Origin: Candidatus Dormiibacterota bacterium
GTDB taxonomy: Bacteria > Chloroflexota > Dormibacteria > Aeolococcales > Aeolococcaceae
Assembly: GCA_963709585.1 (NCBI GenBank)
Contig: CAVPXI010000016.1
Coordinates: 96,001 to 160,000, forward strand
Reading direction: 5' to 3'
DNA length: 64,000 nucleotides
Shown here: positions 1 to 64,000 of the stretch, piece by piece
Layout of the letters: every line of letters starts with the position of its first letter
Position numbering within the stretch: the stretch's first letter is position 1
Translations under genes and position numbers: made by a program
The notes under the pieces: model-generated
What the model was told of the DNA's origin: nothing
Seen by the model: only the letters and a program-made list of their open reading frames with translations
The model's database searches: none

Positions 1-428
1 GCAAACCCCACGAGGCACCCGAGCACGACGCGTCGAGGAAAGCCCTCCCGAAGAAACAGTCCACTGAGAATCGCCACGAAGACCGGCCCCGTGTTGACCA
101 GCATGGCTGCGGTGCCGGCGTCGACCGTCTGCTCCGCCTGGTTGAGCAGGAGGTTGTAGGCGCCGAACCAGAGCAGACCGCAGGTCACCAGTCCGGGGAT
201 GTCGGTGCGCCTCGGAAGCGGCTGCCCGCGGACCGCGACGAGTATCCCGAGGGCGATGGTGCCGACCACCAGGCGCGCCAGGGCGAAAGATCCCGGCGAG
301 AGCACGCGACCTGCCGCCCGAATCCCCACGAACGCCGAGGCCCACAGGATGACGGTCGCGATCGCCGCGCCGAGCGCGAGGCCGCGTTCGCTCTGCGGCA
401 CAGCCTGAACAGCGTGGTCGCCGGTCAT
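1..428 (-). CDS. DMT/EamA family transporter (3' end runs off the window)
   Basis: My own translation from ATG 428: ...ALGAAIATVILWASAFVGIR...WFGAYNLLLNQAEQTVDAGTAAMLVNTGPVFVAILSGLFLRE, a typical EamA repeat. Not in the ORF track. Confidence 0.85.
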   Translation of the reverse strand, partial: MTGDHAVQAVPQSERGLALGAAIATVILWASAFVGIRAAGRVLSPGSFALARLVVGTIALGILVAVRGQPLPRRTDIPGLVTCGLLWFGAYNLLLNQAEQTVDAGTAAMLVNTGPVFVAILSGLFLREGFPRRVVLGCLVGF

Positions 429-491
429 CGGTCTAGCCTATTTCCTTGAACACGTCGTCGATAACCGAACAACGAGGTTGCACCCTTCGCT

Positions 492-983
492 GTGAGCCCG
501 CGCACGAGTCCGATCATCCGCCCGGCCGCTCGTGCGCTCATCGTTAATGCTGCGCAGCGCGTGCTGCTCTTCCGCGGCGAACTGCCCGGGCGTGAACCAT
601 GGTGGTTCGCTCCCGGCGGCGCGCTCGAGCAGGGCGATACGTTCGAGGCCGCGCTGGTGCGCGAAGTGGGGGAGGAGACCGGCCTCGTGGTCGATATCGA
701 CGCGGTCCGGGCACCGGTATGGACCCGCGACTTCCTGTTCACGTGGAAGGGCACACGGGAGCGCCATCTCGAACAATTCTTCCTGATCGTGGTCCCGGCG
801 CACGACGTGGACGCGAGTCGCTTCGAGGCCGCGGAGTCGGAGGTCATCAGAACTCATCGGTGGTGGAGCCTCGACGACATCAGGCGCAGCGCGGAACGCT
901 TTTCACCGGTGCGCCTGGGCGATCATCTGGCGCCGCTCCTGCAAGGCGCATTGCCGGGCCACCCGGTGGCAGTAGGGGAGTAG
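492..983 (+). CDS. NUDIX hydrolase
   Basis: Nudix box GGALEQGDTFEAALVREVGEETG. Confidence 0.9.
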   Translation: MSPRTSPIIRPAARALIVNAAQRVLLFRGELPGREPWWFAPGGALEQGDTFEAALVREVGEETGLVVDIDAVRAPVWTRDFLFTWKGTRERHLEQFFLIVVPAHDVDASRFEAAESEVIRTHRWWSLDDIRRSAERFSPVRLGDHLAPLLQGALPGHPVAVGE

Positions 984-986
984 TCC

Positions 987-3177
987 TCAGACTTCTTGCC
1001 GAGCCGGCACTGTGCTCGCGTGCCGCATCGACGGAATGGCTGAGCACGATCAGAGATCGCAGCTGCAGCGGGACCTCATCGCCCTCGTGATGCACGCTCG
1101 ATCCACGATGTCCTTCGGGGTCGTCCGTATCCATGACCAGCGTCCACCCGCCGCGCCACCCTGACGGCATCGTCCAGGTGATCGGCACGTCCCCGCTGTG
1201 GAGCAGGATCATCAGCGAGTTCCCCACGATGCGATGACCACGCGGATCGCGGTCGGGGATCTCCTCTCCGTTGAGGATCATGCCGATGGTTCGCTCGCCG
1301 TCGTTGTCCCAGTTCGCATCGGTGAACTCCTCGCCGTTGGGCAGCAGCCAGATGATGTCCTTGCGTCCCGAGCGCCGGGTTGCCTCACCCGAGAAGAAGC
1401 GTTTCCGGCGCAGCACCGGCTGCTCGCGTCGAAACGCGACGACCCGCTGGACGAAGCGCAGCATCACCGGGTCGACGTTGGTCCAGTCGAGCCACGACAA
1501 CTCGTTGTCCTGACAATACGCATTGTTGTTGCCCAGCTGAGTGCGGCCGATCTCGTCGCCACCGCAGATCATCGGGCAGCCCTGGGAGAGCAGCACGGTC
1601 GCGATCAGGTTGCGGCGTTGGCGGTCTCGCAGCGCGGTGATGGCCGGGTCGTCGGTCTCGCCCTCGAGACCGCAATTCCATGAGCGGTTGTCATTGGCTC
1701 CATCGTCGTTTCCTTCACCGTTGGCCTGGTTGTGCTTCTCGTTGTACGTGACCAGGTCGCGGAGGGTAAAGCCATCGTGCGCGGTGACGAAGTTGATGCT
1801 CGCCCAAGGCTGTCGCCCATCCCATTGGTAGAGGCTGCTCGATCCGGTGAGGCAGTTAGCGATGTCGCGCACACCGCCCGCTTCGCCGCGCCAGAAGTCA
1901 CGGACGGTGTCGCGGTACGCGCCGTTCCACTCCGCCCACCGCACCGGGAAGTTACCGACATGATAGCCACCCTCGCCAACGTCCCACGGCTCGGCGACGA
2001 GCTTGACCCGAGAGAGCACCGGATCCTGGTGGATGATGTCGAAGAACGCCGAGAGACGATCCACGTCATAGAACTGTCGCGCCAGGGCAGCTGCCAGGTC
2101 GAATCTGAACCCATCGACATGCATCTCGGTCACCCAGTAGCGAAGACTGTCGGTGATCAACTGCAAGGTGATCGGACTGCTGACGTTGAGACTGTTGCCG
2201 GTCCCGGTGACGTCGAAATAGAAGCGCGGCTCGTCCTCGACCAGTCGGTAATAGGACGGGTTGTCGATGCCTCGAAAACTCAGCGTCGGGCCCAGATGGT
2301 TGCCCTCGCCCGTGTGGTTGTACACGACGTCGAGGATCACCTCGAGCCCCGCGGCATGGAGGGCGCGCACCATGGCCTTGAACTCACGGACCTGGTCCCC
2401 GCTTCGGCCACCGGCGGAATAGCGGCTCTCTGGTGAGAAGTACCCGACCGAGTCGTATCCCCAGTAGTTCACCTGGCCGCGATCGATGAGGTCGCCCGCA
2501 TCGATGAAGTGGTGCACCGGCATGAGCTCGACTGCGGTGACTCCGAGTTGCTGCAGATATTCGAGCGAGCTGGGGTGTGCCAGTCCGGCATACGTGCCCC
2601 GCAATTCCGTCGGAATGTCGGGATTGCGTTTCGTGAACCCCTTCACGTGCAGCTCGTAGATCACGGTGTCAGCCCACGCGGTGTCCGGCCGCCGATCGTC
2701 GCCCCACGGGAAACTCCTGTCGACCACCACGCTTTTCGGCATCGCGGCAGCGGAATCGAGTTGACTGAGGTCGAGATCGTCGCCGTCGAACGAATAGCCG
2801 AACAACGCGGGACCGTGCTCGAACCGTCCCGCGATCGCCAGCGCGTAGGGGTCGAGGAGCAGCTTCCGGGGGTTGTGTCGAAGGCCGTGTCGCGGGTCGT
2901 ACTTCCCGTGAACGCGCAGGCCGTACAGCTGTCCGGGACCGACCTGGTCGATGTACCCGTGCCAGACGAGATCGGTACGCTCCTCGAGTGCATACGTGGC
3001 TGTTTCGACGCCATCCTGCGTGTACAGCACGACGTCGATTGCATCCGCCGATGCCGAATACACGGCGAAGTTCGTGCCCTCACCATCCCAGGTGGCGCCG
3101 AGCGGCGCCTCACTGCCGGGCCAGGCCTGTTGTCGAGGTGTGGATCGGCCTCCCGTCCGCCGGCTAGGAGCGGTCAT
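987..3177 (-). CDS. glgX: Glycogen debranching enzyme GlgX (GH13)
   Basis: Motifs NYWGY, DVVYNH, DGFRFDLA, AEPWD, FVTAHDGFTL. As written the ORF reads to 880; removing one base in GACTTC at 990-995 gives a TGA stop at 989-987. Confidence 0.93.
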
Positions 3178-3281
3178 GCAGGTCCAATGATGGCGCACCT
3201 TCAAAAATTGATAGCATCACTTGCATACGTGCTTATACCGCAACTGATACTAGCGAAGGTCATCGTGCCCGGACAGCGCTT

Positions 3282-5688
3282 GTGAGGGCGAATCCTCGCG
3301 CCACCTACCGGGTGCAACTGCGCGAGGAATTCGACTTCGACGCTGCCTCTGCCATCGTGCCGTACCTCGAGGAGTTGGGGATCTCGCACCTCTACTGCTC
3401 ACCGTACATGCAGGCGGCGGAGCACAGTGCTCACGGGTATGACGTCGTCGATCCGACGCGGGTGAGCAGGTCGCTCGGCGGAGAAACCGGGCTTCGTCGC
3501 CTCGATCACGCACTCAGGGCCGCGCAGATGGGGCAGCTCCTCGACATCGTGCCAAACCACATGTGCATCTCCGAGCGCGCGAACATTTGGTGGTGGGACG
3601 TCCTCCGCCGTGGGCGTGGCAGCCCGTACGCGCCGTTCTTTGACATCGATTGGGATGCGCCCGCGCTGCAGGGTCGCGTGCTGCTTCCCGTGCTCGGCGC
3701 GCCCCGAGCCGAGCTGCTCGCCGCCGGCGCACTGCAGGTCGTCAGGGGAGCGGACGACGACCTCGAACTGCACTACGAGGCACACTCGTTTCCGCTCGCG
3801 CCCGGTTCGGCCCTGACACCCGGACCGGTGTCGCTCGAGACCCTTGACGCGCAGCACTACATCCTCGAGGAACTCGGGGACGGGAGCGGCTCATGTCAAT
3901 TACCGCAGGTTCTTCGATGTCTCATCGCTGGCCGGCGTCTGCGTCGAGGTGGCTACCGTCTTCGACACCGTCCTCGCTCGCGCGCTCGAATTGGTCAAGG
4001 ACGGCAGCGTCGACGGGCTTCGCGTCGACCACATCGACGGGCTTCGTGACCCGGCCGCGTTCGCGTCCCGCCTGAGATCCCAGGCTCCGGCGGCCTGGCT
4101 GATCGTCGAGAAGATCCTTGCGACCGGGGAGCAGCTGCCGGTCGACTGGCCGATCGACGGGACCACCGGATACGAGTTCGGCGCCCTGCTGACGTCGCTC
4201 ATGGTCCATCCGGGGGGGCTCTCGGAACTCTCCGAGTGCTACCGCCAGTTCACCGGCGACGCCGGCGACTTTCCAGTCCATTCGCATCGATCCCGCAGCG
4301 AGGTGCTCGAGACCGTGCTGAGCGCCGAACTCAACCGGCTCAATCGCGTCGCTGCCGCAGCCGGAATTGACGATGCGCGGTCAGAACTCGTCGAACTCGT
4401 GGCGGGGATGCCGCGGTATCGGGTCTATCCGCGAGACGACGCCGCGCTCTCCATCGACGACGAGCGAGCGATTGCCGTTGCCGAGGAGTGGGCGCGGCAA
4501 TCCGGTCGTTGTGATGAGCAGCGCCTTGACGCCCTCCTCGCGGCGCTCCGGGGTGAGGACGAACGGTCGGCCGCGAGCGGCGAACTCCGCGTGCGCTTTC
4601 AGCAGGTTGCGAGCGCGGTCGTGGCGAAGGGGGTCGAGGACACCGCCTTCTACCGCTCTGTTCGCCTCGTCGCGCTCAACGAAGTCGGTTCCGACCCGGA
4701 GCGCACCACCAGGCTCGACGAGTTTCACGCGTCGTGCGCCCAGAACTCGAGCCGGCACCCGCTGACATTGCTGGCCACCACCACGCACGACACCAAGCGG
4801 GCGGAGGATGCGCGCCTGCGAGTCGGACTGCTCTCCGAGATGCCGCAGCGATGGCGCGATGCCGTCGCGCGTCTGGACGTCGTCGGCGCGCGTCACCGTG
4901 GCGCGCACCCGCCATCACGCGAAGCCGAATACCTCTTCTACCAGACCATGGTGGCTGCTCATCCGCTGGATGTGGATCGCGCATGGGCGTACATGCTCAA
5001 GGCAGCTCGTGAGGCAAAGCTCGAGACGAACTGGGTGGAGCCGAATCAGCACTATGAGGCGCATCTCGAGCATTTTGTGCGCGCCATGGTGGCCGATCCG
5101 GACGTGCAGGCGGTGATTGGTGAGGTGGTGGCGTCGATGACGCCGGAGTGGCAGACGCTGTCTCTCTCGCAGACGTTGATCAAGCTCACCGCCCCCGGCA
5201 TTCCGGACATCTATCAGGGTTCAGAGCTCTGGGACCAGCGACTCGTGGATCCCGACAATCGCGAGCCGGTTGATTACGAGGTCCGTCGCCGGTTGCTGCG
5301 CGTCGTGATGGCCGATCACGGCAGCTTCATGTCCCAACTCGCGGAAGGCGGTCCGAAGCTGCGCCTGATTGCGACCGCACTCGCGGTGCGAGCTCGCAAT
5401 CCCGAGGCATATGACATCGGCTCCGGATATCAGCGCGTGGTTGCGATCGGAGCGCGTGCGGATCACGCGATCTGTTTCGTCCGCACCCGTGCGGACGAGC
5501 GGCCGGTCACGGTGACGATCGCGTTCCGCTGGCCGCTTTTGCTCCGCCCCGGATGGCTGGAGACGCTGGTGCATCTTCCCCATGGCCGCTGGCGCGACGC
5601 ACTCACCGGACATGATGTGGGAGGCGGTGAGCAGCGCCTGGCGACATTGCTTGACGAAGCGCCCGTCGCGCTGCTGGAGCGCGCGTGA
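3282..5688 (+). CDS. treY: Malto-oligosyltrehalose synthase TreY (apparent +1 frameshift at 3870-3875)
   Basis: ATYRVQ, HGYDVVDP and DIVPNHM in ORF 3282; NYRRFFDV, GLRVDHIDGL, TTHDTKR and LVDPDNR in ORF 3844. Correcting GAACTC to GACTC joins the two. Confidence 0.92.
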
Positions 5689-5697
5689 CCGCCCGGA

Positions 5698-8130
5698 TCA
5701 GCGTAAAGGCGACGGCGGCGACGTGGCGTCGGGCTCCACCTGCCAGACCGGCAGCGTCAATGCGAACGAGGCACCGCCGCCGGGAGTCGATCGGGCAGTG
5801 ATGTCGCCGCCGTGGAGACGGGCCAGTTCGCGCGAGAGGTAGAGCCCCAGTCCGGTGCCGGAGATGTGACTGTTCTCAGCGGTCACGAGACGGCTGAATC
5901 GAGTGAACAGACGGTGCATCTGCTCTGGCGGGATGCCGAGGCCGTGATCGATGACAGCGACGCTCGCGATGCCTTGGCTCACGGTCGCGTGGCAGCTGAT
6001 CTCACCTCCATTTGGAGAGAACTTGACCGCGTTGTCGAGGAGATTCCTCAGGATCGTGTCGATCCTCCCCGCGTCGACATCGACGAGCACGCCGCTGTCC
6101 GGCAGGCGCACGTCGAGATGGTGGTGGGCGCTGAGCTGCGATTGGATCGCCGACGTCGCGGCGACGAGGATGTCTCGGAGGCTCTGGGGCTCGCGCTCGA
6201 GGCGGGTCACGCCCTCCTCGAGACGCGCGGTCTCGAGCATCTCGTTGACGAGCGCGTTCATGTCGTTGAGCTTTCGCTCGATAACCGGCATCGCGCGTTC
6301 GAGCCCGTCGTCGTCGAGCGACCCATCAGCCATCATGGAGAAATATCCGCGCACCACGGCGATGGGCCCGCGCAGCTCATGCGACGCAAGCTTGAGGAAA
6401 TCGGAGCGCATCTTCTCCATCGCGCGTGTGCGCTCGATGTGCTCGTGCAACCGCCGCGCCTCGGCATCACCGAGGGCGCGGATGCGTTCCTCGGAGGCCT
6501 TGATCTGCCAGACGAGTCCGGCGGCGAACGCGGCGAGCTGCAGCGTCCATGCGTCCTCATGGCTGAATCCCTCGGGTTTGATGGGTTCGTGGGCGGCGAG
6601 GACCCCGAGGCGCAGCGATCCGGCGCGCCATGCGACGGCCATCGTATCGGCGGCGGACATCGCGTGTTCCCGGTCCTGCACGCCCAAGCCGAGGTCCGCC
6701 GCACGCCCGCGAAACACCTCATCACCGAAGACGACGCGATCACGATCGGATGTGCCGGCGGGATCGCACGGCACCGCTCGCCACCGCTGGAACTCGGTCG
6801 CCGCGACACCGTGGGCGCCCGCCGCAGGGATCAACCTCGTGGCGTCGGTGCTGAGCCGCCAGAGCGTGACACGGCGTGCTCCCACGAGCTCTGCGACGGT
6901 CCCGGCGAAACGCGCGTACAGAGCGACGTCTGATGATGTCGCGTCCAGGTGATCGGAGACACTCAGGAGCGCGTGCAGGGCCTTCTGCTGTGCCTCCTTG
7001 GTCTCGGCAAACAGGCTCGCGTTGTGGAGCGCGAGGGCCGCGGAGAGTGCGATCTGTTCGAGGTTGTCCAGATCGAGCTGCGCGAATGGTTGGTCCGTGC
7101 GCCGGCTGACCGCGAGGATGCCGAGAACGCGGCCACCGGTTCTGAGCGGCAGGATCACGCGCGTGCGCACATCCGACAATTGCTCCTGCATATCGGGCGG
7201 CATGCCCGGCATGTCGGAAAAGCCTTCGAACGCCACTTCACCGCTGTCGATCCCGGCGCGGAGTTGGGGTGTGAGCTCCCACCTCGCGCCGATTCGCGCG
7301 GGCACGCGACCCTTGTCGTACCCCGCAATCGCCTCGATCGAATCCGCCTCGAACTTGGTCACGGTGATGCGGTCCACGTCGACCAGTTCGGCGATACGTT
7401 CGACGATCGCCTGGACCACCCGCGGGGGATCGAGAGACGAGGACAGCTCCCTGGTTGCCTCGCTCGTGAGGCGCAGTCGATCGACAAGGCGCTGGGTCGA
7501 CTCCCTCGCCTCGTCGCCGACCACCATGATGCTGATGAGCCGAGTGAAGCGATCCATGATGGCTCGCTCGGTATCGGTGAACGGTCGGGTCTCGGGACGC
7601 CAGAAACCGACGACCCCCATTCCGACGCGCCCGTCGGGGAGGGGCATCCCGGTGGCCATCGGCACCAACCGTCCGATGCGAATGTCGGTGCCGAAGACCT
7701 CCGGCGCGGCGCTCTCCTGGGGAGCGTTGGCGGTCTCGATGGGAACGCGATACAGCATCGCCCGGCCGTGCAGCATGCCCTCGTGCAGGGGCCACTCCTC
7801 GCCGATGAGGCTCTCGGCCCAGGGACCCGACGCAGCGACGACCTGAAACACGTCCGGTCGTGTGGCCGGCACGACCGAGATGACGCACTCGGTATGGGGG
7901 ACGACGCGAGTGCCCTCGGTCGCCATCGTCTGGAGCAGGTCCCGCAGCGGGACGATCTCGCGGGGATCCGTGGGGACTTCATCGAGAAGCCGCGCCACCA
8001 GGCGGCCGATCGCCTCATTGACGCTGGGAAGCTCCTCACCGGTGGGAGAGGGCCAGGATCGGGTCTCGACGACCCCGGAGGACGAGTGCTTCTGGCTCGC
8101 TTCGGGCACGGCTATACGATGCGGAGGCAC
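5698..8130 (-). CDS. Cytoplasmic multi-GAF sensor histidine kinase
   Basis: H-box ASHELRGP, N-box NLLDNAVKFS, DHGLG, GTGLGL. Three GAF-like segments, no transmembrane helix. Confidence 0.9.
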   Translation of the reverse strand: MPPHRIAVPEASQKHSSSGVVETRSWPSPTGEELPSVNEAIGRLVARLLDEVPTDPREIVPLRDLLQTMATEGTRVVPHTECVISVVPATRPDVFQVVAASGPWAESLIGEEWPLHEGMLHGRAMLYRVPIETANAPQESAAPEVFGTDIRIGRLVPMATGMPLPDGRVGMGVVGFWRPETRPFTDTERAIMDRFTRLISIMVVGDEARESTQRLVDRLRLTSEATRELSSSLDPPRVVQAIVERIAELVDVDRITVTKFEADSIEAIAGYDKGRVPARIGARWELTPQLRAGIDSGEVAFEGFSDMPGMPPDMQEQLSDVRTRVILPLRTGGRVLGILAVSRRTDQPFAQLDLDNLEQIALSAALALHNASLFAETKEAQQKALHALLSVSDHLDATSSDVALYARFAGTVAELVGARRVTLWRLSTDATRLIPAAGAHGVAATEFQRWRAVPCDPAGTSDRDRVVFGDEVFRGRAADLGLGVQDREHAMSAADTMAVAWRAGSLRLGVLAAHEPIKPEGFSHEDAWTLQLAAFAAGLVWQIKASEERIRALGDAEARRLHEHIERTRAMEKMRSDFLKLASHELRGPIAVVRGYFSMMADGSLDDDGLERAMPVIERKLNDMNALVNEMLETARLEEGVTRLEREPQSLRDILVAATSAIQSQLSAHHHLDVRLPDSGVLVDVDAGRIDTILRNLLDNAVKFSPNGGEISCHATVSQGIASVAVIDHGLGIPPEQMHRLFTRFSRLVTAENSHISGTGLGLYLSRELARLHGGDITARSTPGGGASFALTLPVWQVEPDATSPPSPLR

Positions 8131-8153
8131 GTCATTTTGATGATAGTGACTAT

Positions 8154-8185
8154 ATCACTCAAGATCGAAATCACTCCAGATCGAA
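8154..8185. repeat. 16-bp tandem direct repeat in an AT-rich divergent promoter region
   Basis: ATCACTCAAGATCGAA (8154-8169) followed by ATCACTCCAGATCGAA (8170-8185), 15/16 identical. Confidence 0.75.
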
Positions 8186-8262
8186 CAATCCCTGGAAAGT
8201 GGATCGTGCAATCACCTATGATACACTATGGATACCATGTTAGATGATAGCGTGGCTGCAAC

Positions 8263-9507
8263 TTGACCACGTCTCCGTCCAGGCGAGTCGCATCCTCCTC
8301 AGCCGGTCGAGGGAGCACGGGCAAGAACCACGCCGCGCAGCGAACAGCTCGAACGGCGACCGCGCGCCGGCCGGGGAGTCAGCGGCTGTGCGAAACGCCG
8401 TCGGTGAGAGCGCTGATGTGGCTGGCCATCATCCTCGCGGTCATCTGGATATTCGAAGGGGCGGCGTTCATCCTCGTACATGTCTTCAATGTGCTCCTGC
8501 TCTTCGTCTTTGCGGGAATCGTCGCGCTCCTCCTGACGCCGCTTGTGGACCGGATCGAGCGCGTCAGGCCCTTTCGCGGACATCGGTCCTTCACCGTTCT
8601 CCTGATCTACGCGATTGGCCTTGGGATCGTTGCCGGCGCGATCATGCTGGTGCTCCCGACGGTTGTCGCGCAAGCGAAAGGAGTCCCCGGACTGCTGCAG
8701 ACCGTCGACCATCAGCTGCGCCAGCACGGCATCTCCTTCTCGTTCGCCTCGCTGATCAACGCGGTGAACGGGCAACAACTCGGCGTGGCACTCGGCGTTG
8801 CGGCGGCCTTCGTGTCGGGGCTGGTCAGCGTGGTGCTGGTCCTGGTCATCTCCATCTATCTCCTGATCGAAGGTCACGCCGTCATCGCAACTGCGCGCAA
8901 CGTCTTCCCGAATCGACAGCGCGAGTTCGACTTCGTTGCGCTCGCGGTTGGGTCGACCGTGGCGGCGTATGTGCGCGGACAGATCGTGATGTCATTCGTC
9001 ATCGGCACCTATACAGGCGTGGCTCTGACCATCGCCGGCGTCCGGTACGCGATTCTGCTCGGGATCCTCGCCTTCTTCCTCGAGTTCATCCCCATCGTCG
9101 GTGCGGTCGCCGCCATGGTCCTCGCCGTCGCCGTGGCCCTGGTGCAAAGCCCGGTGCTCGCGCTCGTCGCCGCTGCGATCGGCCTGCTGGGGCATGCCAT
9201 CGACGCGTACCTTCTGGGTCCGCGCGTGTACGGGCGTGTCACGCGGCTTCACGCACTGGTGGCGATGGCGGCACTGCTGGTCGGCGCGGAGCTGGCCGGA
9301 GTGCTCGGTGCTCTCTTCGCTGTGCCCGTCGCCGCAGTCGGCAACATCTTCCTGGGAGCGCTCTATCGCGCTCGCCGCGGAGAAACACCAATGAGCACCG
9401 CCGCGGATGACGAGGTGAGTGTGGAGACGCTGCCCCGCCTGGGGGAAGAGGTCAGTGCGGTCGAGGACGAGGGCGTGAACCGAAAGCCGGTGCCCCACAG
9501 CGCCTAG
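8263..9507 (+). CDS. AI-2E family transporter (start uncertain)
   Basis: Multi-TM protein with YVRGQ, FIPIVG and GALFAVP motifs. Confidence 0.88.
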   Translation: MTTSPSRRVASSSAGRGSTGKNHAAQRTARTATARRPGSQRLCETPSVRALMWLAIILAVIWIFEGAAFILVHVFNVLLLFVFAGIVALLLTPLVDRIERVRPFRGHRSFTVLLIYAIGLGIVAGAIMLVLPTVVAQAKGVPGLLQTVDHQLRQHGISFSFASLINAVNGQQLGVALGVAAAFVSGLVSVVLVLVISIYLLIEGHAVIATARNVFPNRQREFDFVALAVGSTVAAYVRGQIVMSFVIGTYTGVALTIAGVRYAILLGILAFFLEFIPIVGAVAAMVLAVAVALVQSPVLALVAAAIGLLGHAIDAYLLGPRVYGRVTRLHALVAMAALLVGAELAGVLGALFAVPVAAVGNIFLGALYRARRGETPMSTAADDEVSVETLPRLGEEVSAVEDEGVNRKPVPHSA

Positions 9508-9546
9508 CCTGATGACCAGCGAGACGACGACGGATCGAGGGTGAGC

Positions 9547-9954
9547 TCAGCGGGGCGTATCGGCCGACGGGATCGCCGGCGATTCGCGTGACCGCTCGAC
9601 CTTCGTGGACAGCTGCGCAGGTGTCGTGTCCGCCTTGACCAGGAACTCGAGGGCCCCGAGCTTCAGGCCACGCTCGCGCAACTCGGGCTCGCCGTAGTTG
9701 CTGAGAATGATCACCGGGATGTGGGTTGTCGCCGGGTCTCCCCGGAGCCGCTCGAGCACCTCGAACCCGTCGAGGCCGGGCAGGCGGAGGTCGAGATAGA
9801 TGAAGTCCGGCACCTCTTCGTTGGCCATCCGCAGACCTTCCTCGCCGTCGCGTGCGACCACCACGTTGTAGCCATCCGCCGCGAGCCGCAGGCGGTACAT
9901 TTCCGCGGCTGCGGTGTCGTCCTCGATCAACAGAACCTTGACGTCATCGTCCAC
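9547..9954 (-). CDS. Single-domain response regulator (receiver only)
   Basis: LLIEDD, IYLDLRLP, ILSN, LVK. GTG start behind a GAGGAGGAAG RBS. Confidence 0.9.
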   Translation of the reverse strand: MDDDVKVLLIEDDTAAAEMYRLRLAADGYNVVVARDGEEGLRMANEEVPDFIYLDLRLPGLDGFEVLERLRGDPATTHIPVIILSNYGEPELRERGLKLGALEFLVKADTTPAQLSTKVERSRESPAIPSADTPR

Positions 9955-10076
9955 AAAGCTTCCTCCTCTGACACCCGCCATCGGTGAAAACCCCTGGCAT
10001 CCGGCTCCGCTTCGTTTCTCTGATTTTAGCGCTCCTGCGTCCTCGGGATATTGACACATGACGACTATAAGATTGC

Positions 10077-10106
10077 TTGACACTCCTTATGCCAAGCTGA
10101 TAGTCT
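10077..10106 (+). promoter_or_regulatory. Sigma70-type promoter TTGACA-N18-TAGTCT with extended -10 TG
   Basis: Perfect -35 at 10077-10082 and -10 at 10101-10106. Confidence 0.55.
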
Positions 10107-10112
10107 GCCTTG

Positions 10113-10192
10113 CGGTCGGAGAACGTCAATCACGCCTGAATTCCTCTCCCCAAAGCCCACCCCGCCGGGGGTCGCGCCCCCGGCGGGGTGGC
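10113..10192 (+). ncRNA. Candidate small RNA or structured leader (C-rich tract plus GC hairpin)
   Basis: TTCCTCTCCCC followed by the perfect stem CACCCCGCCGGGGG-TCGCG-CCCCCGGCGGGGTG, just downstream of the promoter. No U-tract. Confidence 0.35.
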
Positions 10193-10301
10193 ACCGTGCC
10201 GGGCAGATGCTAGGGGCTGGTGATGAGCGCGTTCTCGACGGCCGACACACGATATAGACTCCCACTCAATGATCGACAGCGCCCCCGGCTGAGCAGGCTC
10301 G

Positions 10302-10946
10302 ATGGCCATGCTTTCGGAGCGCCGGTCGGTGGCGCTGTCGGCGGCCCGAGCATCCGAACCGCATGACCGATGCCGATTCGGCCGCGATTTCGATCGGGCG
10401 ACTGTCGAATGCCCGGCGTTCCAGCGAGCCCAGTTCATCGCCGCAACCTCGTATGGAAAGCCGCTCGGTACACACGTGGCGTGCTCACACCTGCTGGTTG
10501 GCGAGCTCACCACGAACCAGTTCTACCCTCGCTGCTCACTCGGCTCCGATCTCGACAGGATGAGCTGGCTCGAAACCATGGGTCCCCGGCGGATCGAGGT
10601 GCTCAGGGCGCTCAACGCCGAGTTCGAGACGCTCTACCCCGATTCGCTCAGGCAGCTGGTTGCGGCCAAGGCAGTCGCGCTCGCCGGCCCCCCGGACGAC
10701 CGCCCGGGCCGCCTCGCGCTCGCCGCGGTGCTTCGAGAGTTCCTTGCGGAGTTCAGCGCGTTTGTGAACGCCAACGCGGACCGCATCGCCGAGATCGGCG
10801 TCTTGCCGACCGATCTGACCGTGCGCGCCGCGCGGGTGCTCGGCGAGTGGCAGCACAGTTCGCGGCTGGATCTGCCGGGACTCGACGAACAGTCGATTCT
10901 GCGACCCGAAAACCTCCGTGCTCTGCACGACGCGCGCCAGCGGTGA
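10302..10946 (+). CDS. Hypothetical protein with Cys-containing N-terminal domain and helical C-terminal domain
   Basis: CRF..CPAF..CSHL..CSLG. Its stop overlaps the GTG start of the MerR gene. Confidence 0.7.
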   Translation: MAMLSERRSVALSAARASEPHDRCRFGRDFDRATVECPAFQRAQFIAATSYGKPLGTHVACSHLLVGELTTNQFYPRCSLGSDLDRMSWLETMGPRRIEVLRALNAEFETLYPDSLRQLVAAKAVALAGPPDDRPGRLALAAVLREFLAEFSAFVNANADRIAEIGVLPTDLTVRAARVLGEWQHSSRLDLPGLDEQSILRPENLRALHDARQR

Positions 10947-11287
10947 GCCGGGCCGCCGCGTCGGCAGAACAGGCGAAGCTGTTGAACCTCGACAAGCCGT
11001 TGTACACGATCGGCATCACCGCGGAAATCCTCGCCACCCATACGCGCACGCTGATGATGTACGAGCATCTGGGCCTCGTCGTCCCCAGCCGAACCGCGAC
11101 CAACCGCCGCCTGTACTCGCAGCGCGACATCATCACGCTCGGAGCGATCCAGAGGCTGACTCGCGGCTACGGGCTCAATCTGATCAGTGCGCGCTATCTC
11201 ATCCACTGCCTGCAATTGCTCGACGCGCATGGAGTCCCGAGGCCGGCCGGCCTGACGGACATCGACGTGGAGCACGTGAAGGTCTGA
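10943..11287 (+). CDS. MerR-family (HspR-like) transcriptional regulator, copy 1
   Basis: PLYTIGITAEILATHTRTLMMYEHLGLVVPSRTATNRRLYSQRD. Confidence 0.88.
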   Translation: MSRAAASAEQAKLLNLDKPLYTIGITAEILATHTRTLMMYEHLGLVVPSRTATNRRLYSQRDIITLGAIQRLTRGYGLNLISARYLIHCLQLLDAHGVPRPAGLTDIDVEHVKV

Positions 11288-11303
11288 GGCTCGACGGGCG
11301 GGC

Positions 11304-12089
11304 CTACTGGGTGATGCGGTCCGAGCGGTCCCGAAACCGTGCCACAGCCTCGGAGATCGTTTCCTCGAGGTACTGGTAGAACACCCGGCGCTGGGAGATG
11401 TCGATCGCCGCCTCGACGTGGTGGCCTTCTCTGCGTCGCGCGATCCATGGGGGCACGCCGTCGGCGACCGCCTCGGTTCCCACCCGAACGTGCACGAGTG
11501 CGTCGTCGTCCTCCGCGACGTGCAGGGTCACGTTGAGGATGGGACCGGTGTGTTCGATGAGGCGCCAGCTGCGCTCCCATCGGGCGTTGCGGCGAACGTC
11601 GTGCGCGAGCCGCACAGCGTCGTCGACGAGGACGCTCTCGCCCGGCCGGGCCGTCCGAGCAAGCATCGTCCGGACGTTTTTGTCGATGTCACGGGCGATC
11701 CAGTCGACAAGCGACGGAGCGCGATCGTCGATGTCGGGACGACCGCTCTGATCCAGCGCCAGCTCACCGATCGCCTGCACAGTGCCTGCGTGCCGGCGGC
11801 AGTAGACGACGCCGCCGAGCGAGATGCCGTGCGCGGGACAGATCGTTGCCGGGCATGAGCGTTCGCGGCGGTCACGGTATGCACACAGCTGCGCGGTCAG
11901 GTTGCCGCAACCGCGCATCGTGCACGCAATTCCCGACGCGGGGCGAGCCGGATGCGGGGAGCGCTCTCCTCGGCGGAACAGTGCCGTTCCCGGCAAGGTT
12001 CCAAGGCGACGAAGCGCGCGCGTCTCCCTTCGGGGAGTCTCCGCAGTCGGCACGGCACAGTCCTCCATGTCCCTCTCGGGCGCCGTCAC
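11304..12089 (-). CDS. Hypothetical Cys/His-rich putative zinc-finger protein (paralog of 60738-61475)
   Basis: C-x4-C-x7-C-x9-C-x4-C-x2-H-x9-C-x2-H, plus RAPSLV, WERSW and VPPWI blocks shared with the paralog. Confidence 0.8.
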   Translation of the reverse strand: MTAPERDMEDCAVPTAETPRRETRALRRLGTLPGTALFRRGERSPHPARPASGIACTMRGCGNLTAQLCAYRDRRERSCPATICPAHGISLGGVVYCRRHAGTVQAIGELALDQSGRPDIDDRAPSLVDWIARDIDKNVRTMLARTARPGESVLVDDAVRLAHDVRRNARWERSWRLIEHTGPILNVTLHVAEDDDALVHVRVGTEAVADGVPPWIARRREGHHVEAAIDISQRRVFYQYLEETISEAVARFRDRSDRITQ

Positions 12090-12196
12090 CCTCGCCGGCG
12101 CCCCTGGCGTAATCAGACGCTACGGGCGGCTTCCGTGGCTTGGTGTGCGACGGCTTGCGATCCAGCGGTGACGTGGCGCAACGGCCATCGCTTGGA

Positions 12197-12577
12197 TTAT
12201 TCGGAGTCGGTGACGGACCTCGCCTTGAGCTCGTCGGCGCGCTCGTGCCAGAAGTCGAGGCGCCGCTCGAAGCGAGCTGCTTCGGCCATGAGGACCTTGA
12301 GGTCGGTGTCCTTGACCTCCGATTCCGCGTCGTCATTCATTGAGCTCAGCTGGCGCTCCGCGACCGCGAGGAGGCTGCGTTTGAAGTCGAGGAGCTCCGC
12401 GTAGACCTTGGTCCAGTGGACCGCATCGTCGACGTAGGCGGTGCGCTCGTCCTCGCCCTCGAGCAGACGTTCCGGCTCGACGGCGTCGAGCGCGGCTTCG
12501 CGTGCCTCCTGATGATCCGGGACGCGCTCCGCGCCCCGGTCCGCCCCTGAATCCTCCTGCGCTCCGGCGTCGTTCAC
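12197..12577 (-). CDS. Hypothetical acidic helical/coiled-coil protein
   Basis: LLEGEDERT..HWTKVYAELLDFKRSLL..RRLDFW. GTGA overlap with the upstream receiver gene. Confidence 0.7.
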   Translation of the reverse strand: MNDAGAQEDSGADRGAERVPDHQEAREAALDAVEPERLLEGEDERTAYVDDAVHWTKVYAELLDFKRSLLAVAERQLSSMNDDAESEVKDTDLKVLMAEAARFERRLDFWHERADELKARSVTDSE

Positions 12578-12957
12578 GACACCCATTTTCGCGTCGCTTC
12601 GGCGAGAAGTGCGGGCGGCGTGTGCGCCTTGATGAGGTAATCGTGCGCACCAAGCTCGCGACCGCGCTCGACCAGGTCGGGTTCGCTGTAGTTGGTGAGG
12701 ATGATCACTGGGATGGCGGCCGTACTCGGAGCGGCGCGGAGCTGCTCCAGGACGTCGAAACCGTGCATCTCCGGGAGGCCGAGATCGAGGTAGATCAGAT
12801 CGGGAGCGTCCGTGCTCGCACGCTCGATCGCCTCCGCGCCGGAGCCTGCTCGGATGACGTGGAATCCCTGAGCCTCGAGCTGCATCTCGTACATCGCGGC
12901 GACGTCCACGTCGTCGTCGACGAGCAGCAGCCGTATTCCCAGTGACCCATCAGGCAT
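12574..12957 (-). CDS. Single-domain response regulator
   Basis: LLVDDD, IYLDLGLP, ILTN, LIK. Overlaps the kinase stop. Confidence 0.88.
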   Translation of the reverse strand: MPDGSLGIRLLLVDDDVDVAAMYEMQLEAQGFHVIRAGSGAEAIERASTDAPDLIYLDLGLPEMHGFDVLEQLRAAPSTAAIPVIILTNYSEPDLVERGRELGAHDYLIKAHTPPALLAEATRKWVS

Positions 12958-14831
12958 GGACTCTCCCCGCTGGCCGGCTACGTCCGCGCGGCAGACGCAG
13001 CGTGAATGTACTCCCTTCGCCAGGCCGGGACTTGACCTCGATGTCCCCGCCCTCGGCCTGTGCCAGCGCGCGCGAGAGGTGCAGGCCAAGCCCGGTCCCT
13101 TGAATGCCGGCGGCGATCGCACTCTGGAGTCGTCCGAATGGTTGAAACAGCTTCGGCAGGTCTTCCTCGGCGATCCCGTCGCCGTGATCGGTGACGTCGA
13201 CGGCAACCCAGCCGGGCTCGTCACGAACCGCAATGGTGACGTCGGCGCTGTCGGGAGAGTACTTCAACGCATTTGACACGAGGTTGCCGAGGATCGTCGT
13301 CACCTGTTCGGGGTCCGCCCGAACCCGAATCCGTCCGGCCAACTCGACGTTGATCGTTCGCTTCGACCGGCCACCGGCCGGGACGCGTGCTGACGCCGCC
13401 ACGGCGCGTGCCAGCGCGTCCAAACCGACATCCTTGGCGTGCTGGCCGCGGGACCGAACCTCCATCCGGCTGGTGGTCAGCATCCGGTCGACGAGTTCGC
13501 TCATGTGACGCATCCGCGCCGTCATCAGGGGAACCACCTTGGCGATCGCTTGCGGTAATTCCCCGAGCGAGCCCTCCTCGAGCATCGAGAGATATCCGCT
13601 CACCAGCGTGATCGGGGCGCGCAGCTCGTGCGAGGCCAGCTGCAGGAATTCCGACTTCTGCCGCTCCAACTCAGCCATCCGCTGGGCGTGAGCCTCGAGG
13701 CGATCCAGCTCGGCGGCCTGGAGACCCTGGGCGCGCTGTTCCGCCGCATAGCCCTGCCAGACGAGTGCCGATGCGCGCGCGGCCAAGCCCATGATCCACT
13801 CATCCTGGTCGGAGAAGCCCGACTGCGAATTCCACGCGCCGAGAATTCCGAGGGGCACCGCGGCGGTACGCCATGGGACGGCGAGCACGTCCCTCGCGCC
13901 CAGGCGCGCGAGCACCGAGTCCGGACGCGTGACCTCCAAGGCATCGCCGTCGCCGAGCCTCAGCGCCTGACCCGAGACGAGGACACGCGCCAGAACCTCG
14001 TCGCCACTGGAATCGAGCCGCCCACGCGTTGGGGGACCCGATTGCTCCGTCGCGAAGGCGGATCCCTGGTGGAGCGGGACCAGTTCGGTGCCCGTGAGCT
14101 GCCAGAAACCAGCGCGCTCCGCGCCGACCAGGCGGGCGACAGTTTCGCTCATCTTTTCGAAGAAGGTCGCCGGGTCCAAACTCGAGGCGACGTGCCGCGA
14201 CATCTGCGTCAGTGAGTTCATGCCCGCGTCGCTGCGCGCTTCGGACCTCGTCCACAAGACGCGCGTTGCGCAGTGCGAGGACGGCGAGCAAGCCGACCTG
14301 CTGGAGCCCATCGAGCTCGTTCGCGACAAACGGCCGGTCACTTCGCCGGCTCAGGATCAGCACTGCCCCGACGGTCTCGCCCACGGACAGCGGCACGATC
14401 GCGGTATGGCGCATCGCCTTCAAAGCGGGCGTGATGTCGGGGTCAGAGGTGCCGCTTTCGGCGAGGCTGCCGCCCAGCACGATCGCGCCCGTGGTCACCG
14501 CCTGATACAGCAGCGGCTGCCTCGGCAACCAGGTCAGCGGATATTCGTGTCCGATGAAGTTGGGTGGCCCGCCGCGCTGATAGCTCGCCTCGACGCGGAG
14601 CACGTCCTGGTCGAGGCTCGTCAGGGTGCACCGGTCGACGTCGACGTTTTCGGCGGCGAAACGGACGAGGCGTCCCATGATCTGGTGCGGGTCGCCGAGG
14701 GAGACGACGTCCGCTTCGATCGACCTGGCGAAATTGGCCGTCGTCGGTGGGCGGGGATCGACGTCAGAGGCGGACGTGCTCGATGTCAATCCCGACAAGC
14801 TCCGGAGGCCGAGGGATGCCATGGGCGTCAA
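12950..14831 (-). CDS. GAF-GAF sensor histidine kinase (apparent frameshift at 14214-14219; start uncertain)
   Basis: GAF in ORF 13800-14831; second GAF, ASHELRAP, NLVSNALKYS and GTGLGL in ORF 12950-14341. Correcting GAGTTC to GAGTC joins them (..RRGHDSLTQM..). Confidence 0.85.
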
Positions 14832-15138
14832 GAAGTTGCAGACATTTGATGACGTATCGCGCCCCGGCGATGTTCAACCCGTACTGCCGGGTGAGCCGCT
14901 GAATCGCGCTCAGCGTGAGCAGGTCGCGTTGCGAGTACCGACGACGGTTCGTCGCGGTGCGCTCCGGCACACCGAGTCCCATGGTCTCGTACATCATCAG
15001 AGTCCGAGGGTGGCTCGCCAGGATCTCGGCGGCGACGCTGATCGTGTACAGCGGTTTGTCGAGATCGAGCATCTGCTCGGACGTGGGAACCATCATCTCA
15101 GCGGGCATCGGATCGAGTGAACCGCGCGCCCGGGACAC
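14764..15138 (-). CDS. MerR-family (HspR-like) transcriptional regulator, copy 2
   Basis: PLYTISVAAEILASHPRTLMMYETMGLGVPERTATNRRRYSQRD, highly similar to copy 1. Confidence 0.88.
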   Translation of the reverse strand: MSRARGSLDPMPAEMMVPTSEQMLDLDKPLYTISVAAEILASHPRTLMMYETMGLGVPERTATNRRRYSQRDLLTLSAIQRLTRQYGLNIAGARYVIKCLQLLDAHGIPRPPELVGIDIEHVRL

Positions 15139-15210
15139 TGCGACCGGCAGCGCGCAACCTGAGCAACACGACAGCGATTCTATACGTCAATCGCCGCGGC
15201 GCTCGAAGGG

Positions 15211-15414
15211 TCAGACGAAGCTCACGCTGGTCGCGGGGCGCTGGCGGAAGAACTGCACGCGGCAGTGGTCACAGCGGAAGACGAGGCGAAGTCCCATTCT
15301 CCCCAGCACCTCGGTGATCCGCGAGCTGCACTGCGGGCAGGTCGCAGCCTCGTCGAGGTAGGGGCCGACCACCGGCTTGACATCGAGCTGGATCGGCTTG
15401 TATCTGCGAGCCAT
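15211..15414 (-). CDS. Small zinc-ribbon protein (67 aa)
   Basis: CPQC-x18-CDHC, with a GGAGGT RBS before the ATG at 15414. Confidence 0.75.
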   Translation of the reverse strand: MARRYKPIQLDVKPVVGPYLDEAATCPQCSSRITEVLGRMGLRLVFRCDHCRVQFFRQRPATSVSFV

Positions 15415-15469
15415 CAAGTACCTCCAAAGTGCTGGGGTGGGTTCCCTGATCCCCACCGTCAAGAGCATC

Positions 15470-15505
15470 CTATCACAAAACGTGATAGTACCGTTATTGC
15501 TATCA
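15470..15505. promoter_or_regulatory. Overlapping inverted repeats in a divergent promoter region
   Basis: CTATCAC-AAAAC-GTGATAG (15470-15488) and TGATAG-N11-CTATCA (15483-15505). Confidence 0.55.
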
Positions 15506-15594
15506 TGGGATCGATGTCCGAAATGCTGTCCCGCGGCCGGGGAAAGACGGGTGGTGCGCCGATCCGGTCGCGATCCTTCAGACGGCGCCGGAGG

Positions 15595-15684
15595 ATGGAC
15601 CTCCGCACCGTTGCAACCGGTGCGGCGCTGTTCGTGGCGGCCGCCTGGACCATCATCTTCGGAGTGGGCGTGGTCCTCCGCTGA
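15595..15684 (+). CDS. Putative small single-TM protein
   Basis: MDLRTVATGAALFVAAAWTIIFGVGVVLR. Could start further upstream, before the RRRRR stretch. Confidence 0.4.
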   Translation: MDLRTVATGAALFVAAAWTIIFGVGVVLR

Positions 15685-15848
15685 CCCTGTCGCCGGCTCG
15701 AGCGTCGCGGCTGCCATCGACCGAACCGGCCGGCAGCGGTTGCAGCCGGGCTGGAGAACATATCGCGCTTCTGCCTGCTACCGTACAAAAGGCGGAAGTC
15801 AATTCTGGCCGAGGGAGCGCTGACTCCACCCGGCATGGAGGAGCAGTT

Positions 15849-16244
15849 TTGGAGGATGACGTCAAAGTCCTGCTGATCGAGGACGACGTCGCCGCCGCGG
15901 AGATGTACCGGCTCCGCCTGGCGGCCGACGGCTACTCGGTCGTGATCGCGCACGACGGCCAGGAAGGCCTGCGCATGGCAGCCGACGAAGCCCCAGACTT
16001 CATCTATCTCGATCTCCGCCTTCCCGGTCTCGATGGGTTCGAGGTGCTCGAGCGGCTCCGCGCCGGCATGGCGACGAGACACATCCCGGTGATCATCCTC
16101 TCCAACTACGGCGAGCCGGAGTTGCGGGAGCGTGGCATGAAGCTCGGTGTCCTGGAGTTCCTGGTCAAGGCTGACACCACCCCAGCCCAGCTCTCCGAGA
16201 GCGTCGAACGGGCGACCAGCCCGCGCGCACTGCCCTCAACCTGA
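15849..16244 (+). CDS. Single-domain response regulator (near-identical paralog of 9547-9954)
   Basis: DDVKVLLIEDD.AAAEMYRLRLAADGY..FIYLDLRLPGLDGFEVLERLR is shared with the paralog. GGAGGAG RBS. Confidence 0.9.
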   Translation: MEDDVKVLLIEDDVAAAEMYRLRLAADGYSVVIAHDGQEGLRMAADEAPDFIYLDLRLPGLDGFEVLERLRAGMATRHIPVIILSNYGEPELRERGMKLGVLEFLVKADTTPAQLSESVERATSPRALPST

Positions 16245-16262
16245 GGTCAGCGCGGCAACGCC

Positions 16263-17399
16263 GTGGCGGACCTGGCATCCACCTGGGATGATCCCGGGTC
16301 CGCCGACGACACGTCCCGCACGCTCCTCCTCGAGACGCTCAGGCTCGCCTCCCAGCTGGCCTCCGCACGCGGCCGCGAGCGCGAGGCGTCGCTGCTTCTG
16401 CTCCACAGCGATGTCCTGACCTGCGTCGCGGCGTCCGGGGTGGCGGGGAACGTGGGGCACGGGCCGTACCGCGTGACGGAGCATCCGGCGTACGAGCATG
16501 CGATGACCACCGGCGAGATCGTCGAAGACGCGTCACGCACCCTGTTTCCGGTGCGGGCGGCGGGCGATGTGACCGCGCTCCTGGTGATCGACGATGGAGA
16601 GGGGCTGGACGGCGAGCAACGAAGCAGTTTGACCTTGATCGCGCGCATCCTCGGCCTCGGCGTCGACCAGGCCGCGAGCATCGATGAGCTCCAACAGGAG
16701 GCGGAGCGCAGCCGCCGGCTCGAGCGGCTCAAGGGCGAGTTCCTGAACATCGCAGCTCACGAGTTGCGCAGCCCCCTCGGGATCATCCGGGGATATGCGT
16801 CCATGCTCAGTGAGGGAATGCTCGCGGAGCCGGATCGTGGCGTGGCGCTGACCCGGATCGGGGAGAAGACCGAGGAGATGGCGCGTCAGGTTTCCGAGAT
16901 GCTCGAGACCGCTCGCCTCGAGACGCTCGGCTTCGAGTTGCAGCTCGAACCGGTCGATCTCCTCGGGGTGGTCGACGACGCGGCGGAGGCGATGCGTCCG
17001 CTGTTCGGAGCCAACCACCGGTTCGTGGTCTCGGCGCCGCGCGACCCGATCGCGGTCGTCGCCGATCGGCGACGGCTGACGATGACGCTCACCAACCTCA
17101 TCGACAACGCGATCAAGTATTCGCCTGCGGGCGGGGAGATCGAGATCGGCTGTGAGCACGACGGCCGGGACGCCAGCATCTCGGTTCGCGACCATGGCAT
17201 CGGCATCAGCGCTGAGCAGGCCCACCTCCTCTTCACTCGATTTGGCCGCCTCGTCACGCCGGAGACGAGCCATATCCGGGGTACCGGGCTCGGCCTCTAT
17301 CTGGCCCGCGAGACCGCGCGCCTGCACGGGGGAGACATCGTGGTCACGTCAACGCCCGGGGGCGGCAGCACCTTCACGGTGATCCTGCCCCTCGCTTGA
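16263..17399 (+). CDS. Cytoplasmic sensor histidine kinase (degenerate GAF-like N-terminus)
   Basis: AAHELRSP, NLIDNAIKYS, DHGIG, GTGLGL. Confidence 0.9.
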   Translation: MADLASTWDDPGSADDTSRTLLLETLRLASQLASARGREREASLLLLHSDVLTCVAASGVAGNVGHGPYRVTEHPAYEHAMTTGEIVEDASRTLFPVRAAGDVTALLVIDDGEGLDGEQRSSLTLIARILGLGVDQAASIDELQQEAERSRRLERLKGEFLNIAAHELRSPLGIIRGYASMLSEGMLAEPDRGVALTRIGEKTEEMARQVSEMLETARLETLGFELQLEPVDLLGVVDDAAEAMRPLFGANHRFVVSAPRDPIAVVADRRRLTMTLTNLIDNAIKYSPAGGEIEIGCEHDGRDASISVRDHGIGISAEQAHLLFTRFGRLVTPETSHIRGTGLGLYLARETARLHGGDIVVTSTPGGGSTFTVILPLA

Positions 17400-17403
17400 G
17401 CGG

Positions 17404-17454
17404 AAAAGCAAAAAGTCCACCCCGCGCCGTGGACGTTGGCCGGCGGGATGGACT
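17404..17454 (-). terminator. Rho-independent terminator
   Basis: Stem AGUCCAUCCCG...CGGGGUGGACU followed by UUUUGCUUUU. Confidence 0.75.
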
Positions 17455-17498
17455 CTGCTGGGAGGGGGGTGGGGGACGGCGATCACCCGACCGCCGAC
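17404..17498 (-). ncRNA. Candidate C-rich small RNA with its own promoter and intrinsic terminator
   Basis: TTGACA (17534-17529)-N18-TAAGCT (17510-17505), then a 5' hairpin CGGCGGUC/GAUCGCCG, an unpaired CCCCCACCCCCCUCCC tract and a terminator stem plus U-tract. Confidence 0.55.
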
Positions 17499-17580
17499 CC
17501 TACGAGCTTAGTGATCCGTACCCCAGCCTGTCAAATTAGTGGGTAGCCGGGTTATACAGTTTTGTCGACCTTGTGGCAAC

Positions 17581-18087
17581 TCACGAGTTGTCCGCGACGT
17601 ACTCATCGGGATCCCTGTCCTCGATGCTGATGCCGCGGGCGCCCGCATGCTCGGTCTCGAAGGAAGCGAACGCTGAAGCCACCTCCGCCTGCTCGTCGGA
17701 CGAGGCGGCATCGTCGAACTCGATGAGCGGGCCCTGCTCCTCTTCGTACATGTGCTCGGTGTTGGCGTGCTCGGTGGCGTTGACGGCCTCCCACCAGGCG
17801 GCTTCGCCGATCCGCTGACCCTCGGCGTCGCGGATCGCGTCGCGAATCTCATTGTGGTCCCGGATGGCGTCCTTGGTGTCATCGGTCGCGTCGGAGTCGT
17901 CCTTGAGCAGCCGAGGATAGAAGAGCGCCTCCTCCGCCGCCGCATGGACCTCGAGCCGGGCCGAGAGCGCGGCCCACAGGGACGCGATTGTCCCAGCATC
18001 GTCCCGCGCGGCTTGCAGCGCCGCGAACTGGCTGCGGAACCAGATGTGGTCAAGGCGGATGAGGTCGGTGACCCGGGTGGTTTGCAT
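17581..18087 (-). CDS. Hemerythrin/HHE domain protein
   Basis: DH..., LEVHAAAEEALFYP, DHNEIR, EHMYEEE. Confidence 0.85.
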   Translation of the reverse strand: MQTTRVTDLIRLDHIWFRSQFAALQAARDDAGTIASLWAALSARLEVHAAAEEALFYPRLLKDDSDATDDTKDAIRDHNEIRDAIRDAEGQRIGEAAWWEAVNATEHANTEHMYEEEQGPLIEFDDAASSDEQAEVASAFASFETEHAGARGISIEDRDPDEYVADNS

Positions 18088-18163
18088 GAAGGCCGATATT
18101 CCTGACAGCGACCATATCAGATAGACGCCCATAATCAGGTACAAGTGAGCCAGACTCACTGCC

Positions 18164-18316
18164 ATGAACATCCCGATGACCCCTACGCCGATGCCCCCGC
18201 GTGAGCCGGACCCCGAGCCGGAGATCAAGGAGCCCGATCCCGAGATGCCGGAGGTTCCGGACCCTGACCGATCGGCCGAGACCGACGCGCCCGAAACCCG
18301 CCCCGAGCAGGAGTAA
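18164..18316 (+). CDS. Putative small Pro/Glu-rich acidic protein (50 aa)
   Basis: MNIPMTPTPMPPREPDPEPEIKEPDPEMPEVPDPDRSAETDAPETRPEQE. Fills the intergenic gap and is below the ORF track cutoff. Confidence 0.5.
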   Translation: MNIPMTPTPMPPREPDPEPEIKEPDPEMPEVPDPDRSAETDAPETRPEQE

Positions 18317-18368
18317 GCGCGTCTCGCGCGATCGAAGCCGTCGAGCGCGCTCAGGGTACGAGCCGCGG

Positions 18369-20168
18369 TCAGACGTCGAGGTGTCTTCGCAGAAAAGCGA
18401 GCATCCGGGGCGCAGCATCGAGCCGGTTGGCGCGCTTGGCAAGCCCGTGCCCCTCGTCGTCATAGATCAGCAATTCGCCGGCGATCCCGCGGGCGAGCAG
18501 CGACGCGTGCAATTGCCGCGCCTCGCCCACAGGCACGCGCGGGTCGTTCGCACCGTGAATCAGCATCAGGGGCGCGCGGATGTCGTCGACGTGGGTCATC
18601 GGCGACGCTTCGATGAGAAAGTCGCGGTCGGTGTCGAGAAATCCGTACTCGACCTCGCGGATCCGGCGCCGGTACGGCGAGGTGTTCTCGAGGAATGTCA
18701 CCAGGCTGCTGATCCCGACGGTCGCGATGCCTGCCGCCCACAGGTCAGGATAAAAGGCCAGCGCGGCGAGGGTCATATAGCCACCGTACGATCCGCCGAT
18801 CACGGCGGCGCGGGTGCCGTCGACACCGCGGTCGGGGAGCGACGCGTGCACCGCGGTGAGGTCTCCAACGGAGTCGAGTCGCAGCCTGCGATCGTCGAGT
18901 GAGACGAACCGGCGTCCCCAGCCCGCTGAGCCACGAACATTCGGCGCTACCACGGCGATGCCCTCGGCGACCAACCGAATGATGAAGGGATCGTACCGAG
19001 GCGCGAAGCGTGCCTCCGGGCCTCCGTGTACCACCACCACCACGGGGGGATTCGCGACCGGCGGTCGGTAGAGGAAGTAGGTGATGCGCTCACCGTCAAA
19101 TGAAGCGATCGTGTGCAGCTCGGGCGTGACCAGCGCTGGCGAGACGATCTGGTCGACCGGCAGCAGCCGCACCGGCGAGCCGCCGTCAACGGTGTCGATG
19201 CGCAGCGGAATCAGCGGCGTCGCGGTGGTCGTGTAGGTCAACAATGCCGTCGTGCCATCGGCGGAGAGCGACGGCCGCGGCACAAGTGGGAGCCCGAAGC
19301 CGGTGCCGGCTTCGGGCAGCTCGAGGTCGCGTATGTGGGCGAGGGTCTCCCCGTCATGGAGTTGGAGGCGAGTGATCGCGTCTTCGGCATGGACGACGAG
19401 CGCCGTACGGCCGTCGCCGCTCAGACTTGCCTCGCTCTCCCAGGTGGTGCTCAGCACGTAGTGCCAGGACGCCGTTCTCACGTCGTAGCGAGCGATCGAC
19501 ACGACGTCTTGACCAGCATCGGTGCTGAACAGGAATCCCGATGAGTCGGGATACCACGTTGGGGCGACGGAGGTTCCCGGCCCGGTGCGGTCCACCACGG
19601 TGCGCACCTCGGTGGTCTTCAGGTCGACGAGCAGCAGGTCGTCGCTGATCGCGAATGCGCCGTCAAGGCGCACCACCGTGAGCCAGCGGGCGTCGGGGGA
19701 GAAGCACTCGACGCGGTTCCAACCACCCTCGACGACGCTCCGGATCGTGCCATCCTCGCGGTCGAGCACGTAGACGTCGATGTCGACACCGTTTCGCTTC
19801 GTCGAGCAGAATGCGATGAGCTTCCCATCGCGACTGACGTCACCGAGATCGTGCTTGATGTTCTCTTCGACAACAAGCGCGCGCGGCTCGCCGCCGTTGA
19901 GGTTCACCAGCCAGAGCTGGTAGTTCTCGTTGCCGCCACGATCGACAGCAACGACGATGTCGTCGGCGCCCGGAATGTAGCGTGCGGCGGCGACAGGCTC
20001 GTCGAGGAAGGTCAGTTGGGTGAGGTCGCCGCCGTCAGCGGGCAGGCGATACACCTGCATGCTGCCGGTGTCGTCGCAGCGCACGAGGAGCTCGGCGCCA
20101 TCCGGGGCGATATCGGCGATGACTGCACTGCGCGCCGCCAGCAGGCGCGAGAGGAGCTCGTCGACCAC
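18369..20168 (-). CDS. S9 family prolyl oligopeptidase/acylaminoacyl peptidase
   Basis: HGGP, GGSYGG, NDPRVP, DEGHG, with a beta-propeller N-terminus. Confidence 0.92.
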   Translation of the reverse strand: MVDELLSRLLAARSAVIADIAPDGAELLVRCDDTGSMQVYRLPADGGDLTQLTFLDEPVAAARYIPGADDIVVAVDRGGNENYQLWLVNLNGGEPRALVVEENIKHDLGDVSRDGKLIAFCSTKRNGVDIDVYVLDREDGTIRSVVEGGWNRVECFSPDARWLTVVRLDGAFAISDDLLLVDLKTTEVRTVVDRTGPGTSVAPTWYPDSSGFLFSTDAGQDVVSIARYDVRTASWHYVLSTTWESEASLSGDGRTALVVHAEDAITRLQLHDGETLAHIRDLELPEAGTGFGLPLVPRPSLSADGTTALLTYTTTATPLIPLRIDTVDGGSPVRLLPVDQIVSPALVTPELHTIASFDGERITYFLYRPPVANPPVVVVVHGGPEARFAPRYDPFIIRLVAEGIAVVAPNVRGSAGWGRRFVSLDDRRLRLDSVGDLTAVHASLPDRGVDGTRAAVIGGSYGGYMTLAALAFYPDLWAAGIATVGISSLVTFLENTSPYRRRIREVEYGFLDTDRDFLIEASPMTHVDDIRAPLMLIHGANDPRVPVGEARQLHASLLARGIAGELLIYDDEGHGLAKRANRLDAAPRMLAFLRRHLDV

Positions 20169-20194
20169 GCCGTCATCTTCGCACCTGCCAGGAT

Positions 20195-20959
20195 GTGTTC
20201 GTGGACAGGGTGCGCAGACCGATCACGATCGTCACCGGGGCCGGCAGGGGCATCGGCGCCGCGACCGCGCTCCACCTTGCTCAGATCGGTCACGACGTCA
20301 CCGTGAATTACCGGCAGGATCGCGCCGCGGCGGATCGTGTCGTTGCGATGGCCGAGGCATCCGGTGCTCGAGCAATCGCGGTCCAGGCCGACGTCACGCA
20401 AGAAGACGACGTCGCTCGGCTGTTCGCGACGACCCGCGAGAGCCTCGGAGCGGCGGAGTGCCTGGTCAACAACGCGGGCGCGACACTCCATATTGGTGAC
20501 CTCGCCGACACCCCGGTGGCAACGATCAGGTCGGTCATCGACGTCAACCTCCTCAGCGTGATTCTCTGTGCACGTCGCGCCGCCCTGCTGATGTCCACCA
20601 GCCGCGGCGGTGGCGGGGGCGCCATCGTGAACGTCTCCTCGGCGGCAGCGACCTTGGGCAGCGCGCACGAGTACGTTCACTACGCGGCCGCGAAGGCCGG
20701 CGTCGACGCCCTGACCATCGGGCTCGCGAAGGAGCTTGCCGACGACGGTATCCGGGTCAATGCGGTGGCTCCCGGCGTTGCCCGCACCGACATCCACGGC
20801 GCTGCCGGCGCCCCCGATCGGGCCGAGCTGGCCGCCGCCAGAATTCCGATGGGGCGCGCCGCGGGTGCGCACGAAATCGCCGTCGCCATTGCGTGGTTGC
20901 TCGGGCCCGAGGCGACCTATGTCACCGGCGCGATCCTGCGCGTGTCCGGCGGCCTGTAG
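20195..20959 (+). CDS. SDR family oxidoreductase
   Basis: TGAGRGIG, NNAG, YAAAK. Confidence 0.92.
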   Translation: MFVDRVRRPITIVTGAGRGIGAATALHLAQIGHDVTVNYRQDRAAADRVVAMAEASGARAIAVQADVTQEDDVARLFATTRESLGAAECLVNNAGATLHIGDLADTPVATIRSVIDVNLLSVILCARRAALLMSTSRGGGGGAIVNVSSAAATLGSAHEYVHYAAAKAGVDALTIGLAKELADDGIRVNAVAPGVARTDIHGAAGAPDRAELAAARIPMGRAAGAHEIAVAIAWLLGPEATYVTGAILRVSGGL

Positions 20960-21030
20960 CGAAGTGAGCTCGTTGACGGCCTCGCGTTGAGACAGGAAGA
21001 GCGCCGCCGAAACGCAGTAGTCTTGCCGCC

Positions 21031-22389
21031 GTGAAAATCGCGCCACGCCAGCTCGCCGATGCGGCAGAGATCGCCCGTCGCTGGATTCGCTATCAGGCGA
21101 TGCTCTGGGACGTTCCGGGAATCTCGTTCGGGATCAGCCATGACGCGCGCGTGGTGCTGCTGGATGCCAAGGGCACCGCGGACGTGGCGTCCGGGCGCCG
21201 CGCCACGCCGGAGGCGACCAGCTATCGCTGCGCGTCGATCACCAAGACGATGACCGCTACGCTTGTGATGCAGCAGGTTGAAGCTGGCAGGATGCGCCTC
21301 GACGAGCCGATTGCTTCGTATCTGGGTTGGACGCTCCGGCTGCCGCACGCGAGGGAGATCACCCTGCGCCATCTGCTCATTCACGGCGGCGGCGTGATTC
21401 GTGACGGCTCGAATTGCTGGGGTGACGATGACTTCCCAGATCGAGACACCGTGCACAGGGAACTGCGGCGGCAACTCACGTTCGCCGAGCCCGCGACGAC
21501 CTTCCGCTACTCGAACCTCGCATATGTGCTTCTCGGCGAGGCACTCGAGGCGGTGACCGGGAGGCCCTTCGAGGCGATCCTGCAACGGAATGTGCTGCGA
21601 CCGCTGGGGCTGAAAGGAAGCGCTCCATCGGTGACGCCGCCCGTCCGAAGGACGCTCGCCACCGGCTATTACCATCGTCGTCCCGGCGAGGAGCCACATC
21701 CGGCGCGACACCCCGACGCGCGCGCCTTCGGGCCCGCGGGAGGCCTCGTCTCGACGGTGCCGGACCTTCTCAGCTATCAGCATGCCCATTTCCCTGGAGC
21801 AGGCGATCTCGTGTCGGACCTCTCACGGCGTGAGATGCAGCGCACTCAGTGGCAGCGACGTGAAGAACCGAATCACGGACTCGGCTGGATGATCTGGCAC
21901 GTCGACGGCGTTGACATCCGCGGTCACAGCGGCGGGTTTCCCGGGTTCACCACCAAGATCGGGTTCTCGCCGGAGTGGGGCCTTGCCGCGGCGGTCCTCA
22001 GCAACATCAACGGTCCGGTGCCGAGCCTCGCGCTCGACATGGTCTTCCACAGTGCGGCCTGGGTGGTGCGGCGATGGGATGATGCCTCCAAGACGGCGCA
22101 TGGACATTCGCGTGCGAGCCTCGGCCGCTTCGCCGGCCACTACCGCGGCGACATCGACGAGATCACGATCGCGCGCATCAATCGTTCGCTGTATCTGATC
22201 GATCCCGAGATGGTGATGCCGCTGGCGTCAGCCGCACGATTGCGGCCGGACGGTGCGCGGCGTTTCACCATCGTCGAGGGCGACGACTACGGCCACTTCG
22301 GGGAAGAGGTGAAGTTCGCGGTGGACCGGGCAGGGCATGCCACGGCAATGCAATATGGGCCCCACACCCTCCATCCAGCGGATGTCTAG
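21031..22389 (+). CDS. Serine hydrolase, beta-lactamase (class C-like) family
   Basis: SITK, YSN and HSG motifs. Confidence 0.88.
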   Translation: MKIAPRQLADAAEIARRWIRYQAMLWDVPGISFGISHDARVVLLDAKGTADVASGRRATPEATSYRCASITKTMTATLVMQQVEAGRMRLDEPIASYLGWTLRLPHAREITLRHLLIHGGGVIRDGSNCWGDDDFPDRDTVHRELRRQLTFAEPATTFRYSNLAYVLLGEALEAVTGRPFEAILQRNVLRPLGLKGSAPSVTPPVRRTLATGYYHRRPGEEPHPARHPDARAFGPAGGLVSTVPDLLSYQHAHFPGAGDLVSDLSRREMQRTQWQRREEPNHGLGWMIWHVDGVDIRGHSGGFPGFTTKIGFSPEWGLAAAVLSNINGPVPSLALDMVFHSAAWVVRRWDDASKTAHGHSRASLGRFAGHYRGDIDEITIARINRSLYLIDPEMVMPLASAARLRPDGARRFTIVEGDDYGHFGEEVKFAVDRAGHATAMQYGPHTLHPADV

Positions 22390-24755
22390 GAGGTCGTTCG
22401 ATCCGCCGCGATGACGAGGTCGTGTAGAAGCTGAAGCCGGCTCTCGCGGTCGCGAACGAACCGTCCGATGCCCTCGAGAAGGTATGCCGTGGTCAGGTGC
22501 GCCTCGTCCATGACCTCGTCGACCGAGCCACCGGTGCGCCACCGGTTGTCCCAGTCGGCACCCATCGAATACTCCGCACCCAGCGGCCCGTCGACCCAGT
22601 CACGCATGAGCTTGACGGTCCGATTGGTGATCGCCATCGCATCGAGCCGGTCGGCGGGAGCGATCACGCTGTCGCGATACGAGGCGGGTTGCCTGCGAAA
22701 CAGCTGCGGGCTGAGGGCGGCGACGACCTTCACGTTGAGGCCAAGACTGTCAAGATCAGGTAGCGCCTTGACGAGGTTCGCGGTCGTCGTCGTCCCCTGC
22801 ACGAACACCGTCCCCATCGGGCGGAGGTCGGTCCGGAAATGCCGGAGCACGTAGGCGCCGCGTGCCGCCTCGAAATGACTCGGCATGCCGAGCGCCTCGC
22901 GGTCGGGTAGCTCGATCGCCGGTCGCGTGAGATGGAGCGCGATGATCGGCACATCGGTGGCGAGCGCGGCGGCGAGCACCACGGGTACCTCGTTGTACTC
23001 CCACGGGTGCAGGTCGATGACCTTGCCCTCGGGAAACAGTTGGGTAACCCCGGGCTCGTAGATCCCGAAGTGAGTTCGCGAGTCCTCGGCGGTCTCCGGG
23101 CCCGAGTGACCGGCCACCCAGAGCACCTTGCCGACCTTCAGCTCGCAATCCTGGGCGAGCTGACTGAATAGCCGCATCTCACCGTATTTGAGATAGCTGA
23201 ACGAACCGTAGGTCGAGCACGCGCCCCAGAAACCGTTGAACGACGTGAACGGCTCGGACGACAGGTTCACCGACGCGAGCCCGACGATCATGCCTGCGTT
23301 GGTGAACTCGGTGATCTCGGTGGGGAGCAGCGCGCCGCCTGGATTCGAATCGCGTTCGTACCATCCGTATCCGGGCATGTCGCCGAAATCCTTGCTGAAG
23401 CCGGAGAGGTTCGTCGAATCGGCGAGGTCTGCTGACGCTGCGATGAAGAGCGGACGCCCGTAGTCCTGTCTCGCCATCGCGTTCACCCACGAGCTCCACG
23501 CGCCGAATGCCGTGCGGTTCGCCTGCTTCTCGCCCGGCTTCTTGTAGAGCGCAGCCGGATAGCTCCGGAAATCGGTCAGGCGCGGATCGCTGAAGACGTC
23601 TGCGCCATGACCGCCCACTCTGAGCCCGTCGACCTGCTCGGGTACCTGCGCAGCCAGCTCGATGAGGCGGTTCGAGATCGCATCGACAACCTCTGCGTGA
23701 TCCGCGAGCACGCCTGCCGCGCGGCGCAGGTTCTCCGCCGCCTGCTCATGGAGGGCACCGGGATCCGAGGGGGCAGGCTCGTCGACACCGGCATAGCTCG
23801 CCCCGTACTTCGCCATGAACGCCTTGCGCAGCTCCCAGAACGGCGCACTGTTCATGGCGTGTGGGGAGCCGTGATTCTTGTTGTCGTATTTGCCGTAGCC
23901 GCGTCCTTTTCGGGTTCGGAACCAGGCGACCGACGGCACCCGGTCGGGATTCTCGCCGCACGCCACCTCGAGGATCGCCCTGGTCACCGGCGACCACTCC
24001 GAGCCGTCCATGGTCCCCGCCACCCGCCAGTTGTAGGATCCGAACCAGGTTGCGGGTGTTCCCGGAACGACCGATGACGCAGCGAAATCGTCGATGCCGA
24101 AGTCGTTCCAGTCGAGGAGGAAGATGAGGTTCGCGAGGCCGAGACCCCAGGCGGCATTGCGCGTCTCGTGGCTCGCCCCGGCGGTCAGGCCGCCCTCACC
24201 CTCGACAACGAAGACCCGCACATCGCCCGCCCCGGCAAGCTTCAGGGCGAGGGCCTCGCCGGCAGAGGGAGGCATCCCGTGGCCGGACGGACCGGTGTTG
24301 AACTTGAGGAACAGGGTCTTACCCGCCATCTCGGGGTGGCCCGGAAGACCGCCGCGGTGGCGCAGCGTGGTCAGGTGCTCGGGGAGCAGGGCCCAGCGCC
24401 CGTCCTCGGGCAGGGTGAAGGCAGGATTCGGGTCGCGTGCGCCCCGCAGGCGGAGCGTCTCATTGAGCGCGGCGAGCGTGGCGTAGACGACTGGAACCGT
24501 GTGTCCCGCGGAGAGCACGAATCGGTCCGCGAAGGGAAGCCACGGACGGCGGATGTCCCAACGCATCGCACCCGACAGCATGGTCGCGAGCAGCAGATGG
24601 ACCTTGGAGCGTGATCCACCTGGGTGCCCGCTCTGGCGGTAGTTCAGGGCGAGGTCGATGAACTCGTCGACGACGTCCTTGACCACCTCCCACACCGGGA
24701 AGGACGCCTCCGCGTCCGCGTATAGGCGTTCGGAAGTCTCCACGCTTGTGCACAA
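22386..24755 (-). CDS. Transketolase-like ThDP enzyme
   Basis: SGHPGG, DRFVLSAGH, GHPE, TGPSGHG, ADLADS. Variant ThDP motif GEGG...N. Confidence 0.8.
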   Translation of the reverse strand: MCTSVETSERLYADAEASFPVWEVVKDVVDEFIDLALNYRQSGHPGGSRSKVHLLLATMLSGAMRWDIRRPWLPFADRFVLSAGHTVPVVYATLAALNETLRLRGARDPNPAFTLPEDGRWALLPEHLTTLRHRGGLPGHPEMAGKTLFLKFNTGPSGHGMPPSAGEALALKLAGAGDVRVFVVEGEGGLTAGASHETRNAAWGLGLANLIFLLDWNDFGIDDFAASSVVPGTPATWFGSYNWRVAGTMDGSEWSPVTRAILEVACGENPDRVPSVAWFRTRKGRGYGKYDNKNHGSPHAMNSAPFWELRKAFMAKYGASYAGVDEPAPSDPGALHEQAAENLRRAAGVLADHAEVVDAISNRLIELAAQVPEQVDGLRVGGHGADVFSDPRLTDFRSYPAALYKKPGEKQANRTAFGAWSSWVNAMARQDYGRPLFIAASADLADSTNLSGFSKDFGDMPGYGWYERDSNPGGALLPTEITEFTNAGMIVGLASVNLSSEPFTSFNGFWGACSTYGSFSYLKYGEMRLFSQLAQDCELKVGKVLWVAGHSGPETAEDSRTHFGIYEPGVTQLFPEGKVIDLHPWEYNEVPVVLAAALATDVPIIALHLTRPAIELPDREALGMPSHFEAARGAYVLRHFRTDLRPMGTVFVQGTTTTANLVKALPDLDSLGLNVKVVAALSPQLFRRQPASYRDSVIAPADRLDAMAITNRTVKLMRDWVDGPLGAEYSMGADWDNRWRTGGSVDEVMDEAHLTTAYLLEGIGRFVRDRESRLQLLHDLVIAADRTTS

Positions 24756-24775
24756 TAGCCGTCCAGGAGAACCGC

Positions 24776-25993
24776 ATGACGACGACCGTCCCCGTCGAAA
24801 TCCAGGACGCGATCCATCAAGCGACCAGTGCGTGCGCCGATGAGTTGATCGCCACCTCGCGCGCGATTCATGCGCTCGCCGAGATCGGCTTCGAGGAGGT
24901 CGAGTCGTCGCGTCTGCTCAGCGGCGTCATCGAGCAGCACGGCTTCCGCGTCGAGCGCGGCGTGTCGGGGATGCCGACGGCGTTCGTGGCACGGCACGGA
25001 AATGCCGGCCCCCATGTTGCTTTTGTCTGCGAGTACGACGCGCTCCGCGGCCTCGGCCACGCATGCGGACACAACCTCATCGCCACGTCGTCGGCGGGTG
25101 CCGGCATCGCGCTTGCCCGCTCGCTGGAGGCTCGTGGTGTCGCCGCCCGCGTGACCATCGTTGGCGCGCCCGCCGAGGAAGGTGGTGGCGGCAAGATTCC
25201 TCTCTGCCACGACGGAATGTTCGACGACTGCGACGCCGTGCTCATCTTTCACCCGTCGGACCGAACCGCATCGACGCAGTACGCGCTGGCGTGCACTCAC
25301 TGGGAGTGGACGTTCCGTGGCAAGGCGGCTCACGCGGCGGGACATCCGGACCATGGGATCAATGCGCTGGACGCGTTCGTGCACGCGTACAACGGTGTTT
25401 CGCTCTGGCGCCAGCAACTGCGCGACGACGCGCGGGTTCACGGATTCATCGTCGAGGGGGGCACGGCTCCGAACATCATCCCGGAGCTCACCCGTGGCGA
25501 ATTTCTGACGCGTGCGCGCGACGGCGACTACCTGCGCAGCATGAACATCCGTTTCCGAGCGATCTTCCAGGCGGCCGCGCAGGCAACCGGCTGCGAACTG
25601 CAGCTCGACGAGAAGGAGACCTACCTCGACCTCCGTTCGAACCCGGTCCTCGCCGAGCGCGCCAGCCTGCACCTCGCCGCCGTGGGGCTCACCGAGGATC
25701 GCGTCATCCCATGGGAGCGCACCGGCTCGACCGACGTCGGCGACGTCTCGTATGCGGCGCCGACCCTCCACCCTGAATTCGCGATCGCTGACGAGGGCAT
25801 CGGCCCGCATACGCACGCCTTTCGCGAAGCTGCGCTGTCACCGCGCGGCGAGGCCGCGATGCTGAAGGCCGCCGAGGTGCTGGGCAGGATCGGCGCCGAT
25901 GTGATCTTCGACCCGGATGTCCGCCGCGGCGTGCGCGACGCGTTTCTCGCCCAGGCGCAGCACCGTGCGCAATGGGCCGGTACGGAGGCGTAG
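24776..25993 (+). CDS. M20 family amidohydrolase
   Basis: EYDAL, HACGHN, PAEEGGGGK, GSTDVG. Confidence 0.9.
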   Translation: MTTTVPVEIQDAIHQATSACADELIATSRAIHALAEIGFEEVESSRLLSGVIEQHGFRVERGVSGMPTAFVARHGNAGPHVAFVCEYDALRGLGHACGHNLIATSSAGAGIALARSLEARGVAARVTIVGAPAEEGGGGKIPLCHDGMFDDCDAVLIFHPSDRTASTQYALACTHWEWTFRGKAAHAAGHPDHGINALDAFVHAYNGVSLWRQQLRDDARVHGFIVEGGTAPNIIPELTRGEFLTRARDGDYLRSMNIRFRAIFQAAAQATGCELQLDEKETYLDLRSNPVLAERASLHLAAVGLTEDRVIPWERTGSTDVGDVSYAAPTLHPEFAIADEGIGPHTHAFREAALSPRGEAAMLKAAEVLGRIGADVIFDPDVRRGVRDAFLAQAQHRAQWAGTEA

Positions 25994-26046
25994 CCGGGGA
26001 GCGGAGCGACGACCCCCGCACCGCACTTCCCCGGGGGATGCACTGG

Positions 26047-27066
26047 TCAGGAGGGCGCTTCGGGTTTGCGAGCCCGGCTCGGTGCGACGCGCGACGGTTC
26101 CCCGGGCATCTTCGGGTACTGGGGCGGCCACGGCGCGTCGACCTGTCCCGCGGCAGTGTCGCGCTCGTGGAGCGCGAGCACCGGTTCGAGCGACTGTGGT
26201 GCAGCCGACATCGGCTGCCACGGGTCACCGTTTCGGGAAACACGAGGCGGCACCGTCACGATGGTGAGCGCATCGGGTGTGATCGCATCCAGCTCATCCC
26301 ACGAGAAGGGGGTCGAGACCTGCGCCCCGGGACGCGCGCGTACCGACCAGGCGCCGAAAATCGTCTTGTGCGGCGCATTCTGGTTGAAGTCGACGAAGAC
26401 TCGGCGTCCTCGTTCCTCCTTCCACCAGGCGCCGGTGATGAGATCGGGGCGGCGGCGCTCGAGCTCCCGGGCGACGGCCACCGCCGACGAACGCACCTCG
26501 TACGAGGTCCAGCGCGGTTGCAAGCGGACGTACACGTGGATGCCGCGGTTGCCGGTCGTCTTGGGAAGACACGCCACCCCAAGCTCGTCGAACAGCGCGC
26601 GAACCTCACGTGCCGCCTTCTGCACCATCGGGAACACAACGCCAGGGCTCGGGTCGAGGTCGATCCGGAGCTCGTCGGCGTGCTCGGGGTCCGATGCCTG
26701 CGACGGCCAGACGTGGAATCCAAGGCATCCGAGGTTGACCGCCCAGAGCACGTGAGCCAGGTCGGCCGCAACCAGGGCGCGAGACGTGGTCCCGTTGGGC
26801 GTGGTGACGATGGTGGTCTCGAGCCAGTCGGGACGGGAGTCCGGGACGCGCTTCTGAAAGAAAGACGGCCCGCTCGCCCCGTTGGGGAAACGCTGGAGCA
26901 GCACCGGGCGCCCACCCATGGCACGGAGCAACGGCTCCTCGACCGCCTGGTAGTAGCGGACAAGGTCAAGCTTGGTCTCGCCCCGCTCGTTGAAATAGAC
27001 CTTGCCGGGGTTGGTGATCGGGATCTCGCGACCACCCGCTTCGACCATGACGACGTCATCAGCCAT
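26047..27066 (-). CDS. Stand-alone LigD-type primase-polymerase (Prim-PolC-like)
   Basis: RFPNG..FFQK, RIDLDP, KTTGNRGIH, FVDFNQN. No ligase or phosphoesterase domain. Confidence 0.88.
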   Translation of the reverse strand: MADDVVMVEAGGREIPITNPGKVYFNERGETKLDLVRYYQAVEEPLLRAMGGRPVLLQRFPNGASGPSFFQKRVPDSRPDWLETTIVTTPNGTTSRALVAADLAHVLWAVNLGCLGFHVWPSQASDPEHADELRIDLDPSPGVVFPMVQKAAREVRALFDELGVACLPKTTGNRGIHVYVRLQPRWTSYEVRSSAVAVARELERRRPDLITGAWWKEERGRRVFVDFNQNAPHKTIFGAWSVRARPGAQVSTPFSWDELDAITPDALTIVTVPPRVSRNGDPWQPMSAAPQSLEPVLALHERDTAAGQVDAPWPPQYPKMPGEPSRVAPSRARKPEAPS

Positions 27067-27074
27067 CGGGTCGC

Positions 27075-28052
27075 TCAGTTGGTCGGGCTCACGCCGTCGC
27101 GACGTTTGACCGCGAGCGCTGAGATCGCCTCGAGAATGCACCGATGCGCGTTTTGCGAGGTCAACTCCGCCCAGTCATAGGGCGGTGCCACCTCGACCAC
27201 ATCCACCGCCACCACGTCTGTACGCAGAACGATCTGGCGGATGGCGCGGAACAGATCGACCGGTTGCATGCCGCCGGGTTCTGGCGTCCCGGTTCCGGGT
27301 GCGAACCCAGGATCGAGCACGTCGATGTCGACAGAGAGATAGATGTGATCCGGTCCGTCGAGCGCTTCGTCGATGGCGTCCTCGATGACGGGCGCCACCC
27401 CGCGATCGCGGAGTTCGCCCATGAGATGCCAGCGCATCCCCTGCGCTCGCATCCAGTCGAACACGTCCTTCGGGGGCCAGTACCCGCGCAGCCCGACCTG
27501 AACGAAATTGCGCCCCGGAATCGCACCCGATTCGATGAGACGGCGCATCGGCGAACCGTGTGAGTACAGGTTCCCCCAGACGTTGTTTCCGGTGTCCGCG
27601 TGCGCGTCGAAATGGACCATGCCAACGCTTCCGGGGGGATGCGCCGCCGCCACGGCGGTCGCCGACGGCCAGGTGATCGAGTGGTCACCACCGATGACCA
27701 TCGGGACGATGTTCCGCGTCACGACGTCACCGACATGCTGCCGGATGTCCGCGTGCGAGACCTCGGCCATGCCCGGCAGGCATCGCGCGTCGCCGTAGTC
27801 GATGACCCGAAGCACCTCGAGGGGCGCGATCTCGAGCTCGAGATGCCACTCAGCGCTCTGATAGGACGCGGTGCGGACGGCACGCGGGCCGAAGCGCGCC
27901 CCTGGCCGGTAGGTGACCCCTCCGTCCCACGGAGCGCCGATGACGGCGACGTCCGGGCGCACCTCGTCGAGCTGATGGGTGCTCGTCAGCAGGGGAACGC
28001 GGCAGAACGTCGTCGGGCCCAGGTAGGCAGGCCCGTCGTCATACCGTTGCAC
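27075..28052 (-). CDS. speB: Agmatinase / ureohydrolase family
   Basis: GARFGP, GGDHS, DAHAD, SHG, SVDIDVLDPGFAPGTGTPEPGG. Substrate not certain. Confidence 0.8.
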   Translation of the reverse strand: MQRYDDGPAYLGPTTFCRVPLLTSTHQLDEVRPDVAVIGAPWDGGVTYRPGARFGPRAVRTASYQSAEWHLELEIAPLEVLRVIDYGDARCLPGMAEVSHADIRQHVGDVVTRNIVPMVIGGDHSITWPSATAVAAAHPPGSVGMVHFDAHADTGNNVWGNLYSHGSPMRRLIESGAIPGRNFVQVGLRGYWPPKDVFDWMRAQGMRWHLMGELRDRGVAPVIEDAIDEALDGPDHIYLSVDIDVLDPGFAPGTGTPEPGGMQPVDLFRAIRQIVLRTDVVAVDVVEVAPPYDWAELTSQNAHRCILEAISALAVKRRDGVSPTN

Positions 28053-28124
28053 GGCGCGAAGACTATCGCGTCCGTCGCCGGGGTGCGAGGTGCCGTTCGG
28101 CTGCTGACGTTCCCCGCGTGCAGA

Positions 28125-28901
28125 TCAGAGAGCTCGCTGATAGGCGCGGAATGACCGAACTGCGAGGAGCCCGAACACGACCGCGAGCGCCGCGAGGCCA
28201 CCGAGCCTGGTCAGCACGATCGACCAGTCCACATTGGCGAGGATGCTCTGCCGCCCGGCCTCGACGGCCCAGTTGACCGGGTTGAAACGGGCAACGGTCT
28301 GAATCCACTCGGGCATCAGGGCCTGCGGCAGGAACACAGAGGATATGAAGCACAGCGGCAGAACGAGCATCACGTTCGCCGCAATGACGGTGTTCTGGTC
28401 GCGCAGCCGCAGTGCCAGGGTGTTGGAAAAGCAGGCCATCACCAGGCCGAGCAGCACGGCGGCGGCGACGAGCGCAAGCACGCTCAGGCCTCCACCGGCG
28501 AACCGCGCCCCGCCAAGCAGTGCCAGCCCGACAAGGATCACCGACTGGACGACGGTGAGAGTCGCCCAGTATCCGAGTTGCCCGATGAGAAAAGAGCTGC
28601 GCCGGGCCGGCGTGGAGAGAAGCCGGTCGAGCACGCCGCGCTCCATATCCGTGAGATACAGCGTCCCGCTCCATCCGTTCGAGAGGAGGGCGCTCATCAC
28701 CAGCACACCGGGCGCGAGATAGTCGATGTACGAGACGCCCGCGAAACCGGGCAGCGTGGCGACGTTCTTGAACAGCTGTCCGAAGAGAAACAACCAGATC
28801 ACCGGCTGGACGAGTTGCATCACGACGTACAGCGGCTGGCGCCAGAGTGCACGCAGATAGCGGACGGCCATGTGCGTCGGTTGCATGACGAGCGTGCTCA
28901 T
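28125..28901 (-). CDS. ABC-2 type transporter permease
   Basis: YLAPG, DMERG, NPVNWAVE; six TM segments. Confidence 0.88.
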   Translation of the reverse strand: MSTLVMQPTHMAVRYLRALWRQPLYVVMQLVQPVIWLFLFGQLFKNVATLPGFAGVSYIDYLAPGVLVMSALLSNGWSGTLYLTDMERGVLDRLLSTPARRSSFLIGQLGYWATLTVVQSVILVGLALLGGARFAGGGLSVLALVAAAVLLGLVMACFSNTLALRLRDQNTVIAANVMLVLPLCFISSVFLPQALMPEWIQTVARFNPVNWAVEAGRQSILANVDWSIVLTRLGGLAALAVVFGLLAVRSFRAYQRAL

Positions 28902-29893
28902 CGCGAATCTCCTGCATGTGTGGCGCTGAAGCTGCGCCCGGTGTGGCTGAGGTAGACGTCGTCCAGGGAAGGCCGCGACACGGTGACCGACGCCACCGTC
29001 ACGCCGGCGGCATCGAGCGCCGCGAGGACGCCGGGAACCGCGCGCGCGCCGTCGTCGACGCGGGCGTGAACCGCGCGACCCTCGGCGGTGAGGTCTCGAA
29101 GCCACCCGCTTCGGGGGCTCAGGGCGCGGAGGGCATCGCCAATCACGGCATCTGCGTCGAGTTGGATATTGATCGCATCGCCGAGCAGCCGGCTCTTGAG
29201 CTGATCGGGGGTCCCATCGGTAACCACCCGACCCTCGTCGATGATCGCCAGACGGTGAGCCAGATGGTCGGCCTCATCGAGGTAATGCGTGGTCAGGAGC
29301 ACGGACACGCCGTCGCATGCAGCGAGGCGATGGATCTCGGACCAGAGGCTGCTGCGCGCCTCGGGATCCAATCCCGTGGTGGGCTCGTCGAGAAAGAGCA
29401 CCTCGGGCTGATGCACCAGCCCCATTGCAACGCCGAGCTTGCGGCGCATGCCTCCCGAGTACGTGCGCGCCAGGCGGTCGGCCGCGTCAGTGAGCTGGAA
29501 TCTGTCGAGCAGCTCGGCAACCCGGCGTCGCCCGTCGCGGCTCCCCATTCCATACATCTGTGCTTGCAGGGTGATGTTCTCGCGACCCGTCGCCTCGAGG
29601 TCGACGGCATCCTTCTGGGCGACGCAGCCGATGATCCGCCGGACGCCCCGGGGATTGGCGATGACATCGATCCCGGCGACGCGTGCCCGACCGGCATCCG
29701 GGTGGGTCATCGTCGTGAGGATCTTCACCGCAGTGGACTTACCGGCCCCATTGGGACCGAGGAGGGCGAAGATCGTTCCGCGCTCCACCTGGAAGCTCAG
29801 GCCACGGAGCGCGACGACGTCCTTGCCGTACCTCTTCTCGAGATGCTGGGCCTCGATGGCGAACGGTCCGAAGGCGGCCACTGCGGCATTCAT
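28898..29893 (-). CDS. DrrA-like ABC transporter ATP-binding protein
   Basis: GPNGAGKS, YSGGM, LFLDEPTTGLD. Confidence 0.92.
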   Translation of the reverse strand: MNAAVAAFGPFAIEAQHLEKRYGKDVVALRGLSFQVERGTIFALLGPNGAGKSTAVKILTTMTHPDAGRARVAGIDVIANPRGVRRIIGCVAQKDAVDLEATGRENITLQAQMYGMGSRDGRRRVAELLDRFQLTDAADRLARTYSGGMRRKLGVAMGLVHQPEVLFLDEPTTGLDPEARSSLWSEIHRLAACDGVSVLLTTHYLDEADHLAHRLAIIDEGRVVTDGTPDQLKSRLLGDAINIQLDADAVIGDALRALSPRSGWLRDLTAEGRAVHARVDDGARAVPGVLAALDAAGVTVASVTVSRPSLDDVYLSHTGRSFSATHAGDSR

Positions 29894-29913
29894 GCGAAGG
29901 CGCTCCTTTTGAG

Positions 29914-29972
29914 CTAACGTTGTTAGGTCGATCGAGGAGCGAAATGTACCCCTAACGGTGTTAGTCTGTCAA
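29914..29972. promoter_or_regulatory. Two TetR-type operators and the ABC operon promoter
   Basis: CTAACGTTGTTAG (29914-29926) and CTAACGGTGTTAG (29952-29964). The minus-strand TTGACA-N18-TACATT promoter brackets the second operator. Confidence 0.75.
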
Positions 29973-30021
29973 GTATGGTGGTCATAGTGTCCAGTCCAAT
30001 GAGCAACCCGGCGGAACGGGC

Positions 30022-31143
30022 GTGAACCGCATCACCCTCGCCGCCACCGCGCTCGAGTTGATCCAGGAGGACGGCCTTGACGCGCTGACGATGCGAACCC
30101 TTGCGGATCGGAGCGGTGTCAGGGCGGCCTCGCTGTACTGGCACGTGCGCGATCGCGAGGAGCTGCTCGAACTCGTTGCCGATGCGCTACTCGCCCGGGT
30201 TCCCACCCCCGCGCAAGGACTGGACTGGCGCGAGGCGGCCCTGGCGTTGTGCACCGCCACCGCCGCGCATATCGCGTCTCAGCGCGATGGCGACCGCATC
30301 CTGCACGAGGTCCCCGGGGCCGTTCGGCGCAGCGCCGCCTACACCAGGCTCGCCCAGGACATCGCCAGTCGGGGCATCGCTGCCGGGACCGCCGCCGAGG
30401 TCGCGGCGATGATGATCGGGTACGTGGTGACGCTGCCGTCAACCCGTTTCCTTGATCGGCCGGCGGTCGGAGGCAAGACCATCACCCTGGCCATCGACTC
30501 GGGTTCTCGTGGCGTCGTGGTCCAGGCCGGCGCGTCGATGGAGGGGCTGTTCCGAATCCCCCATGACACAGCGGCAACCGCGCCCACCGTGCTCCGCGAC
30601 GAGCGGGTGATCGTGCGGCGGCTTCGCGGTGGCAAACGCGGTGAGATCGAGATCAACCCGGCTCATCCATGGCGCATTCAGGTCCAGGGGCCTACGTGGA
30701 ACACGCTCCTCGACCTGCGCGGCGTCAACCTGCGCGAAGTGCACCTGGACAGCAGCGCGAGCAAAGTCGAATGTCTGCTGCCTCATCCACAGGGTGTCGT
30801 GCCGATCCACATTTCGAGTGGGGTCATCGGCGTCTCGCTCAAACGAATCCCGGGGACTGCGGTCACCGCAGTTATCAAGAGCGGTGCGGTCCAGGTGAAT
30901 CTGGACGGCTTCCAGACCCGCGTGGCGGTCGTTGACGCGCGGTGGGAATCACCCGAGGCGAGTGCCGCACCCGACCGGTACGAGCTCGAGGTGAGCGGCG
31001 GCGCGGTTCGCGTGAGCCTCGACCAGTCGGCCGTCGAACCCACCCCGGTGCCCAGCCCCCAGCCGGCCGGGGCAGGCAACGACGAGTTCGGCACGGCGCT
31101 CGGCATCGTCCTCGACGGCATCGCGATGCGGAACCGGTCGTGA
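30022..31143 (+). CDS. TetR family regulator with a large inserted beta-rich domain
   Basis: HTH GLDALTMRTLADRSGVRAASLYWHV, and a terminal TetR_C helix FGTALGIVLDGI after the insert. Confidence 0.8.
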   Translation: MNRITLAATALELIQEDGLDALTMRTLADRSGVRAASLYWHVRDREELLELVADALLARVPTPAQGLDWREAALALCTATAAHIASQRDGDRILHEVPGAVRRSAAYTRLAQDIASRGIAAGTAAEVAAMMIGYVVTLPSTRFLDRPAVGGKTITLAIDSGSRGVVVQAGASMEGLFRIPHDTAATAPTVLRDERVIVRRLRGGKRGEIEINPAHPWRIQVQGPTWNTLLDLRGVNLREVHLDSSASKVECLLPHPQGVVPIHISSGVIGVSLKRIPGTAVTAVIKSGAVQVNLDGFQTRVAVVDARWESPEASAAPDRYELEVSGGAVRVSLDQSAVEPTPVPSPQPAGAGNDEFGTALGIVLDGIAMRNRS

Positions 31144-31228
31144 CGGGACAGCGTCCCGCCGCCCGCGTCTCTGACCGCTCACCCCGCGTATCGTTGCCAC
31201 GTGCGGCGCGCACGCACCGTGCCAACGC

Positions 31229-32884
31229 GTGACGAGGAGGTCGACGCAGATGCTGTCGTACGCATCGGGGACCAGCACCGTGCCCCTGCTCGGCGAGACC
31301 ATCGGCCAGAATCTGCGCCGGACGGTTGAGCGGCACGGCGACTCCGAAGCGCTCGTCGTACCCCACCAGAACTACCGGGCGACATACCGTGAGCTCTGGG
31401 AACAGGTCTCCCTGGTGGCACGCGGCCTGATCGCTCGTGGCGTCGGCCGCGGAGACCGAGTCGGCATATGGTCGCCGAATCGCTTCGAGTGGGTGGTCGT
31501 CCAGTATGCGACCGCGCGAATCGGCGCCATCCTGGTCAACATCAACCCCGCCTACCGGACCACGGAGCTGGAGTACGCGCTCGGACAGTCCGGCGTTTCG
31601 TTTCTGATTCTCGCGCGGGGTTTCCGTCAGACCGACTACGTCGGCATGCTCGACGCGGTCAAGGGCTCGTGCCCCGAGCTTCGCGAGGCGCTGGTCCTGG
31701 AAGACGGCTGGGACTCGCTGCTGCGAGATGGCGCGGGACTCGCCGACGATGCCCTCGAGGAGGTCGAATCGAGACTTCAGTTCGACGACCCGATCAACAT
31801 TCAGTACACATCCGGAACCACAGGATTTCCGAAGGGTGCGACCCTCTCGCATCACAACATCCTCAACAACGGGTTCTTCGTCGGTGAGACCGTCAAGTAC
31901 ACGTCCGCGGACCGGGTGTGCATCCCGGTGCCGTTCTATCACTGCTTCGGCATGGTCCTGGGCAACCTCGCGTGCACCAGTCACGGTGCATGCATCGTGG
32001 TTCCGGGAGAGGCATTCGACGCCGACAGCGTGCTCCGGGTCACCGAGCAGGAGCGCTGCACATCGCTCTACGGCGTGCCGACCATGTTCATCGCGGAGCT
32101 CGAGCATCCCGGGTTCGAGCATCACGATCTGAGCCTCCTCCGCACCGGCATCATGGCCGGCTCGCCGTGTCCGGTGGAGGTGATGAAGCAGGTGCAGTCG
32201 CGCATGAATATGCGCGAGGTGACCATCTGCTACGGCATGACCGAGACATCCCCGGTGTCGACGCAGAGCGGACTTGACGACCCGCTGGACAAACGCGTCG
32301 GGACGGTGGGCCGCGTGCACCCGCACGTCGAGGTGAAGGTCATCGATCCTGAGACGGGTTGGACCGTGCAAGGTGGGGAGTCCGGTGAGCTCTGCACCCG
32401 CGGCTACAGCGTGATGCTCGGGTACTGGAACAACGAAGCCGCGACCGCCGGTGCCATCGACGTCGCGCGCTGGATGCACACCGGTGACCTCGCGACCCTG
32501 GACGACGCCGGCTACGTGAACATCGTGGGTCGCATCAAGGACATGATCATCAGAGGTGGAGAGAACATCTACCCGCGTGAGATCGAGGAGTTCCTGTACG
32601 CGCACCCGGACGTCAGTGACGTGCAGGTGATCGGCGTTCCGTCCGAGCGGTACGGCGAAGAGGTCATGGCCTGGGTGAAGCCGAAGGGGGGCGCGACACC
32701 GACGGCGGAATCCCTGGAAGCCTTCTGCCGCGGACGCATCGCGACCAACAAGATCCCGCGCTACTGGAAGCTTGTCGACGCCTTTCCGATGACCGTGACC
32801 GGCAAGGTGCAGAAGTACCTCATGCGCCAGGCGTCGGTCGAGGAATTGGGATTGCATGCTGCTGCCTCGGTGACAACCGCCTGA
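31229..32884 (+). CDS. AMP-dependent acyl-CoA synthetase
   Basis: [30 protein letters not shown]. Confidence 0.93.
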
Positions 32885-33711
32885 GCATCGGACTCGCGCT
32901 TGCCGCGGCAGCGCTCTGGGGCAGCGGGGATTTCCTGGGAGGCTTCGCGAACCGCGCCGCACCGCTGCTGTCGGTCCTGCTGATCTCCCAGGGGGTCGGC
33001 CTCGTCGGGATGATGTTGGTCGCCGTTGCGCTCGGTGGCAGCCCGAGTGGGGCGGACTTCGGATACGGGGCGCTCGCCGGCCTGGCCGGTGCTGCCGGCG
33101 TCGCCATGCTGTACGGCGGTCTTGCCTCGGGCGCGATGTCACTGGTGGCTCCGATCACCGGCGTGGTTGCGGTGCTGGTCCCGATCGCCGTCGGCGTCGG
33201 GAGCGGGGAGCGCCCCGCGGCTCTGCAGTACGCCGGGATCACTGCCGCGGTGGCGGCGGTTGCGCTCCTCAGCGGCGGCGTGAGCCGGGACGCGCGCCTC
33301 GGCCGAAGGACGCTGCTGCTGGCCCTCGGCGCCGGGATCGGTTTCGGGTTGTTCTATGTGGCCATCGCGAAAACCTCGATGGCGGCCAACCTCTGGCCGC
33401 TGGTGGCCGCCCGAGGGGCGTCGGTGACGGCGCTGCTTGCGGTGACCGTAATTGCGCGCCGAACCCCGAGTTTCGGCGCTGCGAATCCGCTGGTGATCAT
33501 CGGTGCGGGTGTGCTCGACGTGACCGCCAACGCCCTGTACCTGCTCGCGGTGCACGGAGGACTGCTGAGCATCGTCGCAGTCCTTGTCTCGTTGTACCCG
33601 GTCTCGACGGTCCTGTGTTCGATGGTGGTGCTCGGCGAGCGGCTTCGCACCCTTCAGGTCGCCGGGGTCGGGGCGGCGATCGTCGCGGTGGTGCTGATCA
33701 CCGCAGGATGA
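32881..33711 (+). CDS. DMT/EamA family transporter (probable CTG start)
   Basis: The frame extends upstream of the ORF track start ([21 protein letters not shown]); LVSLYP and LGERL motifs. Confidence 0.85.
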
Positions 33712-35243
33712 GTCGGTCGCGACTGTGCCAAGTCGGATTCGAGTTGGAGACGGCCGGCGACTCGGGTCTGGATCACCGGACGGTAGAGCTTGTAAGTGCC
33801 CTTGCCTGCGGCCTTGGCGGCATACATCGCCAGGTCCGCGTCCCGAAGAAGCCCGTCAGCGTCACACGCGGTTCCTCGACTGAGCGCGACACCGATGCTC
33901 GCCCCTGGGGCGATCGTCGTCCCCTGAATATCGACCGGTGCGATCAACGACACCATGATGCGCGCGCAGGCATTCATGACGCGTCCCTCGTTGCCGATGT
34001 CCTCGAGCAGAATCGCGAATTCGTCTCCTCCGAAACGAGCCGCGCTGTCCGACGCGCGGAGCGACTCCCGTATCCGTCGAGCGATGACCACGAGGAGCTC
34101 ATCACCGGCGGCATGACCGAGACTGTCGTTGATGGCCTTGAAGTTGTCCAGGTCCGCGAACAGCACGGCAGTGGTCTGTGCCTTGCGGTCGCTGCGCGCG
34201 AGCGCCTGACCGACGCGATCAACGAACAGCGCGCGGTTGGGGAGACCGGTCAACGGGTCGTGAAACGCCAGGTGCGCCATTGAGTCAGCCGTCTGCGCGC
34301 TGGCGATCGCGACACTTGCGTGCACCGCGAAGGTGACCAGCATCTGCTGCTCGGTGATGGTGTAAGTGCGTCCGCGGCGATGTGTTGCCACAGTCAGGCT
34401 GCCGATGACCCGACCGTTGGCCTCGATAGGCGCGGACATGGCCGCTTCGAGACCTTCGGAGCCGAGCACCGGGAGCCGGTCGGGGCTGTTCTGGTAGTCC
34501 TCGATGACCACGAGCCGGCCTTCGGAGAACGCGCGCCCCACGGCGCCCTCTCCGGTACGGATCCGCATCATGAACGGTTCCACGTCCTCGGAGTACCCTC
34601 GTCCGGCGACCCGGAGGAGATGCGTCGGATCGGCGGGATCGAGCAGGCGCAGATTCACCGTCTCATCACCGATGAGCTCGGCCGCGGCGGCGACGATGGT
34701 GTCGAGGATGTCCTGAAGCGGCGCACGCTGCGACAACGCGCGCTGGATACCGGAGAGTTGATCGAGCAACGCATCGCGGTCGCGAAGCAGCTTCCGCAGC
34801 CGGCCGCTTTCCACGTCATCACGCTCGGCGCGCGCCCATCCGCCCTCTCGAGTCATCAGCTCGACGCTGGCCTCGGTGTAGACGACCGCCGACGCGATGA
34901 CGGCGGCGATCGCTTTGTCATGCTCGGTGAACGGCGATCCCGCGGATCGCTCGAGACGCAACGTGCTCTCCCTGCGGGAACGCATTCCGCCTGCCGGAAC
35001 CACGATGCACGGACCGAGCAGCGGTGTCGACGCGGCGTCGGTCGTCTGCAGGTGCTTCTGGCGCCGGGTATCCGCGCCCGCCCGCGGACGCGCATGCAGC
35101 GACAGCACCGCGTCGCCGTGACGCAGCAACGTTGCGACTTCGAGGTCGAGCGTATCGATCGCGAGCTGGAGAACGCCGGTGATCGCCGACGCGTTCTGAT
35201 ACGTTCCGAGTGAACGGCGTAGGTCTCCCAGGCTAGTGAGCAT
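33654..35243 (-). CDS. GAF-GGDEF diguanylate cyclase
   Basis: HDPLTGLPNR, DLDNFKAINDSLGH, RASD I-site, GGDEF. Confidence 0.9.
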   Translation of the reverse strand: MLTSLGDLRRSLGTYQNASAITGVLQLAIDTLDLEVATLLRHGDAVLSLHARPRAGADTRRQKHLQTTDAASTPLLGPCIVVPAGGMRSRRESTLRLERSAGSPFTEHDKAIAAVIASAVVYTEASVELMTREGGWARAERDDVESGRLRKLLRDRDALLDQLSGIQRALSQRAPLQDILDTIVAAAAELIGDETVNLRLLDPADPTHLLRVAGRGYSEDVEPFMMRIRTGEGAVGRAFSEGRLVVIEDYQNSPDRLPVLGSEGLEAAMSAPIEANGRVIGSLTVATHRRGRTYTITEQQMLVTFAVHASVAIASAQTADSMAHLAFHDPLTGLPNRALFVDRVGQALARSDRKAQTTAVLFADLDNFKAINDSLGHAAGDELLVVIARRIRESLRASDSAARFGGDEFAILLEDIGNEGRVMNACARIMVSLIAPVDIQGTTIAPGASIGVALSRGTACDADGLLRDADLAMYAAKAAGKGTYKLYRPVIQTRVAGRLQLESDLAQSRPTHPAVISTTATIAAPTPAT

Positions 35244-35541
35244 GGGCGCTCACGGGGACGCAAGCGCTGGCCATCGGCTGGAGCGTAGCTCCAGCCCGCT
35301 CGGGTGAACGCGGTGTGACCGCCCTGCGACTCAGGTCATCCGGGTTGATGGCCCGTCATGTGACGGTTGTCGCAGTCCGACACCAGCGCGCTCTTGTGTG
35401 CGCTGCCGAACAGACCCGCCATTCTGCGAAGGCGCACGGTAATCTCGGCGGAAGTGGGATGAACGACCCCTGGCAGTGCTCGCGGTGGGAGCGGCGGTAT
35501 CGCGCGCTCCCTCGCGTCCACTGGCCACGAGGCGCCGCTGG

Positions 35542-37511
35542 TCAGCGGAGCGACTGCGCGGCAGCGGGACGGGGCCGCAGTGCGCTGAGCGCCGCTCGGT
35601 CTGCCAGCGCGGTGGCGACGTCCTCGACGTCAGCCGCCATGGTGGGCTTGCCCAGGCCGAACCCCTGACCGAGCCGGATGCCGGCTGCCTTCATGAGATC
35701 GGCGACGAACTCGTTCTCGACACCTTCGGCAATAACCGCCGCGCCGCTGACCCGCGCAAATGTCATGGTCGCATCCATTGCCGCTCGCGATCCAATCTTC
35801 GTCGAGGTCATCGTGAGGCTTCGTCCCAGCTTGAGGAATTCGCTGGCGGAGGCGGTGAGCAGCTCAAGTGTCGAGTGACCCTCGCCGACGTCATCGAGTG
35901 CGAAACGGATCCCCTCCGCGCGATATGCGGCGAGAACGCGCGCGAGCGCGTCGTAGTCGCGAATCCGCTCGTGCTCGGTGATCTCGAGCACCACGGTCTC
36001 GGGCGGCCGCCCGGCGTGCCTGAGGACGAGCAGGAGCTGATCGACGCCGTGGATCGGGTCGAGCAGCGTGGCGGCGCTGATGTTGAGGAACACCGTCCCC
36101 CCGTCTGGAAGGTCCCTTGCGGCATCGACGGCCTTGCGGCGGCACATCCAGTCGAGGTCGCGAATTCGTCCGCCGGTGCGAGCCGCCTCGAACACCGCCT
36201 CGACGAAGTCCATCGCGGCGAAGCCCTCCGGTCGCGCCAGCGCTTCGTAGCCCAGGACCATGCCGTCGTCGAGAACTCACGATCGGCTGAAACATCATCG
36301 AGATCGGACCACCTTCGAGGACGCGCATGACCACGTCGGAGTACGACCGCTCGGCGATATCAGCAGCCTCGCCAGTCTCATAGGATGACCCGCGGACGCG
36401 GTCGCCGCCGGCGTGCTTGGCCTCGTAGAGCGACTCGTCGGCACGCTGCCACACCGACATCGGATCCGCGCCCGCCGGCGCCGCGCTCCATCCAACCGTG
36501 ATTCGCACCGGACCGGTGGCGAGCACCAGTGAGTGCATCGCAGCGCGCATCCGTTCGGCGATGAGCGGAGCACCGAAGACGCCAACCTCGGGGAGGAGTG
36601 CGGCGAATTCGTCGCCACCCACGCGCGCCATCACGTCCCAGCCGCGAACCAGCAAGCCGAGGGTGTGACCGACGACACGGAGCAACGTGTCTCCGGCCGC
36701 GTGGCCGTCGGCGTCGTTGATGTCCTTGAGGCCGTCGACGTCCAGGGAGAGCACGGCGAATGGGAGTCGAGGGATGGTACGCAGCGCACGGTCGAACTCG
36801 CGCCGATTCTTCAGGCCGGTGAGCGCGTCGGTGGATGCGAGCGCGGCGAGTTCGGTGGCGGACTCGACGGATCGCGTCTTCGGCGCGAGCCCGTTCGATG
36901 AACCGGCCGAGGTGACGGCAGATCGCCGGCATGGAGGCGAGCACACTGCTGTGAGACCGCACTGTCGACACCCGGAAGATCACGAGGACTCCGAGGATGG
37001 TCCGCTTGCCTCTGATCGGGAAGGTCACAGCGGTGTGAATATCCGTGGCCGCCGACCCGGCGGCGCGGCCACCGCGCCCTCCGGCAATAACCGAGACGGC
37101 CGCCGATCCACGTCCCGACTTCACGACTCGACTGACCAGCCCCGGTCCCTCGCCGAGCCCCAACGCCCTGCTCTCGGCTTCAAACGCAACCACATCCGCT
37201 GCCCCATCGGACCACGAATACCGGAGTTCGACGTCGCGTCGGTCACCGCCTCGCATCCAGATCTCACCGATGCGCCCGTCGCACGCCGTGGTGAGCATTG
37301 TGAGCGTCTTCCGGAGGGTCGCATCGAGGTCCTCCGACTCGTTGAAGAGCGCCAGTACGGCGATCAGCAACGCCTCGGCGCTGGTGACTCCCGGTTCCCG
37401 CGAATGCCGGTCGCCGCGCCCGATGACTTCACGCTCGCGACCGACAGCACCGCGGTCGCCGCCGCCATGACGCGTCTGCAGATCTGACGCATCGTGAGCC
37501 GGTACCGCCAC
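35542..37511 (-). CDS. GAF-GGDEF-EAL protein (two apparent frameshifts, ~36850 and 36273)
   Basis: GAF in ORF 36378-37511, GGDEF in 35891-36946, EAL/DDVGEG in 35542-36261. Colinear with the intact paralog at 46661-49540. Confidence 0.85.
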
Positions 37512-37814
37512 TGTGAATCACCTTGATGCGGATGGAAAAGCGCCCGCATGCTCACGTTGCTGGAGGCCGAACGGGTGGTCTGTACGCCAGCGCACTTACA
37601 CTCGGTCCGCGACAGCACCGCGTTGTTTGGTAGCAGGGCAGTCACCTGCGCGGCAAACCACATGACGGGGCCGCGATATTCGCTGCGCTCGCCCGATGCG
37701 CGCCTCCGCCTGCGGGCAAAGCCTGAGCGGGGCCCGGGTACCATGGGCGAGCGATGAGTGAGGTATGACGGCGTTCGGCGAGGCGGCGCACGCACATCTG
37801 GGTGCGGCGGAGGC

Positions 37815-38749
37815 GTGAGCGCCGTGGCGTCCGGCGTCGAGGGACGCATCGTCGCGTCGGGTCTGACCAAGGTGTTTGGCGAGATCAAAGCGGTCGACGG
37901 CTTGTCGTTCAGTGTCGAGCCCGGATCGGTCACGGGATTCCTCGGCCCCAACGGTGCGGGCAAGACCACGACGCTGCGAATGATCCTTGGGCTGGCCGAA
38001 CCGACCTCCGGCACCGGGACAATCAGCGGGGTCGCCTACGCCCACCTGCCGGCACCCGGCCGCACCGTCGGCGCGGTGCTGGAGGCAACCAGCTTTCACC
38101 CCGGCCGTTCAGCCCGCAACCACCTCCGCGTCTTCTGCGCAGCGGCTGGACTTCCGGACAGGCGGGCGGATGAGGTGCTCGACCTGGTGGGACTTCGCGC
38201 AGGCAGCCCGGTACCCGGTGCGGGGCTTCTCGCTCGGCATGCGCCAGCGGCTTGGTCTGGCCACGGCGCTTCTCGGGAATCCGAGGGTCCTGCTGCTTGA
38301 TGAGCCGGCGAACGGCCTCGACCCCGAGGGCATCGTCTGGCTTCGAGGCCTGCTCCGGCACTTCGCGGACGTCGATGGACGGACCGTGCTTGTCTCGAGT
38401 TCACGTCCTCTCCGAGGTCGAGCAGACGGTCGACCGAGTCGTGATCATCGCGCGCGGCCGCGTCATCTATGAGGGAAGGTTGGCCGACCTCGAAGGCGCC
38501 AGCGCCGGGGTCGTGGTTCGGACACCGAATCCCGATCAGCTGCGGGCCGCCCTGGCGCCGCTCAACGTCAAGATCAGCGCCGGGCCGGACGGGTCGGTCG
38601 CCGTCCTGGGCGCGACGCTCCAGGCCGTCGGCCGCGCCGCGTGGGACGCGCACGTGGAGCTCCACGAGCTCCGGGCCGGGAGCTCGAGCCTTGAAGAGAC
38701 GTTCCTGCGCCTGACCGTGGATCCGGCTGACCCCCCGGCGAGCGCGTGA
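37815..38749 (+). CDS. ABC transporter ATP-binding protein (apparent frameshifts at 38191 and 38397)
   Basis: [28 protein letters not shown] and HVLSEVEQ lie in three successive frames. Confidence 0.85.
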
Positions 38750-39510
38750 TCCACCTGCTTCGCGCCGAATGGCGAAAGGTCACCACCGTCAAGCTCGGCT
38801 GGGGAATGCTCCTCGGAGCCATGGCGCTCGCGGCGCTCGGGGTCGTTGCCCAGATCGCCAGCAACGGCGTGCGTGGAAACGCTGCCCTGCCGCTCTCCGC
38901 CGCCGCGACACAGAAGTCGATCGCCGCATCAGCCAGCAGCGCCTACCTGTTCGCGATCGTGGTCGGCATCATCCTGATCACCACCGAGTTCCGCCACTTC
39001 ACCTCGCGCCCCACGTTTCTCATAGAGCCGCGGCGCGGTCTCGTGATCGTGGCCAAGATTCTCATTGCCGCACTGGTCGGCCTCATCTACGGGATCGTGT
39101 GCGCGGCGCTGACCGCGGCGATCATGATTCCGTGGTTCGGCGCAAAGGGAATCACCATCGGCTGGATCGACAATGGCGTGCTCCAGTCCCTCATCAGCGA
39201 TGTCATCGTGATCGCGATCTTCGCGGTCGTCGGGATCGGCGTCGGGGTTCTGGTACGCAACCAGATCGCCGCGGTGATTGGAGCTCTCGTCTATCTCTTT
39301 GTGCTCGAGCCACTCGTCAACATCATCCCGGTGGTTCAGAACGTCTATCCATATCTGCCCGGAGCGGCGGCAGCCGCAATCACCGGCGCCACGCGTGGTT
39401 CGGGGAGCTCGCATCTCGACGCCCTGCAGGGCGGCCTGGTGCTGCTCGGCTGGGGCCTGCTGTTCGCCGTGGGCGGATGGATCTTCACCATCGGCCGCGA
39501 CATTCCCTAA
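38746..39510 (+). CDS. ABC transporter permease
   Basis: LRAEWRK, TTEFRH, EPRR, LVRNQ; multi-TM. Confidence 0.88.
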   Translation: MIHLLRAEWRKVTTVKLGWGMLLGAMALAALGVVAQIASNGVRGNAALPLSAAATQKSIAASASSAYLFAIVVGIILITTEFRHFTSRPTFLIEPRRGLVIVAKILIAALVGLIYGIVCAALTAAIMIPWFGAKGITIGWIDNGVLQSLISDVIVIAIFAVVGIGVGVLVRNQIAAVIGALVYLFVLEPLVNIIPVVQNVYPYLPGAAAAAITGATRGSGSSHLDALQGGLVLLGWGLLFAVGGWIFTIGRDIP

Positions 39511-39519
39511 TGGATTCGC

Positions 39520-42039
39520 TCAGCTCCCGGTGACCATGTCGGGGGCGCGTGGACGCGGGGGACGGCGGCGCGGGAGCGTGATGATCTTGGCACCGCCGGA
39601 GACTGCGGTCGCACGAACCGACCGATCCCGGCCATCGTGCTTCGCCGCGTACATCGCCCGATCCGCGGCCCCGAGCAGTTGATCCATCGTGACGCCGTGG
39701 GCAGGGTAGGTGGCGATGCCGATCGACGCCGTGAGCCCCTCCAGGCTGCATGCGTCGGGCATGACCACGTCGCGCACCGCGCTGCGCACGGCTTCGGCGG
39801 CGATCCACGCTCCTTCCGCGGAGCACTCGTGCAGGAGCACCACGAACTCCTCGCCTCCGATCCGGACCACGGCATCGGTGCCGCGCACGGTGGTGCGCAG
39901 CTGCGCGGCCACGCGCTGGAGGACGACGTCGCCGATGGCATGCCCGCTGCTGTCGTTCACCGTCTTGAAGTGGTCGAGGTCGACGAGGAGGAGCGAGAGC
40001 GGCTTGCAGTCGCGAGCGGCACGAGCGATGTCCCGTTCGCCGGTGTCACGCAGCCAGCGGCTGTTGTAGAGACCGGTCAGAGGGTCGGTCATCGCCGCGT
40101 TGACAAGCTCGCCATAGAGTTGCGCATTGCGCCAGGCCGACGCGGCGACGTGAGCGAACAATGAGGCGGCTTCGAGCTCGCTGGAGCTGAACTGGTCGAC
40201 GCCGAGGCGCCAGCAGTTGATGATGCCGAGCTTGTGCTCGGTCGCGACCAGCGGTACGAGGAGCAGCGACTCCTGCACGTAGGACGTCCCCGGAATCTGC
40301 CGCGCCAGGGGATGCTCCGACGTGTCAGGGATGTTCTGGGGCGTGCCTTTCGCGAAAGCCCAGCCGGTGATGCCCGCGTCGAGCGCCATGCTGTCCGCCA
40401 GGATCTCGTCGCGATCGGGCCCGGTCGCGAGCACGGGCACGAGGCGGAAGGTTTCGTAGTCCGCCCTGAAGATCGCCATCTCGGCGACCGGCACGACGCG
40501 ACCCATCTGCTCGGCCATCACGCTGAGGATGCGCATCGGATCGTGCTCACTCTGGAGCGCCAGCGCTGCGTCGCTCAGCGCCCGAGCTAGCGTCCGCCGC
40601 GGCCGAGCGATCGAGACCGCTTCGGGAGCGAGCTCCCGCGATGCGGGCGGCTCCGGCAGGGGCGAGGCCACCCGCGTGGGAGAGACCACGCGCTGCGCAA
40701 ACCAGGTCGCGTCGACGACCTGCATGGAAGTGTCCCCCTCGAGCGGGTGGGGCAACACCGGGCGACCGAGAAGCCATCCCTGTCCGAACTGCACGCCGAG
40801 CGACTGCAGGGTCTCCTGCTCACGCTGGGTTTCGATGCCCTCGGCGATGACCCTCGCGCCGATGTGTCCACTGAACGACAGCAGCGCCACGACCAGCGCG
40901 CGGCGCGCCCGGTCCGCGTCGATCCCGGTGATCAGCGACCGATCGACCTTGATGAATTCAGGTCGCAGCTCTGCGATGACACGCATGCTCGCGTGACCGG
41001 CGCCCGCATCGTCGACCGCGATCCGAAAGCCGCGCGCCCGCAACTCGGCGGCGATGCGCTGCAGCAAGGCGAGGTCGGGTACCGGTTCGCGCTCACTGAA
41101 CTCCAGCACGACGGCAGCAGGATCAACGCGCGCTTCATACACCGCCCTGTCGAGCGCGGCCACGCCGCTCTGGTCGACGAGCGTGCCGATGAGCACGTTG
41201 ACAAAGAGGTCGGCCTCGCCGATGTTGGATGCGGCCTGCAGTGCCGCGCGCACGCAGGCGAGGTCCACGGACGACTGCATGTTGAGCGCGGCCGCGCCTC
41301 CGAACAATTGATCTGGGGTGCGGATGCGTGCTCGCGGTGGAAACCGGGCGAGCGCCTCGTAGCCGATGACCGAATCGTTAATCAGCCGCACGATCGGTTG
41401 CAGGGCTGCGACGATCCTTCCGCTGGTGAGCAGCGAGGCGATCGTGCCGCGCAGCCGGCGGTCGGGTGCCGCAGAGCCCGGGGCGTCGAAACGCTCAACG
41501 CCCGGCTGAGCCTCGGCGGACCACGCCGCCGCGAGCATCGCGGCCACCACCTCGAGGATCGGGCTCAGCGCGGGAGCACAACCGTTGCCCCAGACCGCGA
41601 GGACGGCAACAACCCGGTCCCGGCAGATCACCGGCAGCGTCAGGACATCGCCTTCATCCGCCGCGTTCGGCAGCGCTTTCGCGAGTGCAGAATCGGTGGT
41701 CAGGCGGCGCAGCGTTTCAGAGGCGTTGGCTGCGCCGTAGTAAGGGCGGCGCAGCCGGACCGGCTTGCGCAGCGAATCGACTCCATCGAGTGGGATGCGC
41801 ATTCCCACCATGCTGGAGAAAACTCGCGTCGAAACCCCGTACGTCGATGAGGGGGGAACGTTGACCGCGAGCACCACGGCCATATCCGATTCGACCGCGT
41901 TCACCACGGCGGCCACATCGAGGGCGGCGAGCGCCTCCACGACTTCGGCCGCCGCCTCCTCGGGGCTGCGCGCGCCCGGGAGCGAGTGTCCGAGCCGGGT
42001 CAGGACGTCGAGGCGCAGATCGGGAGATCGTGGAGCCAC
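39520..42039 (-). CDS. EAL-GAF-GGDEF protein (N-terminal GAF-like region)
   Basis: QPIV..YEALARF and DDAGAG precede a GAF domain, DPLTGLYN, the RGTD I-site and GGEEF. Confidence 0.9.
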   Translation of the reverse strand: MAPRSPDLRLDVLTRLGHSLPGARSPEEAAAEVVEALAALDVAAVVNAVESDMAVVLAVNVPPSSTYGVSTRVFSSMVGMRIPLDGVDSLRKPVRLRRPYYGAANASETLRRLTTDSALAKALPNAADEGDVLTLPVICRDRVVAVLAVWGNGCAPALSPILEVVAAMLAAAWSAEAQPGVERFDAPGSAAPDRRLRGTIASLLTSGRIVAALQPIVRLINDSVIGYEALARFPPRARIRTPDQLFGGAAALNMQSSVDLACVRAALQAASNIGEADLFVNVLIGTLVDQSGVAALDRAVYEARVDPAAVVLEFSEREPVPDLALLQRIAAELRARGFRIAVDDAGAGHASMRVIAELRPEFIKVDRSLITGIDADRARRALVVALLSFSGHIGARVIAEGIETQREQETLQSLGVQFGQGWLLGRPVLPHPLEGDTSMQVVDATWFAQRVVSPTRVASPLPEPPASRELAPEAVSIARPRRTLARALSDAALALQSEHDPMRILSVMAEQMGRVVPVAEMAIFRADYETFRLVPVLATGPDRDEILADSMALDAGITGWAFAKGTPQNIPDTSEHPLARQIPGTSYVQESLLLVPLVATEHKLGIINCWRLGVDQFSSSELEAASLFAHVAASAWRNAQLYGELVNAAMTDPLTGLYNSRWLRDTGERDIARAARDCKPLSLLLVDLDHFKTVNDSSGHAIGDVVLQRVAAQLRTTVRGTDAVVRIGGEEFVVLLHECSAEGAWIAAEAVRSAVRDVVMPDACSLEGLTASIGIATYPAHGVTMDQLLGAADRAMYAAKHDGRDRSVRATAVSGGAKIITLPRRRPPRPRAPDMVTGS

Positions 42040-42268
42040 GTCGTGAGTGTGCTGGGTGTCGGCGTGTCAGCCGACAACGAATCGGTCGCTATCCATCGGC
42101 AAATCGCCACATTTCCGGTGTCTGCGGCCAGCGCTCGGACTTATGGTAAGTCAAGACTTACCGACGACCTTGGCGGATGCGTTTGGCTCGCTGGACGGCG
42201 GCGTACGCTTGCGGGATGGGCTGCACACACCTGGCGACTGCGTCTCGGTGAAACCGCACAACGAATCG

Positions 42269-42637
42269 ATGCGTCAGCCGGACCCTCACACCGACGCACG
42301 TGAACGGCTGGTCCGCAAGCGATCCGAGATCGTCGCGAAGGTGGATCAGCTGGGCGCTCACGATCCCGCCGAGGTGGCCAACCTCGGCTTTGGCAAGCGA
42401 ATCGGCGACGCCACCGCCTACGCGGTCGAGAGAATGACCGACGCCTACCAGGCGCGCACGATCTACGCGACAGTGTCGGAGATCGACCAGGCGTTGGACC
42501 GGATCGACGCGGGCGCCTACGGTCGCTGCGTCGCCTGCGGCACCGCGATTCCGGATGAGCGTCTCAGGGCCGTACCCTGGGCCGCCCTCTGCGTTCCATG
42601 CAGCGCGAAGCCGGCGAAATCGAAGGTGGTGCGCTGA
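42269..42637 (+). CDS. TraR/DksA C4-type zinc-finger protein
   Basis: ALDRIDAGAYGRCVACGTAIPDERLRAVPWAALCVPC. Confidence 0.88.
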   Translation: MRQPDPHTDARERLVRKRSEIVAKVDQLGAHDPAEVANLGFGKRIGDATAYAVERMTDAYQARTIYATVSEIDQALDRIDAGAYGRCVACGTAIPDERLRAVPWAALCVPCSAKPAKSKVVR

Positions 42638-42668
42638 ACTCGACTGCCGGCATCCGGAGGGCGATGGC

Positions 42669-44156
42669 TTGGACGTGATGAGCGTGCAGGACGCGGCGTT
42701 CCTGCACATCGAGAACGTCAACAACCCGATGCACATCGGGTCGGTCGCGGTGCTCGAAGGCCCGGCGCCGGCATATGGCGACCTGGTCCGGCTGATCGCG
42801 TCCAAGCTGCCGCTGGTGCCTCGATACCGCCAGAAGGTGCGGTTCGCACCGGGTGGGGTCGGACGACCCGTCTGGGTCGACGACTCGCACTTCCAGATCC
42901 TGTATCACATTCGCCGCACCGCGGTTCCGCCGCCCGGCGGCCGGGACGAGCTGCGCAATCTCGCCGGTCGCGTGTTCGCGCAGACCCTCGATCGGGGTAA
43001 GCCCCTGTGGGAAATCTGGATGGTGGAGGGGCTCCACCACGGTCGATGGGCGCTCATCTCCAAGGTCCATCACTGCATGGTGGACGGGGTCTCGGCCACC
43101 GATCTGCTCACGGTGATGTTCGATGCCACCGACGCGGCGGCGGTGCAATCGGCTGCGGTCGCGTGGACCCCGGCACCTGAGCCCGGAACCCTCACCCTCG
43201 CGGCTCATGGCATGGTCCGCACCATCGCCGATCCGCTCGGACGTCTGCGTGACATCTCGGGCGGACTCCGGCTCGCGGCAGGATCGAGAACCCGTGTCGC
43301 CGAGGGGGTGGTGCTGCTGCGCTCACTCGCCGAGTGGGGCAAGCGTTCAGCGACATCGCTCAACGGTCCGATCGGACCGCATCGTCGCTGGAGCTGGGCG
43401 GAGGCGAGCCTCGACGATGTGAAGACCGTTCGTCATGGGCTCGGCGGCACCGTGAACGACGTGGTGCTGGCCGCGATCACGGCGGGGTTCCGCAGCCTGC
43501 TGCTCCATCGCGGCGAGGACGTGTCCAATCGGATGGTTCGAACGCTGGTCCCCGTCTCGGTGCGCGCGGACTCGGAGCGAGGCGTCTACAACAACCGGGT
43601 GTCGGGGATCTTCCCCGGGCTTCCGGTGTCGATCACGGATCCGGGTGCTCGTCTCAATGCCATCGCCGCGCAGCTGTCCATGCTCAAAGGTTCGAAGCAG
43701 GCGGTCGCCGGCGACGCTCTCGTGAAGCTCGCGGGTTTCGCTCCACCGATGCTGCTCGCGATTGGCGCGCGGCTCGCTGCCCGGACACCGCAGCGTGCGC
43801 TCCAGACGGTCACCACGAACGTTCCGGGTCCCCAATATCCGCTCTACGTCGTGGGACGACGCATGGTCTACTCGTATCCGTACGTTCCAATCATGGGAAG
43901 CGTGCGCATCAGCATCGCGATCTTCTCGTATTGCGGGCGTCTCTTCTTTGGCATCACCGGCGACTACGACACGGTCGCCGACATCAACGTTCTCCGCGAC
44001 GGTATTGAGGAGGGGATGCGCGAGCTCGTCGCCGCCGCCGGCGGTTCCCCGCCGGAGAACCCACGCGCGCGCACACAGAGGACGTCCCGAGGCTCGCGGG
44101 CGCGCGCCTGCTCGCCGGGGGGTCAGGCCGCGGCCGGACGCTCTGGAAAGAGGTAA
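42669..44156 (+). CDS. Wax ester synthase/diacylglycerol acyltransferase (WS/DGAT)
   Basis: DAAFL, PMHIG, PLWE, HHCMVDG, TVNDV, TNVPGP. Confidence 0.92.
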   Translation: MDVMSVQDAAFLHIENVNNPMHIGSVAVLEGPAPAYGDLVRLIASKLPLVPRYRQKVRFAPGGVGRPVWVDDSHFQILYHIRRTAVPPPGGRDELRNLAGRVFAQTLDRGKPLWEIWMVEGLHHGRWALISKVHHCMVDGVSATDLLTVMFDATDAAAVQSAAVAWTPAPEPGTLTLAAHGMVRTIADPLGRLRDISGGLRLAAGSRTRVAEGVVLLRSLAEWGKRSATSLNGPIGPHRRWSWAEASLDDVKTVRHGLGGTVNDVVLAAITAGFRSLLLHRGEDVSNRMVRTLVPVSVRADSERGVYNNRVSGIFPGLPVSITDPGARLNAIAAQLSMLKGSKQAVAGDALVKLAGFAPPMLLAIGARLAARTPQRALQTVTTNVPGPQYPLYVVGRRMVYSYPYVPIMGSVRISIAIFSYCGRLFFGITGDYDTVADINVLRDGIEEGMRELVAAAGGSPPENPRARTQRTSRGSRARACSPGGQAAAGRSGKR

Positions 44157-44884
44157 CGGGCGAGTGGCGGCGGCCGGAATCGCCGCCACACTCCCTCGGG
44201 TTGGGCGAGACGGTCCGCGATCGCCCAGAGGACGGCGGCATTGTGGCCCATTCCGAGGTGGCTGCTGTAGACCTCGATGTTCTCGCGGCGCCGCCCGGCT
44301 GTGTTTATGCATGCCCGCCACGGCACCACGCCGTCGAGCCGTGAAAAGACCGCGGTTGTGGGCACCGGGATCGGCTGCGACAAGCGCTCGCGTCGAGGCA
44401 ATGATTCGGGATTGACGTGGAGCACGCCCAGGCGCCGGTACGCGGCGTCTGCAAGGCTGTCGCCCGGGTCGGTGAGACCGAACGGGCTCCCGAGCGTGAT
44501 CACCTGGCGCACGATCGCCGGGCGCGAGCGAGCAAGTTCGCGCGCGAAGATGCCGCCCAGACTCCACCCCACGAGGCTGACCGACCGACGAGATGCGTAA
44601 TGCAGCGCTTCGAACCGCGCGGTCATTCCATCGAGAATCGCCGCGGTGGGGCCGAGGTTGCGGCCGAGCCGCCACCCGTGCACCTCGTAGCCAAGCATGC
44701 GCAGATACAACCGCATCGTGGCGGTGGAGGCGTCTTCCGCGAGCAGTCCGGGGAGGACGAGGACTGGGTGGCCGTCGCCTCGCGGCGCGCGCAGCAGCAC
44801 GGGCGACGTCGCCAGCATGGCGCCGTAGTCGGCGAGCGCGCGGCCCGGCTCGGAGACGAACAGCGCCAGCGATGGGCGTGTCAT
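44123..44884 (-). CDS. Alpha/beta hydrolase (lipase/esterase-like)
   Basis: VLVLPG, GWSLGG, DGVV, SHLG. Confidence 0.85.
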   Translation of the reverse strand: MTRPSLALFVSEPGRALADYGAMLATSPVLLRAPRGDGHPVLVLPGLLAEDASTATMRLYLRMLGYEVHGWRLGRNLGPTAAILDGMTARFEALHYASRRSVSLVGWSLGGIFARELARSRPAIVRQVITLGSPFGLTDPGDSLADAAYRRLGVLHVNPESLPRRERLSQPIPVPTTAVFSRLDGVVPWRACINTAGRRRENIEVYSSHLGMGHNAAVLWAIADRLAQPEGVWRRFRPPPLARYLFPERPAAA

Positions 44885-44936
44885 CGATGATTCATACCAT
44901 CTCGACGGCACTCGTGGGCAGGCCGGTATCCAGGCG

Positions 44937-45860
44937 CTACAGCGGGGCGATGCCCCATGCGCTGTGGTGCGTTTCGCCGGGTTGCAGCACGATCAAGCTA
45001 GCGCCGGAGTTGAACGCGTCAGGGGCGCAGGTCATGGGCTCGATCGCCAGTCCTCGGCGCCGGCGTGACCGGTCGGGCAGCGTGTCTCCGCTGTAGATCA
45101 TCGCGTACCGATGTGCCGTGTCCATCCACACGGCAACGCCGTGGTGCGCATCCGGCGCCGTCAGCGTGATCCTGGTGATGCCGTCATCATCGGCGCGCAA
45201 CCCGGTGTACGCAGTGTCCAGCACAAGTGCGCCGAGCGGTCGCGCACGACGGAAGTCGAATCCGGTGCCCTCGACATCACTCTCGACGCCGGTGGGGATA
45301 CCGCGATCATCGGTCACGAGGGTCGCGTCCGCCGGGACGTGCAGCAACGCATCGTCGATCAATCCGTTGGTGGCCAGGCGGACGTACGGATGGGCGCCGG
45401 CGCCAAACGGGCATGCGAGCTCGCCCCGGTTGGTCGCGGTGACGTGGACGGTCAAACCGTCGTCGCCCAGCGAGTACGTCGCGCTCAGGCCGAGGCTGAA
45501 CGGGTAGCCATCCTGTGGCGGCATGTCGAGCGTCAGCGTCACCGCCGCCGCAGAGATGTCGCTGCTGTGCCAGGGCATCGTACGCGTGAGCCCGTGGATG
45601 GCGCTCCCGGTCCTCGGTTCGGTGACGGGTAGACGAAACGTCGCACCCGCGAATCGATACGTCGCGTGCGCAATCCGATTCGGCCAGGGTAGGAGTAGCT
45701 CGCCGCGGGCGCCGTCGCATTCCTGCTCGCGGTCGTAGCCGTCGACGATTGCGCCGAGGTCGGTGCGGTACTCACGGAGTCCGGCACCCAACTCCACGAC
45801 CACAGCCCGTTGCGTGCCGTGCGCCAGCGGATACTGCCGCCCGGACGGGGGCGAGGTCAC
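44937..45860 (-). CDS. Aldose 1-epimerase family protein
   Basis: LLPWPNRI, IHG, GAHPY, AIEPMTCAPDAFNSG. Confidence 0.88.
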   Translation of the reverse strand: MTSPPSGRQYPLAHGTQRAVVVELGAGLREYRTDLGAIVDGYDREQECDGARGELLLPWPNRIAHATYRFAGATFRLPVTEPRTGSAIHGLTRTMPWHSSDISAAAVTLTLDMPPQDGYPFSLGLSATYSLGDDGLTVHVTATNRGELACPFGAGAHPYVRLATNGLIDDALLHVPADATLVTDDRGIPTGVESDVEGTGFDFRRARPLGALVLDTAYTGLRADDDGITRITLTAPDAHHGVAVWMDTAHRYAMIYSGDTLPDRSRRRRGLAIEPMTCAPDAFNSGASLIVLQPGETHHSAWGIAPL

Positions 45861-46615
45861 CGGCTCGGACGACGATCCGACGACGCCCATGGGGGACGTC
45901 GCCAGGACTCCGGTTCGACGACCCGGTCCAGCTCGCTCCTGATCACCGAGTAGCACTCGCACGATACGGCCTCGAGGCCGGCGCGGTCGACGATCGTGAC
46001 GTTGCCGCGGACGTAGCGGATCAGTCCAGCTCGCTGCAGGATCCCGGCTGAGACCGACACCGTCGATCGCCGGGCGCCCAGCATCTGCCCGAGGAACTCC
46101 TGGGTGATCATGAATTGGTCGGAGCCGACGCGATCGTGGCACATCAGGAGCCAGCGGCTGAGACGCTCCTCGCTCGAGTGAAGCCGGTTGCAGGCAGCGG
46201 CCTGGGAGATCTGGCCGAACAGCGCCTGCGTGTACTTGTCCACCAACGCCTGGAATGCGCTGAGTTGTTCGAACAACCGGAGAAACGCCGCGGCGTCGAT
46301 GCGCAGGGAGTGACCCGCGACCTGCGAGATGGCGCGCACCGCAAGCCCGCCGGGCGGCACCAACGGGACGCCGACGATCCCCTCGTTGCCGATCGTCGCA
46401 ACCTCGACAATCGCGCCGTCGTGTAGTGGCGTCACCAGGGAGATGACCCCGTCGGTCGGGAAGTAGAGTGCGTCTACAGGCGCCCCCGGTTCAAACAGAA
46501 CCGTTTTGACGGGCAGGGTGACGTTTCTCACAAGACCGAACAGCTGCTGACGCTCCTCCGACGGCAGGGCGGTGAGAATCCGGTTCTCTCCTGCTGAGGC
46601 GACCTGCTCGGCCAC
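45857..46615 (-). CDS. Crp/Fnr family transcriptional regulator
   Basis: EVATIGNEG, AACNRLH, ITQEFLGQMLGARRSTVS. Confidence 0.9.
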   Translation of the reverse strand: MAEQVASAGENRILTALPSEERQQLFGLVRNVTLPVKTVLFEPGAPVDALYFPTDGVISLVTPLHDGAIVEVATIGNEGIVGVPLVPPGGLAVRAISQVAGHSLRIDAAAFLRLFEQLSAFQALVDKYTQALFGQISQAAACNRLHSSEERLSRWLLMCHDRVGSDQFMITQEFLGQMLGARRSTVSVSAGILQRAGLIRYVRGNVTIVDRAGLEAVSCECYSVIRSELDRVVEPESWRRPPWASSDRRPSR

Positions 46616-46660
46616 GTCGAGGTTTATGCCTCCAATCGCGTAGACGTCGACCTATGTGCG

Positions 46661-49540
46661 GTGCGGGACAGACGTGTTGCTGAGGGTGCATCAAATTATG
46701 ACGCACCGGAAGGGACGACCACGGGCGCGCATTTCGCTGCGATCAAAGGAGAGGCTACGCGCGTGTCTGCACAACGCAGTTTCCCGGAACCGGGGGTGCT
46801 GGACCCCGGCGACCAATTCTGGCTCGAGGCAATGGCCGATGCCGTGCTCATCTTGTCACCGGTGTACGGTCCTCGCCGTCAGGTTACCGATTTTCGGGTG
46901 GACTATGCGAACGCAGCCGCCACCGAACTCACTGATGATCCGGCACTCGGTCTCCGCCCCGGAGCGCTTGTCGGAACCGGGTTTCTGAACCTCGATGACG
47001 AGACGGCGGGTGCACTCATCACAGCCTTCCGCGACGTGCTGTCCAGCGACGTTCCCTGCGCCATCGACGGACTGCACTATCGCATCCTCCGCACCGATAC
47101 CTGGATCGAGCAGGCGCGCGACGTGCGCATCAGCCGGCACGGCAATCGGCTTCTGGTCACGCTGCGCGACGTCACCGAGCGCGAGGAGTTGGAGCAGGGT
47201 ATTCGTAGCAGCGAGAAGAGCCTCCGCGCCCTCGTGGACGGCGTGTTCGACGAGGCGCTCATGACCGTCGACCCCGCGGGAAACGTGCTGAGCTGGAACA
47301 CCGGCGCGAACCGGATCTTCGGGTACGCGTCCGGGGAGGTGATCGGACGGCACTATTCGGTGCTCTATCCACGCGGACGGCCGGTCAGCCGTCCCGTCGA
47401 AAATCTGGAGGCGTTCGCCGAGCGCCTGCACGAGGCGTGGCAGGTTCGCAAGGATGGAAGTCGCTTCTGGGCGAGCGTTTCGATTACTGCCATGCATGGC
47501 GACAACGGCGAGTTGCGCGGCTTCTTCTCGGTGACACGCGACCTCACGGAACAGTCGGAGCAACGACGCCGGGATCTGCATTTCTCCCTGGTCCGCGCAC
47601 TCACGGACTGCACAGACGTCGACACCGCAGCCGACACCATCCTGGAGCTCACCACCTTCACGTTGGGCGCCACGTTCAGTGAGATGTTCATCGCGCGCCA
47701 GGAGCAGGGACGCCCTGATTCGACGTCGCGCCATGCCGTCCCGCGGTCCACGCTGGACGCGATCGATGTCGCGGCGGGCGGCGCGGCGGGACCGCTGGAG
47801 GCGCTCATCGCCCGAGTGCGCACCACCGGCGCCCTGGTCATCGTCTCCGACCTGGACGAGCTCGGGACCTCGGCGCAGGTTGCGGCTGCAGTCGCACTGG
47901 GGGTGCGGTCCGCGATCGCGTGTCCGATCGCGACCGCAGCCGGGATCGTCGGGGTCCTCGCCTATTTCTTCGAGGCGTTGCCGAGCGTCGAGACGCACAC
48001 GGCGGAGACGATCACCGAGATCAGCACGGAGGCAGCGAACGTCGTCACTCGAATTCGCGCGCAAGGTGCGCTTCGGGACGAAGCCCTCCGCATGGCGGAG
48101 CTGGCGAGCACCGACCGTCTCACCGGACTAAAGAACCGGCGCGAGTTCGACCGCATTCTGGGAACGATTCCCCGGCAGCCCTTCGCGATCCTCGCGATCG
48201 ATGTCGACCACCTCAAACGCGTGAACGACCAGTTCGGGCACGAGGCCGGCGACACGGTGCTGCGCACAGTGGCCACGACGCTGGCGCTGATGCTCCGTGG
48301 GTGGGACGTCATCGCCAGAGTCGGTGGGGACGAGTTCGCAGCCATCCTCCTCGACGTTGATCCTGCCGAAGCCGCGTCGGCAGCACAACGGCTCAGGGCT
48401 GCGATGCACCTCGTGCCCACTCCCGGAGGTCGCTCGAACATCAGCCTCGGCTGGGCGTCTGCTCCGGCTGGAACCGACCCGATGTCCGCATGGCGGCGGG
48501 CCGACGAGTGTCTGTACGAGGCCAAGCGAAGCGGTCGCGATCGCGTGGTCGGGCGCCACGTCGACGGCGCGGAACAGGTGACCCCGTCCGGTTCATCGGT
48601 GACCGAGCTGATCAGTCAATTGGTCGCGGGACTGCCCATCCATGCGGTGTACCAGCCGATCGTCGATCTCAACGATGGACACGTGGTCGGCTATGAGGCG
48701 CTGGCGCGCCCCGAGGGGTACGGCGCGTCCGACAGCGTCGAAACCCTGTTCGAGGTGGCGCATCGCTCCGGGCACATCCGCGATCTCGACTGGTTGTGCC
48801 GGCGTGCCGCGCTCGGCCAGGCGTCATCGCTCCCGGCGGGAATCCTGCTGTTCATGAACGTGAGCGTCGCAGCGCTGCTCGACCCGCTCCACGACGTGGA
48901 TCAACTCCTCCTGCTGTTGGAATGGACCGGACGCACCCCGCACCGGCTCGTCCTCGAGATCGGCGAGCATGAGAGTGTCGACGACCTCGATCGCCTGCGC
49001 CTCGTGCTCGCGTCGTATCGCGCGGCGGGCATCCGCTTTGCGATCGACGACCTCGGCGAGGGATTCGCCACGACCGATCTTCTCGAGACGGCCGAGCCCG
49101 AGTTCGTCAAGCTGGCTCGCAGCCTGACCATGAATGCGGCTCGCCGGAGCTCGCGGGTCGCGATCCAGACTGCCTTGACGTTTGCGCGGGTCCACGACTC
49201 GATCGTGATCGCCGAGGGCGTCGAGAACGAGCTGGTGAGCGACCAGATTCGCTCGCTGAACATCCCGCTGGGACAGGGGTTCGGTCTCGGCCGGCCCACC
49301 GTCGCGTCCGACCTGGTCGACGCCGCGGCTGCCTGGACGGCACGCGACACCCTGCGCCCGCTCCGACCGCGTCATGGGCAGGTGCGCCGTCGCGAGATCC
49401 CGGCCGCGCCTGCACGCGACGGCGCCCGCGATCTGGAGGGCCTGCGCGTGCCTCGGGAGAGTTCGCGGCGCGCGGGCGATGTGAAGACCCACCGCCTGGT
49501 CAGGCGCTCGGACAACGCCTCGTCGGGGAGGGCGTCCTAG
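46661..49540 (+). CDS. PAS-PAS-GAF-GGDEF-EAL protein (start uncertain)
   Basis: WNTGA..RKDGSRFW PAS domain, RGWD/GGDEF, YEALARP, DDLGEG. Confidence 0.9.
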   Translation: MRDRRVAEGASNYDAPEGTTTGAHFAAIKGEATRVSAQRSFPEPGVLDPGDQFWLEAMADAVLILSPVYGPRRQVTDFRVDYANAAATELTDDPALGLRPGALVGTGFLNLDDETAGALITAFRDVLSSDVPCAIDGLHYRILRTDTWIEQARDVRISRHGNRLLVTLRDVTEREELEQGIRSSEKSLRALVDGVFDEALMTVDPAGNVLSWNTGANRIFGYASGEVIGRHYSVLYPRGRPVSRPVENLEAFAERLHEAWQVRKDGSRFWASVSITAMHGDNGELRGFFSVTRDLTEQSEQRRRDLHFSLVRALTDCTDVDTAADTILELTTFTLGATFSEMFIARQEQGRPDSTSRHAVPRSTLDAIDVAAGGAAGPLEALIARVRTTGALVIVSDLDELGTSAQVAAAVALGVRSAIACPIATAAGIVGVLAYFFEALPSVETHTAETITEISTEAANVVTRIRAQGALRDEALRMAELASTDRLTGLKNRREFDRILGTIPRQPFAILAIDVDHLKRVNDQFGHEAGDTVLRTVATTLALMLRGWDVIARVGGDEFAAILLDVDPAEAASAAQRLRAAMHLVPTPGGRSNISLGWASAPAGTDPMSAWRRADECLYEAKRSGRDRVVGRHVDGAEQVTPSGSSVTELISQLVAGLPIHAVYQPIVDLNDGHVVGYEALARPEGYGASDSVETLFEVAHRSGHIRDLDWLCRRAALGQASSLPAGILLFMNVSVAALLDPLHDVDQLLLLLEWTGRTPHRLVLEIGEHESVDDLDRLRLVLASYRAAGIRFAIDDLGEGFATTDLLETAEPEFVKLARSLTMNAARRSSRVAIQTALTFARVHDSIVIAEGVENELVSDQIRSLNIPLGQGFGLGRPTVASDLVDAAAAWTARDTLRPLRPRHGQVRRREIPAAPARDGARDLEGLRVPRESSRRAGDVKTHRLVRRSDNASSGRAS

Positions 49541-49675
49541 ATGACCGGTCGCCCGGCGAAGTCGCGCCAGCAGCCGCTCGGGCCGGATGAAACCTTCAGC
49601 GCGCTCGTGACCCGGCTGATCATCACCAACAGAACCGAGCGTGCCACCAGGGACAGGATCAGCCCGACGACGCTC

Positions 49676-50546
49676 TCAGCTCTGCCCGAGACGCACAGCG
49701 ATCGCGGCGGCGAGCCGCGAAGCAGCTCCGAAGCCAATTCCTAGAAACAGCGACGGTTCGGCAAGCTCGAGCTCCAGCAGCACGGGCGCACGGTCACCGC
49801 CTCGCACCAGGTCGAACTCGGGCATACAACAGCGCGTCCCGAGGCCACGGCAGGGCGTCCAACGTTGCCTCGGCGACAGCCCGCTCATCTGCATCCGCCG
49901 AGCGGCTCGTGATGTCCTCGACGGCCCAGAGTTGATCCGTTGCAACGCCGGAGGCGCGAAGCAGCGGGCCCTTCCGAACCGCGTGCGAGAAGAGTCCGTC
50001 GATGTAGATGAGCCCGGTTTCGCCGTCGGCGTCGACCGACGTGAGGTAGGGCTGCGCCATCGCCGTCCGGCCCTCCGACAGCAGCCGTTCCATGTGGTGC
50101 CGCGCTGCGACGTGCTCGTCCGGACCGTATCGCGACGTGTTCTGTGCGCCCGACGAGATCGACGGTTTCACGACGATGTGGCCGCCGGGAAGGAGAACGT
50201 CGCCCCACCGCGACCCGGGTTCGATCCATGTCGTCGGCACCGTCGGAACTCCGGCCGCGGCGAGCTCGCGCAGGTAGGTCTTGTCGGTGTTCCAGGTGAT
50301 CACCGCGAGGGAGTTGAGCACTGCCGGCAGGCCGGCGCACCATTCTAGGAACGCGTCACGTCGACCCGCGTAGTCCCAGGTCGATCGGATGACCACCAAC
50401 CGGAAGCCGTCCCATCGAACTGACGGGTCATCCCACACGCGAGCCACGGCGGCGATGCCGCGAGCTTCGAGCGCGGGGATGAGCAGGCGCTCGTCGGCGT
50501 CGAGGTCGGGGAGGAGCGAGCACGTTGCGAGCGCGACGTCAGCCAG
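49676..50546 (-). CDS. RimK/glutathione synthetase-like ATP-grasp protein (apparent frameshift at 49814; probable CTG start)
   Basis: IRSTWDY, WNTDKTYL, VVKP, then YARVDL..ELELAEPSLF once GAACTC is corrected to GACTC. Confidence 0.82.
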
Positions 50547-50766
50547 GTCGAGATTACCTCCGCGATGAGCGAAGAAGGGCCGGAACGATCGTGGCGGCCG
50601 GGGTGGGCATCATGAACCGGCGCCCGCAGGAAAGCGGTCTTTGTACGCCAGCGGACCGCCGCGACGGCCCGTCCTGTGGCTTTAATGAGCGCATTGATGC
50701 AAGGCGACCGGTCTTGACGCGAACCTGGGCGCCGGGGTCTCGTCGAAACACAACGATGACTCGCCG

Positions 50767-51721
50767 ATGGACTCGCCGGTGATGGAGGAGCGGTTCACGA
50801 CGATCCGCGGCCAGCCTCTCCGCTACCTCATCGGCGGGCAGGGCAAGCCGCTGGTGCTGTGCCATGGCTTCCTCAGTTCGGCTGAGGAGTTCGGCGGCCG
50901 GTTCAGCGAGCTCGGCGCCTACCGAACCCTGATCATTCCGGACCTTCCGGGCAACGGCGCCTCGCCTCCGCTGCGCGGACGGCACTCGTCTGGCGCCATG
51001 GCCGACCTGCTCTTCGACCTGCTCACCCAACTCGAGATCGACACGTTCGACGTCGGCGGCCTCTGCCTCGGGGCAACGGTCGCGTGCGCGCTCGCGAAGC
51101 GGGCCGGCCACCGAGCAGAGCGGCTGGTTCTGCACACCCCGCTGCTCTCCCCCGACCTCATGCGACGGCGCTATCGAGATCAGGTCCGCCTGCTGAGCCG
51201 GCGACCGATGTGGGACGGTGTCGTCTGGCTGAGCCGTCAGCGCTGGATCAGCGACCTCTACAAGCGTTTCGTGATCGTCGAGGGTGACGTCGACGACCGC
51301 ACCGCCGACATCAACTATGAGAATCAACGCCGCGCCGATCCCCGGGCTGCCCGGGAGTGGCTCAACGATTGCCTCCGGCGTGACGATGTCGATGTGGTCG
51401 CGTCCCGAGTTCGAGAGAACCCTCATCATCGTCGCCCGCCACGATCGGCTCGTGGACGTGGAACGGCTCAAAGCGCTGATCGCAACACTTCCCGATCTCC
51501 ACGTGTTCACCGACACCGATCAGGGCCACGGCTGGAACGAGGCGGCAGTACACCGCCAGCTCGAGGTGCTCAAGGACTTCTTCGGCAACTGCCACGGGAA
51601 CGGCAGCAACGGCCGCCATGCCTCCAACCCCAGCGCTGTGACGAACGGAGCCAATGGCAGCGCGGTCCACGGGCGTCCTGCCCCCCGAGATACCGTCACC
51701 GCCCCGCTGTCACCTGCCTGA
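50767..51721 (+). CDS. Alpha/beta hydrolase with a Cys at the nucleophile elbow (apparent frameshift at 51407)
   Basis: LCHGF, DLPGNG, GLCLG; DRLV and GHGW in the second frame. Confidence 0.8.
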
Positions 51722-51870
51722 CTTCCGGAGAGCCCCGAACCGCAGCCGCGCTCGCCTGGCGTGGGGCCGGGTTGGCGGCAATCCGTTCGCAACCGAGGAG
51801 ATTGCCTGATCATGTGCGCCGTGGTTGCGAAGCCTGATGCCGGGGCGGGCGCGCCGATCGAGGCGGACGC

Positions 51871-52636
51871 GTGAGCCTCGTCGACCTGCGCCATGGCAGC
51901 GCTGAGGAGGTGCTCTCCTGGACGTACAAACGATTCCGGCGGGTCGCCCTGGTGGCCAGCTTCCAGGCTGAGTCGATGGTGCTGATCGACATGGCCTGTG
52001 GGGTCGTCCCCGAGCCTGAGGTCCTGACTCTGGACACGGGCAGGCTGCACGAGGAGACCCACGACTTCATCGACCAGGTCAGGAGGCGCTATCCGATTCG
52101 TCTTCGCATCCTTGCTCCTGATCCGGATGAGCTGGACGCGATGACGAGGGAGCACGGGACCATGCAGTTCCGCCGGTCGGTCGCGTTGCGCAACGACTGC
52201 TGCGCGGTGCGCAAGGTGAACCCGCTGGCTCGGGCGCTGCGCGAGTACGACGCATGGATCACCGGGCTGCGCCGCGAGCAGACCCCGACCCGGGCGGAAA
52301 CACCGGTCGTCGCCGGCGACCCGGGCCATGGGGGCATCACCAAGGTGGTCCCGCTGGCGAGATGGTCGCGCGCCCAGGTGTGGGACTACCTCCGCGCCCA
52401 CGGCATCGACCATCACCCGCTGTACGACCGGGGGTATACGTCGATCGGCTGCGCTCCGTGCACCCGTGCCACCGAGCCCGGGCAGAGCGAGCGTGCCGGG
52501 CGCTGGTGGTGGGAAGGGGAACTCCGACAAGGAGTGCCTCCTGCATCCCCCGCTCGAGGCCGGAGAGCAGGCCAGGCTGCGTGGCGTCCGGGTCAGCGTC
52601 CCGCTGGGAGCAGTGCGCTCAACTTCGCGGCCATGA
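51871..52636 (+). CDS. cysH: APS/PAPS reductase CysH, 4Fe-4S type (apparent frameshift at 52519)
   Basis: LDTG, CCAVRK, TGLRREQ, SIGCAPCT, RAGRW. KECLLH is restored after correction. Confidence 0.88.
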
Positions 52637-53078
52637 GCACCGAGATTGCGTCCCGCGCGTCATTCACGAGGCGCGTCTCCTCCGCCGCGGTGATGGCACC
52701 CCGTGCAACGCCGAGCGAGACCCCGGCCTGGACCTCGGCGAGCGTGTCGGCCTCGACCTTGGCGGCGCGGGCTCCGGCGATCTGACCGAGGGTCTCGCCG
52801 CGGATCAGGTCGGCACCGATCTGCCGCCAGGTCAGCTTGGTGTCGGTGGTGAAGAAATCGAAGACGTGGGCCGCCTCGTCCTTGAACTGGCCGGTGGCGG
52901 CGAGGCCGCCGGAGGCCAGCAGCGACGACGCGGCGGTGGAAGCCGTGGAGAGCGACGCGGTCTGCGCCGGGGGAGCGGCCGCGGCGGTACGGTCGACGGC
53001 CACCACCGTGCCAAGGGCCACGACGGCAGCACCGAGCACGGCGATGACGACATTCGTTGGGCGGAGCAGCGGGTGCAT
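52593..53078 (-). CDS. Hypothetical exported/membrane-anchored protein
   Basis: N-terminal hydrophobic helix, Ala-rich linker, GETLGQIA..GAITAAE helical domain. Confidence 0.6.
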   Translation of the reverse strand: MHPLLRPTNVVIAVLGAAVVALGTVVAVDRTAAAAPPAQTASLSTASTAASSLLASGGLAATGQFKDEAAHVFDFFTTDTKLTWRQIGADLIRGETLGQIAGARAAKVEADTLAEVQAGVSLGVARGAITAAEETRLVNDARDAISVLMAAKLSALLPAGR

Positions 53079-53219
53079 GATGGATCCCCCGGGGTGTGCG
53101 ATTGGTCGCTCACAGCGTAGTCCGAATCAAGCGACCGAGAAGCCGGCAGCGCGGCGTGTGCTAGACTCCATCTCGACCTAGCCCCGCTAGGTCTCTTTTG
53201 TGTTTGAGGCATTTGACAC

Positions 53220-53387
53220 GTGGCCACGGCCAAGGGCGGTTCCGCAATCATCACGTTGCAGTGCAACGTATGCAAGGAACGCAATTACACGACGGTCAAG
53301 AACAAACGAAATGACCCGGATCGTCTGGAGTTGCGGAAGTTCTGCAGGCGTTGCCGCGTACACAGGCCGCATCGCGAGACCAAGTGA
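53220..53387 (+). CDS. rpmG: 50S ribosomal protein L33 (zinc-binding form)
   Basis: My own translation: [55 protein letters not shown]. Confidence 0.95.
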
Positions 53388-53391
53388 CCGA

Positions 53392-53467
53392 AGGGGCGTA
53401 GCTCAGCTGGTAGAGCATCGGTCTCCAAAACCGAGGGTCGCGCGTTCGAGTCGTGCCGCCCCTGCCA
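53392..53467 (+). tRNA. tRNA-Trp (CCA)
   Basis: 76-nt cloverleaf, anticodon arm TCGGT-CTCCAAA-ACCGA, GTTCGAG T-loop, encoded CCA end, canonical position between rpmG and secE. Confidence 0.97.
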
Positions 53468-53521
53468 TCACCCACCCAGCACTGCCCGCCCCGGCAGCAC
53501 CACCAGGAGAGATCACCGTCA

Positions 53522-53881
53522 ATGGCCAAGGCTCGAATCGCGCAGGGCGGCCCGCGCCCACCCCGGCCCGCCTTGACCGGGGCCGGATCGGGCGGATCCG
53601 GACGGGGTGGCCCGGTCGGCTATCTCCGTGGCGTGTGGGAGGAGCTGAAGAAGGTCGTCTGGCCGGCGCGAGACGAACTGATGCGCATGACCGGCATCGT
53701 GATCGCAACGGTGATCATCTTCGCTGCGCTGGTCGGTGGAGCGGACTACCTATTGAGCCTCGGGGTCAAGCAGGCGGTCACGCAACAGGTGAACAACGCG
53801 ACCCCGGCACCGGCGGCAACCACCGCCCCGGTGACCACATCCGCACCGGCCGCGACCGCGGCCCCAACGGTGTCGCCGTAG
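53522..53881 (+). CDS. secE: Preprotein translocase subunit SecE
   Basis: YLRGVWEELKKVVWP plus one TM helix; Pro/Ala/Thr-rich tail. Confidence 0.92.
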   Translation: MAKARIAQGGPRPPRPALTGAGSGGSGRGGPVGYLRGVWEELKKVVWPARDELMRMTGIVIATVIIFAALVGGADYLLSLGVKQAVTQQVNNATPAPAATTAPVTTSAPAATAAPTVSP

Positions 53882-53894
53882 CCGTCGTGGGAGA

Positions 53895-54458
53895 ATGAAC
53901 ATCGCTGTGAGCAACGCCGTTTCCGCCAAGGACGCCCGCTGGTACGTGGTGCACGCGTATTCCGGCCACGAGGAGAAGGTTCGCGCGAACCTCCTCAAGC
54001 GCGTCGAGTCGATGGACATGCACGACCAGATCTTCGACGTCCTGGTTCCGACCGAGGAGGTCATGGAGATCAAGGATGGTCAGCGCCGCAAGGTGAGCAA
54101 GCGGATCTTCCCCGGCTACATCCTCGTCAACATGGTCATGTCGGACGAGTCGTGGTACGTGGTCCGCAACACACCGGGGGTGACCTCCTTCGTCGGCTCG
54201 GGCAACAAGCCCGTCCCTCTGCAGGAGCACGAGATTCGGGGCATCCAGAAGCAGGTGAAAGCCGAGGCTCCGACCAAGGTCAACGTCGAGTACGAGGTCG
54301 GCGAGAACGTTCGGGTCATTGATGGCCCGTTCACCGACTTCCACGGCAAGGTCACCGAGATCAACGTGGAGAAGGGCAAGCTCAAGGTGCTCGTCAACAT
54401 GTTCGGACGCGAGACACCCGTCGAGCTCGACCTGCTCCAGGTCGAGCGGTTGCGCTAG
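53895..54458 (+). CDS. nusG: Transcription termination/antitermination factor NusG
   Basis: [18 protein letters not shown] motif [15 protein letters not shown]. Confidence 0.97.
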
Positions 54459-54477
54459 CACGAGAACAAGGATCCCG

Positions 54478-54900
54478 ATGAGCAAGAAGAAGATCAAGAC
54501 CGTCATCAAGCTGCAGCTCCAGGCCGGCAAGGCGACTCCCGCTCCGCCTGTCGGCACCGCGCTGGGTCCGCACGGGCTCAACATCATGGAGTTCTGCAAG
54601 GCGTACAACGAGCGCACCGCCAACCTCTCGGGGGTGATCCCGGCTCAGATCACCGTGTACGAGGACCGGACCTTCAGCTTCATCACCAAGACGCCGCCGG
54701 CATCGGAGCTCTTGAAGAAGGCTGCGGGCGTGCAGAAAGGATCGGGAAACCCGAACCGAGACAAGGTCGGCTCGCTTTCGAGGCAGCAGGTACGTGAGAT
54801 CGCCGAGATCAAGCAGGTTGACCTCAACGCCCACGACCTCGAACAAGCGACGAGGATCATCGAGGGGACGGCGCGATCCATGGGTCTGAACGTCAACTGA
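54478..54900 (+). CDS. rplK: 50S ribosomal protein L11
   Basis: [26 protein letters not shown]. Confidence 0.97.
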
Positions 54901-54908
54901 GCCACTGA

Positions 54909-54943
54909 GTGGGAGGGCGCCCGGGTGCGTCCGCCAACACCAC
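54909..54943 (+). promoter_or_regulatory. Probable L1-binding autoregulatory leader upstream of rplA
   Basis: GUGG-GAG-(GC stem-loop)-GCCAACA-CCAC: two helices around an asymmetric internal loop, resembling the known L1 mRNA target. Confidence 0.6.
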
Positions 54944-54955
54944 GGAGAGAGTGAG

Positions 54956-55666
54956 ATGCCCAAACAACACGGCAAGAAGTACCGCGAGGCGGCGAGCGCG
55001 ATCGAGGACGGGAAGTTCTATCCCCCGGCCGAGGCGGTGAGCCTCGTCCGCCAGACTGCGGTCACGGCGTTCGATTCGTCGATCGAGGCGCACATCCGCC
55101 TCGGCATCGATCCACGCCACGCCGACCAGGTGGTCCGGAGCACGGTGACCCTGCCGCACGGTACCGGTAAGACCCGGCGCATCGCGGTCTTCGCGACCGG
55201 TGAGAAGCTCCGCGAGGCGATCGAGGCGGGGGCCGACGTGGTCGGCGGCGAGGACCTGGTCAAGAAGGTTCAGGGCGGTGAGATCGACTTCGACGTCGCG
55301 CTCGCGACTCCCGAGGTGATGGGCATGGTCGGGCGGTTGGGCAAGATTCTCGGACCGCGCGGGCTGATGCCCAACCCCAAGGCGGGCACGGTGACCTTCG
55401 ACATCGCCAAGGCGATCCAGGACGTCCAGGGCGGACGGGTCGAGTTCCGCAATGACAGAACGGGCATCATCCACACCGCAATCGGTAAAGCTTCGTTCGA
55501 CGACGACAAATTGCGCGACAATTTCGCCGCTTTGATGGATGCCATCGTTCGAGCCAAACCGACCGGCGCGAAAGGGACGTACGTGAAGACGGTGACGATC
55601 GCTGCGACCATGGGGCCTGGCATAGCCGTCGACCCGGTGCAGGCAGCACGACTGTCGGTGGGCTGA
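54956..55666 (+). CDS. rplA: 50S ribosomal protein L1
   Basis: [41 protein letters not shown]. Confidence 0.97.
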
Positions 55667-55679
55667 GGTCGCGATCGAT

Positions 55680-56912
55680 TTGATCCGGCTCCTCATCGTC
55701 GACGACATTGCGAGCACTCGGGACAACCTGCGCAAGCTGCTTGGGTTCGAAGAGGACATCGAGGTCATCGGCACCGCCGGCGATGGCAAGCAGGGGCTCG
55801 AGGAAGCACACCGGCTGCTGCCCGACATCGTGCTCACCGACGTGAACATGCCGATCATGGACGGGATCCAGCTCACCGAACGGCTCGCCCAGGAGCTGCC
55901 GGCATGCCCGGTGATCATCATGTCGGTGCAGGGCGAGCGCGACTACCTGCGCCGCGCGATGCAGGCAGGAGCGCGCGAGTACCTGATCAAGCCGTTCAGC
56001 CACGACGAGCTTGTCGCGGCGATTCGCCGTGTCCATCAGCTCGAGGAGAAGAAGGGGACCTTCGCCCGGGCCGCGGCGCCGGACGGCACCGGCGCCCCGC
56101 GCGCGGCGGCGCTCGGCGAGGTGATCGTGCTCTTCTCCGGCAAGGGCGGGGTGGGGAAGACGCTGCTTGCGACCAACCTGTCGGTGGCGCTTGCCGCCGA
56201 GACCGAGTCGCGCGTCGCGCTGGTCGATCTCGACCTCCAGTTCGGGGACATCGGCGTCATGCTCAACCTCGATCACAGCCGGAGCATCACCGACGTCGTG
56301 GATTCGGAGATCCTCGAGCCCGAGATGCTCAACGAGATCATGGCGCACGGGCCGAACGGGGTCCGCGTGCTGCTCGCGCCGATCAGCCCGGAGCTCGCCG
56401 ACCTGATCACCAACGACCACGTTCGCATGGTCATGGCGGAGCTGCGCAAGACCTTCGACTACGTCGTCGTCGACACGTCGTCGCACCTGGCTGACTTCAA
56501 CCTCGAGGTCATCGAATCGGCGCAGCACGTCCTGGTCGTGACCGCACTGACGATCCCGGCGATCAAGGACGCCAAACTGGCGCTCAAGGTGCTCGAATCG
56601 CTCACCGTCGACGTGGCCTCCGTGCTCCTGGTCGTCGATCGGAGCGATTCGCACTCCGATTTCAACAAGGACTCGATCGAGCAGAACCTCCGGCACTCTG
56701 TCGGCGCCCAGATTCCGTACGACCCGCGCGTCGTCGGTGAATCGATCAACCGGGGGATTCCGTTCGTGACCTCGAGCCCGGAGTCGGACATCAGCCGCTC
56801 GATTCGCGAGCTTGCCGGCGCGTTGGTTCCTGCCGGCGGTCAGCCGGTCGGGGCCGGGGTCGCGGGGGCCAAAGCCGACGACAAGCGCAAACGGCGCATC
56901 TTCGGCCGCTAA
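55680..56912 (+). CDS. REC + CpaE/TadZ (MinD/ParA-like) ATPase, paralog 1
   Basis: Intact receiver (VDD, TDVNMP, KP), GKGGVGKT, DLDLQFGD. Confidence 0.9.
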   Translation: MIRLLIVDDIASTRDNLRKLLGFEEDIEVIGTAGDGKQGLEEAHRLLPDIVLTDVNMPIMDGIQLTERLAQELPACPVIIMSVQGERDYLRRAMQAGAREYLIKPFSHDELVAAIRRVHQLEEKKGTFARAAAPDGTGAPRAAALGEVIVLFSGKGGVGKTLLATNLSVALAAETESRVALVDLDLQFGDIGVMLNLDHSRSITDVVDSEILEPEMLNEIMAHGPNGVRVLLAPISPELADLITNDHVRMVMAELRKTFDYVVVDTSSHLADFNLEVIESAQHVLVVTALTIPAIKDAKLALKVLESLTVDVASVLLVVDRSDSHSDFNKDSIEQNLRHSVGAQIPYDPRVVGESINRGIPFVTSSPESDISRSIRELAGALVPAGGQPVGAGVAGAKADDKRKRRIFGR

Positions 56913-56913
56913 G

Positions 56914-58167
56914 CTAGTCCCGGGCGAAGCCGAGCCGCCGCCGGCTGCGTTTCTTCCCGGACGGCTCGGCGACGGATTCCGGGTCGGCGTCGCCGGTGAG
57001 CGCGGACGCGAGACGTTCGAACGCGGCGGTCGCGGGCGAGGAATGGCCGCCGATCACGATCGGCACCCCCGAGCTGACCGATCCGCCGATCGCGGTCGCG
57101 TCGTGAGGGATCACAGCAGCGACCGGGTGACGGAGAAAGTCCTCGATCCGAGCGCGATCCATGCCGCCGGCGAGCGGAGCGTCGCGGTGGTTCGCTACCA
57201 CGACGATGCGTTCGGGGTCCACCTGCAGGACGCCGATCACCGACATGATGAGGCGCGTGTTCTTCACCGAGGTCACGCTGAAGTCGGTGACGAGCACGAT
57301 GTGATCGGAGTTCTCGAGCGCCTCCAGGGTGATCTCGGAGAGTTGCGAGGTGGTGTCGGCCACCACGAGCTCGAAGGTGGAGCGGAGCTCGGCCACCAGG
57401 GAGCGCAGATGAGCCGTGGTGACGTAATCGGCGAGCTCGGGGCTTGGTGGCGCCGCGAGCACCGTCAGTCCCTGCGGACCGAGCGAGAGCGCCTGCTGGA
57501 TCACGTGGCGATCGGACATCGCCGCGTCGCTGGCGGCGAACTCGGCGATCGAGCCGTCGGGGGTCATCGCGAGCAGTGCCGCAACGTCGCCGAACTGCAG
57601 CGACAGGTCGACGAGCACGACGCTGCCCGGATGCGGCCGGTTGAGCACGAGGGCCAGGTTGGTGGCGATGATCGATTTGCCCACCCCGCCCTTGCCGGAG
57701 ACGACGGTGATCATCCTTCCGTCGCGACGCCGAGCCCCGTCTGAAGCGGCGGGTCCGCCGTTCGCCGGCTGGCGGATCGACTGTGCTGCCCGCTTGCGTA
57801 CCTGGAACGCGTGCACCCTGTGGATCGCGGCCACCAGGTCGTCCCCGGCGAACGGCTTCTGGAGCACCTCGCGTGCGCCCGCGAGCATCGCCCGACGGAA
57901 CAGCTCGCTGCCGCTCTCCATCGACATCAGGATCACCCCCGCCTGGGGCGCGTACTCGGCGAGCATCTCGGTCGCCTGGACGCCGTCGAGGCCGGTCAGG
58001 CCGGCGTCAAGGATGGCGATGTCCGGGACCAGGTGCAACGCCTCCTGGAGGGCGTGTTCACCGTCCTCGGCGGTGCCGCAGACGGTGATGTCCTCCTCGG
58101 CGGCGAGGCGGCGCAGAAGGTTGGCGCGAATGCGCTCGCTGCCGTCGGCAACCAGGACGCGGATCAC
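56914..58167 (-). CDS. REC + CpaE/TadZ ATPase, paralog 2
   Basis: Receiver (ADGS, ILDAG, KP), GKGGVGKS, DLSLQFGD. Confidence 0.88.
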   Translation of the reverse strand: MIRVLVADGSERIRANLLRRLAAEEDITVCGTAEDGEHALQEALHLVPDIAILDAGLTGLDGVQATEMLAEYAPQAGVILMSMESGSELFRRAMLAGAREVLQKPFAGDDLVAAIHRVHAFQVRKRAAQSIRQPANGGPAASDGARRRDGRMITVVSGKGGVGKSIIATNLALVLNRPHPGSVVLVDLSLQFGDVAALLAMTPDGSIAEFAASDAAMSDRHVIQQALSLGPQGLTVLAAPPSPELADYVTTAHLRSLVAELRSTFELVVADTTSQLSEITLEALENSDHIVLVTDFSVTSVKNTRLIMSVIGVLQVDPERIVVVANHRDAPLAGGMDRARIEDFLRHPVAAVIPHDATAIGGSVSSGVPIVIGGHSSPATAAFERLASALTGDADPESVAEPSGKKRSRRRLGFARD

Positions 58168-58179
58168 GGCGCCACCACC

Positions 58180-59420
58180 TTACCTCCGACCCAGGCTGAA
58201 TCGCCGGCGGTAGACGGGAGGCTCGGGCGCGGGCACCTCGCCAGTTTCATCCTCGGCGACGCTGTCAGGGACGGTGACGAGCTGTGCCAGCGCCGTCAGG
58301 CGGCGAGCCAGCTCGGCGTGTGGCTGGGCCAGAACGAACGGGGTTCCCGAAGTTCGAGCGATGGGTCGACCCGCGGGTCGTAGGGAAGATCGACGAGGGT
58401 GCGCCGGCCGAGAATCTCCTCGATGTCCTCGCGGCGGTAGTTTGTGCGCGGACGCGTGTGGTTGAGGACGACGTCGACGCGGTCCGGGTCGATGCCGAGC
58501 GCTTCGAGCAGCAGCAGGGTCGCCTTGGTTCCTCGCACCGCACTGAGGTTGTAGCTGGTCACGAGCAGGACGCGGTCAGCCAGCTCGAAGGCATCAAGCA
58601 CCCGCTCATCGATGTGGGAAGGAGTATCGATGACCACGAACTCGTGTCCCCGGGCCGCCGTCCGGATGATCGAGCGGAGACTGGCGGTGGCGATCGCCTC
58701 GCCGAGCTCCGGGCTCGATGGGGCGCGCAGGACCCTGACCTCCCCGGGACCGGTGGCAAGAACCTCGTCGAGCACCGCGCTCGCGACGTCATCGCCGAGC
58801 GGTGCCAGGTCCGCGATCGAGGGCAGATGGTGTTCGACGTGCAGCATTCCAGCGGCGTCCCCGAACTGGAGATCGGTGTCCACCAGGACCGCGCGTCCGC
58901 CGGCACCGTCGGCGAGCGCGACCGCGAGGTTGGTCGCGACCATCGACGTACCGGTTCCGCCCTTCCCGGAGAACGCGACCAGCACGATCCCCCGGCCTCG
59001 AGGTGCTCGAACCGCGCGTAGGGTCGCGCCGACGACCGGATCCGCGGTGCCCGGGCGCGGGTAGTCCTCGAGACCGACCGCGGTGCGGATTGCGATGAGG
59101 AGCTCCGCACCGCCGGCCGAGTCACTGATCGCCCCCGCGATCCGAGCGTCCGTATCCAGAGGCGCGTCCCCGGATGTCATGAGCAGCACCCGGGTTGCCG
59201 GGGACGCCGCGCCGAGATGCGCGGCGAAGTCAGCCTCGGGCAGATCGGTGAAACCCTCGTGGATCACGAGCAGATCGGGTTGGCGCATGCGCGCTTCCTC
59301 GATGACAGATGACGCGTGGTGCGCGACGCCGCACACCTCGACGACGTCACCGTACGGCCCGAGCTTCTCGAGGTCGCCGACGATTCGCGCGATCTCGTCC
59401 GCAATGAGTACGCGGATCAC
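58180..59420 (-). CDS. Pseudo-REC + CpaE/TadZ ATPase, paralog 3 (apparent +2 frameshift at 58349-58355)
   Basis: GKGGTGTS, DTDLQFGD. Correcting GAAGTTC to GAGTC restores SLDSGTPFVL...RRRFSLGRR with a stop at 58180. Confidence 0.85.
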
Positions 59421-59523
59421 GTCCACCCCCCGCGTGCCGAGTGCATTGATCGCATGGTACGGCGAATTCCGAACACGCGGATCCGGTGCACCGCGTCGCG
59501 ACACAGGCGTTCACAACAGCAAT

Positions 59524-59559
59524 AAAAAAGAGGAGCCGACCCGTTGGCCGGCTCCTCTT
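59524..59559 (-). terminator. Rho-independent terminator downstream of the Flp pilin gene
   Basis: AAGAGGAGCCG/CGGCTCCTCTT stem running into a T-tract on the minus strand. Confidence 0.85.
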
Positions 59560-59583
59560 GACTGTCCTGGTTGCTTGTAAAAG

Positions 59584-59784
59584 CTACGAGGCCAGGCCGT
59601 TGCTGATGTTCGAGAACACGTTGTTGACCTGCTTGCCGACGACTTGCAGGATAACGATAACGACGATGGCGATAAGGACGAGGATGAGCGCATACTCAAC
59701 CATGCCCTGGCCTTCCTCAGCCTCCTCACGCTTGCGAGCGATGAACTCTGTTGCGCGAAGGTACAGGGTGCTCAGCATATCCAT
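59584..59784 (-). CDS. flp: Flp family type IV pilin
   Basis: EEGQGMVEYALIL Flp motif plus hydrophobic helix; strong AAAGGAGGTGA RBS. Confidence 0.93.
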   Translation of the reverse strand: MDMLSTLYLRATEFIARKREEAEEGQGMVEYALILVLIAIVVIVILQVVGKQVNNVFSNISNGLAS

Positions 59785-60017
59785 TCTTGTTCACCTCCTT
59801 TCGGGTTGTATTTTCGAGGCCGAGACGAATGCTCGGACCCGACTGCTGCGAGTGTGGACCCCTGCTGCTGCAACGGGAATGGCCTGCGTGCTAAAGATTG
59901 GTAACGAAGGATCGGACACGACGCGGACAGTGCGCAGGCAACGAGAAACCGTGGTGATTCGATGACAACCGCGCTACGAGAGCGTCGCCCTGAATTCGCC
60001 TGACCTAAACTCCGGCC

Positions 60018-60737
60018 ATGGCCGAGGCGGTCGCGATTCCAGCACGCCGCGGGGACCTGGGACGTCGCGTCGAGGAGATCCGTTTCCTGGTCTTCGGGCG
60101 CTCACTTCCAGCCATGCTCTTCGCGCTCCTTGGATGGCGCGTGCTCCTGAATCTCCTCTCCCAGATGCGCATGCTTCCCATTCATGCCGGAGTCGGGGAC
60201 GTCCTGGCCGGTCCGCTCACCACGGGTGTCTACCTGCTCTTCTGTGTCATCCCGGTCGGGATCTACCTGGTACGGCCGAGGCCGCGTGCCCGTGACGGTC
60301 GCGCCATCGCGCGAGCTGCCGGCCTGGTCGGGACCACGATGCTCCTGGTGGTCGGAGCGTTTCCGAACCCCGTGCTGCTCACGCCGCCGGCCGTCGTGCG
60401 GGGAATCTCCGCCACGTTGGCGCTCGGAGCCTTCGCCCTCGGCGTGTATGGCCTCCTCTACCTTCGCCGCAGCCTGAGCATCATCCCCGAGGCCCGTCGC
60501 CTGGTGACAGGCGGCCCCTACCGGCTGATCCGCCATCCGCTCTACGCAGCCGAGATCCTCGCCGCCTTTGCGCTGGTCCTCGCCCGGCCCGGGCTGTGGG
60601 CGACGTTGATGCTGGTGCCGTTCATCACGGTGCAGATGCTCAGAGCTCGTTTCGAGGAGGGATTGCTCTCCCGAATATTTCCCGAGTACAAGCTCTACGC
60701 CGCGCACACGCCGCGCCTCATTCCGTTGGTGTGGTAG
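60018..60737 (+). CDS. Isoprenylcysteine carboxylmethyltransferase/PEMT family membrane protein
   Basis: LVTGGPYRLIRHPLY, RARFEE, TPRLIP. Confidence 0.85.
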   Translation: MAEAVAIPARRGDLGRRVEEIRFLVFGRSLPAMLFALLGWRVLLNLLSQMRMLPIHAGVGDVLAGPLTTGVYLLFCVIPVGIYLVRPRPRARDGRAIARAAGLVGTTMLLVVGAFPNPVLLTPPAVVRGISATLALGAFALGVYGLLYLRRSLSIIPEARRLVTGGPYRLIRHPLYAAEILAAFALVLARPGLWATLMLVPFITVQMLRARFEEGLLSRIFPEYKLYAAHTPRLIPLVW

Positions 60738-61475
60738 ATGGCCGCGGTTCGCGCGCAGCCAACCGATGCTAATGTGGATCGGCCGATGTCCACAGAGTCC
60801 AAGCACCCCTGCACCCAGGGCGGCTGCACGTCCCAGGACGGCGCGCCGTGCGAATACGTTGATCGCCGCGGACGCGAATGCCGCACCGCGTGGTGCATCG
60901 AGCATCGCGTGACCATCGAGGACCGGGTGTACTGCCGCCGTCACGCGGGAGTCGTCAGCGCACTGCCGAGCCTCGACAGCTCCCCGGCGGTATCCCTGCC
61001 CGACCTCGACAACCGTGCGCCGTCGCTGGTGGGTTGGGTGTCCCGGCAGATCGACGGCGACGTCTGGCGCCTCCTGCTCAAGGAGCTCGCGTCGGGCAGC
61101 GGCGGTCAGCTGATTGCCGACCCGGTGACGCTCGTCTTCGTGGGCATCGGCCGGCAGCGCGCGTGGGAGCGGTCCTGGCGGCTCGACAGCCACGTCGGCA
61201 TCGCCCACCGGGTGAGCATCCTGGTCGAGGAGATCGACGACACCATGATTACCGTCAAGGTCGGCGGGAACACGGTGGAGCAGCTCGTCCCACCCTGGAT
61301 TCAGCATCGGGTGCGCGGCGAGGCGGTCGGGCCGGATGAGGACCGCAAAGAGCGCGAAGAGTTCTATCAGCGCGTGCTCGATTCGATCGAGCGTGGCCTC
61401 GGACACGAGCGCGATCTTTCTCAGTACATGGCGGAGGGTCGCCTCGGCGCGCCACAGGGTGGGGCGGGGGGATAA
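60738..61475 (+). CDS. Hypothetical Cys/His-rich putative zinc-finger protein (paralog of 11304-12089)
   Basis: Same Cys/His spacing and the YCRRHAG, RAPSLV, WERSWRL and VPPWI blocks. Confidence 0.8.
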   Translation: MAAVRAQPTDANVDRPMSTESKHPCTQGGCTSQDGAPCEYVDRRGRECRTAWCIEHRVTIEDRVYCRRHAGVVSALPSLDSSPAVSLPDLDNRAPSLVGWVSRQIDGDVWRLLLKELASGSGGQLIADPVTLVFVGIGRQRAWERSWRLDSHVGIAHRVSILVEEIDDTMITVKVGGNTVEQLVPPWIQHRVRGEAVGPDEDRKEREEFYQRVLDSIERGLGHERDLSQYMAEGRLGAPQGGAGG

Positions 61476-61477
61476 GT

Positions 61478-61867
61478 GTGACCCGGGGCAGCATCCTCAT
61501 CGTCGACGACGACCCCAGGCTCCTGCACATCGTCGCGATGTATCTCGGCATCGAGGGGTACGAGGTGTCCACCGCGGAGAACGGCGAGGACGGCCTCGCG
61601 CAGGTCGAGGCGCGCGCCCCTGACCTCGTGATCCTGGACATCATGATGCCCGGCATGGACGGCATCGAGACGTGCAAGCGCATTCGCAGCAACCCGCCGA
61701 CCGCCGACGTGCCGATCGTCATGTTCAGCGCCCTGTCGAGCGATGACGACATCGAGCGTGCCCGCCTGGCCGGCGCGAACCACCTGATCACCAAGCCGTT
61801 CAACCTGGTCGGCCTCGGGTCGGTGGTCAAGACCTTCTTTCCAGCGGACGTCCGGTCGACCCGCTGA
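61478..61867 (+). CDS. Single-domain response regulator
   Basis: IVDDD, ILDIMMP, FSA, TKPF. Confidence 0.92.
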   Translation: MTRGSILIVDDDPRLLHIVAMYLGIEGYEVSTAENGEDGLAQVEARAPDLVILDIMMPGMDGIETCKRIRSNPPTADVPIVMFSALSSDDDIERARLAGANHLITKPFNLVGLGSVVKTFFPADVRSTR

Positions 61868-61882
61868 CCCGGCGCTCGGCGG

Positions 61883-62461
61883 TCAGACCGGCGGGGTGAC
61901 GACGACCGCGTTCTGGGCGAAGTGGTCACCCAGGTTGGAAGGGAGGACGGGCCCGAAGAGCGTGCGGACCTGCGGCTCGAGTCGCACCACCTGACCGCTC
62001 AGCGTGGCGGCATGAATATCCTGTGACATCGTCGCGTGCGTGGTCGCATTCGAGCCGCTCACGGAGATCGCCACCAGGAAGAGGATGAGCACCTCGGCGA
62101 CGCCGATCACCGCGCCCACCAGCACCCCGCCGATGCGGTTGAAGGCTGCGACCGCAATCTTGTCCAGACGTTCGTTCAAGAGCGCGCCCAGCACCTCGAC
62201 CACGATGACCACGAAGAGGAAGACCGCCACGAACGACCAGGCATTGGCATCGACCTGGTGCGCGTGGACCAACGCCGCAATCGCGTTCCCGAGGTTCGCG
62301 GCAGCGAAGCACGCGACGAAGACGCCCACCGCGGTGAAGAGGCGGCGGATCAGTCCGTGGCTCCAGCCCAGATATGCGTTCGCTCCTATGGCAACGACCA
62401 GCAGCGCGTCTGCGAAAACCTGGCCCGGCGTACTGTCGATAGATGCGGCGATCGCGCCCAC
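61883..62461 (-). CDS. CvpA (colicin V production) family membrane protein
   Basis: GWSHGLIR, NRIGGVLVG; four TM segments. Confidence 0.75.
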   Translation of the reverse strand: MGAIAASIDSTPGQVFADALLVVAIGANAYLGWSHGLIRRLFTAVGVFVACFAAANLGNAIAALVHAHQVDANAWSFVAVFLFVVIVVEVLGALLNERLDKIAVAAFNRIGGVLVGAVIGVAEVLILFLVAISVSGSNATTHATMSQDIHAATLSGQVVRLEPQVRTLFGPVLPSNLGDHFAQNAVVVTPPV

Positions 62462-62521
62462 CCGGTGACCGTAACATGCGTTCGCCGTCCTGGAACCGAG
62501 ATTTCGTTACAGAATTGCTCT

Positions 62522-63349
62522 GTGCAACCCCTTCTGCGCACCACTCGCGGCGATGTCTCGGCACGCAAGACATACGATCTGCTCGACGAGCCCACCGGCC
62601 CCGACTACGCCGGGCTCCTCGAGTGCGCCCTGGTCCAGTGCACCACCGCGGTGCTCACGGTGCCTTCGACAGAGATGGATCCGGAGGGGCAGGCCACGGT
62701 TGAAAGCCTGGCGCGATTCCAGCAGGCTAAAAGCATCACCGCGGCCGGGAGCCTGGTCCGCTATGCGCTGAGCCGGGAGAGCATCACCGTGCTCCAGGAG
62801 GCGACGAGCGGCCTCTACGGGTGGCAGCGTCCCGGCCTTCCGGATAATCTCTGCCTCTATCGAGGTGACGGCAGCCCGTGGCTGGTGTCGAGCGCCGGCG
62901 CTCACATCGGGTACCTCGAGGTCTCACCCTTCGAGAAGCTGCTGATCGGGCGCACCGCTCCCGGGCTCATCGCGGTGCTGGCGCATCAGAGCGCGCGCGA
63001 CGCGATCCTCGCATACATGGAGCGGCGCTTTGAAACCAACGTGACCTCGCTGACCGAGCAGCTCACTGACTACGCGCGCATCGTCGTGGGTGACGGCCGC
63101 GAGGGCCTCGTTGACGCACTCGAGGACTGGATGCGCTGCGGGGAGGAGGCACGGATCTCGGCGGCGCTCGAAGTGGCCCGCGCGCTCCGGCTCGTGGAGC
63201 TCCGGGACACGGTGGCATCCATGCTGCGCGCTTCCATGCGGGACGACGCCACCGTGCCCGAGGTCTACCGGTCGGTGCCGGCCCTCCGGTCGCGCTGGCG
63301 CATCGCCCGCCGGCGTCAGCTCGAACGCGTGCTGCGCCAGCTGTCCTGA
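62522..63349 (+). CDS. Hypothetical protein (start uncertain)
   Basis: Long frame filling the gap between the CvpA-family gene and tadC; contains LYGWQRPGLPDNLCLYRGDGSPWL. Confidence 0.6.
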   Translation: MQPLLRTTRGDVSARKTYDLLDEPTGPDYAGLLECALVQCTTAVLTVPSTEMDPEGQATVESLARFQQAKSITAAGSLVRYALSRESITVLQEATSGLYGWQRPGLPDNLCLYRGDGSPWLVSSAGAHIGYLEVSPFEKLLIGRTAPGLIAVLAHQSARDAILAYMERRFETNVTSLTEQLTDYARIVVGDGREGLVDALEDWMRCGEEARISAALEVARALRLVELRDTVASMLRASMRDDATVPEVYRSVPALRSRWRIARRRQLERVLRQLS

Positions 63350-63359
63350 GGGACCGGCG

Positions 63360-64000
63360 TCAGCCGCCGGACCCGAACTGGTGCGCGACCTCGATGACCG
63401 CCGGACCGAGGAGGACGATGAACAGCGTCGGGAAGATGCAGCCGACCATCGGGAAGAGCATCTTCAGGGGGGCTTTCTGACCCTGCTCCTCGGCGCGCTG
63501 ACGGCGCTTGCGCCGGATCTCCTCCGATTGGATTCTGAGCACGTTGGCGACGCCCACGCCGAGCTGTTCCGACTGGATGATCGCCTGGATGAAGTTGCTC
63601 AGTTCCTCGACCTTGCAGCGACGGCCGACATCATCGAGCGCCTCGAGGCGCGGGCGACCGAGGCGAACCTCGTTGAGCATGATCGACAGCTCACGAGAAA
63701 ATGCGTTGTTGTATTTCTCGACAACCCTGGTCAGCGCGGCGTCGAAGCTGAGTTCCGCTTCCACCGAGATGGTCAGCAGGTCGAGCGCGCTCGGAAGCGC
63801 GAGCAGGATCTCCTTCTGCCGCTTCTTGATCCGGCGGGCAACCACCATCTGCGGCGCGAGGTAGCCGAGGATCAGACCGCCCGCCGGGACCGCCGCAAAC
63901 AGCGGCATGGTCAGCGCGCCGAGGAGCGCGAGAGCGAACCCGATGGCGGTGAAGAGCATCATCAGCAGCAGCCGAAGCGCGAGGAAGCCCGACGCGTTGA
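63360..64000 (-). CDS. tadC: Tad pilus assembly platform protein TadC (T2SS-F family; 5' end off window)
   Basis: LPSALDLLTISVEA, IIQSEQLG, RAEEQGQKAPLKMLFP. Confidence 0.9.
   Translation of the reverse strand, partial: NASGFLALRLLLMMLFTAIGFALALLGALTMPLFAAVPAGGLILGYLAPQMVVARRIKKRQKEILLALPSALDLLTISVEAELSFDAALTRVVEKYNNAFSRELSIMLNEVRLGRPRLEALDDVGRRCKVEELSNFIQAIIQSEQLGVGVANVLRIQSEEIRRKRRQRAEEQGQKAPLKMLFPMVGCIFPTLFIVLLGPAVIEVAHQFGSGG

Follow-up and report, generated by a model that had tools for sequence, protein, structure and literature searches.

A conserved island of sensor kinases, receiver-only proteins and mini-MerR proteins in an uncultured soil Dormibacteria bacterium

How does a bacterial signalling locus act on its target genes when its kinases are accompanied by receivers that carry no output domain? 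This question is raised by a 64,000-nucleotide stretch of DNA (the window) from an uncultured soil bacterium of the Dormibacteria, in which a conserved island combines cytoplasmic sensor kinases, receiver-only proteins and tiny MerR-type proteins. A sequence-only reading had described this gene set, had noted that it lacks a DNA-binding response regulator and had not recognized it as a known system. The gene set is largely as first described: Pfam detected no DNA-binding response regulator in the contig, and a literature search found no paper on the cluster. The region is best explained as a regulatory module that occurs class-wide in Dormibacteria and has expanded specifically in this genus; including the mechanism proposed below, we give this reading slightly better than even chances.

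The island encodes three histidine kinases. HK1 (5698..8109, minus strand; about 803-810 aa) is a cytoplasmic GAF-HisKA-HATPase_c protein, as indicated by Pfam and by synteny in the loci of the genus. HK2 (12950..14831, minus strand) has a GAF-GAF-HisKA-HATPase_c organization, and HK3 (16263..17399, plus strand; 378 aa) is a cytoplasmic HisKA-HATPase_c protein whose gene lies 18 nt downstream of the receiver gene RR3. Pfam found both HisKA and HATPase_c in each of the corresponding ORFs (5698-8109(-), 12950-14341(-) and 16263-17399(+)), and none of the three contains a 19-residue hydrophobic window resembling a transmembrane helix (maximum KD 1.27-1.68), in agreement with their initial description as soluble kinases. 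All three possess a SHELR/AHELR H-box, located at residue 584 in HK1. The related catalytic motif noticed earlier in two kinases, FTRF.RLVT.E.SHI.GTGLGL, was found at residue 742 of HK1 and residue 324 of HK3. HK2 appears truncated in the window because a 1-nt insertion near position 14217 breaks its ORF. We rejected a truncated kinase, since this base is missing from contigs of three runs belonging to three studies and from five relatives: the frameshift is an assembly error.

The receivers RR1 (9547..9954, minus strand; 135 aa), RR2 (12574..12957, minus strand; 127 aa), whose start overlaps the HK2 stop, and RR3 (15849..16244, plus strand; 131 aa) contain Response_reg as their sole Pfam domain. 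RR1 and RR3, rightly singled out before as a close pair, are 82% identical, while RR2 is 48-50% identical to them. Residues D12, D13, D55 and K107 are invariant in the receiver alignment A1. Having no output domain, these proteins must act by contacting other proteins. A multi-input phosphorelay had been proposed; Pfam detected neither an Hpt or Spo0B-like phosphotransferase domain nor another phosphorelay component among the 23 ORFs scanned, of which the small proteins of no known family could still be such, and this proposal finds no support. The HisKA/HATPase_c kinases with their H-box and the receivers with their invariant DD, D and K rather resemble two-component systems that use CheY/DivK-like single-domain regulators. 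They differ from these in having no chemotaxis, Hpt or cell-cycle partners, the syntenic candidate target being a mini-MerR. We propose that the GAF kinases would respond to cues in the cytoplasm and pass phosphate to the stand-alone receivers, the operon structure suggesting the pairs RR3-HK3 and HK2-RR2.

MerRa (10943..11287, plus strand) and MerRb (14764..15108, minus strand; MerR_1 domain, PF13411) are HspR/GlnR-like mini-MerRs of 114 aa each that share 71% identity. Their alignment shows about 25 residues after the helix-turn-helix (HTH), about 15 or more before it, and no ligand domain. The best family-model match of MerRb is HspR (NF047375; 75.5 bits, E 2e-21), a score below the curated equivalog cut-off of 105 bits. 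The twin paralogs and their kinship with HspR thus stand as previously proposed. HspR is modulated by a protein partner, DnaK. Besides the score, the island proteins differ from HspR in having no adjoining chaperone genes in this genome and 2-6 copies in most sampled Dormibacteria. The absence of the usual chaperone neighbours of HspR, pointed out earlier, holds for dnaK across the whole genome: this contig contains no HSP70 gene, and none of the MerR genes of the genome (ten MerR_1 matches, on contigs C22, C6, C7, C14, C10, C16, C5 and C2) lies near dnaK, the HSP70 gene being on contig C4.

Searched against solved structures, the MerR profile A2 gave GlnR as its best match (4r4e, E 7e-13), with 7tea at 3.7e-09 and TnrA at 5.7e-06. 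According to PMC4335299, the coiled coil of MerR is missing from GlnR and TnrA, whose C-terminal tails are bound by the proteins that switch them. The island MerRs resemble these regulators of Bacillus nitrogen control in size (about 110-135 aa), in their winged HTH with a short N-terminal extension, and in a short conserved tail that replaces the ligand domain. They are unlike TnrA in the curated model (NF053740), against which MerRb scored 18.4 bits for a cut-off of 140, and no glutamine synthetase gene was seen among the neighbours scanned, which instead encode receivers, the small protein u129 and Zn ribbons. Judged by sequence, the mini-MerRs are better compared with the partner-controlled GlnR/TnrA and HspR than with ligand-binding MerRs. 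As in these regulators, the switch would come from partner proteins that act on the conserved C-terminal tails of the mini-MerRs and not from small ligands. Gene order points to phosphorylated receivers, u129 and the Zn ribbon as candidate partners.

The promoters of the island are marked by a 19-bp dyad, CTATCA-N7-TGATAG. A perfect copy (15470..15488) is located 56 nt upstream of zr1, a Zn-ribbon gene that heads the string zr1-MerRb-HK2-RR2-u129-u261, and is kept in all 11 aligned intergenic regions of the genus. It is the only perfect dyad in the 3.5-Mb genome, which contains two one-mismatch copies. A conserved promoter-like block (10065..10104, plus strand) shows a degenerate dyad, CTATAAG...CTGATAG, around TTGACA-16-GATAGT; this promoter-like site with its 16-nt spacer (10077-10104; one site for 0.1 expected) overlaps the dyad. 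A worn copy with two mismatches, ATACCA-N7-TGATAG (8232..8250), lies in the divergent region between HK1 and a transporter gene, and relatives carry a site at the matching position, between HK1 and MerR3/PerM. A stricter pattern was matched 6 times in the 3.52-Mb genome versus 38 times in 629 kb of related loci, and 36 of these 38 matches fall in genus loci, where they recur at four promoter positions. When two mismatches were allowed, 4 of 14 genome matches flanked MerR genes, including a third MerR copy on contig C7. The dyad is well defined in this genus only, with a variant in family f3, and no exact dyad common to the remaining genera was found. The predicted site TATCA-N7-TGATA shares its 7-nt spacer with the inverted repeat TGTNA-N7-TNACA, which, according to PMC4335299, GlnR and TnrA bind at optimally spaced promoters; the island promoter is likewise normally spaced, and the half-site sequence differs. 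The mini-MerRs would bind these dyads, which overlap core promoter elements of the divergent promoters of the island, so that the island would autoregulate. The dyad also appears to differ from the HspR inverted repeat. The island thus probably regulates itself through a common, putative 19-bp operator.

All 14 genus loci fetched hold the cluster, so that its components do group together in related genomes. Gene order from HK1 to HK3 is colinear in 10 of them and in one short contig, and is rearranged in three (L020-L022), where the components are still together. Overlapping stop and start codons join u214-MerRa, HK2-RR2 and RR2-u129. Within the genus, 14 of 24 genomes carry u214, versus none of 16 in the sister family, and in most other genera no kinase gene lies less than 10 kb from the MerR-receiver unit. 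The kinases, u214 and the extra paralogs, which make up the bulk of the island, are a genus-level accretion. The neighbourhood conservation that the sequence-only reading named as a check is therefore observed across the genus, but beyond it concerns only the MerR-receiver core, u129 and u261 being multi-copy families. One could argue that there is no integrated system, the island being a chance pile-up of two-component paralogs and lineage-specific small genes held together by recent common descent: a large share of the synteny belongs to a single genus, u261 and u129 come from multi-copy families, and the kinases are unlinked to the core in other genera. We consider this quite unlikely in view of the genome-specific dyad common to four promoter positions, the adjacency of MerR and receiver in four families of the class, the translationally coupled gene pairs and the cohesion of the rearranged loci.

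Only a mini-MerR (about 110 aa) adjoining a receiver-only gene is older; this pair occurs in four Dormibacteria families, usually near otsA/otsB. Of 26 genomes sampled in families f1, f3, f4 and f5, 24 carry MerRb-like genes (50-70% identity), with 1-6 copies each; this tally and that of u129 copies took in the unpublished genomes G213, G078, G266 and G337, which the fetched loci exclude. Most sampled Dormibacteria have 2-6 copies, whereas the genomes sampled elsewhere in the phylum have one. Loci were fetched from 18 of these MerRb-bearing genomes: an RR1/RR3-like receiver directly adjoins a MerR in 14 and was not found next to one in the fetched loci of the other four. Five genera of the family have tight single-strand MerR-receiver-MerR units, and other adjacent arrangements are seen in f3, f4 and f5. 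In this genus, the core is best explained as having been duplicated, giving RR1 and RR3 as well as MerRa, MerRb and a third MerR on another contig, and joined by three cytoplasmic GAF-type kinases, the third receiver, Zn-ribbon proteins, u129, u261, u214 and the transporter.

In other genera, the unit adjoins otsA/otsB, Holin-X, YtxH and CsbD genes (confirmed by Pfam as GT20, trehalose phosphatase, Holin-X, YtxH and CsbD), and the stretches fetched for 20 loci include otsA in 14 cases. Because trehalose genes adjoin the core, its physiological theme is likely stress, desiccation or dormancy. Control of stress or dormancy had been suggested from the neighbouring glgX/treY and hemerythrin genes; the idea gains from these loci but not from the glgX/treY promoter of the window, where no island dyad was found.

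Our preferred reading leads from kinases through receivers to partner-modulated, autoregulating mini-MerRs, and we hold it as somewhat probable. A more specific version is tentative: phosphorylated RR1/RR3-type receivers might dock on the mini-MerR C-terminal tail and switch dimerisation and DNA binding, as a split response regulator, with u129 and the Zn ribbon as further tail-binding modulators. Such contacts, and control of the tails by partner proteins in general, are suggested by gene order. If true, two-component output would here rely on a MerR-type DNA-binding subunit, an output class peculiar to Dormibacteria and linked to trehalose and dormancy genes. The literature search found no description of a single-domain receiver paired with a mini-MerR target.

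The same genes might instead be neighbours only as members of one stress regulon, the mini-MerRs being HspR-like stress repressors partnered by a chaperone or another protein and the receivers acting elsewhere or as phosphate sinks. HspR is indeed the best model match, and outside the class a weaker homolog sits beside dnaK, dnaJ, grpE, clpB, lon or hsp20 in 14 of 20 loci, with no receiver among 64 flanking ORFs scanned of the 174 called; these nearest relatives are ordinary HspR genes in chaperone or protease operons. Moreover, the third MerR locus contains u129 and no receiver, and a search among longer proteins found no receiver-MerR fusion, which is weak evidence. Yet co-regulation without contact does not readily account for the tight single-strand units in five genera and the adjacency in f3, f4 and f5, nor for the lack of a MerR gene near dnaK, the sole chaperone gene located, whose contig C4 holds none of the 14 dyad matches with up to two mismatches. 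We regard it as a possible but doubtful explanation.

A further candidate logic emerged from u214 (10302..10946, plus strand), which belongs to no known protein family, has the invariant residues C24, C37, H58, C61 and C78 and ends in a stop codon overlapped by the MerRa start. In 9 of the 14 genus loci, u214 is accompanied by a STAS domain, fused to it or next to it (a separate 99-aa ORF in L019), then by a MEDS+HATPase_c_2 gene and by MerRa. STAS and kinase co-occur: both are present in 9 loci and both absent from 6, the window included. This organization recalls RsbV/RsbW partner switching, and u214-STAS with the MEDS/RsbW-like kinase might control MerRa instead of a sigma factor, the two-component parts feeding in. 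In contrast to RsbV/RsbW, the ORFs scanned included neither a sigma factor nor a PP2C phosphatase, and the downstream gene is a MerR. The window itself has neither STAS nor kinase by tblastn, the short u214-MerRa junction is spanned in contigs of three studies, and five relatives share this short form, which is real. Partner switching, invoked earlier for the window, is thus not borne out there, and as the main logic of a module confined to one genus it seems improbable.

Among the remaining small proteins, u129 (12197..12586, minus strand; start overlapping the RR2 stop) is acidic and helical and comes from a family with multiple copies in Dormibacteria; it adjoins MerR in 41 of 67 loci and is bicistronic with it in at least four. 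u261 (11304..12089, minus strand) has an N-terminal Cys6His2 motif and an alpha+beta domain, with seven paralogs in this genome and a family so far restricted to records labelled Dormibacterota. Both families are multi-copy and scattered over the genome, and are lineage families and not dedicated island parts. zr1 (15211..15414, minus strand) encodes a 67-aa Zn-ribbon protein (CPQC...CDHC), a homolog of which adjoins MerR in the family f4 loci L035 and L037. Of the Cys-rich proteins initially listed, the 168-aa ORF at 15211 was over-extended and we rejected it: only the 67-aa part is conserved, and the upstream half of the long ORF overlaps the intergenic operator and a 56-aa membrane ORF on the opposite strand.

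Two C-rich sRNA candidates had also been listed. One corresponds to a conserved C-rich tract with a 14-bp GC hairpin upstream of u214 (10141..10192, plus strand), a leader or sRNA candidate found in 11 of 15 genus sequences and in a single copy in the genome; its stem is invariant, with no covariation. The second could not be identified, and Rfam gave no credible match over positions 5000-19000 (two matches at E 0.4-0.9, far below gathering scores).

The 56-aa membrane ORF and an AI-2E transporter were absent from the earlier description. The former (15514..15684, plus strand), upstream of RR3, is conserved and combines an Arg-rich N-terminus with one hydrophobic helix; in other genera, similar small ORFs are divergent from MerR. 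The latter (8416..9507, plus strand; ORF open from 8263) is a PerM-like membrane protein (PF01594, E 5e-45), preceded in three relatives by a fourth MerR-like gene that is missing from the window. Small contigs from one metatranscriptome run, in which DNA carry-over is possible, give a weak hint of expression for RR1, u129, zr1, the 56-aa ORF and RR3. Finally, a conserved gene for a hemerythrin-domain protein (17581..18087, minus strand), convergent with HK3, is a neighbour of the island and a candidate member of it.

The window has a GC content of 66-67%, so genes were chosen by codon statistics together with Pfam and NCBIfam matches. A glgX-like gene (880-3204, minus strand) and treY (3844-5688, plus strand) precede the signalling island (5698-17498), and a hemerythrin protein gene (17581-18087, minus) follows it. 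The island opens with the histidine kinase HK1 (5698-8109, minus; GAF, HisKA and HATPase_c), an AI-2E family transporter (8416-9507, plus), the receiver-only regulator RR1 (9547-9954, minus), u214, which has no known family (10302-10946, plus), and the mini-MerR MerRa (10943-11287, plus). The minus strand then carries u261 (11304-12089) and u129 (12197-12586), both without known family, the receiver-only RR2 (12574-12957), HK2 (12950-14831; GAF-GAF-HisKA-HATPase_c), the second mini-MerR, MerRb (14764-15108), and the 67-aa Zn-ribbon protein zr1 (15211-15414). A small ORF of 56 aa (15514-15684), the receiver-only RR3 (15849-16244) and HK3 (16263-17399; HisKA and HATPase_c) complete it on the plus strand. 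Start and stop codons overlap at u214-MerRa, HK2-RR2 and RR2-u129. Pairwise BLAST gave 82% identity between RR1 and RR3, 48-50% between RR2 and either of them, 71% between MerRa and MerRb, and 46% between the catalytic cores of HK1 and HK3; these two kinases also contain the motif quoted in the sequence-only reading. No transmembrane-like segment was detected in HK1, HK2 or HK3. The gene content described in that reading largely holds, but the transporter and the small ORF had been missed and a Cys-rich ORF of 168 aa at 15211 had been over-extended: relatives keep just the final 67 codons, those of the Zn ribbon, while the rest spans the operator described below and the opposite-strand small ORF.

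The gene u214 is present in 14 of 24 genomes of the same genus and in none of 16 sister-family genomes, and 20 kb were fetched around each of the 14 matches. The neighbourhood conservation proposed as a check of the signalling system was borne out: the cluster occurs in all 14 loci, the order from HK1 to HK3 is kept in 10, and three (L020-L022) are rearranged with the parts still together; L016, a 6-kb contig, is colinear over its length. The cluster is a real and conserved signalling island that apparently regulates itself. In 9 of the 14 loci, u214 ends in a STAS domain and is followed by a MEDS+HATPase_c_2 gene, always both, and relatives also carry a second Zn ribbon after u261 and a fourth MerR-like gene ahead of the transporter. 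By this comparison, the window has lost all four elements. The short form of u214 is genuine, since contigs from three studies span the u214-MerRa junction without a gap. Partner-switching, offered earlier as one reading of the island, lacks its STAS and MEDS kinase parts in the window's strain, although 9 of 14 genus loci have them. The u214-STAS domain shows Val-Ala at what we take to be the phosphorylatable Ser position of the SpoIIAA motif, and it may be a non-phosphorylatable binder. The fusion and the MEDS+HATPase_c_2 protein, present in L010 (7163-9090) and in 8 further loci of the genus, are gained or lost jointly.

The reading frame of HK2 is broken by one extra base, which is missing in 5 relatives; three runs, from three studies, gave contigs in which a base at 14217/14218 is missing too. 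Elsewhere in the same genome, dnaK (contig C4, 288606-290382) is split over two frames. The treY gene matches only positions 214-837 of the 838 of TIGR02401, and an ORF of 255 aa (3282-4049) lies ahead of it in another frame (3282-5688 overall), so that its split probably reflects one more indel in the assembly. Indel errors are therefore present in this assembly, and we read HK2 as an uninterrupted GAF-GAF kinase.

The twin MerRs had been called HspR-like. MerRb does score on the HspR model, at 75.5 bits, but this is below the cut-off of 105. The solved structures closest to a profile of 51 MerRs are those of GlnR (E 7e-13) and then TnrA. According to PMC4335299, TnrA and GlnR are proteins of 110-135 aa that lack the MerR coiled coil and have an N-terminal extension, bind TGTNA-N7-TNACA at optimally spaced promoters, and are switched through the binding of other proteins to their flexible C-terminal tails. 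The Dormibacteria MerRs are alike in size, N-terminal extension, N7-spaced dyad and conserved tail, in which P101 and L104 are nearly invariant. They match each of the two families, HspR and TnrA/GlnR, in part only, and we treat the likeness to TnrA/GlnR as a functional analogy. Among 20 weak-match loci fetched from outside the class, dnaK, grpE, dnaJ, clpB, lon or hsp20 adjoins the MerR in 14, and no receiver was found among the 64 flanking ORFs scanned of 174 called. Accordingly, the Dormibacteria MerRs descend from HspR-type genes and have moved out of the chaperone context; the dnaK contig of the window's own genome has no MerR_1 match. One out-of-class locus, L060 (G056:C164:1207-2409), holds a 400-aa frame with a C-terminal MerR domain 52% identical to MerRb; Pfam matches nothing in the 300 residues at its N-terminus, which may belong to an over-extended ORF. 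No fused MerR form was found among proteins of 201-2000 aa, which is weak evidence.

MerRb was searched in 250 genomes sampled from the phylum-level group; the tallies take in the unpublished genomes G213, G078 and G266. Strong matches (50-70% identity, 1-6 copies per genome) occur in 24 of 26 genomes of four Dormibacteria families (f1, f3, f4 and f5) and are lacking in the single f2 genome; elsewhere nearly all cases are one weak match per genome. We fetched 20 loci from 18 strong-match genomes. A receiver 51-65% identical to RR1 or RR3 directly adjoins the MerR in 14 of these 18 genomes, usually as MerR-receiver-MerR on one strand (L027-L031) or as a receiver-MerR pair plus a MerR in divergent orientation (L032-L034); in family f3, 13 kb contain five MerR paralogs and two receivers. 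No histidine kinase lies near the unit in the fetched loci except L039, which reads receiver, MerR, PAS kinase, glgX. The trehalose gene otsA falls inside the fetched stretch in 14 of 20 loci, and Pfam confirms GT20, trehalose phosphatase, Holin-X and a class A PBP near the core, with FtsH, YtxH and CsbD added in f3. In f3 loci L023-L026, five MerR paralogs, two receivers, otsA/otsB, FtsH, YtxH and CsbD share about 15 kb, a denser form of the same stress locus. The window's own genome keeps otsA, Holin-X and a small membrane ORF (C7:347042-350455), but the MerR-receiver-MerR unit carried at this position by other genera is missing; otsB has no match in this genome (3.52 Mb, 24 contigs, 88.8% complete). 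In a tree of 69 MerRs, all those of the window's genus form one clade (support 100/96) nested within the type found upstream of receivers (100/99). This nesting points to the twin MerRs as a genus-level expansion, now beside the other trehalose pathway, glgX/treY.

A candidate operator, CTATCA-N7-TGATAG, stands 56 nt upstream of zr1 as the only perfect copy in its genome, which has 2 copies at up to one mismatch and 14 at up to two. Four of the 14 flank MerR genes: two in the window (8232 and 15470) and two at a third MerR locus on contig C7. A slightly stricter pattern matches 6 times in the 3.52-Mb genome vs 38 times in 34 related loci (629 kb). The 14 loci of the genus account for 36 of these 38, and four positions recur among them: one upstream of zr1, one upstream of the second Zn ribbon, one in the RR1/u214 gap, and one in the stretch that separates HK1 from the MerR3/transporter operon. 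In the RR1/u214 region, two half-sites surround a conserved promoter-like TTGACA-16-GATAGT. No exact dyad common to other genera is enriched, and the island's dyad does not occur at glgX/treY in the window at up to three mismatches. In f3 loci L023-L026, one MerR has a variant of the dyad, ATATCAG-N5-GTGATAA, at a distance of 66 nt.

Between this promoter-like site and u214, a C-rich tract with a 14-bp GC hairpin (10141-10192) is kept in 11 of 15 genus sequences with variable flanks. It has one copy in its genome and matches no Rfam family. No covariation was seen in the main hairpin, whose stem is invariant, so that covariation is uninformative here. Its position would suit either a leader or a small RNA; contigs from RNA runs leave 10028-11083 uncovered, a gap that says nothing against expression.

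The description that fits the island best is two-component input joined to a partner-controlled mini-MerR output, and we infer a contact between receiver and MerR. Dormibacteria are abundant bacteria of soil and permafrost that are not known to have been cultured, and their regulation is essentially undescribed; our literature searches returned nothing on their regulators or on modules joining receivers to HspR/MerR proteins. The conserved link between receiver-only proteins and partner-controlled mini-MerRs, beside trehalose genes, offers a testable circuit for entering and leaving stress-tolerant states, with a defined candidate operator, defined kinases and defined candidate partners. It would also carry the GlnR/TnrA idea of a protein-switched MerR-like DNA binder into two-component signalling. 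All its parts are small soluble proteins, open to in vitro tests that need no culture of the organism.

Candidate partners were sought in the 67 loci closest to the MerR profile; almost all the MAGs that they come from bear the title Candidatus Dormibacteraeota, Dormiibacterota or Dormibacteria. Within 4 kb, 39 of the loci have a receiver and 41 a u129-like gene, and MerR-u129 is bicistronic in L083, L084, L094 and L099; Zn ribbons adjoin the MerR in the window's genus and in f4. Sixteen of the 41 follow the arrangement of the third MerR locus (C7:361919-364280), which recurs in 16 of the 67 loci. There, a 111-aa gene lies between two worn dyads and is divergent from MerRc, the third copy, which shares 89% identity with MerRb; after MerRc come a 216-aa gene without family and a u129 paralog. 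The u129 family is found in 68 of 81 class genomes (1-9 copies each; unpublished genomes G213 and G337 included); 32 members showed no Pfam family at E < 0.009, and the PDB gave no match. The predicted model of u214 is poor (pLDDT 57, below 50 in the Cys-rich N-terminus), and the Atlas had no usable match for u214.

We rejected u261 as a dedicated component: its 7 paralogs in the same genome have no consistent signalling neighbours. Its homologs and Atlas clusters carry the label Candidatus Dormibacterota. Because C56, C61, C69, C79, C84, H87, C97 and H100 are invariant, this Cys6His2 family likely has two metal sites. The predicted model, an alpha+beta domain, is good (pLDDT 80.6); Foldseek found nothing in the PDB at E <= 0.001. 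A wide VIA-align search gave a best Z of 7.2 (the Fbxo7 FP domain), plus frataxin-like and T3SS-chaperone-like alpha+beta folds; a Z of 7.2 is within the range of common arrangements, and no function was assigned to u261. At 60783-61867 of the window (C16:156783-157867), a u261 paralog of 39% identity directly adjoins another receiver-only gene, and several further response-regulator-like genes adjoin this pair.
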